NCBI GenBank assembly: GCA_016182495.1
Contig: JACPGK010000020.1
Coordinates: 1 to 62,218 of the forward strand
DNA from: Candidatus Kerfeldbacteria bacterium
GTDB taxonomy: Bacteria > Patescibacteriota > Patescibacteriia > UBA9570
Reading direction: 5' to 3'
DNA length: 62,218 bases
Shown: positions 1-62,218 of the stretch, in pieces
Numbering within the stretch: position 1 is the first letter of the stretch
How the letters are laid out: every line of letters begins with the position of its first letter
Notes under the pieces: model-generated
Told to the model about the DNA's origin: nothing
The model's input: only the letters and a program-made list of their open reading frames with translations
Database searches by the model: none
Translations under genes and position numbers: made by a program

Positions 1-1
1 C

Positions 2-961
2 AGCACTATTGCTAACAATCAAAGCGGTGGCAAAGCTCTGTACACAACTGGCGGTACAACAACCATCACGAACAACACCATCTCTGGGGAGTATGGTATT
101 TATATGTCAGATGCTTCACCCACCGTGACCAACAACACGATCAGCAATTCGAGTGTGGGAATCTACGCTACCAACAACTCTAATCCAGTAGTCACCAACA
201 ACCGTATCTACTCTAACACTAGTTACGGTCTCAACAACACATCCAATGCAGTCACCATCAACGCTGAATCCAACTGGTGGGGTGATGCTTCTGGACCATA
301 CCATGCCGTGGATAACCCCACTGGACTAGGTAATAAAGTGAGTAACTATGTCGATGTGAACCCCTGGCTGACAACTGACCCAGCGTTAGGTGATATCACC
401 CCACCAGCCAACGTCACCCTGGGTACCATCACTAAAGATGTTTGGAACAAAACCATCAGCCTTAACTGGACCAATCCAGGAGATGCTGATTTTGATCATA
501 TCCGCATTGATCGCACCAGTCCCACTGGTACCGAAACTATGGCTGATGATGAAACAGGCACCAGCTACAGTGATACCACTCCTAACTACACCATCATCTA
601 TACTTACACTCTCTATGTGGTGGATACATCAAACAATAGTAGTTCTGGAGTAGTTACTCCAAACCAAAAACTGAAAAATCCAGCTCCAACCAACCTCACC
701 CTCACCCCTGGTGATACCACCATTATTGCTAGTTGGGTAGCCTCATCTGCCCCAGCCAATACCCTTGGTGGGTATACCATTTACTATGGCACCAATGCTG
801 ATAACCTCAACCAGAGCATTGACGTCAATAAAACAGAAACCAGTACAACTATCACTGGTCTCATCAATGGCCGTAAACATTACGTAGCCGTATCCGCCTC
901 GAATAAAGCTGGTGTTGAAAGTACTCGCACACCGGTGAAGAGTGCGCGGCCGAATTTGTAG
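2..961 (+). CDS. C-terminal part of a large surface protein: right-handed beta-helix repeats followed by fibronectin type III domains (5'-truncated by window edge)
   Basis: Frame is open from position 2 to the stop at 961; (V/I)TNNTI repeats, an NAESNWWGDASGP motif, and Fn3-like segments (LNWTNP, ASWVAS...YTIYYG...ITGL...YVAVSA). Confidence 0.85.
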   Translation, partial: STIANNQSGGKALYTTGGTTTITNNTISGEYGIYMSDASPTVTNNTISNSSVGIYATNNSNPVVTNNRIYSNTSYGLNNTSNAVTINAESNWWGDASGPYHAVDNPTGLGNKVSNYVDVNPWLTTDPALGDITPPANVTLGTITKDVWNKTISLNWTNPGDADFDHIRIDRTSPTGTETMADDETGTSYSDTTPNYTIIYTYTLYVVDTSNNSSSGVVTPNQKLKNPAPTNLTLTPGDTTIIASWVASSAPANTLGGYTIYYGTNADNLNQSIDVNKTETSTTITGLINGRKHYVAVSASNKAGVESTRTPVKSARPNL

Positions 962-965
962 AGAG

Positions 966-1027
966 TTGACGCTATCATTTATATAGTATATAATGGAAGT
1001 AAGAATATTTATTACTTCCATTATATA
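966..1027 (+). promoter_or_regulatory. Sigma70 promoter with overlapping 16-bp inverted-repeat operator for the abiE operon
   Basis: TTGACG 966-971, 17 bp, TATAAT 989-994; perfect IR TATATAATGGAAGTAA 987-1002 / TTACTTCCATTATATA 1012-1027. Confidence 0.85.
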
Positions 1028-1034
1028 AAATGAT

Positions 1035-1607
1035 ATGGATAGTGCAATTGTTAAGTTGTATCAATCCTCAAAAACCGTTCTGACGAATAAGGATCTAGCT
1101 TTAATTTGGGGTGAAACTCATCAGAACAACCTAAAGGCGAAAGTGGCGTATTACGTTAAACGAGGTACACTCATTCGGCTCACACGGGGTATTTTTGCAA
1201 AGGATAAAAATTACAATCCTAAAGAATTGGCGACAAGTATCTATACCCCTTCATATGTTAGTTTTGAAACAGTCTTGCGCGAAACCGGTATTATTTTTCA
1301 ACATTACGATACTATTTTTGTTGTTGGGCCGTGGACAAAAACAATCACTATAGATCGGTACACATTTACTTTCAGAAAATTAAAAGATGATGTGCTGTAT
1401 CATCCGGCTGGCATCGATCATCAGAGTAACTATAGTATTGCCACGCCCGAACGTGCTTTTTTAGACATGATTTATTTATTCCCCACATATTATTTTGATA
1501 ATCTTAGGCCATTGCACTGGGAAATTTGTTTTGCACTTGCTACGGTGTACAATAACAAACAGTTGATAAAGCGTTTACATAACTACCGTAAATCATATGC
1601 TCAATAG
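1035..1607 (+). CDS. AbiEi-family type IV antitoxin / winged-helix regulator
   Basis: N-terminal wHTH (LIRLTRGIF), SYVSFETVL and ATPERAFLD motifs; overlaps the downstream nucleotidyltransferase gene. Confidence 0.85.
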   Translation: MDSAIVKLYQSSKTVLTNKDLALIWGETHQNNLKAKVAYYVKRGTLIRLTRGIFAKDKNYNPKELATSIYTPSYVSFETVLRETGIIFQHYDTIFVVGPWTKTITIDRYTFTFRKLKDDVLYHPAGIDHQSNYSIATPERAFLDMIYLFPTYYFDNLRPLHWEICFALATVYNNKQLIKRLHNYRKSYAQ

Positions 1608-2340
1608 AGAAAAACACCAATTGATCATGGGCCGTATATTGCGAGACGTCTATAGTGATACCACTATTGCGCCGTTATTAGGATTTAAAGGTGGAACGTG
1701 CGCGTATTTTTTTTATCATCTTCCGCGATTTTCTGTGGATTTGGATTTTGACATACTGCAACAAGTTGATGATACGATCTGTCAGCAGGTATTTGGGAAG
1801 TTGAAAAATATTTTAAAACCATACGGTGAAATTAAAGATAGCCAGATCAAACGTTTTACAATATTTTTATTTTTGTCATACGGTGATTCCGATCACAATA
1901 TTAAATTTGAAGTAAATCTGCGTTCACACAATGCCGATGTAATAATGCACTATGAACTGAAAGAATACCTGGGTATTTCCATGTTGGTCGGAAAAAAAGA
2001 CTATTTATTTGCAACCAAATTAGCCGCTCTGACATTGCGTACCGAAATTGCTATGCGCGACATTTATGATATCTGGTTTTTTGCAAAAAATAATTGGGAT
2101 ATAAATGTTGAGTTGGTAGAAACGTTAACAGGAAAAAGCCTGGTTGATCATTTAGCCGATGTCATTACAACAATTGAACAAGTCAAGGACAACCAAATTT
2201 TACAAGGTTTAGGTGAGTTGATAAGCGAACCAGAAAAAATTTGGGCAAAAAAACATCTGCGGCAAGAAGCGATATTCTTTATTAGAAATTATCAAGCAGT
2301 GCTGACACAACGCCCCAGACCAGCCGTTGATATAAGTTAA
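1597..2340 (+). CDS. AbiEii/AbiGii-family nucleotidyltransferase toxin
   Basis: FKGGT...RFSVDLDF and K...RDIYD motifs. Confidence 0.9.
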   Translation: MLNREKHQLIMGRILRDVYSDTTIAPLLGFKGGTCAYFFYHLPRFSVDLDFDILQQVDDTICQQVFGKLKNILKPYGEIKDSQIKRFTIFLFLSYGDSDHNIKFEVNLRSHNADVIMHYELKEYLGISMLVGKKDYLFATKLAALTLRTEIAMRDIYDIWFFAKNNWDINVELVETLTGKSLVDHLADVITTIEQVKDNQILQGLGELISEPEKIWAKKHLRQEAIFFIRNYQAVLTQRPRPAVDIS

Positions 2341-2359
2341 GATGTTTCAAGTTTTTTAA

Positions 2360-2388
2360 TTGCCAAGCGAACAAAAATTTGCTATACT
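2360..2388 (+). promoter_or_regulatory. Sigma70 promoter, leaderless start at ATG 2395
   Basis: TTGCCA 2360-2365, 17 bp, TG-c-TATACT 2383-2388; ATG begins 7 nt after the -10 end. Confidence 0.75.
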
Positions 2389-2394
2389 TTGTTA

Positions 2395-2817
2395 ATGTTT
2401 ACATTAAACCAACAGGTGCGTGAACAATTAGCCAGCCTTGGCGTACTAGCGTTATATTTTTTCGGATCCCGTGCCTATGGCTTAGCCACTACCAGATCTG
2501 ATTTTGATTTTGGGGTATTGTTACGCGATCCTCTGGCAGTGACCCAAACGAGTCTAGAATTGTATCAACCAATCTATAATATTTTATCTAGCTTGATTCA
2601 TCCAGAAACATTAGCAGCAGATGTTATTGATATTGTATTCTTGGATAGTCCTCGTGTTCCATTAGAACTGAAATTTCATATTATTAGTCATGGCCAAGTA
2701 ATGTATGATATTGATCCCCAGCAACGTATCATCAGGGAAGAAAATTTTATGATCCAGCATGCTGATTTTGCCCCACTAAGAGTACAAATGAGGCAAGCTT
2801 TGTTAGCTCGTTTATGA
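2395..2817 (+). CDS. MNT minimal nucleotidyltransferase antitoxin (MntA-like)
   Basis: FGSRAYG...SDFDFGV motif; coupled to a HEPN gene. Confidence 0.85.
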   Translation: MFTLNQQVREQLASLGVLALYFFGSRAYGLATTRSDFDFGVLLRDPLAVTQTSLELYQPIYNILSSLIHPETLAADVIDIVFLDSPRVPLELKFHIISHGQVMYDIDPQQRIIREENFMIQHADFAPLRVQMRQALLARL

Positions 2818-3272
2818 ATGTGTTAGCCTTACAGCGAACTGCGATCGAGCCACGGTTAGATGGCATTCAAAAAGATCTTGAATTACTACGGCAGTTTGCT
2901 CATTTATCGTTTATTGAATTTACCAACGATGTCATTATTGATCGTGCTCAACTACACCTACGTTATATTTTAGAGGGAATTTTTCATATTGGTTCTCATA
3001 TTTTATCTCGCATACCAGGCGGTCGTTATACTGAATATAAAGAAATTGCCAGAAAACTTGGTGAATATAATATTGTGCCAAAAACATTCGCCGAACAAAA
3101 TTTGGTGAAAATGGCTGGCTATCGCAATCGCTTGACTCATTTTTATGCTGAAATTACCCCAGACGAACTGTACGCCATACTACAACAACACCTTAGTGAT
3201 GTAGAACTATTTCTCAAGGCAGTGAAGAAAGTAGTAGAACAACCAGAGCAATTTGGCTTAACCATTGAATAA
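2814..3272 (+). CDS. HEPN/DUF86 RNase toxin (HepT-like)
   Basis: GYRNRLTHFY RxxxxH motif; ATGA overlap with MNT. Confidence 0.9.
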   Translation: MNVLALQRTAIEPRLDGIQKDLELLRQFAHLSFIEFTNDVIIDRAQLHLRYILEGIFHIGSHILSRIPGGRYTEYKEIARKLGEYNIVPKTFAEQNLVKMAGYRNRLTHFYAEITPDELYAILQQHLSDVELFLKAVKKVVEQPEQFGLTIE

Positions 3273-3280
3273 TTTTTTGC

Positions 3281-4042
3281 ATGTTGTTTCTGTTCGCCGC
3301 CCTGCTGGGCTTAGGCATTGGTAGTTTTTTAAATGTAGTGATTATACGATTGCACAGCAACGAGCCTCTCACTGGTCGATCGCACTGTGTGTATTGTCAG
3401 AAGCAGTTGCGTTGGTTTGAATTACTACCGGTAGTATCATTCGTTGCCCTGGGCGGACGCTGCCGATATTGTCAGCAAGCTATTTCTTGGCAGTACCCAT
3501 TAGTTGAGTTAATTACCGCTGCCGTATTTGCCACTATTACTGTTTGGTTCAGTACCGATCCACTGCGATTAGGTGTTTATTTAGTGTATAGTGCTATTTT
3601 GATTGTGCTGTTTGTGTATGATGCGCGTTATTATTTAATTCCCGATATCATTACTTTACCGGCTATTATTTTTAGCATCATTATTAGCCTGCTATTGGGT
3701 AATCACTGGCTTAATATCATGCTGGCGCTAGCCGTTGGTAGCGGTGTTTTTTTACTGCAGTATGTAGCATCGGGCGGGCGCTGGATTGGTGGGGGCGATA
3801 TTCGCTTAGGCGCCTTAATGGGTGCTATGCTAGGTTGGCCAAATATTGTGGTGGCTTTGTTTTTGGCTTATTGTGGCGGTGCCATCGTAGCGGTAACACT
3901 GATGATTTTAGGCAAAAAAAAGATGACAGATCGTCTGCCGTTTGGTACATTTTTGTCAGCCAGCACCATTATTACATTATGTCTTGGTAATCAATTAGTA
4001 TATTGGTATCTCTATGAATTCCTCCGGCTTTACCATCGTTGA
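3281..4042 (+). CDS. pilD: Type IV prepilin peptidase
   Basis: GSFLNVVI, two CxxC pairs, GGGD catalytic motif, PFGTF. Confidence 0.95.
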   Translation: MLFLFAALLGLGIGSFLNVVIIRLHSNEPLTGRSHCVYCQKQLRWFELLPVVSFVALGGRCRYCQQAISWQYPLVELITAAVFATITVWFSTDPLRLGVYLVYSAILIVLFVYDARYYLIPDIITLPAIIFSIIISLLLGNHWLNIMLALAVGSGVFLLQYVASGGRWIGGGDIRLGALMGAMLGWPNIVVALFLAYCGGAIVAVTLMILGKKKMTDRLPFGTFLSASTIITLCLGNQLVYWYLYEFLRLYHR

Positions 4043-4589
4043 AGTACTAGTCACCGCAGCCATTATTGCTATTTTGGCTACGATTACGTCATTACAAACC
4101 GGTCGGCGCGACCCCGGTGGTTATGTACATGAAAGCAAAGAGTTATTGCGCTCAACCACCGAATTAGCTCGTACCTACGCTATGACTGGACATTTGTGTT
4201 GTAATAATTCCTATCCCCCGGATGGCTACGGAGTATTTTGGACCATGGATGGCGCTCCAGATCAAAGCTATATGTTGTATGCTGATTTAGATAATAATCA
4301 ACGCTACGATAGTGACGGTGTTGATCAAGTAATTACCAACCATAGTCTCGATGACGTGGTCAATTTTACCAGCTGTAGTGATGGTGCTACCACAATTACT
4401 CCCAATGCCTCACCACCCAATACCTGCGATATTCATTTTTCATTTGGTCAAGAAAACCAAGCTTACCATGTGTATTGGAATGGCATTGGCACTGGCATTG
4501 CAACGTTGGAAGCAACTGTGCAACATCAATCTGCCACCACTGAAACCGATACCATGACGGTGTTTACTAAAACATTTTTAATTGAATGA
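4014..4589 (+). CDS. Type IV minor pilin / pseudopilin (FimT/GspH-like)
   Basis: G|FTIVE cleavage-methylation motif plus hydrophobic helix. Confidence 0.85.
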   Translation: MNSSGFTIVEVLVTAAIIAILATITSLQTGRRDPGGYVHESKELLRSTTELARTYAMTGHLCCNNSYPPDGYGVFWTMDGAPDQSYMLYADLDNNQRYDSDGVDQVITNHSLDDVVNFTSCSDGATTITPNASPPNTCDIHFSFGQENQAYHVYWNGIGTGIATLEATVQHQSATTETDTMTVFTKTFLIE

Positions 4590-5230
4590 AATTGAACCAG
4601 GCTGGTCAAACGTTATTAGAATCACTCATTGCCATCGCCATTATTTTAATTGGTTTGGTTAGTTTAATTGGGTTACTCATCAGTATCAATCGCACAACTA
4701 TCGATGCTATTGACCAAGCCAAAGCTTTAGTGTTAGCACAAGAGGCCGTTGAAGCGATCCATTCAATGCGTGATAGTAACTGGTTAGAACGCGAAGCTGG
4801 GTTCGATGTTGATGATAGTGATGGGCTGCGTTCGGGCACCAATTACACTGGTGTTTACGTGTGGGACCCAACGGCTGATCCCTTGAGCGTGGCTATTATT
4901 GGTGGTACAGATATTAATCATCCTACGGCGATAGTGTATCAGGATGCTAACGGCTATTACCGTCAAAATGGTAGTTCACCCGAACCGAGTTGGACGCCAA
5001 CTATCTTTCGGCGTTGGCTTACGTTGTATCCTATTTGTCTTGATACCGTCACTAGTGTTGAATTAATTGTAAGCAATAATGGCACGGCCTGTAGTAATTA
5101 CACCTCTGGTTCCGGACCACCGTATCAAGAGATTGGTTTTCAAGTAGTCAGCACAGTGCAATGGACAAAACGCGGTACGCATAGCGTAACCGATGAAGAA
5201 TTACTATATAATTGGAAATATGCCGATTAA
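4586..5230 (+). CDS. Type IV minor pilin (PilV-like)
   Basis: G|QTLLE motif, LAQEAVEAIHSMRDSNW, C-terminal LYNWK. Confidence 0.85.
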   Translation: MKLNQAGQTLLESLIAIAIILIGLVSLIGLLISINRTTIDAIDQAKALVLAQEAVEAIHSMRDSNWLEREAGFDVDDSDGLRSGTNYTGVYVWDPTADPLSVAIIGGTDINHPTAIVYQDANGYYRQNGSSPEPSWTPTIFRRWLTLYPICLDTVTSVELIVSNNGTACSNYTSGSGPPYQEIGFQVVSTVQWTKRGTHSVTDEELLYNWKYAD

Positions 5231-5801
5231 ACGTTGGCGTCAACCAAGCGGTATGACCCTGATTGAAGTTTTGATCTCTGCCAGCGTGTTTATTATTGTC
5301 ATCGTTGTGGTGGTTGATCTCTTTTTATTGTTTTACCGATCATCGTATAACCAAGCCGAGCAAGAACAATTGCAAGCCGGCGTATTATATTTTTCACAGA
5401 TTATGTCTCGCCATGTGCGTACCAGTAAAATTGATTACGATCGTTATGGATCAAGTATAGTCAATCCAGTTAACGTACTCTATTTAGCCGAACAATACGA
5501 AGATATTAGTATCCAGCTGGGTGATAGTGCTAGTGGTATTGGTAATGATGGCCAAGTGTATTTATATGAATTTGATAGCAATACGTTATCACCACTTACG
5601 TCGGATGCCATCAATGCGGTGTATGTTGATACTGTACAGTTTTTTATTTATCCAGCCACTGATCCATTTGATCGATTAAACTTGAATCCACCCAATACTC
5701 AACCAACTGTGATGCTGGTGGTATCAGCGCATCACGTGGATGATCCTAGCCTGACTATTCAATATCAAACCTTAATTAGTTTGCGCCAATATGAACGATA
5801 A
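5220..5801 (+). CDS. Type IV minor pilin (PilW/PulJ-like)
   Basis: G|MTLIE motif; start moved to ATG 5220. Confidence 0.85.
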   Translation: MPIKRWRQPSGMTLIEVLISASVFIIVIVVVVDLFLLFYRSSYNQAEQEQLQAGVLYFSQIMSRHVRTSKIDYDRYGSSIVNPVNVLYLAEQYEDISIQLGDSASGIGNDGQVYLYEFDSNTLSPLTSDAINAVYVDTVQFFIYPATDPFDRLNLNPPNTQPTVMLVVSAHHVDDPSLTIQYQTLISLRQYER

Positions 5802-6615
5802 TCGCGGTTCAGTATTGGTAATTACGATGTTTATTTTACTAACCATCGGCCTTATGGCTGGAGTATTAACGGCTATTGTGGTGAATCAGTTAAAAATTAC
5901 GGTTAATTATTCTGGAGCTGCTAAAGCCTACTATGGCGCCGAAAGTGGCATTGAACGTGGGTTATTTTACGCTCAGCGGGCTCGCCTGCAAAAAACCATT
6001 GGTGCCACTGCCACGGCTGACACCATTAATCTGTTGAGTGGCTTTTTAAGTAATGGCGTTGGCTATCAAGTCGACGCCACGGCCCAACAAAATTCTTTCA
6101 CCTTCAATTTACCAGAAGATAACAGTACCCAGTTTGATATTTTTGCCGAAGATTATACTGATGGGTTTTTAACCATTGTGCCATTGAGCGGTGCCAAAAA
6201 TCTTACTGTCAATTGGATTGAACAATGTACCACGGCCACCCCACCATCACAGCTGGAATTAACCCTCTACCAATGGGAACCTACCCAATGGGAAGATTTA
6301 ACCGATCCAGCGGCGGTGCGCACCAATTACGTAGCCAGTTGCGCTGGAACGCCGTGTCAGTTTAATTTAGGCATGGATGATACGCATTTATATCGGGTGC
6401 GCTTAAAAGCCCTGCGCTGCGATTTAACCCAAGGCTTTGCACAAGTACTGAATGATACTTTCACACCATTAAATCTTACTACCACCATGACCATTGAAAG
6501 TACCGCTTTTTTTTCGATCAATGGTCAACGTATCACTGTGCAGAGTTTATGGAATCCGCCGGTCAATAGCTATGTCGACTACGTACTATTTTCTGAAGAC
6601 ACTATTACTAAATAA
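5791..6615 (+). CDS. PilX-like minor pilin
   Basis: RG|SVLVI without Glu5, AYYGAESGIE motif. Confidence 0.85.
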   Translation: MNDNRGSVLVITMFILLTIGLMAGVLTAIVVNQLKITVNYSGAAKAYYGAESGIERGLFYAQRARLQKTIGATATADTINLLSGFLSNGVGYQVDATAQQNSFTFNLPEDNSTQFDIFAEDYTDGFLTIVPLSGAKNLTVNWIEQCTTATPPSQLELTLYQWEPTQWEDLTDPAAVRTNYVASCAGTPCQFNLGMDDTHLYRVRLKALRCDLTQGFAQVLNDTFTPLNLTTTMTIESTAFFSINGQRITVQSLWNPPVNSYVDYVLFSEDTITK

Positions 6616-8607
<1,992 letters not shown>

Positions 8608-8625
8608 CATGCTATACTAGCTGAC

Positions 8626-8925
8626 ATGTCATTAAGTCGCGATCAAGTTATTCATATCGCTGGGTTGGCTCGCATCGCCTTAACCGAAGCCGAAATTGAA
8701 AAGTTTCAAAAGGAATTGTCATCTATTTTAGACTATGTACAACAGCTGCAATCAGTTAATACTACTGGTGTGCAACCGACTAGTCAGGTGACTGGTTTAG
8801 AAAATAGACGGCGGGCCGATATAGTGAATGCTCAATTCACTCGCGAACAAATGCTAGCCTCGGCAATCGAAACAGCCGAAGACCACCTTAAAGTGAAGAG
8901 TATTTTTAAAGGCTATGTTAGTTGA
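8626..8925 (+). CDS. gatC: Asp/Glu-tRNA amidotransferase subunit C
   Basis: HIAGLARI motif, position before gatA; TG-c-TATACT 8613-8618 lies 8 nt before the ATG (leaderless). Confidence 0.95.
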   Translation: MSLSRDQVIHIAGLARIALTEAEIEKFQKELSSILDYVQQLQSVNTTGVQPTSQVTGLENRRRADIVNAQFTREQMLASAIETAEDHLKVKSIFKGYVS

Positions 8926-10330
8926 TTTACGTCGGCAACTTGATAGTAAAACCATTTCAGCCGTGGAATTGACCGAGCAGTTTTTACGTACCATTGCCGA
9001 GAAAAATCCCCAACTCAATGCTTATGTCTCCGTACTAAACGACTATGCTATCGAACAGGCCAAGCGTTGCGATGATGATATTGCCCAAGGCCAAATTCAA
9101 CCGCTCACTGGTATTCCGTATGCTTTGAAAGATATATTTTGCGTTAAGGGTATTGAAACTACGGCGTGTTCGAATATATTACGTGGTTATATTCCACCAT
9201 ATAGTGCCACTGTCGCCGAACGATTACGCGCCGGTGTACTGTTAGGCAAAACCAATACCGATGAATTTACCATGGGTAGTTCTACAGAAACATCAGCCTT
9301 TGGCGTAACGCATAATCCGTACGATGCTGATCGCGTATCGGGTGGTTCATCGGGTGGTTCGGCTGCGGCGGTAGCCGCTGGGTTAGCCACGTTTGGTTTA
9401 GGCACCGATACGGGCGGATCAATTCGACAGCCAGCCGCTTTTTGTGGCGTAGTGGGTTTGCGTCCAACTTACGGGCGAGTATCACGCTATGGCGCCATTG
9501 CCATGGCCTCATCGCTGGATACGGTAGGGCCAATCACCGCTACGGTGGAAGATTGCGCCATTGTGCTAGAGCAGATTGCTGGTTTCGATGCCCTTGACGG
9601 CACTACCAGTGATCGACCAGTAGAACAGTATCAAGCCATATTACGCAATGTACCCACTGGCCTGCGAATTGGTTTACCAACCGAATATTTTGAAACGGAA
9701 GGTTTGCACCCCGGTATTCGACAAGCCATTGAACAGATTGTGCAGCAATTAAAGCAAGCTGGCCACACTGTGCAAGCGGTATCAATTCCGCATACCAAAT
9801 ACGCTGTACCAACTTATTATATTATTTGTCCGTGTGAGGTAAGTTCAAATCTAGCTCGTTATGATGGTATTAAATATGGTTTTCGAGCCGATTCAGCTGA
9901 AGAATTATTAGAAATTTATCAACAATCACGCGCTCAAGGTTTTGGTGTAGAGGCCAAACGTCGCATCATGATTGGTACGTATGCATTATCGGCTGGTTAT
10001 TACGATGCGTATTATCTCAAAGCCATGCAGGTACGCACTTTATTGCGACAAGATTTTGCCGCAGCCTTTAATGAAGTTGATGTGATGATTGCTCCGGTAA
10101 CACCCCAGCCAGCCTTTAAAATTGGAGAAAAAACAACCGACCCCATCCAAATGTTCTTAGAAGATGTGTTTACTATTCCTAGTAATTTGGCTGGTTTGCC
10201 AGCGATCACTGTGCCTTGCGGAAAAATTGATCAGCTCCCCATTGCCTTGCAAGTGATTGGTCCACAGTGGTCAGAAGGTCGATTATTGCAATTAGGCTAT
10301 CAAATTGAACACTTGCCACATGACTCATAA
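8915..10330 (+). CDS. gatA: Asp/Glu-tRNA amidotransferase subunit A
   Basis: Amidase signature GGSSGGSAAAV, DTGGSIRQP, SNLARYDG. Confidence 0.98.
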   Translation: MLVDLRRQLDSKTISAVELTEQFLRTIAEKNPQLNAYVSVLNDYAIEQAKRCDDDIAQGQIQPLTGIPYALKDIFCVKGIETTACSNILRGYIPPYSATVAERLRAGVLLGKTNTDEFTMGSSTETSAFGVTHNPYDADRVSGGSSGGSAAAVAAGLATFGLGTDTGGSIRQPAAFCGVVGLRPTYGRVSRYGAIAMASSLDTVGPITATVEDCAIVLEQIAGFDALDGTTSDRPVEQYQAILRNVPTGLRIGLPTEYFETEGLHPGIRQAIEQIVQQLKQAGHTVQAVSIPHTKYAVPTYYIICPCEVSSNLARYDGIKYGFRADSAEELLEIYQQSRAQGFGVEAKRRIMIGTYALSAGYYDAYYLKAMQVRTLLRQDFAAAFNEVDVMIAPVTPQPAFKIGEKTTDPIQMFLEDVFTIPSNLAGLPAITVPCGKIDQLPIALQVIGPQWSEGRLLQLGYQIEHLPHDS

Positions 10331-10341
10331 TTTGCTATACT
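10313..10341 (+). promoter_or_regulatory. Sigma70 promoter for the response regulator and ndk
   Basis: TTGCCA 10313-10318, 17 bp, TG-c-TATACT 10336-10341. Confidence 0.7.
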
Positions 10342-10377
10342 AATATCAATAGTTATTTTAATAAGTGATTTAAAATT

Positions 10378-10746
10378 ATGCCAAAAGTATTATTGGTTGA
10401 AGACGACGAGATGCTGCACGGCATGTATATTCATAAGTTTAAGAATCAAGGATACGAGGTAATTTCAGCGTATAATGGCGCTGAAGGGATAGAAAAATCT
10501 ATTACCGAAAAGCCGGATATTATTTTACTCGATGTGATTATGCCTAAAATGGATGGCTTTGTGGCTTTAAAAAAGATGCGTAAAAATAGTGATACCGCCA
10601 AAACACCCATCATCATGTTAACGAATTTAGGCCAAGATGAAGATATTCGTAAGGGTAAAGAACTCGGCGCTGATGATTATTTCATTAAAGCGAACCATAC
10701 CCCACAAGAAGTGGTTGATAAGGTAAAAACATTGCTCAATGGTTGA
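10378..10746 (+). CDS. Stand-alone response regulator receiver protein
   Basis: LLVEDD, LLDVIMP, MLTN, FIKA. Confidence 0.95.
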   Translation: MPKVLLVEDDEMLHGMYIHKFKNQGYEVISAYNGAEGIEKSITEKPDIILLDVIMPKMDGFVALKKMRKNSDTAKTPIIMLTNLGQDEDIRKGKELGADDYFIKANHTPQEVVDKVKTLLNG

Positions 10747-11203
10747 ACGCTCGCTGATTATTGTTAAGCCCGATGCTTTGCAGCGTAATTTATTGGGTGA
10801 GATCATTCATCGTTTTGAACGTAAAGGCCTTAAAATTGTTGGCCTAAAAATGGTGGCGATTGATGATATCAAAATTGTCGAACACTATTCGCATCATGCC
10901 GACAAACCTTTTTTTGCTGATTTAAAACGATTTATGCAGTCGTCGCCGGTGGTGATGTTTGTACTGGAAGGCTTTGAAGCGATTGACGCTATTCGTTTAA
11001 TTGTTGGTCCAACCAAAGGCCGGGCAGCTGATGCCGGCAGTATTCGGGGAGATTTTGCCATGAGCGTGCAGTATAATATTATTCACGCTTCCGATTCGGC
11101 TGAATCAGCTAAAGCTGAAATTGCTCGATTTTTTAGCAACAACGAATTATTTGCCTATAACAAAATTGACGTCGATTATATTTACGGCGCCGACGAACGG
11201 TAA
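10739..11203 (+). CDS. ndk: Nucleoside diphosphate kinase
   Basis: IVKPDA, GSIRGDF, NIIHASD. Confidence 0.97.
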   Translation: MVERSLIIVKPDALQRNLLGEIIHRFERKGLKIVGLKMVAIDDIKIVEHYSHHADKPFFADLKRFMQSSPVVMFVLEGFEAIDAIRLIVGPTKGRAADAGSIRGDFAMSVQYNIIHASDSAESAKAEIARFFSNNELFAYNKIDVDYIYGADER

Positions 11204-11216
11204 AAACGCCAGGCAA

Positions 11217-11245
11217 TTGACAATATCTTAAAGTCATTATATGAT
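11217..11245 (+). promoter_or_regulatory. Sigma70 promoter of the vapBC-like operon
   Basis: TTGACA 11217-11222, 17 bp, TATGAT 11240-11245. Confidence 0.8.
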
Positions 11246-11253
11246 GTATGTGT

Positions 11254-11514
11254 ATGATACATACATCACAAAGAACTCAAGTTTTACTACCGGTTGATCT
11301 TCGTAAGAAGATTGATCGCATGTGCAGTATAACTTCAGAGAGTTTGGGAGAGTTTTTGCGTAAGGCGGCACAGGAAAGGCTGGAAAGAGAGTTGCAAAAA
11401 AAGGCTTCTCTTACTAAACTCGCAGAAGAAGTGATTGGATCTCTGCACCAAGGTTCTTGGAAAGATATGGATGTAGTAGCTTGGCAGCGAGACATGCGAG
11501 CAGATCGAAATTAA
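11254..11514 (+). CDS. Ribbon-helix-helix antitoxin (VapB-like)
   Basis: RTQVLL beta strand followed by helices; directly upstream of a PIN gene; ATG 11254 fits the promoter better than 11248. Confidence 0.75.
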   Translation: MIHTSQRTQVLLPVDLRKKIDRMCSITSESLGEFLRKAAQERLERELQKKASLTKLAEEVIGSLHQGSWKDMDVVAWQRDMRADRN

Positions 11515-11515
11515 T

Positions 11516-11887
11516 ATGTTTTTAATTGACACTAATGTTTTGATCCTTGGCTTGGCAGGGAAAATGCCAGATGCCAAGTTTTTGCAACACGTCATAGAAG
11601 ATGAAACGTTCTGTCTCTCGGTTATTACAGTGGCGGAGTTTTTTACCCGAGCTTCGGGAGACGAGGAGAAAATTCTTGAAAAATTATTTCATGTTTTCCT
11701 ACCACTGGCTATTGATGAAAATGTGGCTAAACAAGCCGGTTGGTATAGAAAAAAATATTTTAAAAAAAGCCAAGCAAAACTGCCTGATTATTTTTTAGCT
11801 GCCCAAGCAAAAGTGTATCGTTGCACACTCGTGACTCATAATACTCGTGATTTTCCTATGAAAGATATTGAAATTGTTTCACCATAA
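11516..11887 (+). CDS. vapC: PIN-domain toxin
   Basis: IDTNVLI, SVITVAE, PDYFLAA, VTHNTRDF. Confidence 0.92.
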   Translation: MFLIDTNVLILGLAGKMPDAKFLQHVIEDETFCLSVITVAEFFTRASGDEEKILEKLFHVFLPLAIDENVAKQAGWYRKKYFKKSQAKLPDYFLAAQAKVYRCTLVTHNTRDFPMKDIEIVSP

Positions 11888-11910
11888 AATTTTTATAGTT
11901 CATCAAAAAT

Positions 11911-11939
11911 TTGACAAAAAAAATACTCTGCTTTATACT
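11911..11939 (+). promoter_or_regulatory. Near-consensus sigma70 promoter of the aromatic amino acid operon
   Basis: TTGACA 11911-11916, 17 bp, TATACT 11934-11939. Confidence 0.9.
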
Positions 11940-11950
11940 TCGGTAACACT

Positions 11951-12034
11951 ATGAATAATTCGCACTCATTTAACTGGTACTGGTTTTATAAGCCGCTCCG
12001 ACAGGTGCTAGGGTTATTATTGTCCACACGCTAA
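11951..12034 (+). CDS. Attenuator leader peptide MNNSHSFNWYWFYKPLRQVLGLLLSTR (Phe/Trp/Tyr control codons)
   Basis: Hand translation; 6 of 7 consecutive codons (11969-11989) are aromatic (2F, 2W, 2Y); lies between the promoter and a terminator, upstream of DAHP synthase. Confidence 0.9.
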   Translation: MNNSHSFNWYWFYKPLRQVLGLLLSTR

Positions 12035-12096
12035 ATCGCATTCATTCCAGTGCAATTACCCAGACCTTTCGGAGCTTTTCCGGAAGGTCTGTTTGT
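11995..12096 (+). terminator. Attenuator: antiterminator and intrinsic terminator
   Basis: Terminator CAGACCTTTCGGA-gcttt-TCCGGAAGGTCTG 12061-12091 plus TTTGT; antiterminator GCTCCGA 11995-12001 pairs with TCGGAGC 12069-12075, extended by AGGT/ACCT and GGGT/ACCC. Confidence 0.85.
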
Positions 12097-12124
12097 ATAG
12101 GCCTGGTATATTAATCACAATTTT

Positions 12125-13141
12125 ATGATCATCGTTATGCAAGAAAACTCACCTAAACAAGATGCCCTCAACGTGGTTGAACATGTACGGCAACTCGGCC
12201 TGCAGCCGGTGTTGTTAGAAGGTACCGAGCGCAATGTTATTGCCGTGATTGGTGATGAGCGCATTTTGGATGTGCCAGTGTTGAACGCCATGACCAGCGT
12301 AGAAAAAGTCATGCCAGTGCTAGCCCCGTTTAAACTAGCCTCGCGCGAACATGCCAAAACCAAAACGGTTATCACCGTTGCCCCTAACGTTAGCATCGGT
12401 GGAACTCGCCTGGCCATTATGGCCGGCAACTGTGCCGTGGAAACCTTGGATGTTTCCTTACGTACCGCTCAAGCTGTACAGCACGCTGGCGCTACCATTC
12501 AACGCGGTGGCGCTTTTAAACCACGCACCTCACCCTATTCATTTCAAGGTTTGGGTGAAGAAGGCCTATTTATTTTACGCGAGGTGAAAAAACAAACTGG
12601 CTTACCGATTATTACCGAAGTGCTCGACCCACGCCAAATTGAATTGGTCGCTGAACACGCTGATATTTTGCAAGTGGGCACACGCAATATGCAGAATTTT
12701 GAATTATTACGTGAGCTGGGTAATTGTGGTAAACCGGTGCTATTAAAACGTGGCATGGCTGCTACCCTTGATGAATTTTTAATGTCAGCTGAATATATTC
12801 TATCGAGTGGTAATCCTAATTTAATTCTGTGTGAGCGCGGTATTCGCACCTATGAAACCGCCACGCGCAATACTCTTGATATTTCTGCCATTCCCGTACT
12901 CAAAGTTAAAACGCACTTACCGGTAATTGTCGATCCATCCCATGCGGCCGGTAAGCGTGCCTATGTGGCTGCGCTCGCTAAAGCCGCCATTGCCGCCGGG
13001 GCGGATGGTTTATTGTTAGATGTGCACCCCGATCCGGCGCGGTCGTTAGTTGATGCCGATCAAGCCTTAAGTTTTGAACAGTTTGATGATTTAATGACAG
13101 ATATCACCTTAATTGCCCAAGCAGTTGATCGAACCATTTAG
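12125..13141 (+). CDS. aroF: DAHP synthase type I-beta with N-terminal regulatory domain
   Basis: [30 protein letters not shown]. Confidence 0.95.
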
Positions 13142-13142
13142 T

Positions 13143-14414
13143 ATGTTTTACCGTAAGTTTGTTCAATCGATTGATTATCAACCGGCCAGCACTGCTTTCC
13201 GCGCCTATAGCGAGGCGGTACCTGGCATTTTGTTTGAATCGGTTGATGTGGCGCCGATTTACGGTCGGAAGAATGTATGGTTTGTTGATCCAATTGTTGC
13301 CATTACCGAACAAGCTGGTGCTGTACAGTTCGAATCATTGCATCCGGCTGGCGATATTGTGCGTCAACAACTCACCCAATCCATTCCCACTTTGCGCAGT
13401 ATCTTTGAACAAATTCACACACCTGATCCATACTTTGGCCTGTATGGTCTGTTCAGTTATGATTACGTTCGTCGATTTGAAACTTTACCGGATTTGCATG
13501 CTCGCGGCACCGTGCCAGATTTTCAGTTGTATATTCCGGATGTTATTTTTGTGTATGATCATTTAAAAGAAACGGCCGAAGTGCATTACTATCAACTCAC
13601 CCAGCTCACCTTAGCGGAACGACTGCAACAATTACCTGAGCAAGCCCAGCAATATATGAAAATTGGGGACGTGTTCGAATTAGTACTATCGCGCCGGTTA
13701 ACTGGATCGTTTGCTGGTTCGGCCCTTGGTTTATACGATGCCTATCGCAACGTTAACCCTTCGCCGTATATGTTTTTTATTAGAACACCGCAGCGAACTA
13801 TAGTAGGAGCCTCACCCGAAATGTTTGTGCGAGTTGAAGATGGTGAAGTGATGACGCGTCCAATCTCTGGCACCGCTGCCCGCAGTATGGATCCCATTGC
13901 CGATTATGAACACATGCTTACCTTATTGAATAGTCCAAAAGAAAAAAGTGAACTTGATATGCTTATTGATTTAGCTCGTAATGATGTTGCTCGAGTATGT
14001 CAACCGGGCATTACAGTATCCGATTATCGTTACGTAGAAAAATATTCAAAAGTAATGCACACCATTGCCCAAGTAACTGGTCGGTTAGATACTAGCCAGT
14101 ATTTGGCCTTCGATGCACTGGTGGCCTGTTTGAATGCTGGCACCTTAACGGGTGCTCCTAAAATTAGAGCAATGGAACTGATTGAGCAGCTTGAACCAGA
14201 GCGGCGGGGTTGTTATGGTGGTTGCGTTGGGTATATCACGTTTAATAATGAATTGAATACTGGCATTACCATTCGGTCGGCCGTGATTGAAGATGCTACC
14301 ATCACTATTCAAGCTGGTGCTACTGTGTTGTATGATTCTAATCCAACCGCCGAGTTTACAGAAACCGAACATAAAGCGGCGGCTTTACTGCAGGCTGCCA
14401 CTGCTACCCTATGA
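13143..14414 (+). CDS. trpE: Anthranilate synthase component I (compact)
   Basis: LFES, NPSPYM, GASPE, PISGT, DLARND, GAPKIRAM; start moved to ATG 13143. Confidence 0.92.
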   Translation: MFYRKFVQSIDYQPASTAFRAYSEAVPGILFESVDVAPIYGRKNVWFVDPIVAITEQAGAVQFESLHPAGDIVRQQLTQSIPTLRSIFEQIHTPDPYFGLYGLFSYDYVRRFETLPDLHARGTVPDFQLYIPDVIFVYDHLKETAEVHYYQLTQLTLAERLQQLPEQAQQYMKIGDVFELVLSRRLTGSFAGSALGLYDAYRNVNPSPYMFFIRTPQRTIVGASPEMFVRVEDGEVMTRPISGTAARSMDPIADYEHMLTLLNSPKEKSELDMLIDLARNDVARVCQPGITVSDYRYVEKYSKVMHTIAQVTGRLDTSQYLAFDALVACLNAGTLTGAPKIRAMELIEQLEPERRGCYGGCVGYITFNNELNTGITIRSAVIEDATITIQAGATVLYDSNPTAEFTETEHKAAALLQAATATL

Positions 14415-14998
14415 AACATGTTGTGATGATTGATAATTTTGATTCTTTCACTTTTAATTTGGTGGATTATTTTAAGCAAGGCGGTGTTCGTATTACTGTG
14501 CAACGCAATACTGCTGCAGTGAGCACGATTAAGCAACTCAAGCCCAACATGATAGTGTATTCTCCTGGGCCGGGTAACCCCAAGCAAGCTGGCAATTTGT
14601 TAAAATATATTGAATTTTTTAGCCAGCAGCTGGTGGTGCCACAATTTGGAGTGTGTTTAGGCTTACAGGCTATGATTGAGGCATTTGGTGGCAGTTTACG
14701 AGTACTGCCGCACCCCATCCACGGTAAAGCCTCATACATTCATCATCAGGGTGAGGGTATATTTCAATCGTTACCCAACCCGTTATTGGCCGGACGTTAC
14801 CATTCCTTAGCGGCTGAACATGTGCCGGCTGATTTTGACGTTACCGCCACGACCCAAGATGATCGTAATGGCGAAGTGGTCATGGCTATTCAACATCGAC
14901 ACCTGCCACTGGTTGGAGTGCAGTTTCATCCTGAATCAGTCTTAACTATGCACCATCAGGCCGGCCTGCATTTAATTCGTAATGTCATTGCTCAATGA
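14411..14998 (+). CDS. trpG: Anthranilate synthase component II
   Basis: IDNFDSFT, SPGPG, GVCLG, QFHPES. Confidence 0.95.
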   Translation: MKHVVMIDNFDSFTFNLVDYFKQGGVRITVQRNTAAVSTIKQLKPNMIVYSPGPGNPKQAGNLLKYIEFFSQQLVVPQFGVCLGLQAMIEAFGGSLRVLPHPIHGKASYIHHQGEGIFQSLPNPLLAGRYHSLAAEHVPADFDVTATTQDDRNGEVVMAIQHRHLPLVGVQFHPESVLTMHHQAGLHLIRNVIAQ

Positions 14999-15010
14999 TG
15001 AACAATTTGT

Positions 15011-15997
15011 ATGAATAACATTATACAACAATTGCAACGTGGTGAAGATTTAACCATTGCTCAAGCCGAGCAGGTGATGGATCAATTAATGGCTGGTCAA
15101 ATTGAGGCCGTACCCATGGCTGCCATTTTAATGGGCCTAGCCACCAAAGGTGAAACCACCGATGAATTGGTCGGCATGTTACACAGTGTGCATAAACATA
15201 TGATCGCCCTAGATTTAGGCCAACCATTATTAGATACCTGTGGCACTGGTGGGGATCATGCCAACACCATTAATCTATCTACCATGGCAGCCTTGGTATG
15301 TGCGGCTCTGGGCGTATCAGTAGCGAAGCACGGCAATCGAGCGGTTAGTTCTCAATCGGGCAGCGCCGATGTACTGGCTGCTTTAGGTGTACCAATTGAT
15401 TTAACTGGCCAAGCTGCCCAGCAGTATTTTAAACAGCATCACTTTGTGTTTTTGTTTGCGCCGTTATATCACCCAGCTTTTAAACAGCTGGCTAGCGTTC
15501 GTAAACAATTGGGTATTCGTACCATTATGAACCTGCTTGGACCATTAGCTAATCCAGCTCGGGCCAGTCACCGCTTGTTAGGAGTAGCTGATTTGGGGCT
15601 AGCTGATATGCTGGGTCAAACCTTAATGGAATTGGGCGTTCAGCATGCCGTGGTAGTGCATAGTGCCGATAATTTAGATGAAGTAAGCATTGCTGCTCCT
15701 ACTACGGTATTTGATTTTACGCAACAGGGTAGCAATCGTTTTCGCATTGAACCCGATACGCCATTCAGGGTAGATGATATGGCCGGTGGCACGGCTAAAC
15801 ACAATGCCGCCGTCATTCGACAGTTAGCCGAAGGTAAAGCTAGCCGAGCAGTTATTACCGCGGTGGCAATGAACGCTGGGTTAGCCTTATATGCGGCCGA
15901 TCAGGCCACTAGTTACGAGGCAGGTAAAACCATGGCTGAACAGTGCTTACGCTCGCATACCTTTGGAGCGTATCTACAAAAACTGACACCACAATGA
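15011..15997 (+). CDS. trpD: Anthranilate phosphoribosyltransferase
   Basis: DTCGTGGD, KHGNR, GPLANP. Confidence 0.97.
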   Translation: MNNIIQQLQRGEDLTIAQAEQVMDQLMAGQIEAVPMAAILMGLATKGETTDELVGMLHSVHKHMIALDLGQPLLDTCGTGGDHANTINLSTMAALVCAALGVSVAKHGNRAVSSQSGSADVLAALGVPIDLTGQAAQQYFKQHHFVFLFAPLYHPAFKQLASVRKQLGIRTIMNLLGPLANPARASHRLLGVADLGLADMLGQTLMELGVQHAVVVHSADNLDEVSIAAPTTVFDFTQQGSNRFRIEPDTPFRVDDMAGGTAKHNAAVIRQLAEGKASRAVITAVAMNAGLALYAADQATSYEAGKTMAEQCLRSHTFGAYLQKLTPQ

Positions 15998-16728
15998 CCA
16001 TCCTTGATACTATTTACCAGTATAAACAGCACGAGCTGGACCAACAATTACAACCGCAGCGCGATTTTGCCGCAGCCTTACGCAGTGCTACCGGCCTAGC
16101 CGTGATTGCCGAATTTAAACAGGCCTCGCCCAGTGCCGGCATGATTCGTACCGGAGCAGTGCTGGCCAATATTGTCACCCAATATTATCAAGGTGGAGCC
16201 CGAGCCTTATCAATTTTAACTGACCAACATTTTTTTCAAGGCCAATTAGATTATATTAATCAAGCCAAACAAGCCGTACCGTTACCGGTGTTGCGCAAAG
16301 ATTTTATTTTTCATCCTTTTCAAGTATACGAAAGTAAATTGGCCGGCGCCGACGCTATTTTATTAATCGCTGCCAAGTTGACAGGGCCACAATTACAACA
16401 GCTGGTAGCGTTAGCCCATAGCCTGGGTTTACAAACCTTGGTTGAAATTCATACCACCACTGAAGTTGATCGAGCCATCGCCTGCCAACCAACCATGTTT
16501 GGAGTAAATGCCCGTAATTTACACACCATGATCATTGATTTGCATACCATCGCCCGGATTGTGCCATTACTGCCGAGCAGTAGTTTGATTGTGTTCGAAT
16601 CAGGTATTACCAGCCGAGCCGATGTAGCGTATGTTCGGCAAGCTGGTGTCAAGGCTATTTTGATTGGCACAACGTTAATGCAGGCCGAGCATCCACAATT
16701 GGCTTTAGAGCAATTGATTGAAGCATAA
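15994..16728 (+). CDS. trpC: Indole-3-glycerol phosphate synthase
   Basis: IAEFKQASPSAG, LRKDF, ESGI; start at the ATGA overlap 15994. Confidence 0.96.
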   Translation: MTILDTIYQYKQHELDQQLQPQRDFAAALRSATGLAVIAEFKQASPSAGMIRTGAVLANIVTQYYQGGARALSILTDQHFFQGQLDYINQAKQAVPLPVLRKDFIFHPFQVYESKLAGADAILLIAAKLTGPQLQQLVALAHSLGLQTLVEIHTTTEVDRAIACQPTMFGVNARNLHTMIIDLHTIARIVPLLPSSSLIVFESGITSRADVAYVRQAGVKAILIGTTLMQAEHPQLALEQLIEA

Positions 16729-16732
16729 TGCT

Positions 16733-17371
16733 ATGTTGTTATATCCTCTAAAAATTTGTGGAATTACTAACGAAGCCGATGCTTTTTCGGCCGCTCAAGC
16801 TGGTGCCAGTTACTTGGGCTATATTTTAAATGCTCCAACCAGTCCACGCTATATTAGGGTTAATACGGCGGCTGCTATTATTAAGCGGGTGCGTCAAATT
16901 TATCCAGCAGTGAAACACGTTGGAGTATTTGTTGATGCTTCTTCGGCTGTGATGGATCAGGTTATCAGTCAATTACAGCTTGATGTTGTACAATTACACG
17001 GCCAGGAATCATTACAAGATATTGAACAACTGATTGCGCCAGTCATTTGGAAAACTGTTATTGTATCTACTCCGGACGATCTTCAGCAGCTTCATCTTTT
17101 TCAGCGTTCTTTAGCACGTTCAGCTTGCTCGGCGATTTTGTTAGATAGCGGCCAAGGGTCTGGCCAAACTATTGCCTCGACATTATTGGATCAGGTGACT
17201 GATTTTTCTACTATTATTTTAGCCGGCGGCATTACGCCTGATAATGTGACTGAACTGATCCAGCGTTATCATCCAGCTATTATCGATGTGAATAGTGGGG
17301 TAGAAGCTGTTCCTGGCAAAAAGGATATTTTTAAAATAAAACAATTAATCCAACGATTAAATCGTTTATGA
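16733..17371 (+). CDS. trpF: Phosphoribosylanthranilate isomerase
   Basis: KICGIT, VQLHG, LAGGI, DVNSGVE. Confidence 0.95.
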   Translation: MLLYPLKICGITNEADAFSAAQAGASYLGYILNAPTSPRYIRVNTAAAIIKRVRQIYPAVKHVGVFVDASSAVMDQVISQLQLDVVQLHGQESLQDIEQLIAPVIWKTVIVSTPDDLQQLHLFQRSLARSACSAILLDSGQGSGQTIASTLLDQVTDFSTIILAGGITPDNVTELIQRYHPAIIDVNSGVEAVPGKKDIFKIKQLIQRLNRL

Positions 17372-18597
17372 AGAGCAGTATGAAAAAACTTTTTTTTAAA
17401 ACTCAATATGAGCCAGATGAGCACGGTCATTTTGGTGAATTTGGTGGCCAGTATGTACCAGAATTATTAATTCCAGCTCTAGAAGAATTAACTCAAGCCT
17501 ATGAACAGGCCAAGGCTGATCCAAGTTTTGTGGCGACTGTTCATGAGGTGTTTAAAAACTATGTTGGCCGACCATCACCGTTGTATTTTGCTGAACGCTT
17601 AACCAAGCAGTTAGGTGGCGCCAAAATTTTTTTAAAGAATGAAGGGCTCAATCATACCGGTGCGCATAAAATTAATCACTGCGTTGGGCAAGCCTTATTA
17701 GCCCAGCGGTTGGGTAAAACTCGTTTGATTGCCGAAACGGGGGCTGGTCAACATGGTGTCGCCACGGCCACGGTGGCCGCCAAGTTTGGTTTGCACTGTA
17801 CCGTGCATATGGGAGCAGTTGATGTACAGCGACAAGCGCCCAATGTATTTTGGATGCAACAGTTAGGCGCCGAAGTACGAGTGGTGCACGACGGTAGCCA
17901 AACTTTAAAAGATGCTGTCACCAGTGCCTTACAAGATTGGATGACCGACCCGATTGGTAGTTACTATTTACTTGGTTCAGCCCTGGGACCACATCCGTAT
18001 CCGGTAATGGTGCGGGATTTTCAAAGTATTATCGGTATCGAAGTGGCTGAACAATTTCAAGCCTATGAAGGCCAGGGATCCGTACCAGATTATTTGGTGG
18101 CGTGTGTTGGTGGTGGCAGCAATGCCATTGGTTTATTCAACGCTTTTTTGGATGATAAACAGGTGAAATTAATTGGCGTAGAAGCTGGTGGCCGTAACCC
18201 AAACCAAGTTGGCGAACATGCCACTCGGCTAGGGCGGCAACCCCAGGTAGGTGTGATTGAAGGCTATAAATCATTTTTTTTGCAAGATGACGATGGTAAT
18301 TTGCAACCAACCCACAGTGTGTCAGCTGGGTTAGATTATCCCGGCATTGGGCCAGAGCATGCCTATTTATATCAACAAGGTCGAGCCCAGTATGTAGCCG
18401 TGACTGATGTTCAAGCTGTGCAAGCCTTTCGGGCATTGGCCAACACCGAAGGTATTGTACCGGCTTTGGAATCGGCTCATGCGGTGGCCTATGCTATACA
18501 GTTAGCCCCCACCTTGCCACCGAAAAAAACCATCGTGGTGAATATTTCCGGGCGAGGGGATAAGGATTATTTTATTTTGCGGGAATTGATTCATTAA
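17368..18597 (+). CDS. trpB: Tryptophan synthase beta chain
   Basis: HTGAHKIN, ETGAGQHG, SAGLDYPG, SGRGDKD. Confidence 0.98.
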   Translation: MKSSMKKLFFKTQYEPDEHGHFGEFGGQYVPELLIPALEELTQAYEQAKADPSFVATVHEVFKNYVGRPSPLYFAERLTKQLGGAKIFLKNEGLNHTGAHKINHCVGQALLAQRLGKTRLIAETGAGQHGVATATVAAKFGLHCTVHMGAVDVQRQAPNVFWMQQLGAEVRVVHDGSQTLKDAVTSALQDWMTDPIGSYYLLGSALGPHPYPVMVRDFQSIIGIEVAEQFQAYEGQGSVPDYLVACVGGGSNAIGLFNAFLDDKQVKLIGVEAGGRNPNQVGEHATRLGRQPQVGVIEGYKSFFLQDDDGNLQPTHSVSAGLDYPGIGPEHAYLYQQGRAQYVAVTDVQAVQAFRALANTEGIVPALESAHAVAYAIQLAPTLPPKKTIVVNISGRGDKDYFILRELIH

Positions 18598-18600
18598 ATT

Positions 18601-19374
18601 ATGTCCCGCACCATTTCCGAACAACTTACCATCATCAAACAACAGCACCGCCTTGGTGTAATGACGCACGTGGTGATGGGCTACCCATCGCTGCATGAAA
18701 CCAAACAACGCGTACTAGCGATGGCGGCGGCTGGCGTTGATAGTATTGAATTACAAATTCCATTCTCGGATCCGTTAGCCGATGGCCCAGCCATTACTAA
18801 GGCTAATCAGCAAGCTTTAGCCGCCGGTGTTACTGTACAGCAGTGTTTACAGCTGGCTGAACAACTCACCAGAGCAGTTGATATCCCTTTACAATGTATT
18901 GGGTACTATAATACGATCCATCATTTTGGCGTACAACAATTTGTGCAGGCTAGCCAAGCAGCTGGTATTCAAGGATTCACCATTCCTGATATGCCACTCA
19001 CTGAAGAGCCCTATGAACATTTTTATGCTTTGGCCGCCCAAGCTAACCTGCCAGTAATTCAACTGATTTCACCAGCTACTCCTATTGAACGTTTACGCTT
19101 GATCAATCAGCACGCCCAGGCCATGGTGTACTGTGTCAGTCGCTTTGGTGTCACCGGCGCTCACACCACCTTACCAGATCATCTCATCACCTACCTACGC
19201 ACGGTTCGGCAATATGTTACACTACCATTAGCGGTTGGCTTTGGTATTTCAACGCCCAAACATATTCGCGCTCTGCATGGGCTAGCCGATGTGGCCGTGA
19301 TTGGCAGTGCGTTATTGAATGTGTCACTCGAAAATTTAACACAACAATTAACTAACTTATGCGCCGAACGGTAA
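18601..19374 (+). CDS. trpA: Tryptophan synthase alpha chain
   Basis: PFSDPLADGP, GVTG, VGFGIS. Confidence 0.97.
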   Translation: MSRTISEQLTIIKQQHRLGVMTHVVMGYPSLHETKQRVLAMAAAGVDSIELQIPFSDPLADGPAITKANQQALAAGVTVQQCLQLAEQLTRAVDIPLQCIGYYNTIHHFGVQQFVQASQAAGIQGFTIPDMPLTEEPYEHFYALAAQANLPVIQLISPATPIERLRLINQHAQAMVYCVSRFGVTGAHTTLPDHLITYLRTVRQYVTLPLAVGFGISTPKHIRALHGLADVAVIGSALLNVSLENLTQQLTNLCAER

Positions 19375-20375
19375 CAACCAACCAGCAAAGTTATCCAGTA
19401 ATTATTCAAACCGGCAGCAGCGAACGGTTCAATTTTTCCACACCAGCGGTGGTCGTGTGTGATCGTCAGGTGCAACGGTCGTATCCTAAACTATTGCCGC
19501 AATATCGCCGTGTTATATTGCCAGATGGCGAGGCCAACAAACGTTTACGTACCATTGAGTGGTTGTGCTTGCGGCTACTCAAATTAGGCTGTGATCGTTC
19601 AACTAGTCTGATCGGTATTGGTGGCGGGGTGGTAGGTGATATGGTTGGTTTTACTGCCGCTGTGTTTATGCGCGGGGTGCCGTATTATCACGTACCAACG
19701 ACCTTGTTAGCCATGGTTGATTCTAGTATTGGCGGCAAAACAGGTGTTGACCTTAGCCTTGGTAAAAATTTGATTGGTACTACCTATCAACCAATGGCCG
19801 TAATTAGTGACCCACGGTTTTTATTAACCTTATCGGCTGAACAATTTAGTAATGGCCTAGCCGAGGTGATTAAGCATGCTGTGCTGGAACCAAGCCTGCT
19901 TAGCTGGATCGAACAACACCGTAGTCAAATTCAGCGGCGACACCTGCCAACCTTACAACAGCTGATTAGTCGTAATGTTGAAATTAAAGCCGCTATTGTG
20001 GCGGCCGATGAGCACGAAACTTTACAACGGATGCTATTGAATTTGGGCCATACCTTTGGTCATGCCTTCGAAAAATTAAGTCGCTATACCATACCGCATG
20101 GCCAAGCGGTGGCGATTGGTTTAATGTATGCCATGAGCTACACTGCTATGCCGCAGCATCAGCGGGTGGCCAAATTATTACAGCAGTTCGATTTGCCAAT
20201 TCGTTTGCCCCGGCCGTATTCTCCCCGGGCCATTGTACAGGCGATGCACCATGATAAAAAACATCGCGGTAACTATATTACTCTGGTTGTGCCATTACAG
20301 CTTGGTCATGTGCGCATTGATCAAACGGTCACACCAGCTCACTTGCTACGCTTTTTGCAGCACTACCATGGCTAA
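19359..20375 (+). CDS. aroB: 3-dehydroquinate synthase
   Basis: GGGVVGD, PTTLLAMVDSSIGGKT, LNLGHTFGHAFE, HG. Confidence 0.96.
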   Translation: MRRTVTTNQQSYPVIIQTGSSERFNFSTPAVVVCDRQVQRSYPKLLPQYRRVILPDGEANKRLRTIEWLCLRLLKLGCDRSTSLIGIGGGVVGDMVGFTAAVFMRGVPYYHVPTTLLAMVDSSIGGKTGVDLSLGKNLIGTTYQPMAVISDPRFLLTLSAEQFSNGLAEVIKHAVLEPSLLSWIEQHRSQIQRRHLPTLQQLISRNVEIKAAIVAADEHETLQRMLLNLGHTFGHAFEKLSRYTIPHGQAVAIGLMYAMSYTAMPQHQRVAKLLQQFDLPIRLPRPYSPRAIVQAMHHDKKHRGNYITLVVPLQLGHVRIDQTVTPAHLLRFLQHYHG

Positions 20376-21951
20376 GCCAATTAAATACACTGTTACGGTA
20401 CCTGGTTCAAAATCATTTATGAATCGGGCTTTAATTTGTGCCGCCCTAGCCAAGGGTCAATCAACGTTATTGAATCCCGTGTATTGTGATGATACCAATT
20501 ACATGATTAAAGCCTTGCGGGCTTTAGGCGTGCACATTAATACCACGGCTCGGCAGGTGACAATTCGCGGCCTGAACGGAAAATTCAAACTACCCAAACC
20601 GGGGCGTGGTACACGGCGAATTTATATAGGCAATGCCGGCACGGTGATACGTTTTTTAACACCACTGCTGCCAGCCGGTACAAGGTTGGTTGGTAATCAG
20701 CGTATGCAGCAACGCCCGTTGCAGGAATTAATTGAGGCAGTGGCACAGATCAAACACGACAATCACATAACTATTACTGGTACAGTCAGCAGTCAATTTA
20801 TTTCGGCGCTTTTATTAGTTGCACCCACACTGCCACACGGCTTAACGATTATGGTGAAAGGTAAATTGGTATCAGCTCCGTATGTTCAAATGACTTTAGC
20901 CGTGATGCATCAATTTGGCATTAAAGTTACAAGGCGCAATGATCAATTTACAATTTATAAACAAGACTACCAAGCAAACAACTATACCATTGAAGGCGAT
21001 GCCAGCAGCGCCACCTACTGGTGGGCACTGGCCGCCATCACCGGTAGTCATATCACTGTGCCGAATATTCCATTGGATACTCTACAACCTGACGCAAAAT
21101 TTAAACAGTTATTAGAAAAAATGGGTTGCACAGTGAAGGCTAATACGGTGATTGGTCCATGGAATAAAGCACTCAAACCGATGACAGTGAATATGTCCGA
21201 TTATCCTGATGCGGTTTTAGCTGCGGCCGTAGTGATGACACAAGCCAGCGGTAGAAGCACCATTACCGGGATTGGTCATTTAACTCATAAAGAAACTGAT
21301 CGATTGACATTGTTAAAAAAAAATTTACGGAAATTAAAATCAACACACCCAATTGTCATTGATACTGGTGCTGATCATCGGTTCGCGATGGCGTTCAGTA
21401 TTTTAGGTTTAGCTATTGGTAAGATCACTGTGGATAATAAACAGTGCGTCAAAAAAAGTTATCCAACATTTTGGTCTGATTTTAAAAAGGTTGAACAACA
21501 AGTCAAACGTCAAACCATCGTGCTCACCGGCCTGCGCGGCGTGGGTAAAACCACCTATGGTAAAATATTAGCCAAGCAATTCAAGATGAAATTTGTTGAT
21601 ACGGATACGATGATGGGTAAAAATATTTCCACATTGGTTCAGCAACACGGTTGGAAACAGTTTCGCAATCAGGAACATGTTGTGGTCAAACAAATGTGTA
21701 AGAAAAAAAATGCGATTATCGCAACGGGCGGTGGCACATTAATGTATCCACGTAATTTCACAGTATTAAAAGAGCACTATATTATCTTATTAACGGCACC
21801 ACTGGCTGTGATAAGACAGCGCTTATCAAAACAATCACATCGTCCAGCTTTGCTGAAACGTCAGACTGTTGTGACTGAATTAAATCAGGTTTGGCAACAA
21901 CGCAAAAATAAATACTATCAAATAGCCGACAATATCTATGATAGCCGTTAG
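20368..21951 (+). CDS. aroA: Fused EPSP synthase (shortened) and shikimate kinase (AroA-AroK)
   Basis: GSKS..NR, GNAGT, SSQFISA, KETDRL, DHRFAM, KSYP, then P-loop GLRGVGKT and ATGGG; start moved to ATG 20368. Confidence 0.9.
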   Translation: MAKPIKYTVTVPGSKSFMNRALICAALAKGQSTLLNPVYCDDTNYMIKALRALGVHINTTARQVTIRGLNGKFKLPKPGRGTRRIYIGNAGTVIRFLTPLLPAGTRLVGNQRMQQRPLQELIEAVAQIKHDNHITITGTVSSQFISALLLVAPTLPHGLTIMVKGKLVSAPYVQMTLAVMHQFGIKVTRRNDQFTIYKQDYQANNYTIEGDASSATYWWALAAITGSHITVPNIPLDTLQPDAKFKQLLEKMGCTVKANTVIGPWNKALKPMTVNMSDYPDAVLAAAVVMTQASGRSTITGIGHLTHKETDRLTLLKKNLRKLKSTHPIVIDTGADHRFAMAFSILGLAIGKITVDNKQCVKKSYPTFWSDFKKVEQQVKRQTIVLTGLRGVGKTTYGKILAKQFKMKFVDTDTMMGKNISTLVQQHGWKQFRNQEHVVVKQMCKKKNAIIATGGGTLMYPRNFTVLKEHYIILLTAPLAVIRQRLSKQSHRPALLKRQTVVTELNQVWQQRKNKYYQIADNIYDSR

Positions 21952-23137
21952 TCTAACGCGCCCCCAAGATTATCAACAAGCCTTACGTAGTGGGGCAGAT
22001 TATGTAGAGTTGCGTACGGATTATTTTACCGATCAACAACTCAAACACTTTGTGGAACATAGCACGTTGCCCGTGATCTACACCATCAAACGTCCCACAG
22101 CTTATTTACCCAAGGTTGCCTATGTAGACATAGATGATCAATCCAAACAACATCTTTCAGGAAAAGTTATTCGGTCTTTTCATGATTATAAACGCACTCC
22201 CCATTTTTCAACATTAAATCAGCTGGTGCAGAGCATCTTAAAACAAAAATCAATTCCAAAAATTGCTACGCACGTTCAGACAGTAGCTGATCTTTATACG
22301 TTAGCCAGACTGCAAAAGAAATATGGTAAAAAGATTATTGTGGTTGGCATGGGCGAATTAGGCATGATGACCAGAGTGTATAACAAAAGTTTATTGACGT
22401 ATGCTAGCGTTTCTAGAGCTGCCACTACAGCCACCGGACAGTTAACGATGAAGGAAATGAAGACCACTCAACTATTTGGTTTAGTTGGTGATGCTATCCA
22501 ACATAGTTTAAGTCCAAAGCTGCATCAGCAGTTTTATCGGCAAAAGCATTTACCGTATGATTATCAATTATGGGAAACAGTTGATTTGGCAAAGATGATG
22601 TTTGTGTTTGATTTTTTTGAACTACCAGGTGCGTCGGTAACCAAGCCATTCAAACGTCAGGTGATGCAGTATTGTGATCAGATTGATCGGCATGCCAAAA
22701 AAATTGGGGCAGTCAATACGGTAGTGCGCCGGGGCAACACGTTGCTTGGTTATAATACCGATTGGCTTGGTGTACAAAACAGTATTGGTCGTTACCTAAC
22801 AGGTAAACGAGTGTTGATACTAGGTAGAGGTGGCACAGCCAAAGCCATAGCTTATGCCGCCAAACAAGCTGGATCAAAAAAAATAACCATGCTGGGTCAT
22901 CAACAATTACCAACTAGCACAACTGATTATGATGTTGTCGTGAATGCTACTCCAGTAGGTGATCAATTATTAGTGCCAGCCAATAGTTTAAAAGGTAAAG
23001 TGGTGATGGATTGTATTTATGGTCAGCAGACTGAATTATTGAAACAGGCCAGGTATAATGGTGCCAAGGTTGTGCTCGATGGCCTGCCTATGTTACGGTA
23101 TCAAGCAACAGAACAGTTTAGATTAATGAAAGTTTGA
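21938..23137 (+). CDS. aroE: Fused type I dehydroquinase and shikimate dehydrogenase (AroD-AroE)
   Basis: VELRTD, SFHDY, GMGELG, then HSLSP, VTKPFK, GAVNT, NTD, NATP. Confidence 0.9.
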   Translation: MIAVSLTRPQDYQQALRSGADYVELRTDYFTDQQLKHFVEHSTLPVIYTIKRPTAYLPKVAYVDIDDQSKQHLSGKVIRSFHDYKRTPHFSTLNQLVQSILKQKSIPKIATHVQTVADLYTLARLQKKYGKKIIVVGMGELGMMTRVYNKSLLTYASVSRAATTATGQLTMKEMKTTQLFGLVGDAIQHSLSPKLHQQFYRQKHLPYDYQLWETVDLAKMMFVFDFFELPGASVTKPFKRQVMQYCDQIDRHAKKIGAVNTVVRRGNTLLGYNTDWLGVQNSIGRYLTGKRVLILGRGGTAKAIAYAAKQAGSKKITMLGHQQLPTSTTDYDVVVNATPVGDQLLVPANSLKGKVVMDCIYGQQTELLKQARYNGAKVVLDGLPMLRYQATEQFRLMKV

Positions 23138-23140
23138 ATT

Positions 23141-24115
23141 ATGCCCGGTAATACCTTTGGAACAATTTTTCGCTTAACTACTTGGGGTGAATCTCATGGT
23201 GTTGCTATTGGCGGAGTAATAGATGGCTGCCCGGCTGACATTGCTTTATGTGCAGCTGATATTCAAAAAGATCTCGATCGCCGTAAGCCTGGTCAAAGCA
23301 GTATTACCAGTGCTCGCAAGGAACCTGATACAGTGCAAATTTTGTCTGGCGTGTTTCAGGGCAAAACTACCGGTACGCCAATTAGTCTGATTATGTACAA
23401 TCAAGATCAACGCTCCAAAGATTACGAAAAGCTAGTATACAAATATCGTCCTGGTCATGCTGATGAAGTATACGATTTGAAATATGGCTGGCGTGATTAT
23501 CGTGGCGGTGGGCGAGCCAGTGCCCGTGAAACGGCTATCCGTGTAGCCGCTGGCGCCATTGCCAAAAAAATCTTGCCCCGAAAAACCGCAGTGATTGCCT
23601 ACACCAAACAAATTCAAGATTTAGTTGTCACCACACCAAAATTGAATCAGATTGAACAAAACACCGTGCGTGCAGCTGATAACGTCATTGCCAAAAAAAT
23701 GGTGGCACTGATTAAAACGGCTATGCGCCAACAGGATTCGTTAGGCGGTGTGATTGAAATTGTAATCAAACATTGCCCGATAGGATTAGGCGAACCGGTA
23801 TTTGATAAATTGAAAGCCGATTTGGCCAAAGCTTTATTAAGTATCAATGCTGTAGTCGGATTTGAATATGGCGCTGGCTTTGGCGTGGCGCAGTTGTACG
23901 GTTCAGAACATAATAAAATTGAAGTGGGGATGTATGGCGGTATTTCGAATGGAAAAACGATAACTATGCGTGTGGCGGTGAAACCAACTTCATCCATAAA
24001 AATAGGCGGCCGGCACGATCCATGTTTATTGCCGCGGGCTGTGCCAATTTGTGAAGCCATGGTTAATGTGGTGTTAGCGGATCATTATTTACGGAATGCC
24101 ACTGCTACCGTATGA
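23141..24115 (+). CDS. aroC: Chorismate synthase
   Basis: [28 protein letters not shown]. Confidence 0.97.
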
Positions 24116-24669
24116 TCATAGCCGTAGCCGGTAATCAGGGCAGTTTTTCACATCAAGCTGGGCAATTGTATGCCACTGGCCAGCAATTGGCTGATGTTCA
24201 GTTTGTGTATGCTATTGATAGCGCTGGAGTGTTTGCCGCTGTACAAACTGGTGCGGCCGAATTAGGCATTATGCCCTTGTATAATCCCACGGGCGGAATA
24301 GTGCAAATGACACTGCAAGCTATGGGTGAACATCGTTTCAAAACTGTGGCTTCGTTCACTATGCCGGTGCAACACTGTTTGCTGTGCTTACCCAATGTGC
24401 GGCCCGATGAACTAAAAACTATTGTGTCGCACGAACAAGCCTTGGCCCAATGTCGGCAGTATGTCGATGTGAATTGGCCAGAGTGTCAGTTGCAACCCTA
24501 TAGCGATACTGCTCAAGCCGCTGCTGATTTAGCTGCTGGTAAATTTGCGCTGGAAACAGCTGTGTTGGCTCCAAAAATGTGCGTGGAATTATATGGTTTG
24601 CGCTTGATTGCCGAAGGGGTGCAAGATGATAAAAGTAATGGAACGGTGTTTATAGTGATTGGCTCATAA
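24112..24669 (+). CDS. pheA: Prephenate dehydratase, catalytic domain only (no ACT domain)
   Basis: [22 protein letters not shown]; ends just after the TRF-equivalent (here TVF). Confidence 0.8.
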
Positions 24670-24672
24670 TGT

Positions 24673-25629
24673 ATGAACATAGCAATAATAGGCGCTGGTC
24701 GTTTCGGCACAGTATTACAAAAACATTTATCAACGGATAATGATGTGGTGATGGTAGGAGTAGAGTATCATTCTGCCCTTACCTCGGAATTATCGGAATG
24801 CAACCTAATCATTTTTGCGGTACCCAATCGTGCCTTGGCTGAAGCGGTTCAACAATGGAAACCGTTGATATCTGATACAGCCATTATTATGGATGTTGGT
24901 TCAGTCAAACTGTTGCCCTGCCAAATTTTATTAGAAGCTTTTCCCGAGCATAATGTCATCGGTACGCATCCATTATTCGGACCCGACAGTGCAGCTGAAT
25001 CATGGGACGGTCAAAAAATGGTGTGGTGTAAATTACACTGTGCCGACGATATCTATAACAATGTCCAAACATTATTTACCAGCCGTGGTGTTACTACTAT
25101 TGAAACTACACCGGAACAGCACGATCACATGATGGCGCAAACTCAAGCTCTGGTTCATTTTATTGGCCGGGCACTAACCGGTTTACAACCTCAAACTATT
25201 GCCACACCCGATTACGCTAATTTACTGCGCATGATGGAAAAAGTGACCAATGATACCTGGGAGTTATTTTATGATATGCAAAATTTAAATCCGTATACCA
25301 AACCGGTGCGGCAAGAATTTATAAAAAATATTGAAAAGTTGGAACAGGAGATTAAGAAAGAAAGCCAGGGTGAAAAATCGATTAATGAAATCCGTTCCCA
25401 AATAGATACTATCGATGAACAGATTGTGGCCCTGGTGGGGGAGCGGTTCAAATTGGCGCAACAGATTGGGCAACGTAAAAAAGATATTCAAGCTGACGTT
25501 CAAGACCCAAAACGCGAAACTGAATTATATTTGCGCATGCACCAGTTATCGCAACAATACCAGGTGCCGTTAGAAGTGGTGACACATCTCTATGATTATT
25601 TAATGGATCAAGCTCGCCGGATGCAATAA
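24673..25629 (+). CDS. tyrA: Prephenate dehydrogenase fused to C-terminal AroQ chorismate mutase
   Basis: GAGRFG, DVGSVK, HPLFGP, HDHMMA; C-terminal IRSQIDTID...R...IG..K...DPKRE. Confidence 0.9.
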   Translation: MNIAIIGAGRFGTVLQKHLSTDNDVVMVGVEYHSALTSELSECNLIIFAVPNRALAEAVQQWKPLISDTAIIMDVGSVKLLPCQILLEAFPEHNVIGTHPLFGPDSAAESWDGQKMVWCKLHCADDIYNNVQTLFTSRGVTTIETTPEQHDHMMAQTQALVHFIGRALTGLQPQTIATPDYANLLRMMEKVTNDTWELFYDMQNLNPYTKPVRQEFIKNIEKLEQEIKKESQGEKSINEIRSQIDTIDEQIVALVGERFKLAQQIGQRKKDIQADVQDPKRETELYLRMHQLSQQYQVPLEVVTHLYDYLMDQARRMQ

Positions 25630-25635
25630 TTGCTC

Positions 25636-25664
25636 TTGACATGAAAATACTGTATTAGTACACT
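25636..25664 (+). promoter_or_regulatory. Sigma70 promoter
   Basis: TTGACA 25636-25641, 17 bp, TACACT 25659-25664. Confidence 0.85.
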
Positions 25665-25675
25665 ACTATTAACTT

Positions 25676-25783
25676 ATGCATCAACTAGCCGTTTGTGTAA
25701 CCTTTAACTGGAACCTCCGCAAGGTAGGTACTATTAATATTACAGTTAGCCAGCGGGTTAAAACGGACTATGCTCATGCTTAA
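25676..25783 (+). CDS. Candidate leader peptide MHQLAVCVTFNWNLRKVGTINITVSQRVKTDYAHA
   Basis: ATG begins 12 nt after the -10 end, the same spacing as the aromatic leader; its 3' part covers the 5' arm of an antiterminator. Confidence 0.5.
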   Translation: MHQLAVCVTFNWNLRKVGTINITVSQRVKTDYAHA

Positions 25784-25843
25784 GTAAACAGAGTAGCTAG
25801 TAGAGAATAACCGTTTTAACCCGCTGACCAGCGGGATTTTTTT
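25751..25843 (+). terminator. Mutually exclusive antiterminator and intrinsic terminator
   Basis: Perfect 16-bp stem CAGCGGGTTAAAACGG 25751-25766 / CCGTTTTAACCCGCTG 25811-25826 competes with CCCGCT-gacc-AGCGGG 25820-25835 plus T7. Confidence 0.8.
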
Positions 25844-25880
25844 GAAGTTCAATCCGCCCTTTGTCAATTAGGAGGAAGTA

Positions 25881-26435
25881 TAGGCAACGTAGTATAAACC
25901 GGGAGTGAGATAAGGTCACTATTATTATATTGGCTTTATTCCACTCCCGGTTGGCAGACAAAGACTGTCCTGCCGGGAAAGCCGGGTACACACTTCACCG
26001 TGCGTGCCCACCGGAGAACGACCCCATGACCCCTGAGAAGTACCTGCAGCGCAAGACCATCGCTCGAACCAACAAGCTCCTCCGCCTGGCCTGGCTGGAG
26101 CTCAACGCTCCGCTCAAGTTCCAGTTCAAGGTCCAGGGCTGGAAGTCCGAGATCATGAAGCTGGCGGAGCTGGTCGGTTCGGGTATCACGTTCGAAGATG
26201 TTCGAGTGTTCGCTGTGCAGGTGGGAGTGAACGTGGAGGAGGTGCTCTCGCACCCCTTCCCGTGGGCCCCCAAGCCCACCCCCCGCCGGCCGCCGCACGA
26301 CTGCTACGACTATTCGAACATCTGATATTTAAATAGCGCATTCAGCGCGGAAGGTTGTAGGGGTATTAGGCCCTGCATGTGGAATCATCCACAAGGCAAC
26401 CCTGTTTAACGACCTCCCCCGGACTACGTTGCCTA
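25881..26435 (+). repeat. Long-range inverted repeat enclosing an orphan ORF
   Basis: TAGGCAACGTAGT 25881-25893 / ACTACGTTGCCTA 26423-26435, extendable by CCGGG/CCCGG across a 5-nt bulge. Confidence 0.8.
26026..26325 (+). CDS. GC-rich 99-aa hypothetical protein
   Basis: SD GGAG 26013-26016, ATG 26026, strong G/C third-position bias unlike its neighbours. Confidence 0.7.
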   Translation: MTPEKYLQRKTIARTNKLLRLAWLELNAPLKFQFKVQGWKSEIMKLAELVGSGITFEDVRVFAVQVGVNVEEVLSHPFPWAPKPTPRRPPHDCYDYSNI

Positions 26436-26543
26436 CCTTCTTGTGTGAAGAACTTAACCCTAGAGGTGACGAGGTTCTGCATACAAACCAGGTAAACATT
26501 CCGGCTTCACAACTCCTTTAATTCCCAGTACACTGCTACCAGT

Positions 26544-27638
26544 ATGCAGCGCTTGTTAAAAAATTTTTTACGGTTGGTAAAAATTTCTAGCCCATCAGGT
26601 AGCGAGGCAGTGATTCGTAAAGTAATGATTACTCAACTTCGCCAGTTGGGTGTAAAAATTACCGTCGATCACGCCGGTAATGTCATTGGCCGGCTGGCCG
26701 GATACGGCCAGTTAAAATCAGCCCCACCGTATTTGTTATCGGCTCATTTAGATACAGTTCAACCGTGTAGTAAAGTAAAACCGGTAGTGCGCGGCAGTGT
26801 TATTATGTCGGATGGCAGCACCATTTTAGGAGCCGATGATAAAGCCGGTTTAAGCATTATTATAGAAGTGTTACAGCAGTTACATGATCAGCCGGTGGCT
26901 CACCTACCACTTGAGATTGTGTTGACTGTTGGTGAAGAAACCTACACCGCTGGCGCTCGCCAACTTGATATCAGCAAATTACATTCCGCTACCGGTGTGA
27001 CAGTGGATGGCACTACCATTAACTGCCTGAACAATGCGTCACCCGGCATTGCCTTAATTGATGTAACAGTGCAAGGCAAAGCTGCTCATTCGGGTATGGA
27101 GCCTGAACAAGGGATTAGTGCCATTCACATTGCTGCCGCTGGCATTGCCCGCATGAAACTTGGCCGCATTTCAAGCAGCACTACTGCTAACATCGGGTTT
27201 ATTAGTGGTGGCAGCAATCGTAATTCCATTCCTGATCGCGTTACCATTCAAGGTGAAGTGCGCAGTCATTCACCCGTGCAGTTAGAACAGCAACTCGAGC
27301 GCATGCACAAAGCGTTAGAAGATGCCGCTGAACAGTATGGTGGTACTTTGCATATTAACAGCCAGTTCGTAGTACCAAGTTACAGCTTAAAACCAATTAA
27401 TCCAGCTTTGCGCAAAGTACGCACGGTGTTAGAACGCCAGCTTGGGCAAGCGGTTGATTTAATCCAAAGTTGCGGTGTATCCGATGCCAATATTTTTAAC
27501 CATAAAGGTATTACCGTGGTTGATGTTGGTACCGGCGTGCAGCGGCCACATACGGTAGCCGAGCAGATTGATTTACGTGATATGGAAATGATTACCCGAG
27601 TGGTGTTTGATTTAATTGACACAAGCAATGTCTTTTGA
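26544..27638 (+). CDS. M20 family metallopeptidase (peptidase T-like / YqjE)
   Basis: SAHLDTV, GADDKAG, GEE, GKAAHSG, SDAN, PHT..E; upstream TTCACA-17-TACACT 26506-26534. Confidence 0.92.
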   Translation: MQRLLKNFLRLVKISSPSGSEAVIRKVMITQLRQLGVKITVDHAGNVIGRLAGYGQLKSAPPYLLSAHLDTVQPCSKVKPVVRGSVIMSDGSTILGADDKAGLSIIIEVLQQLHDQPVAHLPLEIVLTVGEETYTAGARQLDISKLHSATGVTVDGTTINCLNNASPGIALIDVTVQGKAAHSGMEPEQGISAIHIAAAGIARMKLGRISSSTTANIGFISGGSNRNSIPDRVTIQGEVRSHSPVQLEQQLERMHKALEDAAEQYGGTLHINSQFVVPSYSLKPINPALRKVRTVLERQLGQAVDLIQSCGVSDANIFNHKGITVVDVGTGVQRPHTVAEQIDLRDMEMITRVVFDLIDTSNVF

Positions 27639-27644
27639 TAGTCT
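27616..27644 (+). promoter_or_regulatory. Sigma70 promoter
   Basis: TTGACA 27616-27621, 17 bp, TG-a-TAGTCT 27639-27644. Confidence 0.75.
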
Positions 27645-27773
27645 GTGCGGCAATATTGTTATTGCATCCAGGAGCGTGTTTATAAGGCTTTTTTGTAGCT
27701 ATACTTGTAAATACACTCCCGGCTGCGCACCCGAAGAACTGGGTCGCGTGTTGCCCGGGGGAGCAAGAAGATC

Positions 27774-27923
27774 ATGACCACTCCCACTCCATCCACCCCT
27801 CCCGACCATCCTCCGACCCCTACCCCCACCCCCGTTCCCGCCGCGCCCCTGGTCACTCCGCCGCCCCCCCCGCGGAACGTCTCCCCCCAGGATGAGGAGG
27901 CGTGGCGCCACCACTTCGAGTGA
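27774..27923 (+). CDS. 49-aa Pro/Thr-rich small protein MTTPTPSTPPDHPPTPTPTPVPAAPLVTPPPPPRNVSPQDEEAWRHHFE (below ORF-track cutoff)
   Basis: Own promoter, structured leader, SD GGAG 27760-27763, GC-rich codons, strong hairpin after the stop. Confidence 0.6.
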   Translation: MTTPTPSTPPDHPPTPTPTPVPAAPLVTPPPPPRNVSPQDEEAWRHHFE

Positions 27924-27933
27924 CAACCGGGAA

Positions 27934-27967
27934 GGGGACGGTACGCTACACTAAGCGCGCCGTCCCC
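27934..27967 (+). terminator. Strong 3' hairpin without a clear U tract
   Basis: GGGGACGGT 27934-27942 / GCCGTCCCC 27959-27967 with inner CGCT/AGCG. Confidence 0.55.
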
Positions 27968-28078
27968 AACCCCCTTCTAATAAAATTTTCAAAATACATC
28001 ACCATGGCAGCATTTTTCACCTAACCTTTGCCGTTTTCTTGTCAATGCTGGCCGGTGCACATTCTGTAGAAAAAAGCA

Positions 28079-28107
28079 TTGAAATTACTGGCCAAAAATG
28101 ATACACT
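28079..28107 (+). promoter_or_regulatory. Sigma70 promoter of the ncRNA
   Basis: TTGAAA 28079-28084, 17 bp, TG-a-TACACT 28102-28107. Confidence 0.8.
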
Positions 28108-28112
28108 ACCAT

Positions 28113-28280
28113 TGCCTTATCTTGAACCTTACACCACTTTCTACAATCCTTTCTCTTCGGGAGTCTAACATCGTTGTGATCTAGTGAGACGACAACCATT
28201 CAGCCGTTGTTTCAAATGATTGCACCTGCAGACACCCACCTAAAACCAGAGGGGAGTGGATTTGGTCTCGGATAAGGCCC
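28113..28280 (+). ncRNA. ssrS: Probable 6S RNA
   Basis: Rod fold: GCCTTATC 28114-28121/GATAAGGC 28271-28278; CCACTTTCT/GGGGAGTGG; central bubble; GGGAGTCT 28159-28166/AGACACCC(ACCT) 28230-28241 resembling the Firmicutes 6S motif; inner TGAGACGAC/GTTGTTTCA; own promoter and terminator. Confidence 0.75.
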
Positions 28281-28287
28281 AAATGAT

Positions 28288-28311
28288 CCCAGCACACTGC
28301 TGGGGTTTTTT
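28288..28311 (+). terminator. Intrinsic terminator
   Basis: CCCAGCA-cac-TGCTGGG followed by GTTTTTT. Confidence 0.85.
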
Positions 28312-28319
28312 GTAACTAA

Positions 28320-28422
28320 AACCTCATCCCCGACCCTTCTCCTATTTAGGAGAAGGGTGCCCGTACAGCAATATTCCCCCCCCTTCTCTTCAGTAGGAGA
28401 AGGGGGTTAGGGGGATGAGGTT
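28320..28422 (+). repeat. Nested palindromic REP-like element
   Basis: Outer IR AACCTCATCCCC/GGGGATGAGGTT enclosing two related hairpins, CCCTTCTCCT..AGGAGAAGGG and CCCCCTTCTCTT..AGGAGAAGGGGG. Confidence 0.8.
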
Positions 28423-28493
28423 CTTGAAGATAACAGGCAAATCTGTTAAACTTGTTAAAGTAATGATGAGCGCTCCCGGATGGGGGCTTTTTT

Positions 28494-28889
28494 ATGCGCT
28501 ATTATCAAAGTACTGCTCAAGAACGTCAGTTGCAAAAACAACTTCAAATACTAGCACAACAGTTGCGTTACGAACCTACTTTGGCAGAGCAGTTATTGTG
28601 GCAGTATTTAAAGGGTTATAAGACGTTTCCAGTACGATTTCGACGCCAATATGTAATTCATACTTTTATTGTCGATTTTTGTTGTGTTGCTAAAAAATTA
28701 GTGATCGAACTAGATGGAGCAATACATAACAAGCAACGAATTCGAGATCATGCCCGAGATGATATTTTAAAACAGTATGGTTTTACAGTACTACGCTTCA
28801 GTAATGAAGCAGTACTCTATACTATTAATGCTGTAGTAGAAAAAATTTCCTCACTCCTGAAAAGAAGAGGAATACAAGGGAGGGGTTAA
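28494..28889 (+). CDS. DUF559 / Vsr-like endonuclease domain protein
   Basis: LR..PT.AE..LW..L, FRRQ, FIVDF, IELDG..H, RD..L...G..VLRF. Confidence 0.92.
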   Translation: MRYYQSTAQERQLQKQLQILAQQLRYEPTLAEQLLWQYLKGYKTFPVRFRRQYVIHTFIVDFCCVAKKLVIELDGAIHNKQRIRDHARDDILKQYGFTVLRFSNEAVLYTINAVVEKISSLLKRRGIQGRG

Positions 28890-29011
28890 GATAGGGGAAG
28901 TGGGACGATGAGGTGTTTATGTTAACGTCCATTGACATAAACGTAAAAATCGGCACAATGTGTGGGCTTTCAACAGCCGCTGCCTGACGGACGGCGGACA
29001 AAGGAGATCAC

Positions 29012-30802
29012 ATGGCTATAACGACACTGCCTGTGATTAATATTGGTCGTAGTCCGTCACAGTCTTCGGACGTGGCGGATGTTGGAGTTGGTAATTTCAT
29101 CGCCATGGAAAGCTACCTCCAAAGCGAGCAATTCGCTGTTGGTGGTATTGACTTTTCCACGGCACTAACGCGGCTATGGGCAGCGTTGCCTACCGGCTGG
29201 ACACGTGAACACGTGTTCGATGCCAAGTGGGTGCCGTTGTCGGTGTATGCCGCGGTAGAGCTGCAGCTGGCTCGCCTGGTAGGTGACCCAGCTAGGTTGG
29301 TTGAGGCAGCCCAGTATGGGGCGGTGCGCTCCAAGTATGGCGGCAAGTTCGCCATTTCGGATCGCTTCACCCTTGGGTTGTACGCAATCAGCCCGCAGAT
29401 GTTTCATGCCCAGGTAGTGCCTCGGGCCACTGGGATGTTCAATATCAACAAGAGAACAGAAGTGCTACAGAGTTCTCCCACCAGTGTGACCTATCGCCTG
29501 ACGTACGTTCAGGAGTCAACTGGTGTGCGGTTGCGTAGCCCCCGCGAGGATCATCGCTCTCTGCAGTGGTGGGCTCCTGGGTTTACGTCCGCTCCTTCCA
29601 AGGAACGGGGAGAGTTCTCTCACATCACCAGGGTGTTGGTCGAACTCGATCTGCCCTGGTTGTTCGAGGACAACCGCGAGTTCATCGCTGATTCGTGTCA
29701 CTACGAAATCATCGGCGATGAGCTCTGTCTTAATGGGCAAGTGGTGGCTCAACGTATTTCGCTTTTTTTAGATGACTCCGGTTACTTCACTGCGCGGGAA
29801 AATATCGGCAGACCAAGCCGACCCGCTTGGGAAGTAATCAAGGATGTCATCGTGACTGCTCCAGATGGGCATGCCTGGGTGGTAGCTTACCAAGGAGAAT
29901 TGTATTGCCCCGAAGCTGGGTGTAGCATCTTCCGCTATACCTGGAATCGGATCGGCAAGATTTTCTCTTGGCGGTTGTTCACCATCCTGCTGCATATGAT
30001 CTCAAAAAAGCGGGCGCAAAAGGGCGAACAGGAAATCCTGGAACGCCTTGACGTAGCGCTGGCTCAAGAGATCGCAGCGCTGGAGCGACTCGGTTTGCAG
30101 TCAAGTGAGGCCGGGCTGTATCCAGATGCCCGCTTCATGAAGGCTGCTGCCGATGGCCGGTTGGAAGGCATTGCCATTGAGCGCCCGGTGGTGCTGGTGT
30201 TCGACATCCGTGGCTGGACGCGGACATCGCGAGCCATGGGTTCCGAACAGGTGGCTGCACGAATCATGCAGCCGTTCATGAATCGGGTGAATCAGGCAAT
30301 TGCTGCCTACCGGCCAAATGTGTGGGATACGAACCCCCCATACGGCGTACCAATCGCCTACCTCTTCAATCATACTGGAGATGGTGTGGCCATTGTGTTC
30401 TACAACGCCGAAGAAGGGTCTCTCGTGAATCTTAGCCTCACTGTGGCGCAGCAACTCCATGCTGCCATCGGTGAGCTGATGGATCACGAGAGTCGTCCCA
30501 TGGTCGGGCGGTGTGGTATCGCTTCGGGTGACCAGGTGGTCATGTACGAGGTTGGTACCGCGCAAGGCAGCCGTCGGTTGTGCTTCAACGGCAACGCCAT
30601 TAACCTGGCGGCCCGTTGCGAAGCAGCCGGTAAGTTGCCTGATATGGCTGCCCCTGAAACTTTCCCCACCACCCTGATGCCGACTGCTTTGGCCGATCTT
30701 GAGATCGTGTCACAGCATGCGGCCTTCGTGAATGTGGGGGCGACTGACCTGCCCGGTGTTGGGTTAGTCCGCCTTTCTCGGGTGGTGGATCCGCGGGAGT
30801 GA
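29012..30802 (+). CDS. Class III adenylate/guanylate cyclase domain protein with unknown N-terminal region
   Basis: VFDIRGWT, TGDG, CGIASG, GNAINLAARCE; SD AAGGAG; GC-rich; TTGACA at 28932. Confidence 0.8.
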   Translation: MAITTLPVINIGRSPSQSSDVADVGVGNFIAMESYLQSEQFAVGGIDFSTALTRLWAALPTGWTREHVFDAKWVPLSVYAAVELQLARLVGDPARLVEAAQYGAVRSKYGGKFAISDRFTLGLYAISPQMFHAQVVPRATGMFNINKRTEVLQSSPTSVTYRLTYVQESTGVRLRSPREDHRSLQWWAPGFTSAPSKERGEFSHITRVLVELDLPWLFEDNREFIADSCHYEIIGDELCLNGQVVAQRISLFLDDSGYFTARENIGRPSRPAWEVIKDVIVTAPDGHAWVVAYQGELYCPEAGCSIFRYTWNRIGKIFSWRLFTILLHMISKKRAQKGEQEILERLDVALAQEIAALERLGLQSSEAGLYPDARFMKAAADGRLEGIAIERPVVLVFDIRGWTRTSRAMGSEQVAARIMQPFMNRVNQAIAAYRPNVWDTNPPYGVPIAYLFNHTGDGVAIVFYNAEEGSLVNLSLTVAQQLHAAIGELMDHESRPMVGRCGIASGDQVVMYEVGTAQGSRRLCFNGNAINLAARCEAAGKLPDMAAPETFPTTLMPTALADLEIVSQHAAFVNVGATDLPGVGLVRLSRVVDPRE

Positions 30803-30815
30803 AAAAATCAATGGA

Positions 30816-30863
30816 GGACGATGGCCCTAGGCGTGCGCAACTAATGCACCCGGGGCCTCGTTC
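30816..30863 (+). terminator. Long 3' hairpin after the cyclase gene
   Basis: GGACGA/TCGTTC, GGCCCT/GGGGCC and GTGC/GCAC stems. Confidence 0.5.
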
Positions 30864-30911
30864 ATATCTAGACAAGCTCTTAAAAAAATGCTATACTGTG
30901 GCAAAATATTT

Positions 30912-32357
30912 ATGGATGAAGTCGAGTCGATTACTATTCGAGATAAAATTTTAGGCCTAAGAGTATTTATACTATTCAGCGCCTTATTAACAGCGGAAAT
31001 TATTCCGCTGCTTTTATTTGAAAAATTATTAGCCACCGAACAGCGCAGTGCCCTATGGCGTTTAGTCGCTCAACACAATTGTAAAATTTTTTTAAAGCTG
31101 TGGGGCGTACAACTTACCACCGTGGCCCAACCACAACATTCATCGCCGGTGATTTACACCTGTAATCATCCCAGCATGATTGATGGTTTTATTTTGTTCG
31201 GCTTGCTAGGTTCGAATGTAATTGCCTTAACGGCGCCCTTTACCAGTTTTGGATTCCCGTTTAATTATTGGTTTAAACAGATGGGTTTTATTGATATTCA
31301 ACGCGATAAAGATGATGTGTTTAATCATCCCACAGCCAATACCCGCGAACAAGCTTTCCGTAAATTGTTTAACTATTTGACCGAAGGCAAATCGTTGTTG
31401 ATTTTTCCGGAAGGGCACGTCGAGCGCGCCCATCAGTTACACTATGTGCACACTGGCGTAGCCCGCATTTCATTACAGGCCAAAGTGCCGGTGCAAGTAA
31501 TGACGTTATCGGGCATGGAACAAGTGTACCTTAATAATTTTGCTTTGCGACGTGGTCAATTAACGGTGCGATTTGGTCGTTGTTTAGAACCGCCAGCCGT
31601 ATCACACTATGTGCCGTTTCGCAAAGTGGTGCCGTTTTATGCCAAAGATATGGAGCGCAGCCTAGTAGCTATTTTACCGCTGCGTTATTTGCCGGAATAT
31701 TATCAAACTGTCGGGCAAGGAGTAGCGGCCTTTGTTGATATCGACCATACGTTATATGAAGGCTATTCACAAAAAGATTTTGTGCGTTATTTATTAAAAC
31801 ATAAATATGTGTCGCGGACGTTACCATTAAAAGCGCTGTGGTGGATTATGTTAGAAAAAATGCAGCTGATGCCTCACCACCAATTGATGCGCCAATCATT
31901 GGGGTTGCTAAAAGGTTTATCAGTGAAAGAGGTTGATCAATGGTGTGATGATTTTTTTAAGGATATTGCCGTGCATAAAATTAATCACCACCTGATGCCT
32001 AATTTGAAAGATCATTTAGCCCAGAACCACATTGTTATTTTAGTGAGCGAGGCCATTCACCCGTTAGCTAAATTATTTAAAGAGTACGTTAAAGCTTCAG
32101 TATCACTCGATACGGTGTTGCAAAAACGGGCTGGCCATTATACCGGTACCGTTGAACGCTTAAATTACCATTTCACTAAAGCCGAACTGGTCGAAAAATT
32201 CGCTCACGATTTTGGCATTGATTTGAAAAAAAGTTACGCTTACACCGATTCTATTAACGATCTGCCGTTGTTGTATTCTGTGCGCCATAAAATGGTGGTG
32301 AATCCCGATAAAAAATTGCGCCCAGTTGCTCAACAACAGCGTTGGCAAGTGTTGTAA
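30912..32357 (+). CDS. PlsC-type acyltransferase fused to HAD-IB phosphatase
   Basis: NHPSMID and FPEG, then AFVDIDHTL and YTDSINDLPLL; the promoter TAGACA-17-TATACT 30869-30897 favours ATG 30912. Confidence 0.88.
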   Translation: MDEVESITIRDKILGLRVFILFSALLTAEIIPLLLFEKLLATEQRSALWRLVAQHNCKIFLKLWGVQLTTVAQPQHSSPVIYTCNHPSMIDGFILFGLLGSNVIALTAPFTSFGFPFNYWFKQMGFIDIQRDKDDVFNHPTANTREQAFRKLFNYLTEGKSLLIFPEGHVERAHQLHYVHTGVARISLQAKVPVQVMTLSGMEQVYLNNFALRRGQLTVRFGRCLEPPAVSHYVPFRKVVPFYAKDMERSLVAILPLRYLPEYYQTVGQGVAAFVDIDHTLYEGYSQKDFVRYLLKHKYVSRTLPLKALWWIMLEKMQLMPHHQLMRQSLGLLKGLSVKEVDQWCDDFFKDIAVHKINHHLMPNLKDHLAQNHIVILVSEAIHPLAKLFKEYVKASVSLDTVLQKRAGHYTGTVERLNYHFTKAELVEKFAHDFGIDLKKSYAYTDSINDLPLLYSVRHKMVVNPDKKLRPVAQQQRWQVL

Positions 32358-32367
32358 AGTAGCAGTC

Positions 32368-32396
32368 TTGACAGCTCCAGAGTTATGGTTTAGGGT
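32368..32396 (+). promoter_or_regulatory. Sigma70 promoter of the leu operon
   Basis: TTGACA 32368-32373, 17 bp, TAGGGT 32391-32396. Confidence 0.75.
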
Positions 32397-32403
32397 AGAT
32401 GTA

Positions 32404-32478
32404 ATGTTCAACCAAACTTTTCAACAACTCCTTAGCCTTCTTACCCTTCGCACACCGGTGGGCAGTGAGGCCTTGTAA
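32404..32478 (+). CDS. leuL: Leu attenuator leader peptide MFNQTFQQLLSLLTLRTPVGSEAL
   Basis: 5 Leu in 7 codons (CTC CTT agc CTT CTT acc CTT); ATG at the predicted transcription start. Confidence 0.88.
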   Translation: MFNQTFQQLLSLLTLRTPVGSEAL

Positions 32479-32537
32479 TTAAGAACAACTAGCAATTCGT
32501 TCTGCAGCTTCCCACACCGGGAGGTATTTTTTATTTT
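32455..32537 (+). terminator. leu attenuator antiterminator and terminator
   Basis: GCTTCCC-acacc-GGGAGGT 32507-32525 plus ATTTTTTATTTT; CCGGTGGG 32455-32462 pairs with CCCACACCGG 32511-32520. Confidence 0.82.
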
Positions 32538-32553
32538 AGTACTACATCAAACT

Positions 32554-33708
32554 ATGGAAAAATTATACATTTTCGACACCACCATGCGCGACGGTGAACA
32601 AGTGCCTGGTGCTAAATTGAACGTAGAGCAAAAAGTGATCATTGCTGAACAGTTATTAAAATTAGGGGTCGATGTTATTGAAGCTGGTTTTCCTATTTCC
32701 AGCCCCGGTGATTTTGCAGCGGTTGAGGCCGTATCTCAATTAGTTGGTGATCGAGCCGTTGTTTGCGCTTTAACTCGAGCCGTCGAGGCAGATATTGATG
32801 CGGCGGTGGCGGCTTTACGTCCAGCGCAACGTCCGCGTATTCATACTGGGATTGGTTCATCCGATATCCATATTCAATATAAATTTAAGTCAACGCGCCA
32901 GCAAGTGTTAGCCCGTGGTGTGGCGGCTGTTGCTTATGCAAAAAAATCGGTTGAGGAAGTGGAATTTTATGCCGAAGATGCCGGTCGCGCTGATAATGAT
33001 TTTCTGGCCCAGATGATTGCAGCGGTGATTGCGGCTGGTGCCACCCATGTCAATATTCCCGACACTACCGGTTACTGTATGTCGGAAGATTTTTATGAGA
33101 AAATTAAATACCTATGTGATCATGTCAAGGGAATTGAAAATGTCATCATCAGCGTGCACTGTCATAACGATTTAGGCTTAGCCACGGCTAACACCTTGGC
33201 CGGAATTCGGGCCGGTGCCCGGCAAGCGCAAGTGACAGTCAATGGCATTGGTGAACGGGCTGGCAATGCTGCACTTGAAGAAGTGGTGATGGCTTTAAAA
33301 ACCCGACGTGATCAGCCATTTGAGATCAATGTTCATACAAAAGAATTAATCCCAATTAGTCAGCTAGTATCACAAACCATGGGTTTACCGGTGCAAGCTA
33401 ATAAAGCGATTGTTGGAGCCAATGCTTTTGCCCATTCTTCCGGTATTCATCAAGATGGGATATTAAAACACCGTCAGAATTATGAAATTATTGATCCCAA
33501 AGATGTTGGAGCAGATGAATCAAAAATTATTTTAACCGCCCGATCCGGCCGAGCCGCCTTGCGTTATCGTTTGCAGCAGTTAGGGTTTGTTAATCAGCAA
33601 CCGGAACAGGTGGAACAAATCTATCAGCATTTTTTACAGGTGGCGGATCAACAAAAAGAAGTCGTGGATCATGATTTAATGACTATTGCAACGAATGTAA
33701 AGGCATAA
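32554..33708 (+). CDS. leuA: 2-isopropylmalate synthase, short form lacking the C-terminal regulatory domain
   Basis: DTTMRDGEQ, HCHNDLG, GERAGNA, HSSGIHQDG; 384 aa. Confidence 0.95.
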   Translation: MEKLYIFDTTMRDGEQVPGAKLNVEQKVIIAEQLLKLGVDVIEAGFPISSPGDFAAVEAVSQLVGDRAVVCALTRAVEADIDAAVAALRPAQRPRIHTGIGSSDIHIQYKFKSTRQQVLARGVAAVAYAKKSVEEVEFYAEDAGRADNDFLAQMIAAVIAAGATHVNIPDTTGYCMSEDFYEKIKYLCDHVKGIENVIISVHCHNDLGLATANTLAGIRAGARQAQVTVNGIGERAGNAALEEVVMALKTRRDQPFEINVHTKELIPISQLVSQTMGLPVQANKAIVGANAFAHSSGIHQDGILKHRQNYEIIDPKDVGADESKIILTARSGRAALRYRLQQLGFVNQQPEQVEQIYQHFLQVADQQKEVVDHDLMTIATNVKA

Positions 33709-33710
33709 GT

Positions 33711-35048
33711 ATGGGCAGAACGTTGTACGAAAAATTATGGCAGGCGCATGTGGTGCGGGCAGTGGTTGATGAACCAACGCTGTTGTATATTGATTTACAT
33801 TTAATCCACGAAGTCACCTCACCACAAGCCTTTGCTGGCTTAGCTAAACGTGGTTTGCCGGTGCGTCGTCCAGATTTAACCATCGCTACCATCGATCATG
33901 CTGTGCCAACGCGAGCTATTACGCAAACTTGGTCAGATACTCTTGCCCGTAAGCAAGTTGACACTCTGATTACGAACTGCCAACAGCACACTATTAAATT
34001 ATACGGATTAGATAGCGATCAGCGTGGCATTGTGCATGTGATTGGCCCAGAGTTAGGTTATACCCAGCCAGGTAAAACCATTGTGTGTGGTGATAGTCAT
34101 ACGTCTACCCATGGAGCCTTTGCTGCTCTAGCTTTTGGTATCGGTACTTCGGAAGTGGAACACGTCTTAGCTACCCAGTGTCTGTTGCAAACTAAAACAA
34201 AAACTATGGCCATCACCGTGAACGGCACATTAGCACCGGGTATTTCGGCTAAAGATATTATTTTGAGAATTATTCACGATATCGGCATTGCTGGCGCTAC
34301 TGGCTATACCATTGAATATCGTGGTTCAACCATCGAACAACTATCAATGGAAGGCAGAATGAGTTTATGCAATATGAGCATTGAAGCTGGTGCCAGGGCC
34401 GGGTTAGTGGCGGCCGATCAAGTGACAGCCGATTATTTAGCCGCCCGCGGAATTGTTCAAGATTGGAGTCATTGGCATAGTGCTGTTGATGCTGTATTTG
34501 ACCAGGAAATAATCATTGATGCTACCACTATTCAACCAATGGTGACGTGGGGAACTAATCCAGCTATGTCGGTTGCTATTACTGATCTGTTACCTGTACC
34601 CACCAATGCCGATGAACAAGCGGCTTATGATTATATGGGGTTACAACCCGGTCAATCGTTGCAACATCAACCTGTTCAGGTTGCTTTCATTGGTAGTTGC
34701 ACCAATGCACGTATTGAAGATTTACGAATTGCCGCCACAGTGTTGCAGGGCAAGCAAGTGAACGTAACAACTTTGATTGTGCCAGGATCCTATTCTGTCA
34801 AACATCAGGCTGAACAAGAAGGTCTAGATCAAATCTTTATGGCGGCAGGTTGTGACTGGCGTGAACCAGGTTGCAGCATGTGTATTGCTATGAATGGTGA
34901 TGTGGTTCAAGCTGGCCAGTATTGTGCTTCCACCTCGAATCGCAATTTTATTGGGCGGCAAGGTAATGGTGCCCGGACGTTTTTAATGTCACCACGCATG
35001 GTGGCGATGGCTGCAATTCATGGAACCATTCAAGATGCCAGAATGTGA
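33711..35048 (+). CDS. leuC: 3-isopropylmalate dehydratase large subunit
   Basis: HEVTSPQAF, DSHTSTHG, GSCTN, CSMC, STSNRNF. Confidence 0.97.
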   Translation: MGRTLYEKLWQAHVVRAVVDEPTLLYIDLHLIHEVTSPQAFAGLAKRGLPVRRPDLTIATIDHAVPTRAITQTWSDTLARKQVDTLITNCQQHTIKLYGLDSDQRGIVHVIGPELGYTQPGKTIVCGDSHTSTHGAFAALAFGIGTSEVEHVLATQCLLQTKTKTMAITVNGTLAPGISAKDIILRIIHDIGIAGATGYTIEYRGSTIEQLSMEGRMSLCNMSIEAGARAGLVAADQVTADYLAARGIVQDWSHWHSAVDAVFDQEIIIDATTIQPMVTWGTNPAMSVAITDLLPVPTNADEQAAYDYMGLQPGQSLQHQPVQVAFIGSCTNARIEDLRIAATVLQGKQVNVTTLIVPGSYSVKHQAEQEGLDQIFMAAGCDWREPGCSMCIAMNGDVVQAGQYCASTSNRNFIGRQGNGARTFLMSPRMVAMAAIHGTIQDARM

Positions 35049-35064
35049 TCATTCAATAATGATT

Positions 35065-35622
35065 ATGAAAAAATTTGAAACTATTATATCTATCGTCACA
35101 CCGATATTGATCGATAACATCGATACTGATCAGATTATTCCTGCTGAATTTTTAAAAGTGATCAATAAAAAGAATTTAGGTGCACATTTGTTTGCCAATT
35201 GGAGACAAGACCCCAATTTTGTCTTCAACCAACTAAAGTACCAGGCCAGTCAAATCTTAGTAGTTGGAAAAAATTTTGGTTGCGGATCGTCGCGCGAACA
35301 TGCTCCTTGGGCTCTACTCGATTATGGTTTCAAAGTGATCATCGCTTTATCTTTTGCTGATATTTTTAAAAATAATTCTTTTCATAATGGTTTATTGCCA
35401 ATCACTGTACCGGATCATATTCAACAAAAATTAATGAACCAAATGGTTACGGTAAATTTGGAAGAACAAACAATCAGTTGGAATCGCCAGCACTATAGCT
35501 TCGATATTAGCTCATTTAACAAAAAACGACTGTTACATGGCGTAGATGATATTGGTTACACATTACAATTTAATGATTTAATTTCTTGTTATGAACAAAC
35601 GCATCCTGGTGTTGCCCGGTGA
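35065..35622 (+). CDS. leuD: 3-isopropylmalate dehydratase small subunit
   Basis: NIDTDQIIP, NFGCGSSREHA; start moved to ATG 35065. Confidence 0.96.
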   Translation: MKKFETIISIVTPILIDNIDTDQIIPAEFLKVINKKNLGAHLFANWRQDPNFVFNQLKYQASQILVVGKNFGCGSSREHAPWALLDYGFKVIIALSFADIFKNNSFHNGLLPITVPDHIQQKLMNQMVTVNLEEQTISWNRQHYSFDISSFNKKRLLHGVDDIGYTLQFNDLISCYEQTHPGVAR

Positions 35623-36661
35623 CGGTATTGGGCCAGAAGTAATGACTGTAGCCACTGCCGTACTACAAGCTATAGCTGTTCGTTTTGGACATAATTTTAT
35701 TGTCACACAAGGTTTGATTGGCGCAGCCGCTCTGGCAGTTACCGGCGAACCATTACCAAAACAAACCATCGCCCAATGTCAGCAGATTGAAGCTGTTTTG
35801 CTTGGTGCTGTTGGTGATCCACACTATGAACACAATGCAGTTAGCTTGCGTCCAGAACAAGGTTTGCTGGGCTTACGTCAGCACTTGGGTGTCTATGCCA
35901 ACATTCGTCCAGTGCAAGTGTGGCCGCAGTTACAGGCAGCTTCCTCACTTAAAACGGCAGTGATCGAGGGCGTTAATTTTATATTTTTTCGTGAGTTGTT
36001 GGCTGGTCTTTATTTTGGCAAACCGCGTGGCAGGAGTTCTGATGGTGAAACGGCTGTTGATACCATGCGTTACAGTAAAGCTGAAGTGCGCCGGATTGTA
36101 CGCTTGGCGTTTCAAGCGGCTCAGCAGCGTTCTAAAAAATTGTGTTCAGTTGATAAAGCCAATGTGTTGGAATGTTCGCGCTTGTGGCGTGAGGTTGTGA
36201 TAGAGCAGGCTAAGCAGTGGCCAGATGTTGCTGTGACGCACATGTATGTGGATAACGCCGCCATGCAGATTATTCGTCAGCCAAAACAGTTTGATGTGAT
36301 TGTCACCGAAAATATGTTTGGTGATATTCTAAGTGATGAAGCGGCTCAAGTAGCTGGCAGTTTAGGGTTGTTAGCTTCAGCCAGTTTGGGTGATCGCATC
36401 GCTCTGTATGAACCAGTCCATGGCTCGGCACCAGATATCGCTGGACACAATCGGGCTAATCCAATTGGAGCCATAGTGTCGGTTGCTCTCATGCTTGAAT
36501 ATTCATTCGGACTCAAGGCTGAAACCGCTGCTATTCACACAGCTCTTAGTCAAACTCTCACAGCTGGTTGGCGTACAGCTGATCTCGCCACCGCTCTCAC
36601 TCCACCAGATCACGTTCTTGACACCAGCGTCTTTGGTCAAAAACTTATTCAATACATTTAA
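35591..36661 (+). CDS. leuB: 3-isopropylmalate dehydrogenase
   Basis: GDGIGPEV, DKANVL, NMFGDILSD, EPVHGSAPDIAG. Confidence 0.97.
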   Translation: MNKRILVLPGDGIGPEVMTVATAVLQAIAVRFGHNFIVTQGLIGAAALAVTGEPLPKQTIAQCQQIEAVLLGAVGDPHYEHNAVSLRPEQGLLGLRQHLGVYANIRPVQVWPQLQAASSLKTAVIEGVNFIFFRELLAGLYFGKPRGRSSDGETAVDTMRYSKAEVRRIVRLAFQAAQQRSKKLCSVDKANVLECSRLWREVVIEQAKQWPDVAVTHMYVDNAAMQIIRQPKQFDVIVTENMFGDILSDEAAQVAGSLGLLASASLGDRIALYEPVHGSAPDIAGHNRANPIGAIVSVALMLEYSFGLKAETAAIHTALSQTLTAGWRTADLATALTPPDHVLDTSVFGQKLIQYI

Positions 36662-36674
36662 TTTTTACACAGCC

Positions 36675-37607
36675 ATGTTTCAATACAATCAATTAAAAGT
36701 GTATTTCCGCGATCAGTTCGTTGATTTCTCGCAAGCCAATATCAGCATTGCTAACACCGGTTTTTTGTATGGTTTAGGGGCTTTTACCGGCATCCGAGCT
36801 CACTATAATACCAAACACAAACAGCTCTATTTATTTCGACCGCATGATCATTTTCAGCGTTTATATCAGGCTTGTAAATTGTGTTATTTTGATTCGTTTA
36901 CAACTAATTTTACAGCTGAAAAATTTATCACTGTTTTATTAGAATTATTGGGTTGTAACAACATTAAAGAAGATGCCTACGTTCGAGTGACTACTTTTGT
37001 TGATGAACAGAGTATTGGAGTGCAGTTTAATGGCTATAAAGATGCTTTGGCGATGTTTTTATATCCGCTTGGTGATTATGTTGCCACCACTGGTATGAAG
37101 TGTACAGTATCAAGTTGGCGCCGAGTGGATGATAATGCTATGCCATCACGCGCCAAGATTGTTGGTGCCTATGTCAACACTGCTTTTTCCAAAACCGAAG
37201 CCTTGTTAAGCGGTTTTGATGAAGCCATTGTGTTAGATCAAACTGGTAATGTGGTAGAAGGCAGTGCCGAGAATATTTTCATTGTGCGTGATGGTACCAT
37301 TATTACTCCGCCGGTAACTGATAATATCCTGGAAGGAGTCACCCGCCGCAGTGTTATTACCATTGCCCGTGATCAGGGTTGGCAAGTAATTGAACGCTCG
37401 ATTGATCGCTCGGAGCTGTATTTTGCTGATGAAATTTTTTTAACGGGCACGGCCTGTCGGGTAGCCCCAGTGGTACAGGTTGATCATTATCCAATTTCTG
37501 ACGGCACCATCGGTCCGATTGTTCAACAATTACAGACGTTATATAGTGCGATTGTTAAAGGCGATCAGCCTGATTATAATAACTGGTTAGTGCCGGTTTA
37601 TCAATAA
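36675..37607 (+). CDS. ilvE: Branched-chain amino acid aminotransferase (class IV)
   Basis: YG..AF.GIR, AK..GAY, EGSAEN, LEGVTR, ADEIFLTGT; start moved to ATG 36675. Confidence 0.92.
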   Translation: MFQYNQLKVYFRDQFVDFSQANISIANTGFLYGLGAFTGIRAHYNTKHKQLYLFRPHDHFQRLYQACKLCYFDSFTTNFTAEKFITVLLELLGCNNIKEDAYVRVTTFVDEQSIGVQFNGYKDALAMFLYPLGDYVATTGMKCTVSSWRRVDDNAMPSRAKIVGAYVNTAFSKTEALLSGFDEAIVLDQTGNVVEGSAENIFIVRDGTIITPPVTDNILEGVTRRSVITIARDQGWQVIERSIDRSELYFADEIFLTGTACRVAPVVQVDHYPISDGTIGPIVQQLQTLYSAIVKGDQPDYNNWLVPVYQ

Positions 37608-37633
37608 TAAAATTCATGATATACTCTGAGCCT

Positions 37634-38803
37634 ATGAAAATTAATGCTCTCACTCTCGATCTCCAAGCCGATGGCTGGAGCAGTTCGCGTGGGTTTATTA
37701 AGCGTACCGTGCCACGGCCGATACTGGATGAAACCGTTCAAGCCAGTGATGCTACCGCGGTGATTATTAAAGTACAGTATGCCGGCGTCTGTGGTTCTGA
37801 TCGTGGTATTTGGAACCGAGTGGCTTTTTCCGAAATGGTGCAACAGTCACTTGAACATGAACAAAAAAGTCTACGCATTTTAGGCCACGAATTTGTTGGC
37901 GCAGTCATTCAAGCTGGCAGCATGGTACAACATTTGTATGGCATTACTGTTGGTAACACTGTATCAGGAGATTCACACGTCACCTGTGGGCGTTGCTATC
38001 AATGCCGTTTGGGTGAGGCCGAAGTGTGCCAAGATCAAGCCATTTTAGGTATTAGTACCGATGGCATTTTTGCCCAGTATGTAAAAATTCCAGCCAAAAA
38101 TTTGTGGCCGGTCGATTTAACTCGAGTGCGGCCTGAAGTATGTGCCGTGTATGATCCATTCGGTAACGCCGTGCATGCCTTAACCAAAGTTGATGTGCGA
38201 GGAGCGCGCGTAGCCATTTTTGGTTGCGGCCAAATTGGTTTGTTTGCCATTCTGCTGGCTCGTCATTTTGGAGCAGCTAAAGTGATTGGCGTTGATACCA
38301 ACGCTGCTAATCTGGCCATGGCCAAAACGCTTGGGGCCCACGAAGTGATTCACTTGCAACCAACTGAAAAAATGCATGACTACGATGCCGATGCTGTTGT
38401 ACTGAAACAAATTCAATCACTCACCCATGGCAAAGGCGTTGATGTCAGTTTAGAAATGGCCGGCTTTAATTCCTCTGTCAATAATTGCCTTGCCGCTACC
38501 AGGTTTGGTGGTCACATAATTTTGTTTGGTATTAAAGATGGTGATTTCACGATCCCAGGTTTTTCGCGCATGATTGTGAAAGGCTTAACCATACATAATA
38601 TTATTGGTCGGCAAATTTTCTACACTTGGCAAATTGCTCAACGCGTGATGTCGGATAAATCCAACGGGATACAAGATAGTATTTGGGAAATTATTTTAAA
38701 GCAGGGCAACGGTACTATCATCACATTATCTGATTTTGCGCCAGATATCATGGAACAAAAAATGGCCGAGCATCCAAAATTATTGTTTGATATGCAACCA
38801 TGA
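37634..38803 (+). CDS. tdh: L-threonine 3-dehydrogenase (Zn-binding)
   Basis: CGSD, GHEF, CxxCxxC, PFGNAVH; adjacent to kbl; TG-a-TATACT 37620-37625 favours ATG 37634. Confidence 0.85.
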   Translation: MKINALTLDLQADGWSSSRGFIKRTVPRPILDETVQASDATAVIIKVQYAGVCGSDRGIWNRVAFSEMVQQSLEHEQKSLRILGHEFVGAVIQAGSMVQHLYGITVGNTVSGDSHVTCGRCYQCRLGEAEVCQDQAILGISTDGIFAQYVKIPAKNLWPVDLTRVRPEVCAVYDPFGNAVHALTKVDVRGARVAIFGCGQIGLFAILLARHFGAAKVIGVDTNAANLAMAKTLGAHEVIHLQPTEKMHDYDADAVVLKQIQSLTHGKGVDVSLEMAGFNSSVNNCLAATRFGGHIILFGIKDGDFTIPGFSRMIVKGLTIHNIIGRQIFYTWQIAQRVMSDKSNGIQDSIWEIILKQGNGTIITLSDFAPDIMEQKMAEHPKLLFDMQP

Positions 38804-39984
38804 ACGATCTTCTTCGACAAACTTGTCACGACACTATTACAGAAATCAAGCATGCTGGCCTGTATAAAAATCAGCGCGTCATTAGCACACGGCAGGGCAC
38901 GCACGTCACCGTTGCTGGCCAAGACTATCTTAATTTCTGCGCCAATAATTATTTAGGGCTATCTGGTAAACAAGAATTGGTTGATATTGCCAAACAAGCG
39001 GTTGAGCAGTATGGCTTTGGTTTATCATCAGTCCGTTTTATTTGCGGCACGCAAACTATTCACCACGAACTCGAACAAAAATTAGCCAGCTGGTTTCATA
39101 AAGAAGCTGCCATTACCTTTACGTCATGTTGGGATGCGAACGAAGCTGTGTTTGCCACTTTGCTCACCGCTGCTGACGCTATCATTACCGATGAACTGAA
39201 TCACGCCAGTTTGATTGATGGCATGCGGTTATGCAAAGCTGACCGTCATATTTTCAAACACATGGATATGGCCGATCTCGAGCAACAGCTCAACGATACA
39301 CAAACGAAACGGTTACGCTGTATTGTGACTGACGGTGTTTTTAGTATGGATGGCGATGTGGCACCACTCAAAGCCATTTGTGATTTGGCTGACCACTATA
39401 ATGCCTATGTGGTGGTTGATGATTCCCATGCCAGCGGTTTTATGGGCGCAACCGGTCGGGGAGCCGTTGAACAGGCTGGTGTGTTAAATCGGGTGGATAT
39501 TATTACAACAACATTCGGTAAAGCCTTAGGCGGTTCTAATGGTGGCTGTATTATTAGTTCAGCCAGTGTCATCGAGCTATTACACCAGCGGGCTCGCACT
39601 ACCTTGTTCACCAATTCGTTATCACCAATGATAGCGGCGGTAACGATGTTTGTGCTTGATTATGTCGATCAGCATCCGGAATTGCGCGAACAACTGTGGG
39701 CCAACACCGATTATTTTCGATCAGGTATGATTCAGGCTGGCTTTACGGTGCCAACATCAGTGCATCCAATTGTGCCGGTAATGATAGGGGATGGTAAAAT
39801 TGCCAATGCCATGGCTAACGATATGTTAAATGAGGGGATTTACGTTATTGGGTTTAGCCACCCGGTAGTACCCATGGGTAAAGCCCGTATTCGTGTGCAA
39901 ATTTCAGCCAGCCATACCACCGATCAAATCGATCAATTGTTAACAGCATTTACGAAATTAGGAAAAAAATATAAGATTATTTAA
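38800..39984 (+). CDS. kbl: 2-amino-3-ketobutyrate CoA ligase
   Basis: NFCANNYLGL, SVRFICGTQ, DGVFSMDG, GKALGG, ARIRVQ. Confidence 0.96.
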   Translation: MNDLLRQTCHDTITEIKHAGLYKNQRVISTRQGTHVTVAGQDYLNFCANNYLGLSGKQELVDIAKQAVEQYGFGLSSVRFICGTQTIHHELEQKLASWFHKEAAITFTSCWDANEAVFATLLTAADAIITDELNHASLIDGMRLCKADRHIFKHMDMADLEQQLNDTQTKRLRCIVTDGVFSMDGDVAPLKAICDLADHYNAYVVVDDSHASGFMGATGRGAVEQAGVLNRVDIITTTFGKALGGSNGGCIISSASVIELLHQRARTTLFTNSLSPMIAAVTMFVLDYVDQHPELREQLWANTDYFRSGMIQAGFTVPTSVHPIVPVMIGDGKIANAMANDMLNEGIYVIGFSHPVVPMGKARIRVQISASHTTDQIDQLLTAFTKLGKKYKII

Positions 39985-40262
39985 TGCCTAAAGTTACATT
40001 CATTGCCGATAACAAAATTGTCGAAGCCGAAGCCGGCGAATTGATGCGCGAAGTGTGTCAGCGGAATGATTTTACTATTCCATTTGGCTGCGAAAACGGC
40101 GTGTGTGGCACGTGTTTAATTAGCATCAAAGAAGGGGCCGACCATTTAACCGAACCAACCAATCAAGAAAAAGAAACCCTCGATGTCATCATGGCCTATC
40201 CCGATCAACGCTTGGGCTGTCAGTGTCAAGTCCAAGGCGATGTCACGTTTGATTTAGAATAA
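39984..40262 (+). CDS. 2Fe-2S ferredoxin
   Basis: CENGVCGTC...RLGCQ. Confidence 0.92.
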   Translation: MPKVTFIADNKIVEAEAGELMREVCQRNDFTIPFGCENGVCGTCLISIKEGADHLTEPTNQEKETLDVIMAYPDQRLGCQCQVQGDVTFDLE

Positions 40263-40264
40263 TC

Positions 40265-40900
40265 ATGCTATTACATTTGCTCCAAACTCAACCATTGTAT
40301 ATTTTCCCCTGGTTAATTACGGTATTAATTTCCATTGGTATTCATGAATTTTGTCATGCCTTAGCCGGGTATCTGCAAGGCGATGATACCGCTCAACGCG
40401 AAGGCCGCTTAACATTAAATCCATTAGCGCACATTGATTGGCTAGGGTTGATGTTGTTAGTGGTAGCTGGTTTTGGCTGGGGCAAGCCAACTCCCTTTAA
40501 CCCGTATAATTTAAAGTACAAAAAATGGGGTAGTGCCATAGTATCTATGGCCGGTCCGGCCTCGAATGTGGTGTTAGCGCTAGCGTCGCTTACCGCATAC
40601 AAACTGGCTGGTTTTTCTAACCCACTATTCGATCAAATCAATTTATTAGCCGTCTTTTTATTATTCATGGTGCAAATGAATGTGGTGTTGTTTGTATTCA
40701 ATCTTATTCCAATTCCACCGCTTGATGGTTCAAAAGTATTGTACACTTTTTTAGGATATCGTCGGCAAAACATCATTGTGTGGCTAGAACGTAATGGTTT
40801 TTGGCTGCTGTTGGGCTTGGTTTTTTTAGGGCAGGGAATATTACAATGGTTAATGGGCTTTGTGTTGTTAGGGTTATACCAACTGTTTGGCTTTTTATAA
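40265..40900 (+). CDS. Site-2 protease (M50) family membrane protein
   Basis: HEFCH, AGPASN, FNLIPIPPLDG. Confidence 0.93.
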   Translation: MLLHLLQTQPLYIFPWLITVLISIGIHEFCHALAGYLQGDDTAQREGRLTLNPLAHIDWLGLMLLVVAGFGWGKPTPFNPYNLKYKKWGSAIVSMAGPASNVVLALASLTAYKLAGFSNPLFDQINLLAVFLLFMVQMNVVLFVFNLIPIPPLDGSKVLYTFLGYRRQNIIVWLERNGFWLLLGLVFLGQGILQWLMGFVLLGLYQLFGFL

Positions 40901-40986
40901 AAGATTTTTCAAACCGCAAACTATCCATCGAATAGAAAAAATGGTATACTGCCATTAAGCAATTAACCATAACACTATATAATTTT

Positions 40987-41694
40987 ATGCGTCGTTTTGT
41001 AATGTTCAGTCTACTCGTTAGCCTGATGATCGTTGTACCTACTATGGCCGTGCGAGCACATGATTTATCTTTCACCACCAGCCCTGAAGTGTTGAGCACC
41101 GAACGGGTTGGCACCAAACCTGTTCCAACACTAATCACCTGGGCACAATCTGGTAACGCCGATGATGGCACTGTGATGGTGGATCATTTCGAAGTGGTAG
41201 TAGAAGATGATAACAATATTGAAATGGGGCGAGTCACCGTAGCCGCCGATCAGTTTAGTGTGGAAATCAACAAAACCAACCTGCCAGAATTAAAAGTGTA
41301 CGAACGCTACCACGTGTATATTGTAGAAGTGCATACCGATGCTACCGAGTACGAAGGTTATGATGAAAGTTTTTACACCGGCGTACCGAAATTGGAAAAT
41401 CTCCGAGTAAAAAATAAAGTATCCGAATTGGATGGTACGGTATCAGTCACCTTAAAGTGGCGTAAACCGACTGCTTTAAACGGTGAATATGTCACGTACG
41501 AATATAAAGTAGCTTTAAAGAAAAACGCCAGTAGCCTGGTTAAAGAAAGTAGCGACTTTGGTGACTTGAATAGTACCGATATCACTGGTTTACCGCACAA
41601 AAAATTACGCGTCAAAGTACGCGGTACCGATACCAACTACGGCACCGGTGAATGGTCAGCCTGGAAAACCTTCAGTACTCCAGCCGCCGATTAA
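40987..41694 (+). CDS. Secreted fibronectin type III protein
   Basis: Signal peptide, LKWRKP...Y...VKVRG...GEWS. Confidence 0.75.
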   Translation: MRRFVMFSLLVSLMIVVPTMAVRAHDLSFTTSPEVLSTERVGTKPVPTLITWAQSGNADDGTVMVDHFEVVVEDDNNIEMGRVTVAADQFSVEINKTNLPELKVYERYHVYIVEVHTDATEYEGYDESFYTGVPKLENLRVKNKVSELDGTVSVTLKWRKPTALNGEYVTYEYKVALKKNASSLVKESSDFGDLNSTDITGLPHKKLRVKVRGTDTNYGTGEWSAWKTFSTPAAD

Positions 41695-41718
41695 AGTATT
41701 ATCAATCAATACATTATT

Positions 41719-42387
41719 ATGTTGCGTGTCACCGGCGGTTTACTAGCCATTGTTATCACTGGCCTTTGGTGTAATTCAGCCCAGGCTTTAATTAGTCAAC
41801 CAGTAGTTGAAGCCGAAGGGTTAGGTCCAAAGCGAGCCAGTATTATTTGGGATGTACCCTCCGAAGCCACTGGTGATAAAGCCATTGTATCGTGGCAATT
41901 GCAACTGGCTGATAATTTGTCGTTTAGTGATGCTACCACTCTTACTTATGCGGCCGCTACAATTACCACTGAACTCACCCGTGATAATGGTTTGCACAGT
42001 ATCGACTTATTCTATGTGCGAGTAAAAGGCTTATACGCTGATGGTGATACCAGTAATTATGGTAGTACTACCTTTTACACTCGCCCCGGAAAATTAACCG
42101 GTTTAAAAGTGAAAGAAAAAGCCGCTACTACGGTCAGTGTTAAATGGACTAAACCCGTGCGCGAGGCTGATCAGTTGCACTACGATATTAAACTGTATCG
42201 GATTAAATCCGGCGGCAAGAAAAAATTAGTAGCCGAAGATGATGTTTATGGCATTAATAATGCTCAATTTACTGGATTAGCACCAAATAAAACTCGCTAT
42301 GCCTTTAAAGTACGGGCCCGGCACGATTCCAAGTATGGCACCGGTAAATGGTCTGATGTAAAATATTTTCGTACAGCCACTAATTAG
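41719..42387 (+). CDS. Secreted fibronectin type III protein, paralog of the upstream gene
   Basis: Signal peptide, VKWTKP...Y...FKVRA...GKWS. Confidence 0.78.
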
Positions 42388-42395
42388 CGTGCGTG

Positions 42396-42423
42396 TTGAC
42401 AGATATTATTCGTTTGCTATAGT
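42396..42423 (+). promoter_or_regulatory. str operon promoter
   Basis: TTGACA 42396-42401, 16 bp, TG-c-TATAGT 42418-42423. Confidence 0.75.
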
Positions 42424-42433
42424 AAGCGGCGCT

Positions 42434-42847
42434 ATGCCAACAATTAATCAGCTCGTCCGCCAGGGGCGTCGCCAAATTACTAAAAAATCAACCGTACCGG
42501 CATTGACTAGTCATTTTAATGCTTTACAGCGGCGGCGACGTATGTTACCGCAAGGTAGTCCGTTTAAGCGCGGTGTTTGTACTAAGGTTACCACCACTAC
42601 TCCTAAAAAACCAAACTCGGCCTTACGTAAAATTGCTCGGGTCCGATTATCCAACGGCATGGAAGTCACTGCCTATATTCCAGGCGAGGGCCATAATTTA
42701 CAAGAACACTCTATTGTGTTAGTGCGTGGCGGCCGGGTACACGATTTACCAGGGGTACGTTATCATATTGTACGCGGTGTCTATGATACCGCTGGCGTGG
42801 ATAATCGCAAACGCAGTCGTTCCCTATACGGTCGTAAGAAAAAATAA
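42434..42847 (+). CDS. rpsL: 30S ribosomal protein S12
   Basis: [17 protein letters not shown]; true start ATG 42434. Confidence 0.98.
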
Positions 42848-42852
42848 TATTT

Positions 42853-43317
42853 ATGCGCGGAAAATCAGCTCCTAAACGATCAATCCTGCCCGATCCAGTG
42901 TACAACAACACTGCGCTGGCTAAGTTTATGAATTATATAATGGTTAATGGTAAAAAAACCATTGCCCGAGCCGTGGTGTATGGTGCTTTTAAATATATTG
43001 AAGATAAATCTGGTGAAAAAGGATTAGATGTATTCGATAAAGCCATGCGTAATGTTTCACCGTTAGTGGAAGTACGTGCCCGCCGCATTGGTGGGGCGAA
43101 CTATCAAGTGCCCGTTGAAGTAAAAGGTGATCGTCGTTTTAATCTAGCTTCGCGTTGGTTAATTCAAGCAGCTCGATCTCGTAAAGGTAAGCCAATGCGT
43201 GAAAAATTAGCTCTCGAACTAATGGATGCCGCTCAAAATCAGGGTGATGCCGTTAAAAAACGGCAAGATGTGCATCGCATGGCCGAATCCAATCGCGCCT
43301 TTGCTCACTTTGCTTAA
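42853..43317 (+). CDS. rpsG: 30S ribosomal protein S7
   Basis: RRIGGANYQVP, MAESNRAFAH. Confidence 0.98.
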   Translation: MRGKSAPKRSILPDPVYNNTALAKFMNYIMVNGKKTIARAVVYGAFKYIEDKSGEKGLDVFDKAMRNVSPLVEVRARRIGGANYQVPVEVKGDRRFNLASRWLIQAARSRKGKPMREKLALELMDAAQNQGDAVKKRQDVHRMAESNRAFAHFA

Positions 43318-43329
43318 GCAAAGCTGCAT

Positions 43330-43358
43330 TTGTCAAAGTATTTAAAAAATGCTATAAT
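43330..43358 (+). promoter_or_regulatory. Internal sigma70 promoter
   Basis: TTGTCA 43330-43335, 17 bp, TG-c-TATAAT 43353-43358. Confidence 0.8.
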
Positions 43359-43392
43359 TATTATATTCTAAGTATTTATCATATTTCATAAT

Positions 43393-43818
43393 ATGAAACA
43401 CGCCATTACTCGAGCAGGCATTACTTTGCTTGCTTTAGCTGCCCCGGCCCTAGCCTTAGGCCAAACCTACGACTACGATTATAATTATGACGATTATAAC
43501 TACGACTATAATTATAATTACGATGATTATAATTATGACTATGATGAAGAAGCTGGTGCAGCCTTTGCTGCTTTAGGTATTGGCTTTATGATTTTTGCCT
43601 TCTTTGCCGGTTTAATTGGTTTGGTTTGTTTTGTGTTTACCATTTGGATGATTATTGATGCGGCTAAGCGCAATTTTGATCAAAAAGTATTGTGGATTTT
43701 ATTAATGGTATTTCTAGGCTTTATTCCAGCCGTGATCTACTATTTCATGATCAAACGTAAAAACGTCACCGGTGCTGGTAAATCTGCTGCTGCAACTGTG
43801 ACACCGCCAAAACAATAA
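43393..43818 (+). CDS. Membrane protein with signal peptide, Tyr-Asp/Asn repeat and PLDc_N-like domain
   Basis: WMIIDAAKR...KVLWILL...G.IPAVIYYF pattern. Confidence 0.75.
   Translation: MKHAITRAGITLLALAAPALALGQTYDYDYNYDDYNYDYNYNYDDYNYDYDEEAGAAFAALGIGFMIFAFFAGLIGLVCFVFTIWMIIDAAKRNFDQKVLWILLMVFLGFIPAVIYYFMIKRKNVTGAGKSAAATVTPPKQ
43468..43545 (+). repeat. Degenerate in-frame tandem repeat encoding YDYDYNYDDYNYDYNYNYDDYNYDYD
   Basis: Alternating TAY and GAY/AAY codons. Confidence 0.85.
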
Positions 43819-43858
43819 ATTAATCACATTTTATTAACCATCATGTATTGTATGGCCC

Positions 43859-46009
43859 ATGCCTAATTCAGAATTCAACCTACAAAGGGTCCGTAACATT
43901 GGTATTATCGCTCACATTGATGCCGGAAAAACCACTGTTAGTGAACGGATTTTATTTTATACCGGAAAAAAACATAAAATCGGTGAAGTTCATGAAGGTG
44001 AAGCCACTATGGATTGGATGGAACAAGAACGGGAGCGTGGTATTACCATTACGGCCGCTGCTACCACTGCTTTTTGGGCCATGCCCGAATGGTTAGGCGG
44101 TGGCAAAACTTGGATTAATATTATCGATACACCTGGCCACGTTGATTTTACGGTAGAAGTCGAACGATCACTGCGCGTACTGGATGGCGGCGTGGTCGTG
44201 TTTGATGGTGTAGCCGGAGTAGAGCCGCAATCTGAAACGGTTTGGCATCAAGCCGATAAATATAATGTACCGCGCATTTGTTTTATTAATAAACTCGATC
44301 GCACCGGCGCAGATTTTTATGCTGACCTGGCTTCTATCCACGAACGCTTAACTAAAAAAGCCTACCCGATTCAGTTACCAATTGGCACCGAAGATAATTT
44401 TCGAGGCATGGTTGATTTGATTGAACAAAAAGCCATTCTCTATAAAGATGATCTCGGTAAAGAAATTGATATTACTGATGTGCCAGCCGAGATGGTTGAT
44501 AAAGTAGCCGAATATCGGGGTAAACTAGTTGAGGCCGTGGTTGAACATGACGAAGCCTTAATGAATGCCTATTTAGAAGGTACCGAACCCACCGTGGAAC
44601 AGTTGAAAAAAACTTTACGCAAAGCCGTGGTCAGCAGTCAACTTATCCCAGTACTATGCGGTAGTGCTTTAAAAAATAAAGGTGTCCAATCATTACTTGA
44701 TGCCGTGGCTGCCTATTTACCATCACCGCTCGATTTACCTCCAGTCACTGCCCATGATTATAAAAATCAGGAAACCATGGTTACGCGAGAGCCAAATCCC
44801 ACCGCTCCAGTGGCCGCGTTGGCATTTAAAGTAGCCACCGATCCATTTGTTGGGCGATTAATTTTTGTCCGGGTATATTCTGGCACTCTTAAATCTGGCA
44901 CCTATGCTTTAAATACCACTTCAGGCAGTAAAGAACGTATTTCTCGCATCTTACGGATGCACGCTAATCATCGTGAAGAAATCGATGAGATTCAAGCCGG
45001 TGACATTGCTGCGGTAGTTGGATTAAAAGATACGGTCACCGCTGATACTTTGTGTGATCCGGATCAGCCAGTAGTTTTAGAAAAAATTATTTTTCCTGAA
45101 CCAGTGATTGCCGTTGCCATTGAACCGAGAACTAAGGCCGATCAAGAAAAAATGGCCATTGCGTTACAAAAATTGGGCGAGGAAGATCCCACTTTTCGAG
45201 TAGAAAGTAATCAAGAAACCGGCCAAACGCTTATTTCTGGTATGGGTGAATTGCACTTAGAAATTATCGTCGATCGCATGAAGCGTGAATTCAATGTTGA
45301 GGCCAATGTCGGTAAACCGCAAGTCGCCTACAAAGAAACGATTCGAGCTCAAGCTGAAGCCGAAGGCAAATATATTAAACAAACTGGTGGCCGTGGCCAA
45401 TATGGTCATTGTTACTTAACTATTGAGCCGCTCACCCAAGCTGATAAAGATAAAGCCGAGGATAAAGATTTGAACTTTTTGTTTGTTGACGCGGTTAAAG
45501 GTGGACGTATTCCTAAAGAATATATTGGCCCAGTAGAAAAAGGCGTTAAGGAAGCCATGGATAAAGGCGTCTTAGCCGGTTATCCATTACTGAATATTAA
45601 AGTGACGGTGACGGATGGTAGTTACCACGAAGTTGATTCATCTGAATTAGCTTTTAAAATGGCTGGTTCAATGGCTTTTCAGGATGGCGTGCGTAAAGCC
45701 AGCCCAGTGTTACTAGAACCAGTGATGCGAGTAGCTGTGGTAACGCCCGAAGATTATATGGGTGACGTGATTGGTGATTTAAACTCAAAACGTGGTCAAA
45801 TTTTAGAAATGGGCAATCGCGGCCAAACCAAATTGATTGATGCGTTCGTACCACTGGGAGAAATGTTTGGGTACGCTACCCAGTTACGGTCTATTTCTCA
45901 AGGCCGAGCCTCCTATTCCATGCAATTCGAAAAATACGACGAAGTACCGCACCATGTGGCTCAAACCATGATCGAAAAAAGCCTAGCCGCCCGCGCCAAA
46001 GGTAGATAA
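43859..46009 (+). CDS. fusA: Elongation factor G
   Basis: [28 protein letters not shown]. Confidence 0.99.
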
Positions 46010-46052
46010 TAATATACCCAAGTGTTCGTTAAGTCGTGATATACTAATTAAT

Positions 46053-47195
46053 ATGTTACGATTATTTTCTTCATACGCCGATCCTTTTGAAAAAATTGTT
46101 GATCGTTTTTTTAAAAAAATTTCCAACCGCAGTAATCCGCGCGTGGTGCATCAGCAGCTCGAGCGTCTATTACAGCACAATGTGGTAATCGTGAATTTGT
46201 TCATGGAAAAAAAGTTTAAAAATTATCGCTACCTTACCACTGCCACTCGTCAACGCTTGTATACGAATACTCAAAAACTGGCTACGGCCTTTGATCAGTT
46301 TGTGCAACAGTATCAGGTTGATGCCAATCTGTTTCCTAAAGTTTTTGAACAATACCAGGTAGGTTGGCAATCCAATTGGACCGATCAGTTGAGGTATCTT
46401 TCCGCTATCATGGCTTTTTTAAAGCCCGGGCAGCGGTATCAGTATATTAAGTCGGCTAGCTTTGGTAAATTATTGCAAGATCCAGCCAACACCATTTTGC
46501 AAGGGGATTGTAATCAAATTGTGACGTTGTATACCTATTTGTATGCTCGTAAATTTCCGATTACCGATTTACAAGCCAAAGTTCTGCCCGAGCACGTCTG
46601 CTTACATTTTCATGGCATTGATATCGAAGCTACCAATGCCACCTTTACCTATTATCCCAGCTATGATTACCTGGTGCAGATTTCAGAATTAACAGCTATT
46701 AATTTGTTGGATGTCAGTGATTTTCGCGAAAACACCGCTCCGATCAGTAAAAAAACGTTATTAAAAAGTGCCCAACTGGCCTATGTCATTAGCAGCTTGC
46801 GCGATTTAGTAAAGCGCAATCTCACCGTGGCATATCACAATTTAACATTGTATGCCGTTGAGCGGCACGATTATCGTAATGCTCTATTGTATGCTAAAAC
46901 TATTCGGCAAAAACAGTTATTCACCTATGTACTGCAGGCCCAAGCTGCTCATTATTACAACGCTAACCAACTCGGCCAGGCTCGCAAACTTTACCAGCAG
47001 TTACACGATGTCAAAATGATCCAGGCTACCTATCAAAAAGAGTACAATCAATTAGCCAGTCGTATGCCAACCACTCGCACCATAGCCGATCTTAAACGTT
47101 ATCGGTCACGCTATAAAAAATTACTGCAAATTGCTACCAAGGCAGGGCTAACCGAGCAGGTGAATCAAATTAAATCAGTATTAAGACAGATTTAG
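46053..47195 (+). CDS. Hypothetical protein with transglutaminase-like Cys-His-acid motif and helical C-terminus
   Basis: GDCNQ...PEHVCL...IDIEAT; TG-a-TATACT 46040-46045 lies 8 nt before the ATG. Confidence 0.6.
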   Translation: MLRLFSSYADPFEKIVDRFFKKISNRSNPRVVHQQLERLLQHNVVIVNLFMEKKFKNYRYLTTATRQRLYTNTQKLATAFDQFVQQYQVDANLFPKVFEQYQVGWQSNWTDQLRYLSAIMAFLKPGQRYQYIKSASFGKLLQDPANTILQGDCNQIVTLYTYLYARKFPITDLQAKVLPEHVCLHFHGIDIEATNATFTYYPSYDYLVQISELTAINLLDVSDFRENTAPISKKTLLKSAQLAYVISSLRDLVKRNLTVAYHNLTLYAVERHDYRNALLYAKTIRQKQLFTYVLQAQAAHYYNANQLGQARKLYQQLHDVKMIQATYQKEYNQLASRMPTTRTIADLKRYRSRYKKLLQIATKAGLTEQVNQIKSVLRQI

Positions 47196-47231
47196 TTTAA
47201 TTTGTCAAATATAGGACAAAATTTAGCCTAC

Positions 47232-47288
47232 TTATCCACAAGCCTTCCAGAGGGTATGTCTTTACACCCAAGCAAACATTGCTATAAT
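47232..47288 (+). promoter_or_regulatory. tuf promoter preceded by one consensus DnaA box
   Basis: TTATCCACA 47232-47240; TTTACA 47261-47266, 16 bp, TG-c-TATAAT 47283-47288. Confidence 0.65.
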
Positions 47289-47366
47289 AACCCAGCTATC
47301 TTTGCAAAAACCAGTCCTTGGTTTATTTAATTTGTTTGCATATAACCTTTTCTTAATACTAACAAT

Positions 47367-48560
47367 ATGGCAGCAGAAGTCTTTGTACGGAATAAGCCTC
47401 ACTTAAATGTAGGCACACTTGGTCACGTGGATCATGGTAAAACCACTACCACCGCGGCTATTTTAGCAGTATTAAATGCCCAGGGTGGTAAGGCTACTTC
47501 GAAAAGCGTAGATCAAATTGATAACGCTCCAGAAGAACGGGAACGTGGTATTACTATCAACACTGCTCACGTTGAATACGAAACCGAAAAGCGTCACTAT
47601 GCCCATATTGATTGTCCCGGACACGCTGACTACATCAAAAACATGATTACTGGTGCAGCTCAAATGGACGGTGCTATTTTAGTGGTATCAGCCGCCGATG
47701 GCCCCATGCCACAAACGCGAGAGCATATTTTGTTAGCTCGTCAGGTAGGCGTACCAACCTTTGTAGTGTTTTTGAATAAAGTTGATCAAGTAGAAGATGA
47801 AGAGTTATTGATGTTAGTTGAAGAAGAAGTTCGCGATTTACTTAAAAAATATGGTTTTGATGCAGAGAAAATTCCAATTGTACGCGGATCGGCCTTAAAA
47901 GCCTTAGAAAATCCTAGCGATGCAACTGCTACCAAACCAATCATGGATGTGTTGAATGCTTTAGATGAGCATATTCCTGAACCATCTCGCCCAGTTGATA
48001 AGCCATTTTTGATGGCCGTGGAAGACGTGTTATCAATTGAAGGTCGTGGTACCGTAGTGACCGGGCGTATTGAAAGCGGTATGGTGAAAGTAGGCGATGA
48101 AGTAGAAATCGTTGGGATTCGCGAAACACAAAAAACCACCGTCATTGGTATTGAAATGTTCAATAAAACGTTGAATGAAGGCCAAGCCGGTGATAACGCT
48201 GGTATTTTACTGCGCGGTATCAAGAAAGAAGAAGTAGAACGTGGCCAAGTGTTATGCAAAGCTGGCACAATTACACCACACACTGAATTTGAAGCCGAAG
48301 TGTATATTTTGTCCAAAGAAGAAGGTGGTCGCCACAAACCGTTCATGAATGGCTATAAACCTCAATTCTACATGCGGACAACCGATGTGACTGGTGAAAT
48401 TGTGTTACCGCAAGGCACCGAAATGGCTATGCCAGGCGATACCTTAAATTTGGTGGTAAAATTAATCGTACCAGTCGCCATGAATGAAAAACAATCCTTC
48501 TCCATTCGCGAAGGTGGAAAAACAGTCGGAGCGGGCGTTGTTACCAAGATTGTAAAATAA
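47367..48560 (+). CDS. tuf: Elongation factor Tu
   Basis: [20 protein letters not shown]. Confidence 0.99.
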
Positions 48561-48563
48561 AAA

Positions 48564-48908
48564 ATGACTGTTAAAAAAAACGTTGACAATTCAGAAGAAG
48601 AAGTCGAGCAGCGTATTCGGGTGAAAATTCGAGCCTACGACAGTAAAATTATCGATCAATCCTGCAAAACGATTCGTGAAACAGCTAAACGGACTGGGGC
48701 AGAAGTACGCGGCCCAATTCCGCTGCCGACCGAAAAAAATCGTTACACGGTACTGCGTTCAACTTTCGTACACAAAAATGCTCGTGATCAATACGAAATC
48801 AGAACGCATAAACGATTGATTGATATCTACAACCCAACGGCCAAAACTATTGATGAACTGTCGCATCTCAACTTGCCAGCCGGCGTGGATGTTGAAATAA
48901 AAATGTAA
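48564..48908 (+). CDS. rpsJ: 30S ribosomal protein S10
   Basis: [24 protein letters not shown]. Confidence 0.98.
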
Positions 48909-49081
48909 AATAAAAACCATCTTATTACAGTGTCTGTATCGGCGCATGAGAATGATCCACCATTGAACCGGATATCGCTCAAGTACTAGTACAAACAACA
49001 GGAGCTAACCCAGCAGTCAATAAATTTTAGCCAATTCAACCGTGATAACTGTATTGTGATCGGGTGCATCACAATTTTTTT

Positions 49082-49690
49082 ATGAAAAAATTCATTGTCG
49101 GAAAAAAACTCTCCATGGATCAAATTTTCAATGATGATGGTGTTATTGTACCAGTCACCGTGATTGGTATTGAACCATGTGTGGTGACTCAAGTAAAAAC
49201 AGTTGATCACGAAGGTTATCAAGCAGTGCAAATTGGTTATGGTAAGCGCAAAGCAAAAAATATTGCTAAACCGCAACGTGGACAGTTTAAAGAGTTAGGC
49301 AATTTTGCCGGCGTACGTGAATTTCGAGTAGATGATGTTAGCTGTCAGGTTGGTGATAGTCTCAACGTGGAACAATTTCAAGTTGGCGACAAGGTGAAAG
49401 TCACAGGCACCAGTAAAGGCCGTGGTTTTCAGGGGGTCGTCAAACGGCATCATTTTCATGGCTCGCCCGCTAGTCATGGTCATAAAGATCAATTGCGTCA
49501 TTCGGGTTCAATTGGAGCGGGTGGTGTGCAGAAGGTGTTTAAAGGGATGCGCATGGGTGGACAAATGGGCAACAGTACCAGCACCGTAACTAATTTAACG
49601 ATTGTCAAAGTTGATGCCGATCAACAACAGTTGTATGTGCGCGGAGCCGTTCCTGGTGCTCGTCATTCTATTTTAGCTATTTATGCCTAA
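49082..49690 (+). CDS. rplC: 50S ribosomal protein L3
   Basis: PVTVI, SKGRGFQGVVKRH, GAVPG; start moved to ATG 49082. Confidence 0.97.
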   Translation: MKKFIVGKKLSMDQIFNDDGVIVPVTVIGIEPCVVTQVKTVDHEGYQAVQIGYGKRKAKNIAKPQRGQFKELGNFAGVREFRVDDVSCQVGDSLNVEQFQVGDKVKVTGTSKGRGFQGVVKRHHFHGSPASHGHKDQLRHSGSIGAGGVQKVFKGMRMGGQMGNSTSTVTNLTIVKVDADQQQLYVRGAVPGARHSILAIYA

Positions 49691-50318
49691 ACTCAAAGTT
49701 TACGATACTAGTGGGCAAGTGATGCAAGAACAAGAGGTTAGTGCCGCAGTGTTTGCTGTACCAATGAAAACTACCGTTGTGCATCAAGTAGTTGTAGCCC
49801 AACAAGCCAATAGTCGACCAGTGTTAGCGCACACCAAAACTCGAGCTGAAGTGCGTGGTGGTGGTAAAAAACCTTGGAAACAAAAACACACCGGCCGAGC
49901 TCGAGTTGGTTCAAGTCGCTCACCGATTTGGCGTGGTGGTGGCGTAACCTTTGGCCCACGTAATGATCGTAACTTTTCCTTGCGGGTGAATAAAAAAATG
50001 AAAATGGTAGCTCTGCGTATGGTGTTATCTGATAAAGTGGCTCATGATCATTTTATTATACTTGAAAATTTTAATAGTAGTGATGGCAAAACCAAAACCT
50101 TACGTGATCAATTAGCTAAATTACCCAGCAAAGCCGGCAGTACAATTTTAAGCATGGCTAAAAAAGAACCCAAGGTAGTACGAGCAGCCCAAAATTTACC
50201 GCGGGTGGGGGTGATTGCCGCTGATAGTTTAAATGTGGTTGACTTACTTAAGTACGATTATGTCATTGTTGATCGCGCTGCCATCGCCGTGATTGAACAC
50301 ACCTATGGGAATTCTTGA
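49683..50318 (+). CDS. rplD: 50S ribosomal protein L4
   Basis: TKTRAEVRGGGKKPWKQK, RGGGVTFGP. Confidence 0.98.
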   Translation: MPKLKVYDTSGQVMQEQEVSAAVFAVPMKTTVVHQVVVAQQANSRPVLAHTKTRAEVRGGGKKPWKQKHTGRARVGSSRSPIWRGGGVTFGPRNDRNFSLRVNKKMKMVALRMVLSDKVAHDHFIILENFNSSDGKTKTLRDQLAKLPSKAGSTILSMAKKEPKVVRAAQNLPRVGVIAADSLNVVDLLKYDYVIVDRAAIAVIEHTYGNS

Positions 50319-50688
50319 TCGTTTTAAAAAAACCAATCCTGTTTCTGTTCCGGTATCAACGCCAGTCGTTACACCAGCCACTCAAACGGTGGTGACCAAG
50401 CCTATGACAGCGATGTATTCAACCAAAACAGTATTACTAGGGCCAGTGATCACTGAAAAGGCCACTCAAACCGGAGTGTACTATTTTAAAGTGGCCGGTT
50501 CAGCGACACGTAACGAGGTGAAAAAAGCCATTAAACAATTATATGGAAAAACACCTCGTCGGGTAAACATCATGAATGTGACCGGTAAAGTAGTACGTTT
50601 TGGTCGATCAGTTGGGCGGCGAGCCAATTGGAAAAAGGCCATTGTATATTTGGCCAAAGGCGATACTATTGATGTGATTGCTAAATAA
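50305..50688 (+). CDS. rplW: 50S ribosomal protein L23 with N-terminal extension
   Basis: PVITEKA, WKKAIV. Confidence 0.95.
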   Translation: MGILDRFKKTNPVSVPVSTPVVTPATQTVVTKPMTAMYSTKTVLLGPVITEKATQTGVYYFKVAGSATRNEVKKAIKQLYGKTPRRVNIMNVTGKVVRFGRSVGRRANWKKAIVYLAKGDTIDVIAK

Positions 50689-50693
50689 CATCT

Positions 50694-51530
50694 ATGGGTA
50701 TAAAGATCTACAAACCAACTTCAGCTGGTCGGCGCAAATCAAGCGTTGATGATTTTGCTGACATTACTAAAACCACGCCAGAAAAATCTCTTACCGTAGC
50801 GTTACAAAAAAATAGTGGGCGCAATAACCAAGGTAAAATTACGGTGCGTCATCGTGGTGGGGGAGAGCGTCGCCGTTATCGGTTGGTTGATTTTTCGCGT
50901 GATCGGTTTGATCAAACTGCCAAAGTATTAGCCATCGAGTACGATCCTAACCGAAACGCTCGCATTGCTTTACTGCAGTATCAGGATGGTACCAAATCTT
51001 ATATTATTGCCCCCAATCAACTGCCGGTTGGCCAAACTGTAGTCTCTTCACAAAAAAAAGTAGATATCACCGTGGGCAATCGTATGCCAATTGGCTATGT
51101 GCCACCTGGCATGATGGTACATGCTGTTGAATTACAACCCGGGAAACGGGCCATGGTAGCCCGCTCGGCCGGTAACGGAGTAATGGTGATGGCCGCTGAA
51201 GGTGATTTTGTTCAAGCCAAATTACCATCTGGTGAAATTCGTATGTTTCATCGGTCATGTTTAGCCACTGTTGGTCAGGTTAGTAATCCAGATTTTTCCA
51301 AGATTCGTTGGGGTAAGGCTGGACGCATGCGTCATCGCGGTTTTCGACCATCAGTGCGCGGTAAAGCCATGAACCCAGTTGATCATCCTCATGGTGGTGG
51401 TGAAGGTAATCAACCAATTGGTTTGAAGCATCCTAAAACTCCACAAGGTAAGCCAGCTCTGGGTGTGCGTACACGTAAACCAACTCGATCATCCAATAAA
51501 TTCATTATTAAGCGGCGCAATGCTAAATAG
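50694..51530 (+). CDS. rplB: 50S ribosomal protein L2
   Basis: [21 protein letters not shown]. Confidence 0.99.
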
Positions 51531-51535
51531 TTGTT

Positions 51536-51871
51536 ATGGGAAGAAGCTTAAAGAAAGGTCCGTATATTCATCCTAAACTGCTCAAAAAAATGGGGCAGAT
51601 GGTTGCTAGCGGCAAAAAACAACCAATCAAAACTTGGGCGCGAGCTTCTACCATTACGCCTGATATGGTGGGCTGGAAGTTCCAGGTGCATAATGGTCGT
51701 CAATTTATTGAAGTGTTAGTGAATGAAAATATGGTTGGGCATCGGTTAGGTGAATTCGCTCTGACGCGTAAATTTATTAAACATGGCGGTAAAATGCAGA
51801 AAGAACAGGAACGAGCCGCCGCCGAAGCTGCTAAACCACCCGCTGCCACAGCCCCGGCTGCTAAAAAATAA
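51536..51871 (+). CDS. rpsS: 30S ribosomal protein S19
   Basis: [16 protein letters not shown]. Confidence 0.98.
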
Positions 51872-51879
51872 TTTTTGTT

Positions 51880-52239
51880 ATGGAAGTAACCGCCCAATTA
51901 CGACAACTGCGCATTGCTCCCCGAAAAGTTCGGCTGGTGGCTAACGTGATTCGTGGCTTATCAGTGATTGATGCCGAAACACAATTATTGTATTTGGATA
52001 AACGCGCTGCTGCTCCTTTGTTAAAATTAATTCGATCAGCCGCGTCTAATGCAGAACATAATTTCAAAATGAAACGTGATGATTTAGTGGTTAAAAAAAT
52101 ACAAGTCAACAAAGCAGTCACGCTGAAACGCTGGAAACCACGGGCCATGGGCCGAGCCACGCCTATTGCCAAACAGTCTGCGCATGTGGTAGTAGTACTT
52201 GATACTAAAGTAAAACGATCCAATGGGAAAAAAGATTAA
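51880..52239 (+). CDS. rplV: 50S ribosomal protein L22
   Basis: APRKVRLV, PRAMGRA. Confidence 0.98.
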   Translation: MEVTAQLRQLRIAPRKVRLVANVIRGLSVIDAETQLLYLDKRAAAPLLKLIRSAASNAEHNFKMKRDDLVVKKIQVNKAVTLKRWKPRAMGRATPIAKQSAHVVVVLDTKVKRSNGKKD

Positions 52240-53014
52240 TCCAAAAGTATTACGGTTAAACATTGTCACGGAGCATACTTCGAAATGGTTTGCGTCCAAG
52301 CAACTTTTTCCAGTGTATCTGAAGCAAGATATTATGTTACGCAAAATGATCAAGGAACGGTTAAAAGATGCTGGCTTATCACGCGTGGAGATTCGTCGAT
52401 CTGGTAAAAAAATTGAAATTGTGATTGCTTCATCAAAACCCGGTGTCATTATTGGTCGCAATGGGGCGGGCATTGATGATTTAAAGAAAACACTGAAACG
52501 TCAATTTTTTGGATCCGAAAAAGTAGCAGTTGGCATTGAAATTGAAGAAGTACGTCGCCCTGAACTTGATGCCCAATTAGTACTACGCAATATCATTAAT
52601 CAATTGGAAAAACGAGTACCGTTTCGTCGGGCGATGAAGCGATCCATTGAGACGGTGATGGGTGCCGGAGCCAAGGGCATTAAAATTATTTGCGCCGGGC
52701 GATTAAACGGCGTAGAAATTGCCAGAACGGAAACCTTAGTTGAAGGCTCGGTGCCGACTCACACTTTACGAGCCGATATCGATTACGCTCGAGCAGCAGC
52801 TCATACCATTTACGGAAGCATTGGCGTAAAAGTGTGGATTTACCGTGGTCAAATATTTGCTGATTCTCCCAAACCGGTCGAACGCGCTGAACCACGCGAG
52901 CGCCGCAATCGTCAACCTCGTCAACCCCAAGTTGATCGTAGCGGGACTAAAAAACGCACCGTTGTTAAAGCTGGACAAGTAAAATCATTCTATGTTGACA
53001 CCCCGGAAAGTTAA
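52223..53014 (+). CDS. rpsC: 30S ribosomal protein S3
   Basis: KPGVIIGR, GRLNGVEIAR, GVKVWI. Confidence 0.98.
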   Translation: MGKKINPKVLRLNIVTEHTSKWFASKQLFPVYLKQDIMLRKMIKERLKDAGLSRVEIRRSGKKIEIVIASSKPGVIIGRNGAGIDDLKKTLKRQFFGSEKVAVGIEIEEVRRPELDAQLVLRNIINQLEKRVPFRRAMKRSIETVMGAGAKGIKIICAGRLNGVEIARTETLVEGSVPTHTLRADIDYARAAAHTIYGSIGVKVWIYRGQIFADSPKPVERAEPRERRNRQPRQPQVDRSGTKKRTVVKAGQVKSFYVDTPES

Positions 53015-53399
53015 ACATCGTAAATGGCATCGAGCGCACGTTCGTGGCACCGCCAGTCAACGGATTGATTTGAGTTTTGGTGACTACGGCTTAAAAGCTA
53101 CCACCGGTGCCTGGATTACGGCTCGCCAAATTGAAGCAGCTCGTCGAGCCATGACTCGGTTTGTGCAACGGGGCGGTAAAATCTGGATTCGTATTTTTCC
53201 ACATACCCCAGTTACTATTAAAGGCGGTGAAGTTCGGATGGGTGGCGGTAAAGGAGCAGTGGATCATTTTATTGCTGAAGTTAAACCTGGTACCGTGTTA
53301 TTTGAAATTGCTGGTATTAATAAAGATCAAGCTGAAGAAGCGATGCGTTTAGCGGCTCATAAATTACCGGTCCGTACTAGATTTTTAAGCAAAATATGA
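52992..53399 (+). CDS. rplP: 50S ribosomal protein L16
   Basis: [15 protein letters not shown]. Confidence 0.98.
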
Positions 53400-53605
53400 A
53401 ATTTACTGAACTGACCAATAAATCTGTAGCAGAGCTCAATCGACTATTGTCTGATACCAAGCTTGAATTGCAGCAATTGAATTTTAAAGTACGAGCTGGC
53501 CAACTGCAGCAAGTTCGAAAAATTCGCCAAGCTAAGCGGACAGTGGCTCGTATTTTAACGGCTCTTAATCAGTCTAATGTTCACAGCCATGATCGCAAAA
53601 ATTAA
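53396..53605 (+). CDS. rpmC: 50S ribosomal protein L29
   Basis: Operon position, IRQAKRTVARILT. Confidence 0.95.
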   Translation: MKFTELTNKSVAELNRLLSDTKLELQQLNFKVRAGQLQQVRKIRQAKRTVARILTALNQSNVHSHDRKN

Positions 53606-53837
53606 ACGACATTTTCAAGGCCAAGTGGTATCCGATGCCATGGATAAAACTATTGTTGTAAAAGTTTCTCGTGTGCGCACTCATCCAATGTACAAAAAAC
53701 GGTTTACTGTTACAAAAAAATTTAAAGTGCACGATGAAAAAAATCAATTTAAAGTGGGCGATACCGTTGAGTTTGTTGAATGTCGACCAATCAGCAAAGA
53801 TAAAAAATGGCGAGTGATCTATCCTCAAACCGTATAA
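53589..53837 (+). CDS. rpsQ: 30S ribosomal protein S17
   Basis: VVSDAMDKT, HPMYKK, ECRPISK. Confidence 0.97.
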   Translation: MIAKIKRHFQGQVVSDAMDKTIVVKVSRVRTHPMYKKRFTVTKKFKVHDEKNQFKVGDTVEFVECRPISKDKKWRVIYPQTV

Positions 53838-53843
53838 ACTATT

Positions 53844-54215
53844 ATGATTCAATTACGCACCATCATATCAGTAGCCGATAACAGTGGAGCTCGCATCGCC
53901 CAGTGCCTTCGTGTTCATGGTGGTTATAAAAAACGGTATGCCCGCATTGGCGATATTATGACCGTGGTGGTAAAACAAGCTCAACCACATACGCAAATGA
54001 AAAAAGGTATGGTGGCCCACGCCGTAGTTGTTCGCACTAAAAAAGAGCAGCGTCGTAAGGATGGTAGTTATATTCGATTTGACGATAATGCCTGTGTTAT
54101 TATTGATAAAAATAATAAAGAACCAAAAGGTACTCGTATTTTTGGTCCCATTCCCCGCGAAATAAAATTAAAAGGTTTTGCTAAAATTGCATCATTAGCC
54201 CCTGAAGTATTATAA
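53844..54215 (+). CDS. rplN: 50S ribosomal protein L14
   Basis: ADNSGA, FDDNA, GTRIFGP, SLAPEVL. Confidence 0.98.
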
Positions 54216-54220
54216 TCTCT

Positions 54221-54529
54221 ATGAAGCTTAAAACAGGCGATCTGGTAAAAATTATGAAAGGCAAAGATTCTGGAAAAACCGGTAAACTGGTTCAAGTATT
54301 GCCCGTCGATCATAAAGTAGTGGTAGAAGGTTTGCATAAAATAATAAAACACTTAAAACCTCGTAAGCAAGGCGAAAAAGGTCAACGCTTTGAATTTTCT
54401 GCTCCCATGGCAGCTGCCAATGTTCAAATTGTTTGTCCGAAATGTAATACAATCACCCGCGTTGGTATGCAAATTTTAGCGGATGGTAAAAAACAACGCA
54501 TTTGTCGTAAATGTAATAATGCTCTATGA
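54221..54529 (+). CDS. rplX: 50S ribosomal protein L24
   Basis: KOW motif GKDSGKTG. Confidence 0.97.
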   Translation: MKLKTGDLVKIMKGKDSGKTGKLVQVLPVDHKVVVEGLHKIIKHLKPRKQGEKGQRFEFSAPMAAANVQIVCPKCNTITRVGMQILADGKKQRICRKCNNAL

Positions 54530-55071
54530 ACCGATTATTTGAACGATACAAAACTAACATCGCTCCAACTATCCAAAAAGAATTTGGTATTGGTAACGTG
54601 TATGCTGTCCCTCGCTTGAAAAAAATTACCGTTAATGTTGGCGTGGGTAAAATAGCCGCCGATCAAAAAATGCTCGATGCTGTAGTTAGTACCATACAAC
54701 GTATTACTGGACAAAAACCGGTGTTGATTAAATCTACTAAATCGATCTCTAACTTTAAATTGCGTAAAGGCATGATTGTTGGAGTAATGGCCACCTTGCG
54801 CGGTCGGCGAATGTATGATTTCCTTGATAAGCTCATTAACGTGGCTTTGCCTCGGGTGCGCGACTTTCAGGGCATTAATCCCCAATCAGTTGATGGGCAC
54901 GGTACCATTACCATTGGTTTTAAAGAGCACATTGTGTTTCCCGAAATTCGGTCAGATGAAATTGAAGCCATTCATGGATTAGAAGTTTGCATTACAACCA
55001 CTGCGACCAATTCGGCTCAAGGACATCGTTTGTTAGAGTTATTAGGCATGCCTTTTAAGAAAAAACAGTAA
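54526..55071 (+). CDS. rplE: 50S ribosomal protein L5
   Basis: [18 protein letters not shown]. Confidence 0.98.
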
Positions 55072-55078
55072 ATCACTT

Positions 55079-55264
55079 ATGGCAAAAATTTCTCAAGTTA
55101 TCCGCGCTCGGCGCAAACCAAAATTTTCCTCGCGTAAAGTTAATCGCTGTTGGCGCTGTGGTCGAATTCGCGGATATATCAGAGATTTTGCCCTATGTCG
55201 TATTTGTTTTAGAGAATTAGCTGAACAAGGCGCTATCCCCGGAGTGCGCCGCGCCAGCTGGTAA
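55079..55264 (+). CDS. rpsN: 30S ribosomal protein S14, short Zn-binding type
   Basis: 61 aa, CxxC...CxxC, PGVRRASW. Confidence 0.97.
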
Positions 55265-55284
55265 CTATCAATCATTATTTTTCT

Positions 55285-55677
55285 ATGACCGACCCAATTG
55301 CTGACATGCTTACTCGAATCCGAAACGCTCAAGCTGTTCGAAAAACAGTAGTGCTATTGCCGTCTTCAAAATTAAAGCGCCATTTAGCCTTGATTTTGAA
55401 ACAAGAAGGTTATTTATCCGACGTGGTTAATGAAACAGTGGCCGGTAAGCCAACCTTAACCCTAACCTTGAAATACGCGGCTGATGGCAGTTGTGTGATT
55501 CGATCGTTAAAACGAATTAGCAAACCCGGCCGCCGCATCTATTCCCAGAAAAAAATGTTACCACACGTGTTGAATAACATGGGTATTGCCATTATTTCTA
55601 CCTCACAAGGGTTGATGACTAACCGAGAAGCCCGTCAAAAGAATATCGGTGGCGAAATAATTTGTGAAGTGTACTAA
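55285..55677 (+). CDS. rpsH: 30S ribosomal protein S8
   Basis: DPIADMLTRIRNA, SKPGRRIY. Confidence 0.98.
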   Translation: MTDPIADMLTRIRNAQAVRKTVVLLPSSKLKRHLALILKQEGYLSDVVNETVAGKPTLTLTLKYAADGSCVIRSLKRISKPGRRIYSQKKMLPHVLNNMGIAIISTSQGLMTNREARQKNIGGEIICEVY

Positions 55678-55682
55678 CCACT

Positions 55683-56231
55683 ATGTCACGTAAAGCGAAT
55701 AAACCAATTGTCTTGCCCGCTGGAGTAACTGCCACTGTTACTGGCCAGATGATTACTGTGCAAGGACCAAAAGGCGAGCTGCAGCTCAACGTCCATCCAT
55801 TAGTAAACGTCGTCATGACGGATGCTGGTGTGGTATTAACTGTACGTCAGCCAGACGATACTACAGAACGATCCCTATGGGGCACCATGGGAGCGCTGGT
55901 CCGGAATATGCTCATCGGTGTCAGTGTTGGTTATACTGTCCAGCTAGAAATCAACGGGGTCGGCTATGGTTTTGAAGTATCTGGCAAGAAATTGACTATT
56001 CGAGCTGGTTTTTCTCACCCGGTAATCATGACCTTGCCAGAAGGGGTGACCGTAAAACAGGAAAAAAATGTTTTAACATTATCATCGCACGATAAACAAC
56101 TAGTCGGCCAGCTGGCAGCTGAAATTCGGAAAGTGCGTAAACCCGAGCCATACAAAGGCAAAGGTATTAAATATATCGATGAAGTGATTATCCGGAAGCA
56201 AGGTAAACAAGCTGCCGGAGCTACCAGCTAA
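55683..56231 (+). CDS. rplF: 50S ribosomal protein L6
   Basis: [15 protein letters not shown]. Confidence 0.98.
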
Positions 56232-56247
56232 CCAACTACTTAACTGT

Positions 56248-56601
56248 ATGGATCGCATTATCAAAAAACGAGCAAACTATCAACGCCGAAAACAACGGGT
56301 ACGTGCCCGGGTGACTGGCACAGCCAGTCGACCACGCTTAGCCGTATACCGCAGTGTTAAACGGATTTACTGTCAATTAATTGATGATGTGGCTGGTGTA
56401 ACAGTGGCGGCGACATCTGATGTGGCTCTAAAAGCCACTGGCACAAAAAGTCAGCGCGCTAAAGCAGTTGGTAAAAAAATTGCCGAATTGGCTCAAGCCA
56501 AAGGAGTAAAACAGATTGTATTTGATCGGGCTGGACGGTTATATCATGGTCGAGTTAAAGCCATCGCCGATGGAGCTCGTGAAGCTGGTTTAGAATTTTA
56601 A
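56248..56601 (+). CDS. rplR: 50S ribosomal protein L18
   Basis: [12 protein letters not shown]...YHGRV. Confidence 0.98.
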
Positions 56602-56610
56602 TATTGTTAT

Positions 56611-57090
56611 ATGAGAAAAGCACGCAAATCAAACGCCAAAGATCTCGCCAAGGATGATTTTGAACAACGTATTGTTGATTTAGCTCGGGTGACCCGCGTT
56701 ATGGCTGGTGGTAAACGGATGCGCTTTCGGGCTTGTGTGGTAGTAGGCGATCGTCGCGGCCGAGTAGGTATTGCTATTGCCAAAGGCAAAGATGTTACGG
56801 TAGCGGTGAATAAAGCTGCCAGTAAAGCCCGCCGTCACTTAATTACTGTTCCAATCGTTAACGGCACCATCCCGCACCCTGTCCAAAATAAATATTCTAG
56901 CGCTGTTATTTTGTTAAAACCAGCCCCGTTAGGACGTGGTGTCATTGCTGGTGGAGCTGCTCGAGCAGTGCTAGAATTATCTGGCGTTCCAAACATTGTC
57001 AGTAAAATGTTAGGCTCTCGTAATAAAATTAATAATGTGTATGCTGTGATGTATGCTTTAGAATCTTTGCGTACACACCGTAGCCAATAA
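56611..57090 (+). CDS. rpsE: 30S ribosomal protein S5
   Basis: RVTRVMAGG, GVIAGG. Confidence 0.98.
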   Translation: MRKARKSNAKDLAKDDFEQRIVDLARVTRVMAGGKRMRFRACVVVGDRRGRVGIAIAKGKDVTVAVNKAASKARRHLITVPIVNGTIPHPVQNKYSSAVILLKPAPLGRGVIAGGAARAVLELSGVPNIVSKMLGSRNKINNVYAVMYALESLRTHRSQ

Positions 57091-57105
57091 TCCAGAAGTA
57101 TCTGT

Positions 57106-57510
57106 ATGTTGAAACTGAATTCTCTTCCAACCCAATCAGGTAAACATAAACGCCGCCTTGGCCGTGGTAATGGCTCTGGTCGCGGTAGTTATGCCGGCCG
57201 TGGTATTAAAGGGCAAAAAGCCCGCACGGGCAGTCGTAAGGGTTTACAATTGAAAGGGTTAAAAGCCACTTTTAAAAGTATTCCAAAGTCCAAAGGCTTT
57301 ACTAGTATTACCAAAAAAATACCCGCGTTGAATGTTGGTGAATTACAGGAACGATTTACTACAACAGCGGTAGTGCATGCGGAAAACTATAAAATTCTTG
57401 GTCAAGGTGATTTGAAAAAAGCTTATACTGTCTTTGCCAAAGGTTTTTCCGTATTGGCCAAACAAAAAATCGAACAAGCCGGAGGAAAAGTAGTGCCATG
57501 TGGCAAATAA
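57106..57510 (+). CDS. rplO: 50S ribosomal protein L15
   Basis: GRGNGSGRG, KGQKAR, KIEQAGG. Confidence 0.96.
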   Translation: MLKLNSLPTQSGKHKRRLGRGNGSGRGSYAGRGIKGQKARTGSRKGLQLKGLKATFKSIPKSKGFTSITKKIPALNVGELQERFTTTAVVHAENYKILGQGDLKKAYTVFAKGFSVLAKQKIEQAGGKVVPCGK

Positions 57511-58775
57511 TCGTTAAAGTTTGGAAGCAGCGCGATTTACGCAATAAAGTGTTGTATGTGTTAGGTTTGCTAACAATTTTTCGATTCGCTGCTCATATTC
57601 CCATTCCCGGAGTCGATATTACTGGACTGCGCGCCTTTTTTAACAGTAATGCTTACCTGGGAATTTTGAATGTTTTTTCTGGTGGCGCCCTAGAAAATTT
57701 TTCCATCGTTATGTTGGGGGTGGGGCCATATATTACGGCTTCTATTATTTTTCAGTTGCTCACCATGATTGTGCCAAAACTGGAAGAAATGCAAAAAGAA
57801 ACTGATGGACATCGTAAAATTCAGCAATGGACTCGATATTTAACCGTACCACTAGCCGCTATTCAGGGGTATGCCACTATCACCTTACTGCAGCGCACCG
57901 GCCAAGGCGTGCTGGGTGAAATTGGTCCTTGGCAGCTGATTACGGCCATTGCTTTAATTACCGGTGGAAGTGTGTTTATGATGTGGCTAGGTGAGTTAAT
58001 CACCGAGAAAAATATCGGTAATGGTATTTCAATTGTTATTTTTGCAGGGATCGTAGCCCGTATTCCAACATCATTGCAACAGGTGTTTGCTACCTATGAA
58101 TCAAGCCAGTTATTTACTGTACTAGTATATGTAGTCTTAACGCTGTTGGTGATTTTTGCAGTGGTGTATATTACCGAAGGCCAACGTAATATTCCAATCG
58201 CTACGGCTCGTCCAGCAGCCGGCGGCCGGGGTGGGAATATTCCAGCCACTCATTTACCAATTCGGATTAATCAAGCCGGCGTAATTCCCATTATTTTTGC
58301 TATCTCACTAGTTTTGTTCCCCCCAATTATCGGACAATACCTTACTACTACTCGGTATTTATGGTTAGTGGATGTTGGTCAATTTATTCAAAATGCTTTT
58401 AACAATCAACTGATTTACGGTCTCATTTATTTTGTACTAGTATTTGCCTTTAGTTATTTTTACACTTCAGTAGTATTCAAGCCCGATCAAATTGCCGAAA
58501 ATTTACAAAAACGTGGAGCTTTTATTCCCGGTATTCGGCCGGGCAAACCAACATCAGAATATTTGCAGTATGTTTCAAATCATTTATTACTGACCGGCGC
58601 TGTCTTTTTGGGACTGATTGCAGTATTGCCTGTCATCTTACAAGCCTTTGCCAGCGGTACCAGTACAGCCTTAATTGTTGGCGGAACATCTTTATTGATT
58701 GTGGTATCGGTAGCGCTTGAAACAGTTCAACAAGTTCAAGCCCAGTTACAAGTGCGCGATTACGAACAATTTTAA
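57498..58775 (+). CDS. secY: Preprotein translocase SecY
   Basis: GVGPYITASII, GNGIS, IPGIRPG, GGTSLLIVV. Confidence 0.99.
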   Translation: MWQIIVKVWKQRDLRNKVLYVLGLLTIFRFAAHIPIPGVDITGLRAFFNSNAYLGILNVFSGGALENFSIVMLGVGPYITASIIFQLLTMIVPKLEEMQKETDGHRKIQQWTRYLTVPLAAIQGYATITLLQRTGQGVLGEIGPWQLITAIALITGGSVFMMWLGELITEKNIGNGISIVIFAGIVARIPTSLQQVFATYESSQLFTVLVYVVLTLLVIFAVVYITEGQRNIPIATARPAAGGRGGNIPATHLPIRINQAGVIPIIFAISLVLFPPIIGQYLTTTRYLWLVDVGQFIQNAFNNQLIYGLIYFVLVFAFSYFYTSVVFKPDQIAENLQKRGAFIPGIRPGKPTSEYLQYVSNHLLLTGAVFLGLIAVLPVILQAFASGTSTALIVGGTSLLIVVSVALETVQQVQAQLQVRDYEQF

Positions 58776-58779
58776 AACC

Positions 58780-59415
58780 ATGCGTGGCATTTTATTATTT
58801 GGTCCGCAAGGCTCTGGTAAAGGCACTCAAGGGGAAAAATTGAGTGCTTGGTTACAATTACCGTTGGTAGTGACTGGTAATATTTTCCGATCAAATATTA
58901 AATCAGGCACTGCTCTGGGTCAGCTGGCTCAAGGCTATATTCAGCGTGGTGAATTAGTGCCAGATGAAGTGACCAATCAAATGATCCAGCAGCGTTTAGC
59001 CGAACCAGATTGTGTCAACGGTTTTGTGCTTGATGGCTTTCCGCGCAGTGTTGCCCAGGCTGAAGCTTTACATAACTTTACCACCGTAACGCATTTACTG
59101 CATATCAGCATTAGCGATGCCGAAGCGGTGCGGAGAATTGCTGAACGTCGCACTTGTGTAGCTAATGGGCATGTCTATCATGTATTGTATAATCCTCCTA
59201 AGCAGGCTGGAGTGTGCGATAGCGATGGTTCGCCGCTGCAACAACGCGAGGATGATACTGAAACTGCTCTACGTCGTCGTCTGGATATTTATCATCGGGC
59301 CACTGAACCATTGCTGAACTATTATCGTCAGCGTCAGCTGGTGTTTGATATCAATGGTGAACAACTCATTGCCAAAGTGTGGACTGATATCCAAGCTATT
59401 TTTCAAACAGTATGA
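58780..59415 (+). CDS. adk: Adenylate kinase
   Basis: GPQGSGKGTQ, LDGFPR; start moved to ATG 58780. Confidence 0.97.
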   Translation: MRGILLFGPQGSGKGTQGEKLSAWLQLPLVVTGNIFRSNIKSGTALGQLAQGYIQRGELVPDEVTNQMIQQRLAEPDCVNGFVLDGFPRSVAQAEALHNFTTVTHLLHISISDAEAVRRIAERRTCVANGHVYHVLYNPPKQAGVCDSDGSPLQQREDDTETALRRRLDIYHRATEPLLNYYRQRQLVFDINGEQLIAKVWTDIQAIFQTV

Positions 59416-60161
59416 TCACGCGATTATCCGCGGATGAACAAGTGGCTTTGCGCGCCAGCGGTGCAATTTTAGGCCGAGTGATGAACGAATTAGTCGCCCT
59501 GGTACGGCCTGGTATACGCTTGCTCGATTTAGAAATAGCCGCCGACCGGTTGATTACTGAAGCTGGCGCCGTGTCAGCTTTTAAGGGGTACAAAGGCTAT
59601 GTTAATGTATTATGCACATCGGTGAATGAAGAAGTGGTGCATTGTCCACCATCGGCCAGATTGTTGCAAGACGGCGATATTATTAGTATTGATAACGGAG
59701 TGGTTTATCAGGGGATGTATTCCGATTGCGCGGTAACTGTACCAGTTGGCACGATTTCAACAGCAGCACAACGATTGTTGCAAGTGACGCGTGATGCTTT
59801 GTATGTTGAGGCCATCAAAATGCTCAAGCCCGGTAATACCATTGGTGATATTGGTCAAGCTGTGCAAAGGTTTGTTGAACGAGCGGGCTTATCTGTGGTA
59901 CGATCGCTGGTGGGTCATGGTATTGGCCATCACTTGCATGAAGAACCATCTATTCCTAACTACGGCACAGCTGGGCGAGGCGCTAAATTAGTGCCTGGCA
60001 TGGCTATTGCCATTGAACCAATGGTGAATATTGGTGGCGCCGAAGTAGAATTTATGGACGATGGTTGGCGAGTAGTAACAGCCGATGGTTCATTGAGTGC
60101 GCATTTTGAACATACCTTTTTAATTACCAACGATGGCTACGAACTCATCACCAAGCTCTAG
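59412..60161 (+). CDS. map: Methionine aminopeptidase type I
   Basis: SVNEEVVH, GHGIG..LHEEP, IEPM, SAHFEHT. Confidence 0.98.
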   Translation: MITRLSADEQVALRASGAILGRVMNELVALVRPGIRLLDLEIAADRLITEAGAVSAFKGYKGYVNVLCTSVNEEVVHCPPSARLLQDGDIISIDNGVVYQGMYSDCAVTVPVGTISTAAQRLLQVTRDALYVEAIKMLKPGNTIGDIGQAVQRFVERAGLSVVRSLVGHGIGHHLHEEPSIPNYGTAGRGAKLVPGMAIAIEPMVNIGGAEVEFMDDGWRVVTADGSLSAHFEHTFLITNDGYELITKL

Positions 60162-60570
60162 CACTCCCCTAAAACTGTTATGCTTAGATTACGGTCAAGC
60201 TCGAGTAGGCTTAGCCATTGGTGACACCAGCACCAATATTGCCTTAGGCAAAGGCGTGCTTGAAGGCCTCACCCAAAATCGTTTAATTGCCAAAATTAAA
60301 GCGATTGTTAATTTAGAACATATTGATCGAGTTATTATTGGATTACCGTTAAACATGGCTGGCGCAGCTACTGCCATGACAGATGAAGTGCAACGCTTTG
60401 TTGAAAAATTACGTAATCATTTAACTATTCCAGTGCAAACGCTTGATGAACGCCTTACTTCGCAAATGGCAGATCGTTTAATTGTTGATCTGCCTAAGGA
60501 TCAGCGCAAGCAAGATCAAGTAGCTGCTCAAATTATTTTGCAAAATTATCTTGATCAATTAGCTCACTAG
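60133..60570 (+). CDS. ruvX: YqgF/RuvX pre-16S rRNA nuclease
   Basis: LDYG..RVGLA, IGLP, DERLTS, D..AA.IILQ. Confidence 0.95.
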   Translation: MATNSSPSSSTPLKLLCLDYGQARVGLAIGDTSTNIALGKGVLEGLTQNRLIAKIKAIVNLEHIDRVIIGLPLNMAGAATAMTDEVQRFVEKLRNHLTIPVQTLDERLTSQMADRLIVDLPKDQRKQDQVAAQIILQNYLDQLAH

Positions 60571-60578
60571 CTTGGCCT

Positions 60579-61670
60579 ATGTGGTGGTATAGCACTATTT
60601 TTATCGGTGCGGCTGTCCTAGCGGCCGGGCTGACAGTAGTAGTAATGTATCTGGCCACTCAAGCTGGTATTGTTGATCAATCAAGTACGGCTCCACAGCG
60701 TAAACGACAACGCCAAGCCAAACCCTTACTAGGAGGCCTGGCTATGTATGGAGCAATCACGGCATTGACTGTATACCTATGGCCATATATCACCACAGGC
60801 TACTTGTTACCGAAACACCTGCTTGGTGTACTGGTCGCAGGGGGCGTGGTGATGATTGGTGGAGTGTGTGATGATATTTGGCAGTTATCACCCAAGCAGC
60901 AGATTATTTTTCCGCTGCTGGCCTGTTTCATTATCATCGCTAGCGGTATTGGCATTGACTATATTACCAATCCACTGGGTGGAATTTTGAATGTACAGCA
61001 GTGGGAAATTGTGTTGGTTGAATGGCGAGGCTTACCATATCACCTTACCTGGTGGGCCGATTTGTTTACGCTGCTATGGTTGATGGGCACAATGTACAGT
61101 ACAAAAATGCTTGATGGTTTAGATGGCCTAGTACCCGGCATTGGTGTGATTGGTGGCCTGATTATTTTTTTATTGAGTATTTCTACAACTGTTGCTCAAC
61201 CCGAAACCGGCTTGTTAGCTTTGCTTTTTGCTGGAGCCGCCGCCGGATTTTTAGTATGGAATTTTTCACCGGCCAAAATTTATTTAGGCGAAGGTGGTTC
61301 ACTGCTATGTGGTTTAATGTTAGGAACACTCGCAATTCTATCTGGTAGTAAAATTGCCACTGCCGTATTGATTTTAGGGTTGCCAATTATTGATATGGTA
61401 TGGGTGATTGTACGCCGCCTCCTCATTGAAAAACGGTCACCATTTAGCGGCGATACTTTGCATTTACATTTTCAATTGCAGGCGTTAGGGTTATCTGATC
61501 GCACAATCGCTGTGATATTTTATGCTATTACCGCAGTGTTTGGTGTGAGTAGCTTGGTAGTAGCTGGTCCGCAAAAGATGGCTATCTTGGTGGTATTAAT
61601 ATTATTATCTGTTAGTTTGATAACATGGCTGTATATTCGCGTGCAGCGGGAGCAATCATCTTCATCATAG
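60579..61670 (+). CDS. MraY/WecA/TagO family polyprenyl-phosphate sugar-1-phosphate transferase
   Basis: P.LGGLA, G..DD, DGLDGL, WNF.PAKIYLG, HLH. Confidence 0.92.
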   Translation: MWWYSTIFIGAAVLAAGLTVVVMYLATQAGIVDQSSTAPQRKRQRQAKPLLGGLAMYGAITALTVYLWPYITTGYLLPKHLLGVLVAGGVVMIGGVCDDIWQLSPKQQIIFPLLACFIIIASGIGIDYITNPLGGILNVQQWEIVLVEWRGLPYHLTWWADLFTLLWLMGTMYSTKMLDGLDGLVPGIGVIGGLIIFLLSISTTVAQPETGLLALLFAGAAAGFLVWNFSPAKIYLGEGGSLLCGLMLGTLAILSGSKIATAVLILGLPIIDMVWVIVRRLLIEKRSPFSGDTLHLHFQLQALGLSDRTIAVIFYAITAVFGVSSLVVAGPQKMAILVVLILLSVSLITWLYIRVQREQSSSS

Positions 61671-62083
61671 GTTTGGTGGGATGTGGTTCGTCAACTGTTA
61701 GTACGACGGTACAATTTTCAAATCCTAGTAATACCCAAGTAACTGTTACTATCGCCGATACTGCTACTGAACGCAGTCAGGGTTTGGCTGGAACTCGCCA
61801 ACTAGCCCAAGATCACGGGTTATTATTTGTGTTTCCTAGCAAAGCTAGCCATGCCTTTTGGATGAAAGGAGTAAGTTATCCCATTGATATTATTTGGTTG
61901 GACGATAGTACGATTGTTGATGTTACCGCCCAGGTTCAGCCGGAACTGGCCGCTACTCCAGAAACAGCTTATCAACAGTATTTACCTAACCAGCCAGTCA
62001 ACCAAGTGCTGGAAGTACCGGCTGGTTTTATCACCGAGCAGGGCATAATGGTTGGTCAGCAGATTACCATTCGGACGAGGTAA
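61625..62083 (+). CDS. DUF192 family protein
   Basis: IADT..ER.QGL, GLLFVF, FWMK...PIDIIW, VLEVPAG. Confidence 0.9.
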   Translation: MAVYSRAAGAIIFIIGLVGCGSSTVSTTVQFSNPSNTQVTVTIADTATERSQGLAGTRQLAQDHGLLFVFPSKASHAFWMKGVSYPIDIIWLDDSTIVDVTAQVQPELAATPETAYQQYLPNQPVNQVLEVPAGFITEQGIMVGQQITIRTR

Positions 62084-62141
62084 CTATTCACCTTTATCCA
62101 GCACCCTTTAAAACACTGAAGATTTTTGCTAAACTGTAAGT

Positions 62142-62218
62142 ATGACCATGCAGGAAGAATTAGGGAAACTACGTGTTGAAGCCGGTGGTTTACGTAAGAA
62201 ATTTGCAGATACCTGGAA
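62142..62218 (+). CDS. 5' fragment of a leaderless gene cut by the window end, possibly the first frame of prfB
   Basis: TG-c-TAAACT 62130-62135, ATG 7 nt later; MTMQEELGKLRVEAGGLRKKFADTW is open to the end; only 25 codons visible. Confidence 0.45.
   Translation, partial: MTMQEELGKLRVEAGGLRKKFADTW

Follow-up and report, generated by a model that had tools for sequence, protein, structure and literature searches.

The aromatic amino acid operon of a Candidatus Kerfeldbacteria genome is preceded by a short leader that is very probably a leader-peptide attenuator of the ribosome-mediated kind. The leader lies at 11911-12124 of the 62,218-nt stretch of DNA that we analysed (the window; assembly GCA_016182495.1, contig JACPGK010000020.1). 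In our favoured reading, which we consider probable, it reports the supply of charged aromatic tRNA and gates the aromatic operon by ribosome-mediated transcription attenuation. It is also likely that its response extends beyond a single aromatic amino acid and includes tryptophan. The features concerned, all on the forward strand, are the following.

11911-11939, + strand: sigma-70-type promoter with the −35 hexamer TTGACA (11911-11916), a 17-nt spacer and the −10 hexamer TATACT (11934-11939); 11 of 12 consensus matches
11949-11967, + strand: region 1, candidate 5′ segment of an anti-antiterminator, pairing with 12003-12023 and leaving the aromatic block in the loop
11951-12034, + strand: leader ORF MNNSHSFNWYWFYKPLRQVLGLLLSTR, ATG at 11951, 27 codons, stop codon at 12032-12034
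11969-11989, + strand: predicted control block (codons 7-13) reading F-N-W-Y-W-F-Y, in which Phe, Trp and Tyr have two codons apiece
11994-12019, + strand: region 2, predicted 5′ arm of the antiterminator, made up of the core GCTCCGACAGGT (11995-12006) plus an extension; leader codons 15-23
12053-12076, + strand: region 3, predicted 3′ arm of the antiterminator, overlapping the entire terminator 5′ arm
12061-12098, + strand: predicted intrinsic terminator, a hairpin of 14 pairs (seven G-C) with a loop of 3 (12061-12091) followed by TTTGTAT (12092-12098)
12125-25629, + strand: aromatic operon of 14 tightly packed ORFs
25820-25842, + strand: hairpin resembling a terminator and followed by a T-run, where the operon probably ends

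Most of this layout had been claimed in a sequence-only reading of the DNA. The near-consensus promoter, the near-leaderless 27-codon ORF with its F-N-W-Y-W-F-Y block and two codons per aromatic residue, and the 14 aromatic genes downstream were all found where that reading had placed them. Its 13-bp terminator stem at 12061-12091 proved to be a hairpin of 14 pairs, its antiterminator 5′ arm at 11995-12014, just past the control codons, extends over 11994-12019, and both helices covary among relatives.

The promoter is among the two best of 47 promoter-like sites at 9000-28000, a count to be compared with 38.5 ± 5.7 in shuffles. Since the leader ATG lies only 11 nt past the −10 hexamer, the window transcript is probably leaderless or nearly so. 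Of 27 leaders surveyed, 23 are built alike: the −10 hexamer of a promoter with at least 9 of 12 matches ends 6-13 nt upstream of the leader's ATG, and a ribosome-binding site is not evident. To judge how often such an arrangement arises, we scanned the window's genome: 62 of 2,608,776 six-frame windows hold an F/W/Y block of at least six out of seven residues, and of the 72 short ATG ORFs with at least five out of seven, the window leader is the only one with a promoter of at least 10/12 within 40 nt. No second aromatic leader was found in this genome by the scan for short ATG ORFs with promoters, and chance does not explain the arrangement of the leader. The leader RNA folds at −45.4 kcal/mol (z = −2.35), with 3 of 200 shuffles equally stable.

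The operon products cover the Phe, Tyr and Trp branches, with the trp genes and the shikimate steps. DAHP synthase, with an N-terminal FXD domain, comes first and is followed by trpE, trpG, trpD, trpC, trpF, trpB and trpA (ORFs 1-8 together), then by aroB, an aroA-aroK fusion, an aroD-aroE fusion and aroC (ORFs 9-12), and finally by prephenate dehydratase and a prephenate dehydrogenase-chorismate mutase fusion (ORFs 13-14). Upstream of the leader are a PIN-domain gene and a small ORF, the upstream gene ending at 11887. The host genome is 1.3 Mb long and 96% complete, and NCBI taxonomy places Kerfeldbacteria in the Patescibacteria/Parcubacteria group. The closest DAHP synthases, at 76-82% identity, are in records of Candidatus Kerfeldbacteria or of the Patescibacteria group; some of the closest records are titled ‘uncultured Gammaproteobacteria’, which looks like a mislabel. 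The same genome holds a second attenuator, in which the leader MIDRSIQITTTTTTTTSGG, with eight Thr codons, a terminator and a fold z of −5.5, precedes a fused aspartokinase-homoserine dehydrogenase, asd and threonine synthase (thrA-asd-thrC). Scanning this genome with a terminator pattern is insensitive, the pattern missing the window's own TTTGTA tract.

The hairpin at 12061-12091 is the top of 24 terminator-like sites in a 19-kb scan (9000-28000); its U-tract, TTTGTAT, is short and weak and is the weak point of the predicted terminator. The core of region 2 at 11995-12006 is the reverse complement of the terminator 5′ arm and loop (12064-12075). We assessed this complementarity without an alignment, taking in each of 14 leaders the 26 nt that end at the terminator loop and comparing the best duplex partner with 300 shuffles. 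In the window, the best partner of the terminator 5′ arm is 11994-12019, at −27.4 kcal/mol against a shuffle mean of −12.1, and none of the 300 shuffles matches it. Across the set, the best partner begins 2-10 nt after the aromatic block in all 14 leaders, with duplex energies of −16.6 to −31.4 kcal/mol versus shuffle means of −6.8 to −16.7; no shuffle is as good in 11 of the leaders, and 1, 5 and 6 of 300 are as good in the other three. The complementarity persists even where the arm sequences are wholly different (L013, L045 and L025).

Comparison of aligned leaders gave the same structure. The RNAalifold consensus structure of 10 sequences is the antiterminator, and besides the competing helices that consensus shows no conserved structured domain between promoter and terminator. 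In an alignment of 12 sequences, 86.9% of the cells of the antiterminator are paired, versus 31-53% when the arms are slid; six of its pairs have changed on both sides, and none of 500 shuffles, which ignore relatedness, reaches its covariation score. The terminator has 86.7% of cells paired in 12 sequences, with four two-sided changes and a score reached by none of 500 shuffles, relatedness again being ignored. Pairing between regions 1 and 2 is weaker. It amounts to −11.3 kcal/mol in the window, a value equalled by 25 of 300 shuffles; the number of shuffles that do as well is 9 or fewer in six of the 14 leaders and 19-25 in three including the window, again out of 300, and five leaders are at chance level. 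By hand, its register was seen to shift by 2 nt between relatives.

Aligning the regions upstream of DAHP synthase in relatives had been proposed with the sequence-only reading, and W/Y/F clusters and covarying stems do recur there. DAHP synthase was found in 17 of 61 related genomes, among them 11 of the 12 genomes of the window's own family. Among the 11 loci of relatives that hold the N-terminus of DAHP synthase, nine have a complete ORF of 21-30 codons with an F/W/Y block; one locus is truncated within the leader ORF by the edge of its contig but retains region 2 and the terminator, and in another (L014, genome G004) no leader ORF was found upstream of a partial DAHP synthase. Further leaders came from three metagenome contigs, from another family (L013, MQNVRFSRNYFWFYFTPCYRLGDLS) and from a record titled Peribacteria (L045); scanning metagenomes with DAHP synthase gained only three close relatives, one of them sharing the leader of L026. 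The permissive ORF filter (at least four F/W/Y residues in seven) surely admits chance ORFs, and only individually examined cases are cited here.

The composition of the aromatic block is kept across relatives and the order of its residues is not, examples being FNFYWFY, YFSWFWY, YFTWFWY, YFDFYWF, YYFWFSY, FSFYWFY, FWFYFSY, YYFFYF and FFWFF. This pattern fits the sensing of codons better than a functional peptide. Past the block, the peptide tails vary freely, and only L-R-K/R-V, which is encoded by the antiterminator arm, is conserved. Even where the sequence of the RNA arms has been wholly replaced, the ORF, its promoter-adjacent start and its aromatic block are still there, and the leader stays attached to DAHP synthase while the upstream neighbours vary.

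For the start of transcription, the stalling of the ribosome, termination in vivo, the sufficiency of each amino acid alone and the path to the OFF state, we infer the following course of events. Transcription would begin just ahead of the leader ATG (11951), by a few bases, and translation of the leader by a ribosome would follow. When Phe-, Tyr- or Trp-tRNA is scarce, this ribosome would stall within 11969-11989 and separate region 1 (11949-11967) from region 2 (11994-12019). The freed region 2 would pair with region 3 (12053-12076) once the latter has been made; since this pairing occupies the entire 5′ arm of the terminator, RNA polymerase would read into the 14 ORFs. When translation is unimpeded, the passing ribosome would cover region 2, or region 1 would re-pair with it behind the ribosome, the hairpin at 12061-12091 would form and transcription would end at about 12092-12098.

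If a ribosome is assumed to shield −15 to +12 nt, one held on codons 7-11 would occupy roughly 11954-11993. It would lie in the loop that separates regions 1 and 2, leaving these two regions unable to pair. In the folding model, stalls at F7, W9, Y10 and W11, at least one codon for each aromatic residue, leave region 2 clear; a stall at Y13 covers region 2 in part, with 8 of the 12 core bases paired versus 11.

The OFF state is the weak side of this scheme. According to the sequence-only reading, translation to the stop codon would melt the antiterminator; this is at odds with the geometry, as a ribosome parked at the stop codon at 12032 covers about 12017-12044 with the assumed footprint, leaves 11995-12006 free, and the model antiterminator still forms. 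In L026, L013 and L045, and partly in L099, the parked ribosome does mask region 2, as in trpL. At equilibrium, the full-length window RNA keeps its terminator whichever codon the ribosome occupies. When the RNA is cut before region 4, the window antiterminator forms even with no ribosome or with a ribosome at the stop codon; among the leaders folded in this way, the antiterminator appears in every state except that of the stop-parked ribosome in L026, L013, L045 and, partly, L099. Since equilibrium folds miss the switch, the OFF state needs kinetics, and since equilibrium folding neither supports nor refutes a kinetic switch, we excluded it as evidence on the mechanism. In the terms of the model, the OFF state of the window must come about by transit of the ribosome over codons 15-23 as 12061-12091 is being made, or by re-pairing of regions 1 and 2.

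To ask which amino acids the leader may sense, we compared the codons of the block with the genes of the genome. The trpE-trpA genes lie between DAHP synthase and aroB in the window and in G002, G003 (as far as the contig limit), G005 and G006, and each of these five trp-bearing operons has one or two Trp codons in its block. In the sister genome G007 (73% complete), DAHP synthase is followed directly by aroB, trpB was not found in the genome, and the leader MRSQPNTYYFFYFTRYYRKLC has no Trp codon. In a set of 21 genomes, searches for trpB succeeded in 10 of the 14 that have a leader Trp codon versus 1 of the 7 without one (Fisher p = 0.024, a value that overstates the link because the genomes are related). 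The exceptions are G055, G316, G173 and G076, which have leader Trp and in which trpB was not found, and G079, which has trpB and a leader without Trp. Trp codons in the leader and trp genes in the genome tend to occur together. The comparison of Tyr codons with tyrA covers three genomes; one of them, G018 (90% complete), has a leader with Phe and Trp codons and no Tyr codon; trpB and prephenate dehydratase are encoded in its operon, whose genome yielded no prephenate dehydrogenase domain.

Five sampled CPR genomes have a trp operon that lies apart from DAHP synthase and has its own Trp device. In three of them a T-box-like leader precedes trpE, with E values of 1e-14, 4.5e-12 and 3e-8, below the Rfam cut-off, and UGG at the position read as the specifier; in the other two, a Trp_repressor-family gene adjoins trpE. 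A Trp codon is still present in four of the five DAHP synthase leaders of these genomes, in keeping with a switch that controls the common pathway and senses each of the three end products. A three-input OR gate over Phe, Trp and Tyr is a conjecture, for which the link between Trp codons and trp genes gives indirect support only.

Searching 11000-13000 with Rfam at E values up to 10 gave six weak matches to unrelated families, the best with E = 0.2, and the Trp, Phe, Thr, His and Leu leader families are absent among these matches. At the Rfam gathering thresholds, there was no match in 15 related loci. A T-box (RF00230), the known leader families and riboswitches were dropped as candidates for the window leader, no Rfam model matching it. 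RF00230 does detect the T-box-like leaders of the three CPR genomes above, and the model thus works in this phylum.

These observations bear on three other explanations of the locus. It is unlikely that the leader is an attenuator with one effective input, most plausibly Phe or Phe and Tyr, that its Trp codons contribute little, and that the three-way OR is only apparent. The one tested precedent points this way: in Corynebacterium glutamicum aroR, expression from a leader with Phe-Tyr-Phe is raised by Phe limitation and unaffected by Tyr availability, as described in PMC11802643. A single input would also accommodate the four CPR genomes with leader Trp in which trpB was not found, as well as the F12 and Y13 stalls, which would partly cover region 2. 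Against it, all five family genomes checked that have trp genes in the operon carry Trp codons and G007 has neither, and F7, W9, Y10 and W11 are far enough upstream that a ribosome stalled there frees region 2.

Explanations that dispense with the ribosome fare worse. We regard it as very improbable that the switch is set by a riboswitch ligand, by a tRNA in the manner of a T-box or by an RNA-binding protein, the short ORF being incidental. Such a switch would be in keeping with the T-box-like leaders and Trp_repressor-family genes used by the other CPR genomes (three and two, respectively) and with an OFF state that equilibrium folding alone does not explain; however, Rfam matches neither the window leader nor the 15 related ones, the competing helices are the only conserved structured domain between promoter and terminator, and the ORF, its promoter-adjacent start and the aromatic block outlast changes of the RNA arms. 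Slightly more improbable still is that there is no regulation, the hairpin serving the PIN-domain gene upstream as an insulator or as a constitutive, leaky terminator, and the ORF being untranslated or encoding a small hydrophobic peptide with a function of its own. The upstream gene ends at 11887, so the hairpin could serve as its terminator, and the U-tract is weak; yet a near-consensus promoter separates the two, the match between the antiterminator arms greatly exceeds chance in all 14 leaders and covaries, the leader stays with DAHP synthase though the upstream neighbours differ, and the peptide tails are not conserved. A ribosome-mediated attenuator is our best account of the leader.

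Several known systems resemble this proposed attenuator in part. The thrL and ilv leaders of Escherichia coli are multivalent, with Thr/Ile or Leu/Val/Ile codons feeding one switch. The window leader likewise has codons for several end products; unlike in those leaders, its residues are the three aromatics and its operon comprises the common pathway and all three branches. The Bacillus subtilis aromatic supraoperon combines aro, trp and tyr genes in one unit with a leader that chooses between terminator and antiterminator. In contrast to the ribosome switch proposed for the window, it uses the Trp-activated TRAP protein and senses Trp only. In E. coli trpL and pheL, as outlined in PMC11802643, a short ORF contains codons for the end product and the position of the ribosome picks antiterminator or terminator. 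The window leader shares with them end-product codons and mutually exclusive antiterminator and terminator hairpins. Unlike trpL and pheL, which have one input and a ribosome-binding site, it combines codons for all three aromatic residues with a start that is probably leaderless or nearly so, its control codons fall within the loop that separates regions 1 and 2, and its stop codon is 26 nt past the region 2 core.

Closest of those described is C. glutamicum aroR, a ribosome-mediated attenuator with Phe-Tyr-Phe ahead of aroF (PMC11802643, PMC4046766, PMC7356990); in the first of these sources, Phe limitation acts on it and Tyr availability has no effect despite the Tyr codon. Like aroR, the window leader has mixed aromatic codons directly upstream of DAHP synthase, a likeness that is functional only. 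In contrast to the window leader, aroR as described in these sources has no Trp codon and controls the aroF operon rather than the entire pathway, the trp operon of C. glutamicum having its own trpL. The uORFC-13-1 element of Acholeplasma and environmental sequences is a uORF before an intrinsic terminator, found only upstream of aroF in the account of PMC8632094, with 24 representatives, and its authors proposed an attenuation mechanism. Compared by that description, the window shares with it a promoter, a start codon, Phe codons and the placement of a uORF before an intrinsic terminator; uORFC-13-1 differs in being described with a ribosome-binding site, at least one Phe is encoded by its U-run, and no Trp or Tyr codons are stated for it. 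Leaders without a 5′ UTR are described for Streptomyces lividans, where trpL1, leuL and ilvL are followed by hairpins and a U-stretch (PMC8079986). Unlike the window leader, these actinobacterial leaders serve single pathways in another phylum, and none in that account is aromatic and multivalent. The sequence-only reading knew of no triple-aromatic attenuator and of no attenuation in CPR. In the searchable full-text literature, which leaves subscription papers and supplements outside, we found neither a three-residue aromatic leader nor a description of attenuation in CPR; the first remark has to be qualified by the precedents aroR and uORFC-13-1 for a multi-aromatic leader ahead of a DAHP synthase gene.

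To see how widely such leaders occur, we turned to an even sample of 401 genomes of the phylum, in only 23 of which DAHP synthase was found; outside the window's genome, aromatic leaders were sought only beside this gene. An F/W/Y-rich short ORF lies upstream of DAHP synthase at 14 of the 22 other loci. At the eight loci without one, the match mostly begins inside the protein, and the gene start may be misplaced. One locus (L192), with only a TTG-start ORF of 40 codons, was dropped, and 13 leaders were followed; a terminator is present in 11 of these, and none was detected in two by the same finder. The antiterminator is equalled by at most 4 of 300 shuffles in 5 of the 11, and 4 of the 11 show no significant antiterminator. 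No trp genes were found within 16 kb in those other DAHP synthase operons of the phylum sample. Records titled Planctomycetota, Lentisphaeria, Blautia and Anaerostipes likewise have look-alike ORFs with terminators ahead of DAHP synthase.

We consider the chances about even that these leaders form an undescribed, widespread family of leaderless multi-aromatic attenuators of DAHP synthase operons across Patescibacteria (CPR), with a codon mix tuned to the branches held and with look-alikes in records titled Planctomycetota, Lentisphaeria and Lachnospiraceae. On this family reading, the trp genes would have moved into the operon of the window with Trp codons in its block, both being absent in the sister genome. 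What appears to be new in the window leader is that Trp joins Phe and Tyr in one leader and that the whole pathway, trp genes included, would be regulated. The probable leaderless start and the CPR host also appear new, and the leader family seems to be absent from databases; with no such leader in Rfam, it is missed by genome annotation.

CPR bacteria are usually seen as reduced symbionts without amino acid biosynthesis. The genome of the window holds the whole aromatic pathway in one operon, with a predicted regulator of about 180 bases, a leader compact enough to serve as an aromatic amino acid sensor in synthetic biology. If the switch works as we read it, transcription and translation would be coupled in this lineage, classical attenuation would be extended to a three-product input, and the natural variants, leaders that have or lack Trp codons and operons that have or lack trp genes, could be used to probe how a codon set specifies the input. 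The family reading, if true, would show for the first time that the coupling of translation to transcription serves regulation in CPR bacteria, and a complete amino acid pathway would be run by one three-input RNA switch without a protein regulator.

Besides the aromatic leader, the Kerfeldbacteria genome to which the window belongs carries what is predicted to be a second leader-peptide attenuator, on contig C21. On contig C7 there is another short ORF, placed between a promoter-like site and a terminator.

Contig C21, 101506-101565, plus strand (207-345 of locus L221): predicted attenuator, leader ORF with terminator
Contig C7, 42344 (counted on the reverse complement), minus strand: short ORF, MFLTVQYSTTTTITIRHTRLR

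The contig C21 ORF, MIDRSIQITTTTTTTTSGG, is near-leaderless, contains eight consecutive Thr codons and is accompanied by a strong terminator (fold z = -5.5). Downstream lie genes for an aspartokinase-homoserine dehydrogenase fusion, asd, a 223-aa ORF that had no Pfam match, and threonine synthase. The contig C7 ORF, with its promoter-like site directly 5′ and its terminator 3′, resembles a Thr/Ile leader; there is no biosynthetic gene downstream of it, the next long ORF being one of 1512 aa.

The surroundings of the aromatic leader and the make-up of its operon include the following features of the window.

11248-11887: an 88-aa ORF and a PIN-domain gene, overlapping at the start of the latter
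20233-25629: three gene fusions (EPSP synthase-shikimate kinase, dehydroquinase-shikimate dehydrogenase and prephenate dehydrogenase-chorismate mutase)

The 88-aa ORF, which had no Pfam match, and the PIN-domain gene lie directly 5′ of the attenuator under a promoter of their own (11217-11245, 11/12 matches), and they look like a toxin-antitoxin pair. The operon genes, which include the three fusions, do not include an aromatic aminotransferase.

Several of the records at loci L019-L024, with a DAHP synthase and leader that resemble the window's at 79-82%, are titled ‘uncultured Gammaproteobacteria’. This label is probably wrong; the records most closely related to them carry Kerfeldbacteria or Patescibacteria titles. 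Within the window's family, G002 (locus L025) has a second short ORF, MNNSLTNKLSQNLMHYLVAQSTCYAYWFK, in the ~150 nt separating the leader's terminator from DAHP synthase. It shares the MNNS start of the window's leader, has an aromatic cluster at its end and is accompanied by an A/T-rich hairpin lacking a T-run; possibly it is the decayed remnant of a tandem leader. In G006, also of this family, the trpB match (contig C6, 34959-35985) is split in two, with TAG and TAA within the second piece, and the gene may be broken or else misassembled.

Other CPR genomes have different devices at trp.

L222, 7591-7848, minus strand: T-box-like leader upstream of a separate trpEGDCFBA operon
L224, 7338-7590, minus strand: the same arrangement
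L223, 10487-10753, minus strand: the same arrangement
L225, 8353-8613, plus strand: Trp_repressor-family gene directly 5′ of trpE
L226, 8741-9034, plus strand: likewise

The T-box-like leaders belong to three genomes of one family (G079, G106 and G177), match with E-values of 1e-14 to 3e-8 at scores below the Rfam gathering cut-off, and have UGG at the position read as the specifier. The Trp_repressor-family genes adjoin trpE in G224 and G408 (Pfam E-values of 2e-23 and 5e-21).

Outside CPR, short ORFs rich in F/Y(/W), with strong terminators after them, lie upstream of DAHP synthase at L068, L073, L074, L081, L089, L113, L152, L161 and L173, none of which had an Rfam match. They come from records titled Planctomycetota (short ORF MSTRPAYFAYFWFTRHTAATGSM), Lentisphaeria, Anaerostipes and Blautia, as well as from metagenome contigs, and a conserved ...FCC... 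tail is common to the Lachnospiraceae leaders. The Trp-only leader (…AGWWWRSS…) and terminator at L085, whose record is titled Sphingomonas sp., precede DAHP synthase rather than a trp operon.

Follow-up and report, generated by a model that had tools for sequence, protein, structure and literature searches.

A fourteen-gene aromatic amino acid operon in a Patescibacteria family and its predicted ribosome-mediated attenuator

This locus raises the question of whether a contiguous set of aromatic amino acid genes in a small Patescibacteria (CPR) genome is native to its lineage, a recently acquired block or an assembly artefact, and of how its expression might be set. The window, meaning the whole stretch of DNA analysed (62,218 nucleotides), is a contig of a groundwater metagenome-assembled genome of 1.3 Mb in 38 contigs, 96% complete with an estimated contamination of 0.18%. 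We consider it likely that the block is a native super-operon of a Patescibacteria family, carried on a single transcript whose expression is set by a ribosome-mediated attenuator. Membership of the genome in the CPR, as the earlier note had presumed, is supported by several features. In the ribosomal-protein operon, which shares the 62-kb contig with the aromatic operon, L15 directly follows S5. The L30 family has no match in the 96%-complete genome and is present in 13 of 14 control genomes, and genome sizes of relatives lie within 0.6-2.1 Mb at the levels of family, order, class and phylum. The closest named homologues of AroA-AroK and AroD-AroE come from Candidatus Kerfeldbacteria (64-68% identity), and other close ones are labelled 'Patescibacteria group bacterium'.

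Architecture and integrity of the block

Positions 12125-25629 of the + strand hold a gap-free row of 14 genes encoding 17 enzyme domains, three of the genes being fusions, in the following order:

12125..13141, + strand: aroF, DAHP synthase (type I-beta) with an N-terminal ferredoxin-like FXD domain; PF00793, PF18152; NF006421 469.5 bits (cut-off 335)
13143..14414, + strand: trpE, anthranilate synthase component I; PF00425, PF04715
14411..14998, + strand: trpG, glutamine amidotransferase component II; PF00117; TIGR00566 181 bits (cut-off 121)
15011..15997, + strand: trpD, anthranilate phosphoribosyltransferase; TIGR01245 343.8 bits (cut-off 199)
15994..16728, + strand: trpC, indole-3-glycerol-phosphate synthase; PF00218; NF001377 271.6 bits (cut-off 260)
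16733..17371, + strand: trpF, phosphoribosylanthranilate isomerase; PF00697; ORF opens at TTG 16718
17368..18597, + strand: trpB, tryptophan synthase beta; TIGR00263 576.6 bits (cut-off 392)
18601..19374, + strand: trpA, tryptophan synthase alpha; TIGR00262 204 bits (cut-off 102)
19359..20375, + strand: aroB, 3-dehydroquinate synthase; TIGR01357 331 bits (cut-off 305)
20368..21951, + strand: aroA-aroK fusion, EPSP synthase and shikimate kinase; PF00275, PF01202
21938..23137, + strand: aroD-aroE fusion, type I dehydroquinase and shikimate dehydrogenase; PF01487, PF08501
23141..24115, + strand: aroC, chorismate synthase; NF003793 385 bits (cut-off 321)
24112..24669, + strand: pheA, prephenate dehydratase, PDT domain only, 185 aa; PF00800 at residues 3-184
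24673..25629, + strand: tyrA-CM fusion, prephenate dehydrogenase with a C-terminal type II chorismate mutase; PF02153, PF20463, PF01817

The earlier note had described this gene order and content correctly: all 14 ORFs match their expected Pfam families above curated cut-offs and none of the reading frames is interrupted. With the most likely start codons, adjacent genes overlap by 4-16 nt or sit 1-12 nt apart. The trpE ORF opens at TTG 13113, with ATG 13143 the likelier start; the trpC ORF opens at GTG 15943, and ATG 15994 gives a 4-nt overlap with trpD; the aroA-aroK ORF opens at TTG 20233 and probably starts at ATG 20368, the alignments of its relatives beginning at query residue 44-55. NCBIfam cut-offs are passed by nine of the 14 proteins, with TrpE, TrpF, AroD-AroE, PheA and TyrA-CM below them along with the kinase half of AroA-AroK. 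PF00800 is the sole domain matched in PheA, whose ACT regulatory domain is absent, and matches to the NCBIfam PheA profiles, 283-284 positions long, stop at about position 180-183.

The AroD-AroE fusion is unusually compact in its dehydroquinase part, which at about 176 aa is some 70-100 residues below the usual length and keeps the catalytic His and Lys in alignment. Across 38 sequences His82, Lys108 and Arg146 of the AroD part and Lys239 and Asp275 of the AroE part are invariant. The structure model (pLDDT 96.3) finds its best fold match in Arabidopsis DHQ-SDH (Foldseek E 1e-30; PDB 2gpt, 6bmb), with the same domain order and fold and with the catalytic His and Lys aligned, although the CPR protein is shorter (399 residues, the plant enzyme about 500). 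Relative to the plant enzyme, the modelled CPR barrel would retain eight strands and lack the helices after strands 3 and 4.

The trpE copy in the window probably reflects either a minority variant or an in-frame deletion introduced during assembly, since Logan contigs of two sequencing runs carry 78 extra in-frame letters at 13636/13637 (contig depth 37.6 in X1 and 7.5 in X4) and the window TrpE lacks, exactly there in alignment, 26-27 residues present in four relatives. Because of this missing 78 nt and the five proteins below NCBIfam cut-offs, we treat the enzymatic activity of every operon step as inferred.

A chimera, in which binning or assembly joined the operon of another organism to this genome, is barely conceivable. 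The genome is a MAG of 38 contigs, several X1 contig breaks fall in the interval 25.2-27 kb, and 25986-26332 is replaced in a minor variant, all of which would suit such an artefact. However, the operon lies on the same contig as the ribosomal-protein operon without L30, the estimated contamination is very low, and genomes of the family have the same operon. The earlier note's concern about misassembly at the operon borders is likewise laid to rest, as independent contigs bridge both: X4 contigs cover 9001-12874 and 20088-27888 with 0 differences from the window, and an X1 contig covers 9001-25179. The sample behind X4 is not one flagged as the source of the genome, and 32-48% of the sampled words also occur in a second study.

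A candidate attenuator upstream of aroF

A promoter, a 27-codon leader and a mutually exclusive antiterminator and terminator, none of which the earlier note had described, occupy 11911-12096:

11911..11939, + strand: sigma-70-like promoter (TTGACA, 17-nt spacer, TATACT)
11951..12034, + strand: leader ORF, 27 codons plus stop, MNNSHSFNWYWFYKPLRQVLGLLLSTR
11995..12006, + strand: 5' arm of the antiterminator, GCTCCGACAGGT, in leader codons 15-19, pairing with 12064-12075
12061..12096, + strand: intrinsic terminator, a 13-14 bp hairpin (12061-12091) followed by TTTGT

The promoter is the top promoter-like site in 11400-26600 (11 of 12), and the same promoter-leader layout recurs in family genomes. 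The leader ATG follows the end of its -10 box by 11 nt, which would make the mRNA nearly leaderless. Leader codons 7-13 (11969-11989) read F-N-W-Y-W-F-Y; at least six aromatic residues in a seven-residue window are reached by only three of 11,013 short ATG ORFs in the genome. A leader ORF of the same design precedes the operon in eight of 10 other family genomes with upstream sequence examined (nine of 11 counting the present genome, G000). The order of F, W and Y varies among these leaders while their aromatic make-up is kept, which argues for selection on the codons rather than on the RNA sequence.

The two hairpins exclude one another through the terminator 5' arm, which is common to both. 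The antiterminator fold (11995-12080) has a free energy of -27.4 kcal/mol (z -4.2) and the terminator, the top terminator-like site in 11400-26600 with 14 pairs, one of -22.3 kcal/mol (z -6.4); in neither case were any of 200 shuffles as good. In the family alignment of nine sequences, 92.6% of antiterminator cells are paired, against 21-59% with the partner slid, and 92.2% of terminator cells; across the two helices the range is 92-93% paired, against 21-62% when slid. Changes on both sides affect four terminator pairs and only one antiterminator pair, and covariation carries limited weight here as the nine sequences are kin. The T-run is short in the window (TTTGT) compared with the longer runs of relatives.

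These features suggest that 11911-12096 is probably a classical ribosome-sensing attenuator conserved in nine of 11 family genomes. Transcription would start at the promoter and the nearly leaderless ORF would be translated; when Trp-, Phe- or Tyr-tRNA is scarce, a ribosome would stall within the FNWYWFY run, leaving 11995-12006 free to pair with 12064-12075, so that the antiterminator would block the terminator. When all three amino acids are plentiful, the ribosome would overrun the arm, the terminator would form and transcription would end before aroF. Co-transcription, ribosome stalling and the direction of this switch are what we infer from the layout, and two aspects of the geometry bear on them. 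Only 5-11 nt separate the last two aromatic codons from the antiterminator arm, part of which would be hidden by a ribosome stalled on them. The leader stop codon follows the arm at a distance of 25 nt, and a ribosome pausing at this stop would leave the arm uncovered, unlike in E. coli trpL, so that the state of plenty rests on a kinetic argument.

The composition of the leaders follows the gene content of the operons behind them, with exceptions. All eight family leaders ahead of operons containing trpEGDCFBA have one or two Trp codons in the run, while in G007, whose operon is aroF-aroB without trp genes, the aromatic codons are Tyr and Phe only. Likewise, in three genomes of families f46 and f30 (G059, G341, G284) the aro operon lacks trp genes and the leader lacks Trp codons. 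The exceptions are G333, where the run includes one Trp codon despite divergent transcription of the trp genes, and G087, with one Trp codon outside the run. Comparable aromatic runs exist in unrelated CPR families (G018, G059, G333, G341, G284), and an unbiased scan of 3,114 short ORFs returned 22 aromatic-rich ones that include those of G059, G333 and G341. A Leu-rich leader with a terminator stands ahead of leuA in G000, G009 and G006.

The element could instead be a terminator controlled by a protein or small molecule, or a small protein gene, with the aromatic codons incidental. Its geometry is unlike that of E. coli trpL, with the stop codon far past the antiterminator arm, and an Rfam search of the upstream element matched no leader family. 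No T-box or other riboswitch family turned up either, and the persistence of a run whose residue order is shuffled, the similar runs in unrelated CPR families and in the unbiased scan, the missing Trp codons where trp genes are missing and the same design with Leu codons at a leu operon all speak against incidental codons. We regard this alternative as very improbable, and retain the ribosome-sensing attenuator.

The aro-trp supraoperon of Bacillus subtilis (aroF-aroB-aroH-trpEDCFBA-hisC-tyrA-aroE) also nests trp genes among co-directional common-pathway and Tyr/Phe genes. The CPR block differs in holding all seven common-pathway and all Trp steps together with chorismate mutase, PDT and PDH, in its three gene fusions, in its lack of an aminotransferase gene, and in its control, which would rely on a leader peptide where Bacillus uses the TRAP protein. 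The E. coli attenuators of trpL-trpEDCBA and pheL-pheA (Rfam Trp_leader and Phe_leader) have the same parts as the CPR leader, namely a short ORF carrying a run of cognate codons, two alternative hairpins (antiterminator and terminator) with one arm in common, and a T-run. Unlike them, a single CPR leader would sense three amino acids on a nearly leaderless mRNA, with the stop codon at the distance given above, and it matches none of the Rfam families that include the E. coli leaders. Similar in design, as far as the summary in PMC11802643 describes it, is aroR of C. glutamicum, a leader peptide (Phe-Tyr-Phe) upstream of the aroF operon that acts by ribosome stalling (Neshat et al. 2014) and likewise places mixed aromatic codons ahead of a DAHP synthase operon. 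The likeness is one of design: Trp codons are present as well in the CPR leader, which would control the trp genes too, whereas the trp operon of C. glutamicum has its own trpL.

Conservation and origin of the operon

Members of at least five genera in the family carry this operon, at 46-80% protein identity, and the 14-gene order is identical in three other genera (G005/L009, G002 and G006). AroF is present in 12 of the 13 family genomes (11 of the 12 other members) and TrpB in eight of the 12 other members. The operon is not fixed in the family: G001, 99% complete, lacks both AroF and TrpB, and trpB is frameshifted in G006. The pathway is rare across the phylum: of 401 genomes, 32 have AroC and 26 a TrpB that scores above the cut-off. 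The suggestion of an unusually prototrophic CPR lineage therefore holds in kind and fails as a claim of uniqueness, given that most of the family has the operon and 31 of the 400 other phylum genomes have AroC.

The operon is a stable family trait and not a recent import, contrary to the earlier proposal of a portable acquired operon. That a recently acquired block came from a non-CPR donor would agree with the rarity of the pathway, with the several separate clades in which CPR TrpB sequences are interspersed with other phyla, with the nearest TrpA and TrpB beyond the family and the CPR, which belong to MAGs labelled Deltaproteobacteria and Polyangiaceae (TrpA identity 47% and 44%), and with a PIN toxin-antitoxin pair just upstream of the operon region. 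Yet operon GC (0.42-0.47) lies within the range of the rest of the contig (0.39-0.51), ndk immediately precedes the leader in four other family genomes (G005, G006, G009, G011), and a search of the operon borders for an integrase, tRNA or repeat found none. The best 98 database matches of AroA-AroK are mostly of the fused form and every named one is CPR, unfused AroA starting at about 40% identity. Of the per-gene trees that the earlier note had proposed, the TrpB tree sets the family in a clade of 21 CPR sequences and one other (99% SH-aLRT), even though CPR TrpB as a whole falls into several clades. A recent import is accordingly unlikely, and any transfer would be an old one, because the operon is widespread in the family, its GC is contig-like and the nearest AroA-AroK and TrpB are from CPR.

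Precursor supply and possible role

The 14 genes would lead from PEP and erythrose-4-phosphate to chorismate, tryptophan, phenylpyruvate and 4-hydroxyphenylpyruvate. The precursor supply that the earlier note had wanted checked is encoded elsewhere in the genome, with a split transketolase, rpe, rpiB and fba, and enolase, PRPP synthase, SHMT and glutamine synthetase besides. The 14-gene block contains no aminotransferase gene, and Phe and Tyr would be completed by aminotransferases encoded elsewhere: three AspAT-like, one HisC-like and IlvE, the last at 36483/36675-37607 and a branched-chain aminotransferase, as had been claimed.

We suggest that the operon serves as the cell's own supply when scavenging fails. 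CPR bacteria are widely regarded as episymbionts (PMC13707452), and the main use of the operon might be to feed a host or partner with aromatic amino acids; PheA and LeuA without feedback domains could favour overproduction. Such provisioning appears quite improbable, however, as the predicted attenuator would make expression depend on the charged tRNAs of the cell itself, AroF retains its FXD domain, no exporter gene was found in or beside the operon, and nothing in the data points to a host. The FXD domain is the allosteric domain of the Thermotoga DAHP synthase. An attenuator tied to the cell's own charged tRNAs thus fits self-supply, with which leakage to a partner would still be compatible. 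The family may at the same time be undergoing streamlining, with fused and shortened enzymes, loss of the allosteric domains of PheA and LeuA, and loss of the trp genes or the entire operon in some members.

Beyond tyrA-CM lies a further unit whose membership in the operon is uncertain:

25636..25842, + strand: post-operon unit in which a promoter (25636-25664) is followed by a 35-codon ORF or small RNA, then by a long hairpin and a terminator

The unit (fold z -4.0) has no Rfam match. Its terminator (25820-25835, T7 run), which competes with the long hairpin, is the first strong + strand terminator past tyrA-CM, and a promoter-to-terminator unit occupies the corresponding position in G005, G002 and G006, with dissimilar ORFs.

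The aro-trp supraoperon and its genome

The stretch from 12125 to 25629 holds 14 plus-strand ORFs, each of which matches its expected Pfam family above the curated cut-off, so that the gene list and order read in the earlier note proved right. The genes are arranged as follows.

12125-25629, +, genes 1 to 8: aroF (DAHP synthase, FXD domain at the N terminus), trpE, trpG, trpD, trpC, trpF, trpB, trpA
12125-25629, +, genes 9 to 14: aroB, aroA-aroK fusion, aroD-aroE fusion, aroC, pheA (prephenate dehydratase domain alone), tyrA-CM (chorismate mutase, CM, at the C terminus)

Nine of the 14 proteins also pass an NCBIfam cut-off, while TrpE, TrpF, AroD-AroE, PheA and TyrA-CM fall below theirs, as does the kinase half of AroA-AroK. 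With the likeliest starts, adjacent genes overlap by 4-16 nt or are spaced by 1-12 nt, and a promoter/terminator scan of 12125-25629 gave a best plus-strand promoter-like site of 10/12 and no plus-strand terminator with more than 8 pairs. The layout is that of an aro-trp supraoperon, with trp genes nested among aro genes on one strand and no strong internal promoter or terminator; to our knowledge, its nearest known counterpart is the aro-trp supraoperon of Bacillus.

Some of the encoded enzymes are shortened. The AroD domain covers just the C-terminal half of its Pfam profile; its His82 and Lys108 line up with the type I dehydroquinase structures 2egz and 2gpt, and we take them to be the catalytic His and the Schiff-base Lys. 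Across 38 AroD-AroE homologues, H82, K108 and R146 of the dehydroquinase and K239 and D275 of the dehydrogenase, presumably its catalytic Lys and Asp, are invariant. The AlphaFold model of the fusion (pLDDT 96.3) has eight strands within the first 176 residues, and its top structural match is the bifunctional DHQ-SDH of Arabidopsis (6bmb/2gpt, E 1e-30); no type II dehydroquinase was found in the genome. From the residues and the predicted fold together, we read AroD-AroE as a compact but intact enzyme. PheA (24112-24669) consists of the catalytic prephenate dehydratase domain alone, with no ACT domain, and AroF keeps its N-terminal FXD domain. In the family of this genome the aromatic pathway is compacted into a single operon with fused, shortened enzymes, which offers biochemistry a 176-residue type I dehydroquinase barrel as well as PheA and LeuA versions free of regulatory domains.

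The window is the entire contig C37 of a genome of 1,305,262 bases (38 contigs; completeness 96%, contamination 0.18%), and the stretch is present in six groundwater-metagenome runs from two studies. Contigs of run X4, whose sample is not flagged as a possible source, match the window at 9001-12874 and 20088-27888 with zero differences, and a single contig of run X1 covers 9001-25179; both operon borders are therefore bridged independently. In trpE, the Logan contigs of both runs carry 78 additional in-frame letters at 13636/13637 (depth 37.6 in X1, 7.5 in X4), and the window TrpE lacks 26-27 residues at exactly this point that are present in four relatives. The window trpE probably either lost these letters in frame during assembly or represents a minority variant. 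Beyond the operon, a high-GC ORF without a Pfam match occupies 25930-26332 of this lower-GC contig (bin 26001-28000 has GC 0.51). A minor X1 variant (depth 5.9 vs about 37) has 238 other letters in place of 25986-26332, X1 contigs are interrupted several times in the 25.2-27 kb region, and the segment looks like a strain-variable cassette.

The assignment to CPR (Patescibacteria) in the earlier note is supported by the missing L30 gene, the small genome, and relatives and named homologues within the group. The str, S10 and spc ribosomal-protein genes lie on the same contig, where S5 (end 57090) is directly followed by L15 (start 57106); L30 (PF00327) gave no match anywhere in the genome vs matches in 13 of 14 control genomes, and absence of the L30 gene is a CPR hallmark. 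Relatives at the family, order, class and phylum levels have genomes of 0.6-2.1 Mb. The closest named AroA-AroK and AroD-AroE homologues come from Candidatus Kerfeldbacteria bacterium (64-68% identity), and further named homologues from the Patescibacteria group, with more distant fused forms in Peregrinibacteria, Gracilibacteria and Daviesbacteria.

Every precursor whose supply the earlier note raised has a plausible source in the genome, which encodes a split transketolase adjoining rpe, rpiB and a class II aldolase, together with enolase, PRPP synthase, SHMT and glutamine synthetase. Three AspAT-like and one HisC-like aminotransferases accompany the IlvE of the window. After leuABCD-ilvE, positions 37616-39984 hold tdh (threonine dehydrogenase-like, below its NCBIfam cut-off) and kbl (glycine C-acetyltransferase, 554 bits), and this Thr-to-Gly route could, with the SHMT on contig C23, feed serine to TrpB.

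A candidate attenuator ahead of aroF

The gap before aroF is 237 nt long and contains four putative regulatory parts.

11911-11939, +: promoter, TTGACA, 17 nt, TATACT; best promoter-like site in 11400-26600
11951-12034, +: leader ORF MNNSHSFNWYWFYKPLRQVLGLLLSTR, with F, W or Y at 6 of 7 consecutive codons
11995-12006, +: antiterminator strand complementary to 12064-12075; -27.4 kcal/mol, z -4.2
12061-12091, +: terminator hairpin followed by TTTGT; best terminator-like site in the scan; -22.3 kcal/mol, z -6.4

None of 200 shuffles folded as well as the terminator, and none of 200 as well as the antiterminator. At least six aromatic residues in seven occur in just 3 of the 11,013 short ATG ORFs of the genome. 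The T-run that follows the terminator is short in the window genome.

The same parts recur in the family. A leader ORF was found in 9 of 11 family genomes including our own, that is, a leader of the same design in eight of the ten others (G003, G010, G011, G006, G009, G002, G005 and G007). Of the remaining two, G012 has its upstream region cut by a contig end and still displays the 5' antiterminator strand (the arm) and the terminator, and the upstream sequence of G004 contained no leader element. In the alignment of nine sequences, 92.6% of antiterminator cells are paired vs 21-59% when the partner is slid, as are 92.2% of terminator cells, with slid controls of both helices at 21-62%. Changes on both sides were seen at four terminator pairs and one antiterminator pair. 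The order of F, W and Y varies among genomes and the aromatic make-up is kept, and the minimum-energy folds of the nine leaders give the antiterminator in some and the terminator in others. A -10 box stands 8-13 nt ahead of the ATG in every family leader, so the leader mRNA would be nearly leaderless.

Judged from sequence, this putative element has the anatomy of a classical ribosome-mediated attenuator. Its Trp codons are placed 14-20 nt ahead of the arm, a distance similar to that in trpL; the last two aromatic codons lie 5-11 nt before the arm, and the stop codon 25 nt past it. By analogy with textbook systems, a ribosome stalled for scarce cognate charged tRNA would favour the antiterminator, and run-through with ample amino acids would allow the terminator to form. 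Since the stop lies 25 nt past the arm and the aromatic codons are close to it, the state of plenty would need a ribosome on the arm while the terminator is being synthesized. Rfam at the gathering score gave no match in the window, Trp_leader and Phe_leader included, and at E up to 1 only a chance-level snoRNA match in 11880-12130. The closest known switch is the aroR leader peptide (Phe-Tyr-Phe) that stands ahead of aroF in C. glutamicum, together with the trpL and pheL leaders (PMC11802643). A search of the openly accessible literature found no work linking CPR with leader-peptide attenuation. What is new in this analysis is the proposed attenuator and its co-variation with gene content; no mechanism is new in kind.

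Distribution and descent of the operon

Of the 13 family genomes, 12 have an AroF match, cut by a contig end in two cases; the exception is G001, which is 99% complete. TrpB was found in 8 of the 12 other family members and in 2 of 5 genomes of family f5; it was not found among the 12 genomes of f4, the two further genomes of the order (f2, f3) or the nine other families of the class. The 14-gene order is identical in G005 (locus L009), G002 and G006, at protein identities of 46-80%, and ndk adjoins the leader upstream in G005, G006, G009 and G011; in the window, a PIN toxin-antitoxin pair stands between ndk and the aro leader.

Of the 401 genomes sampled across the phylum, 32 have a chorismate synthase and 26 a TrpB above cut-off, and several of the 20 AroC neighbourhoods that we examined carry aro clusters. 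The aroA and aroK genes are fused in G327, G341, G284, G432 and G333, the first four of which also have fused aroD-aroE, and G327 carries an aro-trp block in a different order. The best 98 database matches to AroA-AroK are mostly fused, and all named ones among them are CPR. In a quick TrpB tree (quick search, SH-aLRT support only, midpoint root), the family falls in a 99% SH-aLRT clade that comprises 21 CPR rows plus a single MAG with the label Deltaproteobacteria, and CPR TrpB is polyphyletic overall; the non-CPR rows of this tree were chosen by TrpA similarity to the query and form a biased outgroup. It omits the duplicates L009, L010, L115 and L097, locus L128, which has a stop inside, and L013, L024-L026 and L033, which have no TrpB match of at least 330 residues. 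The GC of the operon is similar to that of the remainder of the contig, and no tRNA gene, checked as a possible operon border, was found in the window.

The distribution, the shared neighbours, the TrpB clade and the GC mark the operon as an old trait that the family has kept mostly by vertical descent and is losing in places, and not as a recent import. The suggestion in the earlier note that it had been acquired finds no support, given a GC as in the contig and an operon order kept in relatives.

A Myxococcota donor of the trp genes, raised by the nearest TrpA matches (L011 and L012), is not supported: the TrpB of L011 sits inside the otherwise CPR clade, so any transfer could have run either way. 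In another genome of the order, G018 (locus L097, contig C18, 12104-14421), the order is aroF-trpB-aroB, with trpB as the sole trp gene of the locus. This gene was rejected as a remnant of the family trp block, as its TrpB groups with those of G203 and G361 in a different clade; it may serve indole salvage.

Further observations concern individual loci. In the family genome G006 (locus L096, contig C6, 5645-6700), trpB has a frameshift after about residue 185 and lacks some 60 residues, which reflects gene decay or else a fault in the assembly; the leader retains its Trp codons. Toxin-antitoxin genes occupy 1597-3272 and 11248-11887 of the window (AbiEii, a nucleotidyltransferase/HepT pair, and a small ORF with a PIN-domain gene). 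In two genomes of family f35, AroC matches in two or three pieces (G100:C11:21944-24160 and G075:C9:4982-6616) within single, stop-free open frames of 753 and 566 residues, which suggests large in-frame insertions, perhaps inteins.

Leader peptides, gene content and lifestyle

The composition of the leaders varies with the genes downstream. The aromatic run includes one or two Trp codons in each of the eight family leaders that precede trpEGDCFBA-bearing operons, and the leader of G007, MRSQPNTYYFFYFTRYYRKLC, which precedes an aroF-aroB-aroAK-aroDE-aroC operon without trp genes, has none. Outside the family, the aro operons of G059 (run FYFYFYF), G341 and G284 are without trp genes and their leaders without Trp codons, and that of G018 (aroF-trpB-aroB...) has the run FFWFF. 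Two exceptions stand against this pattern: G333 has a Trp codon in the run, yet its trp genes are divergent, and G087 has a single Trp codon outside the run. The leader of G327 was left out of the comparison (its trpE tblastn match begins at query residue 108), and the leader genomes are kin, so the contrasts include few independent ones. In an unbiased scan of 20 phylum loci, at least five aromatic residues in seven were flagged in 22 of 3,114 short ORFs, among them those that immediately precede the G059, G333 and G341 operons. At about 5550 on the minus strand of L063 (G245:C1), in another CPR family, a short ORF, MKNTEVKKYFWFYFFTDTNSRQF, with a 7/7 aromatic run lies just downstream of aroC and may be the leader for the next gene.

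Tentatively, and with confidence a little short of even, we propose that leader-peptide attenuation is a general control of biosynthesis in the amino-acid-making minority of CPR and that leaders evolve with gene loss, Trp codons vanishing from the leader upon deletion of the trp genes. Leaders that evolve in step with gene loss would therefore be a readable record of the end products for which each streamlined lineage is still self-sufficient, and leader peptides a simple sequence marker from which to predict the amino acids still produced by an uncultured CPR lineage. If the reading is true, the nearly leaderless mRNAs would imply tight coupling of transcription and translation from the 5' end in these tiny cells.

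CPR bacteria are commonly portrayed as lacking amino-acid synthesis, and a 2026 paper repeats that aromatic pathways are nearly absent from them (PMC13707452). Our search of the openly accessible literature found no work on a CPR shikimate or trp pathway. The present family and about 8% of the sampled phylum nevertheless retain this pathway, the costliest of those for amino acids, and here the operon stands under a proposed switch that would read the cell's own tRNA charging. This points to a lifestyle alternating scavenging and self-supply rather than total host dependence; a role of the operon in provisioning a host, which had been raised earlier, is not supported.

A further unit follows the operon directly.

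25636-25842: unit after tyrA-CM, with a promoter (10/12), a 35-codon ORF or small RNA, and a long hairpin (z -4.0)

The unit closes with a competing terminator and a T7 run, and Rfam gave no match in 25600-26560. The corresponding site in G005, G002 and G006 also has a promoter-to-terminator unit, with ORFs unlike each other. We rejected the window unit as a second aromatic leader, as its ORF contains F, W and Y just once each and the ORFs of the relatives differ.

Leucine, to judge from the parts present, appears to be under the same device as the aromatic operon. A Leu-rich leader, MFNQTFQQLLSLLTLRTPVGSEAL, lies at 32404-32478 directly before leuA and is followed by a hairpin and T-run, and G009 and G006 have Leu-rich leaders and terminators at the same place. 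Full-length leuA matches occur in just 3 of 13 family genomes, a fourth match (G002) being weak and partial. The promoter in the leuA leader region (32368-32535) is weak. LeuA itself (32554-33708, 384 aa) matches positions 5-383 of a 516-position profile, its C-terminal regulatory part being missing.

Follow-up and report, generated by a model that had tools for sequence, protein, structure and literature searches.

The window analysed here is a stretch of 62,218 nt (JACPGK010000020.1 of assembly GCA_016182495.1) from the 1.3-Mb, 43% GC genome of Candidatus Kerfeldbacteria, an ultra-small CPR bacterium. It carries a long aro/trp operon, which opens with a DAHP synthase gene at 12125 and whose final gene is a fusion of tyrA with chorismate mutase (tyrA-CM, 24673-25629) containing the Pfam domains PDH_N, PDH_C and CM_2. 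The TTGACA of a promoter-like sequence (25636) begins only 6 nt past the tyrA-CM stop (25629), with no terminator of the aro operon between that stop and the -35 box, and the next conserved gene downstream encodes an M20 peptidase (26544). The interval between the two genes is occupied by a short reading frame, two overlapping hairpins and an orphan gene enclosed by inverted repeats (Table 1). To our knowledge, gene regulation in the CPR is almost unstudied, as these bacteria are uncultured.

Table 1. Features between tyrA-CM and the M20 peptidase gene, in window coordinates
Feature	Position	Strand	Remarks
Promoter	25636..25664	+	-35 TTGACA 25636-25641, 17-nt spacer, -10 TACACT 25659-25664; 10/12 positions match
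Leader ORF	25676..25783	+	35 codons plus stop (MHQLAVCVTFNWNLRKVGTINITVSQRVKTDYAHA); ATG 25676, stop codon 25781-25783
Predicted segment 1 (anti-antiterminator)	25691..25703	+	Codons 6-10; pairs with arm A in the terminator-state fold (constrained fold)
Candidate control codons	25703..25711	+	Phe10 (TTT), Asn11, Trp12 (TGG)
Arm A (segment 2)	25751..25766	+	Antiterminator 5' arm
Arm B (segment 3)	25811..25826	+	Antiterminator 3' arm; final bases double as the terminator 5' arm
Predicted intrinsic terminator	25820..25843	+	CCCGCT-GACC-AGCGGG 25820-25835, A, T7 25837-25843
Left cassette boundary	25868..25893	+	SD-like TTAGGAGGA box plus inverted repeat IR-L (TAGGCAACGTAGT, 25881-25893)
Long hairpin	25897..25952	+	26-nt arms, 81% complementary; opens the cassette
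Cargo ORF	26026..26325	+	GC-rich ORFan, 99 aa; GGAG 10 nt before ATG
Right cassette boundary	26423..26448	+	IR-R (ACTACGTTGCCTA, 26423-26435) plus pyrimidine-rich tail pairing with the SD-like box

Promoter, leader frame and hairpins

The promoter, start codon, 35-codon frame, 16-bp antiterminator and terminator with its seven T residues that the earlier note had described are all present in the window. The promoter, which is of the sigma-70 type and had been called strong, ties as the best of 9 promoter-like sites in 24500-29500; since shuffles yield 7.2 +/- 2.9 such sites, the match of 10 in 12 positions is by itself not above chance. On the + strand, the promoter scan reveals no further promoter-like site from 25664 to 26506, in agreement with the earlier proposal that an orphan cassette, rather than a biosynthetic gene, is gated. 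The ATG lies 12 nt after the -10 box, which leaves a predicted 5' UTR of about 4-5 nt and, as the leader ORF is devoid of a Shine-Dalgarno sequence, leaderless initiation must be assumed. The leader frame is open through arm A, with 3 and 4 stops in the other two frames, and the chance of its staying open is 0.085 in dinucleotide shuffles.

The antiterminator consists of 16 contiguous perfect pairs, and the last six bases of arm B, CCCGCT, belong to both the A:B helix and the terminator, which are therefore mutually exclusive. The terminator has a 6-bp GC stem, in which 5 of 6 pairs are G-C, and a 4-nt loop, with a local hairpin energy of -10.3 kcal/mol. The minimum free energy fold of 25664-25850 (187 nt) contains the antiterminator and reaches -51.7 kcal/mol (z = -2.55), a value as low being reached by 3 of 200 shuffles. 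When the two states are compared, the antiterminator state (-48.7 kcal/mol) is favoured over the terminator state (-43.0 kcal/mol) by 5.7 kcal/mol, so that termination may be rare; the window switch may thus be biased towards read-through, its antiterminator being unusually strong. An ungapped antiterminator of at least 10 bp with at most one mismatch that overlaps the 5' arm of a terminator occurs at 2 sites in the whole 1.3-Mb genome, and that of the window is by far the longest. The attenuator element itself is single-copy, no second copy being found in its own genome.

Rfam gave no indication of a known riboswitch, which the earlier note had considered: there was no match in the whole window at the gathering threshold, and a search of 25500-26600 up to E = 10 returned only three microRNA models, with E above 6 and outside the element. 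Likewise, searches of Pfam and NCBIfam at E up to 10, with models that include nascent-peptide sensors such as the tna leader, assigned none of the seven leader peptides compared to a family. A BLAST comparison of 25600-26030 with 60 relatives produced no real match in any of them, only two 24-nt chance matches (E about 0.01); as no DNA could be aligned in this way, relatives of the element were sought by synteny and pattern.

Occurrence and conservation of the module

The module was found in 10 genomes of the order (window, G001, G002, G003, G005, G006, G007, G009, G011 and G023), 9 of which fall among 13 genomes of the family, while G023 belongs to another family. An orthologue of tyrA-CM is present in 11 of the 12 other family genomes, and among 10 loci inspected the same layout was observed behind it in G006, G005, G002 and G003. 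Within the order, the structure pattern CGGG-N45-70-CCCGC-N4-11-GYGGGAWTTTT was present in 8 of the 32 genomes searched, against none for the reversed control, and brought in G001 and G023; the eighth match, in G022, resembles a plain terminator. Inspection of the region upstream of the conserved M20 gene in four more genomes yielded G007 and G011, which the pattern had missed because their cores differ slightly. A scan of metagenomes with a tyrA-CM alignment retained 80 loci, including 3 close relatives: contig L047, identical to G009 over the 250 nt tested, shows the module in G009, where it sits behind a small convergent gene, L046 stops at the -35 box, and L045 has a different gene after tyrA. 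The module was not found in G004, G008, G010 and G012, which are 83-96% complete and fragmented, G004 offering only 1.2 kb to the contig end. When the pattern search was extended to the class, 21 of 401 genomes and 0 controls matched, and the matches outside the order, judged from the matched strings, resembled plain terminators preceded by a fortuitous CGGG.

The module adjoins the aro/trp operon, with tyrA-CM lying directly upstream or one gene further, at 6 of the 10 loci (window, G002, G003, G005, G006 and G009). The gene upstream of the module in G001 is trpG-like, as read by eye. In G002, the M20 gene is fused to a PGM1-like ATP-grasp domain, and the same fusion is suggested for G004, G005, G006 and G007 by the length of the open frame (870-889 aa) around their M20 match. 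Regulation of this conserved M20 gene by the attenuator was also considered, an idea weakened by the promoter-like site that the gene has of its own in four genomes (window, G002, G003 and G005), because of which M20 is probably not the target.

Across the ten loci the sequence is barely conserved and the architecture is kept, although the counts given here overstate independence because the genomes are related. The -35/-10 spacer, read by eye, is 16-17 nt, and the distance from the -10 box to the ATG is 10-13 nt at 9 loci and 17 nt in G007. Each of the ten has a promoter-proximal ORF of 32-44 codons that spans arm A without interruption, its stop lying 0-18 nt beyond. For the first five genomes, the chance of such an open frame in dinucleotide shuffles is 0.08-0.22 each (product 3e-5), and the alternative frames contain 0-4 stops, with at least two in nine of the ten frames. 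Predicted terminators, of -7.3 to -12.7 kcal/mol, are likewise found at all ten loci. Beyond the CGGG/CCCG core, the extensions of arms A and B differ in sequence by genus and retain their complementarity, as measured in seven genomes by a duplex-versus-shuffle test (Fisher-combined p 1.9e-5), which was used in place of pair counting in MAFFT alignments because bulges shift the helix extensions out of register. In G007 even the core is altered, in three places together (GCGGA / TCCGC / GCGGA). No sequence conservation across genera is seen in the A-B loop. Comparison of the homologues thus bears out covariation of the arms and maintenance of the frame, but not conservation of the leader peptide, whose mean column identity is 31%.

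The folds of the relatives modify the reading given in the earlier note. Its assumption that read-through is the default holds for the window but not for the set: in 7 of 10 loci A:B forms in the nascent RNA that ends with arm B, the exceptions being G001, G006 and G009, and with the 3' arm of the terminator included, the terminator state is energetically favoured in 9 of 10, with the window as the sole exception. Moreover, four segments of the classical design are predicted instead of three, as an upstream segment 1 pairs with the 5' arm in all ten loci when the terminator is enforced, a result of energy-minimised constrained folds and not of covariation. Segment 1 is the extreme 5' end, including the AUG, in G001, G003, G006, G009 and G011, and covers codons 5-14 in the others.

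Proposed mechanism and input signal

That the element is a translation-coupled terminator/antiterminator switch, as had been proposed, is very probable, the ORF, antiterminator and terminator being kept at all ten loci while the sequence drifts. In the form judged most plausible, with a probability of about 60%, it belongs to the classical four-segment attenuators, in which a ribosome translating a leader peptide controls transcription, and is carried on a near-leaderless transcript. RNA polymerase would start approximately 7 nt after the -10 box, and a ribosome would load on the 5'-proximal AUG at 25676. An undelayed ribosome would read the 35 codons, cross arm A and be at the stop codon, or close to it, when arm B and the 3' side of the terminator leave the polymerase, whereupon B would close the terminator and transcription would end at about 25843. 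An early stall over segment 1, by masking that segment, would leave arm A free to pair with B over 16 bp; this pairing would block the terminator and allow polymerase to continue into the cassette (25868-26448).

Leader-peptide attenuators are classically represented by the trp, phe, leu, thr and ilv leaders of Proteobacteria, which the present element resembles in its short promoter-proximal ORF, the predicted 1:2, 2:3 and 3:4 pairings, the intrinsic terminator and the candidate control codons at segment 1. Unlike these leaders, that of the window is devoid of a Shine-Dalgarno sequence, offers one or two candidate control codons where they have a run, is read through segment 2 to stop within the 2:3 loop, and precedes a variable orphan cassette rather than a biosynthetic operon. 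Two textbook-looking attenuators are present in the same window, namely the aro leader before the DAHP synthase gene and the leu leader before an isopropylmalate-synthase-like gene, with the peptides FNWYWFY and LLSLLTL as read by eye; both have the same promoter-to-ATG spacing as the leader at 25676, and both end in terminators. The FNW codons that had been noticed as common to the window leader and the aromatic leader are indeed found in both (TTTAACTGG, at about 11951 in the latter). In Deinococcus deserti, leaderless leader peptides have been predicted from transcriptome data and proposed to act in transcription attenuation (PMC4007540), and the position of the start codon at or beside the transcription start, which is predicted here, is a feature in common. 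The leaders described in that report are rich in the cognate residue and precede genes for tRNA synthetases or biosynthesis, whereas the window leader belongs to a CPR bacterium, contains no residue run and is followed by an ORFan.

None of the leaders contains a run of one amino acid, and their composition, compared for seven of them with the proteome of this genome, is leader-like in the scarcity of Asp and Glu (3 of 243 residues, against 10.4%). Thr accounts for 27 of 243 residues (11.1% against 7.3%, p 0.035 uncorrected) and Asn for 8.2% (against 4.2%), and after correction for 20 tests no residue is significantly enriched. The earlier suggestion of a Val/Thr/Ile-rich control peptide appears weak, as Ile (7.4% against 6.8%), Leu (10.3% against 9.7%) and Val (9.5% against 7.5%) are not in significant excess (p above 0.27). 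Trp is not enriched over the whole peptide either (5 of 243 residues against 1.3%, p 0.27), but its placement is uneven: all five Trp residues and six of the seven Phe residues of the seven leaders fall within the first 14 codons. Each leader has one or two Trp/Phe codons. Such a codon lies two codons after segment 1 in six loci (window, G001, G002, G003, G005 and G006), one codon after it in G009 and within it in G007, G011 and G023, hence inside segment 1 or 1-2 codons behind it in 10 of 10, a pattern that was noticed post hoc and depends on energy-model folds. The narrower rule of a codon two positions after segment 1, also noticed post hoc, was followed by none of the three loci found later (G011 and G007 inside, G009 one after).

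A ribosome waiting at a control codon covers segment 1 and frees arm A in the geometry of the trp attenuator, and the single Trp/Phe codons beside segment 1 may accordingly be better-placed control candidates than the Val, Thr and Ile codons. The leading guess for the input, a tentative one, is that Trp12/Phe10 report a scarcity of charged tRNA-Trp or tRNA-Phe, because a Trp or Phe codon is found within or just after segment 1 in 10 of 10 loci. The downstream gene shows no link to any amino acid, and the only tie to aromatic metabolism is the position behind the aro/trp operon.

The main rival retains the same RNA and ORF and supposes that the general state of translation, not one amino acid, is sensed. 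A delayed or absent pioneering ribosome, as a consequence of few free 70S ribosomes, inhibitors, phage takeover or broad starvation, would leave arm A free and result in read-through. This possibility is rather unlikely, if still to be taken seriously: it agrees with leaders without an amino-acid run, with cargo that varies by genome, which makes a cargo-specific signal unlikely, and with the RNA of the window and six others folding by itself into the antiterminator before the 3' arm of the terminator exists. It also has precedents in BmrC/BmrD (PMC4191407), VmlR (PMC9226507) and a uORF responsive to several ribosome-targeting drugs (PMC12121999). As described in the reports on bmrB-bmrCD and vmlR, a leader ORF without an amino-acid run is present there too and translation status sets the terminator or antiterminator, but resistance genes are gated (an ABC transporter and an ABC-F protein, respectively), whereas the window cassette has no resistance gene. 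In contrast to such antibiotic-responsive attenuators, segment 1 and the placement of Trp/Phe in the window point to a hungry-codon design, and general sensing leaves that placement at 10 of 10 loci unexplained. Moreover, in the untranslated RNA of G001, G006 and G009, segment 1 pairs with A, after which the terminator forms, so that a lack of translation would terminate transcription in these genomes. The same attenuator might instead respond to a different amino acid, with threonine as the first candidate and Ile or Asn as further possibilities, TINITV then being the control region. The Thr and Asn contents given above are in line with this, as are the leaders of genus g2, in which 4-5 of codons 7-16 specify Thr (G006, G011) or Thr occurs seven times overall (G001), and the genes behind the g2 cassette, where M20 is followed by threonine dehydrogenase-like and 2-amino-3-ketobutyrate ligase-like genes (named by eye from their N-termini); a second leaderless and clearly Ile-rich leader (…VIISNIIIS…) is found at the same locus in G007 and G004. 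The reading is nevertheless improbable, since the Thr excess is driven by one genus and lost on correction, Thr23 of the window leader lies so near arm A that a stall at this codon would put the ribosome over the stretch of A in competition with the terminator, and no Thr gene follows at the window locus.

Two further explanations dispense with the leader as a sensor. It is quite improbable that the terminated transcript of about 170 nt is itself the product, as a trans-acting small RNA or a small-protein gene, and perhaps also the 3' end of the aro operon. The short, terminator-free distance between the tyrA-CM stop and the -35 box would suit such a role, attenuator-derived RNAs can act in trans (PMC6614838), and 15 nt of the leader (25700-25714) are 93% complementary to 26118-26132 within the cargo ORF, but the peptide sequence is neither conserved nor assigned to a Pfam or NCBIfam family, and neither the frame that all ten loci keep open precisely across arm A nor the maintenance by covariation of an antiterminator that overlaps the terminator would be explained. 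Binding of a metabolite or protein to the hairpins, as in a riboswitch or a TRAP/PyrR-like attenuator, with the ORF being incidental, is hardly credible: an internal hairpin and purine-rich stretches are present in the A-B loop of several genomes, yet the loop sequences vary between genera, Rfam holds no relevant match for the whole window or, to E = 10, for 25500-26600, and the frame is kept open in 10 of 10.

The cassette behind the proposed switch

The locus is best read as an attenuator with a minimal control region that heads a variable orphan cassette at a conserved site. Beyond the terminator, the boundaries of the cassette, of which the left one reads TTAGGAGGA...GGCAACGTAGT, enclose 529 nt at 58% GC, and the frame that surrounds the cargo ORF (25930-26325) has a GC3 of 0.81. 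The cargo ORF has no Pfam hit; a word-indexed search of 5.8 billion proteins and a phmmer search of 1.84 billion representatives retrieved only the ORF itself, and its best score in the ESM Atlas, 0.77, is below a meaningful level.

The relatives share the frame of the cassette after the attenuator, with GGYAAC and variable bases on the left and their complement and GTTRCC on the right. These GGYAAC...GTTRCC inverted repeats, the inner bases of which covary with compensating differences (for example GGCAACGTGAA versus GGCAATATGAA), flank the 9 units measured in 7 genomes, four of these units being arranged in tandem in G005, and hairpins comparable to that of the window follow IR-L. The strict box is single-copy per genome. 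The frame was also seen by eye in G007, G011 and G009. The cargo is non-homologous between genera, with only a 12-residue motif linking G001 and G006 and weak matches inside G005.

Several roles for the repeats were considered. Mimicry of the 3' end of 16S rRNA by the cassette ends was rejected, as that end is identical in four relatives whose repeats differ. An action solely as + strand RNA is unsupported, the duplex energies favouring the + strand in 5 of 9 units and the - strand in 4 of 9; because both strands give similar stem energies, pairing at the RNA level and at the DNA level are indistinguishable. As transposon ends, the repeats show no target-site duplication by eye and a box that occurs once per genome.

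Integrons combine a Pc promoter and an attI site with arrays of attC cassettes. The present locus is similar in that promoterless cassettes, different among relatives, lie behind a fixed upstream promoter and are bounded by inverted repeats with a conserved AAC...GTT core, and it differs in having no PF00589 match on the contig, in the presence of tyrA-CM directly or one gene upstream at 6 of 10 loci, and in repeats that lie on both sides of the ORF rather than behind it. We know of no integron Pc promoter with a leader-peptide attenuator. It is a speculative and on balance doubtful idea that an integron-like capture site without an adjacent recombinase gene is present here, for which the attenuator would be both landing pad and regulated entry promoter. 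Were this true, foreign-looking GC-rich genes, each enclosed by an AAC...GTT palindrome of its own, would be inserted successively downstream of a leader-peptide switch and would be transcribed only when translation falters through aromatic-tRNA shortage or general stress. Amino-acid sensing would thereby be tied to the expression of acquired genes. Such a starvation-gated 'Pc' promoter for gene cassettes is one of which we have met no description.

Irrespective of capture, the locus is unusual in a control region cut down to one or two candidate codons and in what is gated, a fast-changing GC-rich orphan cassette with a conserved palindromic frame and chromosomal spot instead of a biosynthetic operon, and it adds a conserved case of predicted ribosome-read attenuation on a near-leaderless transcript in the CPR. 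If the switch works as proposed, it would offer a testable handle on the timing of cassette expression, as well as a compact natural part of about 210 nt that couples translation status to transcription.

Contigs from four DNA runs (two studies) are colinear with the window, without any inversion joint being seen. One low-depth contig (5.9x, run X4) skips 25986-26332, and otherwise no excision product or exchange was observed in these data. No PF00589 recombinase is encoded on this contig (C37), the three matches in the genome being located on C1, C27 and C32. AAC...GTT repeats also adjoin the recombinase on contig C1, and another such repeat is present in the window at 28320-28422.

Cassette architecture behind the predicted attenuator

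The predicted attenuator is followed by an ORFan cassette (see the table), the frame of which recurs in related genomes. There it encloses cargo of unrelated sequence, and in the relative G005 as many as four such units stand in tandem. Among four DNA runs whose contigs were compared with the window, one (X4) yielded a contig that joins 25986 to 26332 at a depth of 5.9, versus approximately 37 for the main form. In this contig, exactly the cargo ORF (26026–26325) has been skipped or replaced, while the flanks are retained, which weakly suggests that members of the population may exchange cargo. Additionally, 15 bases of the leader that include the Phe-Asn-Trp codons (25700–25714) could pair with part of the cargo ORF (26118–26132) at 93 % complementarity; this match reflects either chance (approximately 0.02 such matches expected, by estimate) or a long-range contact.

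Insertions at this locus may extend to cassettes of another kind. Downstream of tyrA-CM, the tyrA-chorismate mutase gene that precedes the attenuator, the locus L009 of the related genome G010 contains an inserted membrane-protein gene, after which the last ~40 bases of tyrA-CM and a TATAAT promoter are repeated. This repeat looks like a target duplication resulting from the insertion of a different cassette type at the same spot.

Leaders and promoter-proximal boxes

The two attenuators located ahead of the aro/trp operon and the leu genes exhibit the same promoter-to-ATG spacing as the attenuator under study. In the genus of G007 and G004 (g5), the corresponding locus contains a second leaderless leader, which encodes an Ile-rich peptide (MQHTRVIISNIIISH...) and carries a terminator, and downstream of which further palindromic cassettes and an ATP-grasp-M20 gene are found.

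In most relatives, a nine-base box with the form of a DnaA box, TGTGGATAA, is present ~3–17 nt upstream of the leader -35 element. It was observed in G001, G002, G003, G006, G007 (full box minus one base), G011 and L046, a metagenome locus of a close relative, and is absent upstream of the leader -35 element in the window. The window's own genome contains 31 copies of the box, versus approximately 10 estimated by chance, and these are often located in front of promoters.

Features of the window and of related loci
Feature	Position	Description
Leader-peptide attenuator, aro/trp operon	11913–12096	clear control codons FNWYWFY, peptide read by eye
ORFan cassette	25868–26448	58 % GC; flanked by a 13-bp perfect inverted repeat, core GGYAAC...GTTRCC
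Small ORF	27774–27923	~65 % GC; proline-rich 49-residue peptide
Possible small RNA	28079–28307	promoter-like TTGAAA, 17-nt spacer, TACACT; strong terminator (10-bp stem) ~180 nt on
Multi-stem palindrome	28320–28422	GC-rich, two inner hairpins; AACCTCATCCCC ... GGGGATGAGGTT
596-aa gene	29012–30802	56 % GC; no Pfam domain
Leader-peptide attenuator, leu genes	32370–32535	clear control codons LLSLLTL, peptide read by eye
Second leader, G007	L168, 1201–1350	
Second leader, G004	L169, 440–600	

Genes and elements downstream of the cassette

The start of the M20 peptidase gene lies only 9–10 nt after a -10 hexamer (26506–26546), and the gene therefore looks leaderless. In G002, a PGM1-like ATP-grasp domain is fused to M20, which forms the C-terminal half of the product; G004, G005, G006 and G007 have open frames of 870–889 aa, which suggest that such a fusion also occurs there. 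With the query used, no counterpart of the ATP-grasp half was found in the window's own genome.

The 596-aa gene is homologous to equally GC-rich genes of G002 (28 % identity, E 4e-26; E 5e-10 for the C-terminal part), which indicates that some high-GC genes remain high-GC across genera in these 43 %-GC genomes, a pattern that plain recent transfer does not explain. The small proline-rich ORF sits within a stretch of foreign composition that follows the M20 gene. Since the region between the TTGAAA site and its terminator contains no ORF of note and has no Rfam match, it may represent an unclassified small RNA.

In the comparison of DNA-run contigs, look-alikes of the multi-stem palindrome were found to be loose ends of contigs from other places. 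Repeats of the AAC...GTT type resembling this palindrome also flank a tyrosine recombinase gene on C1, another contig of the same genome.
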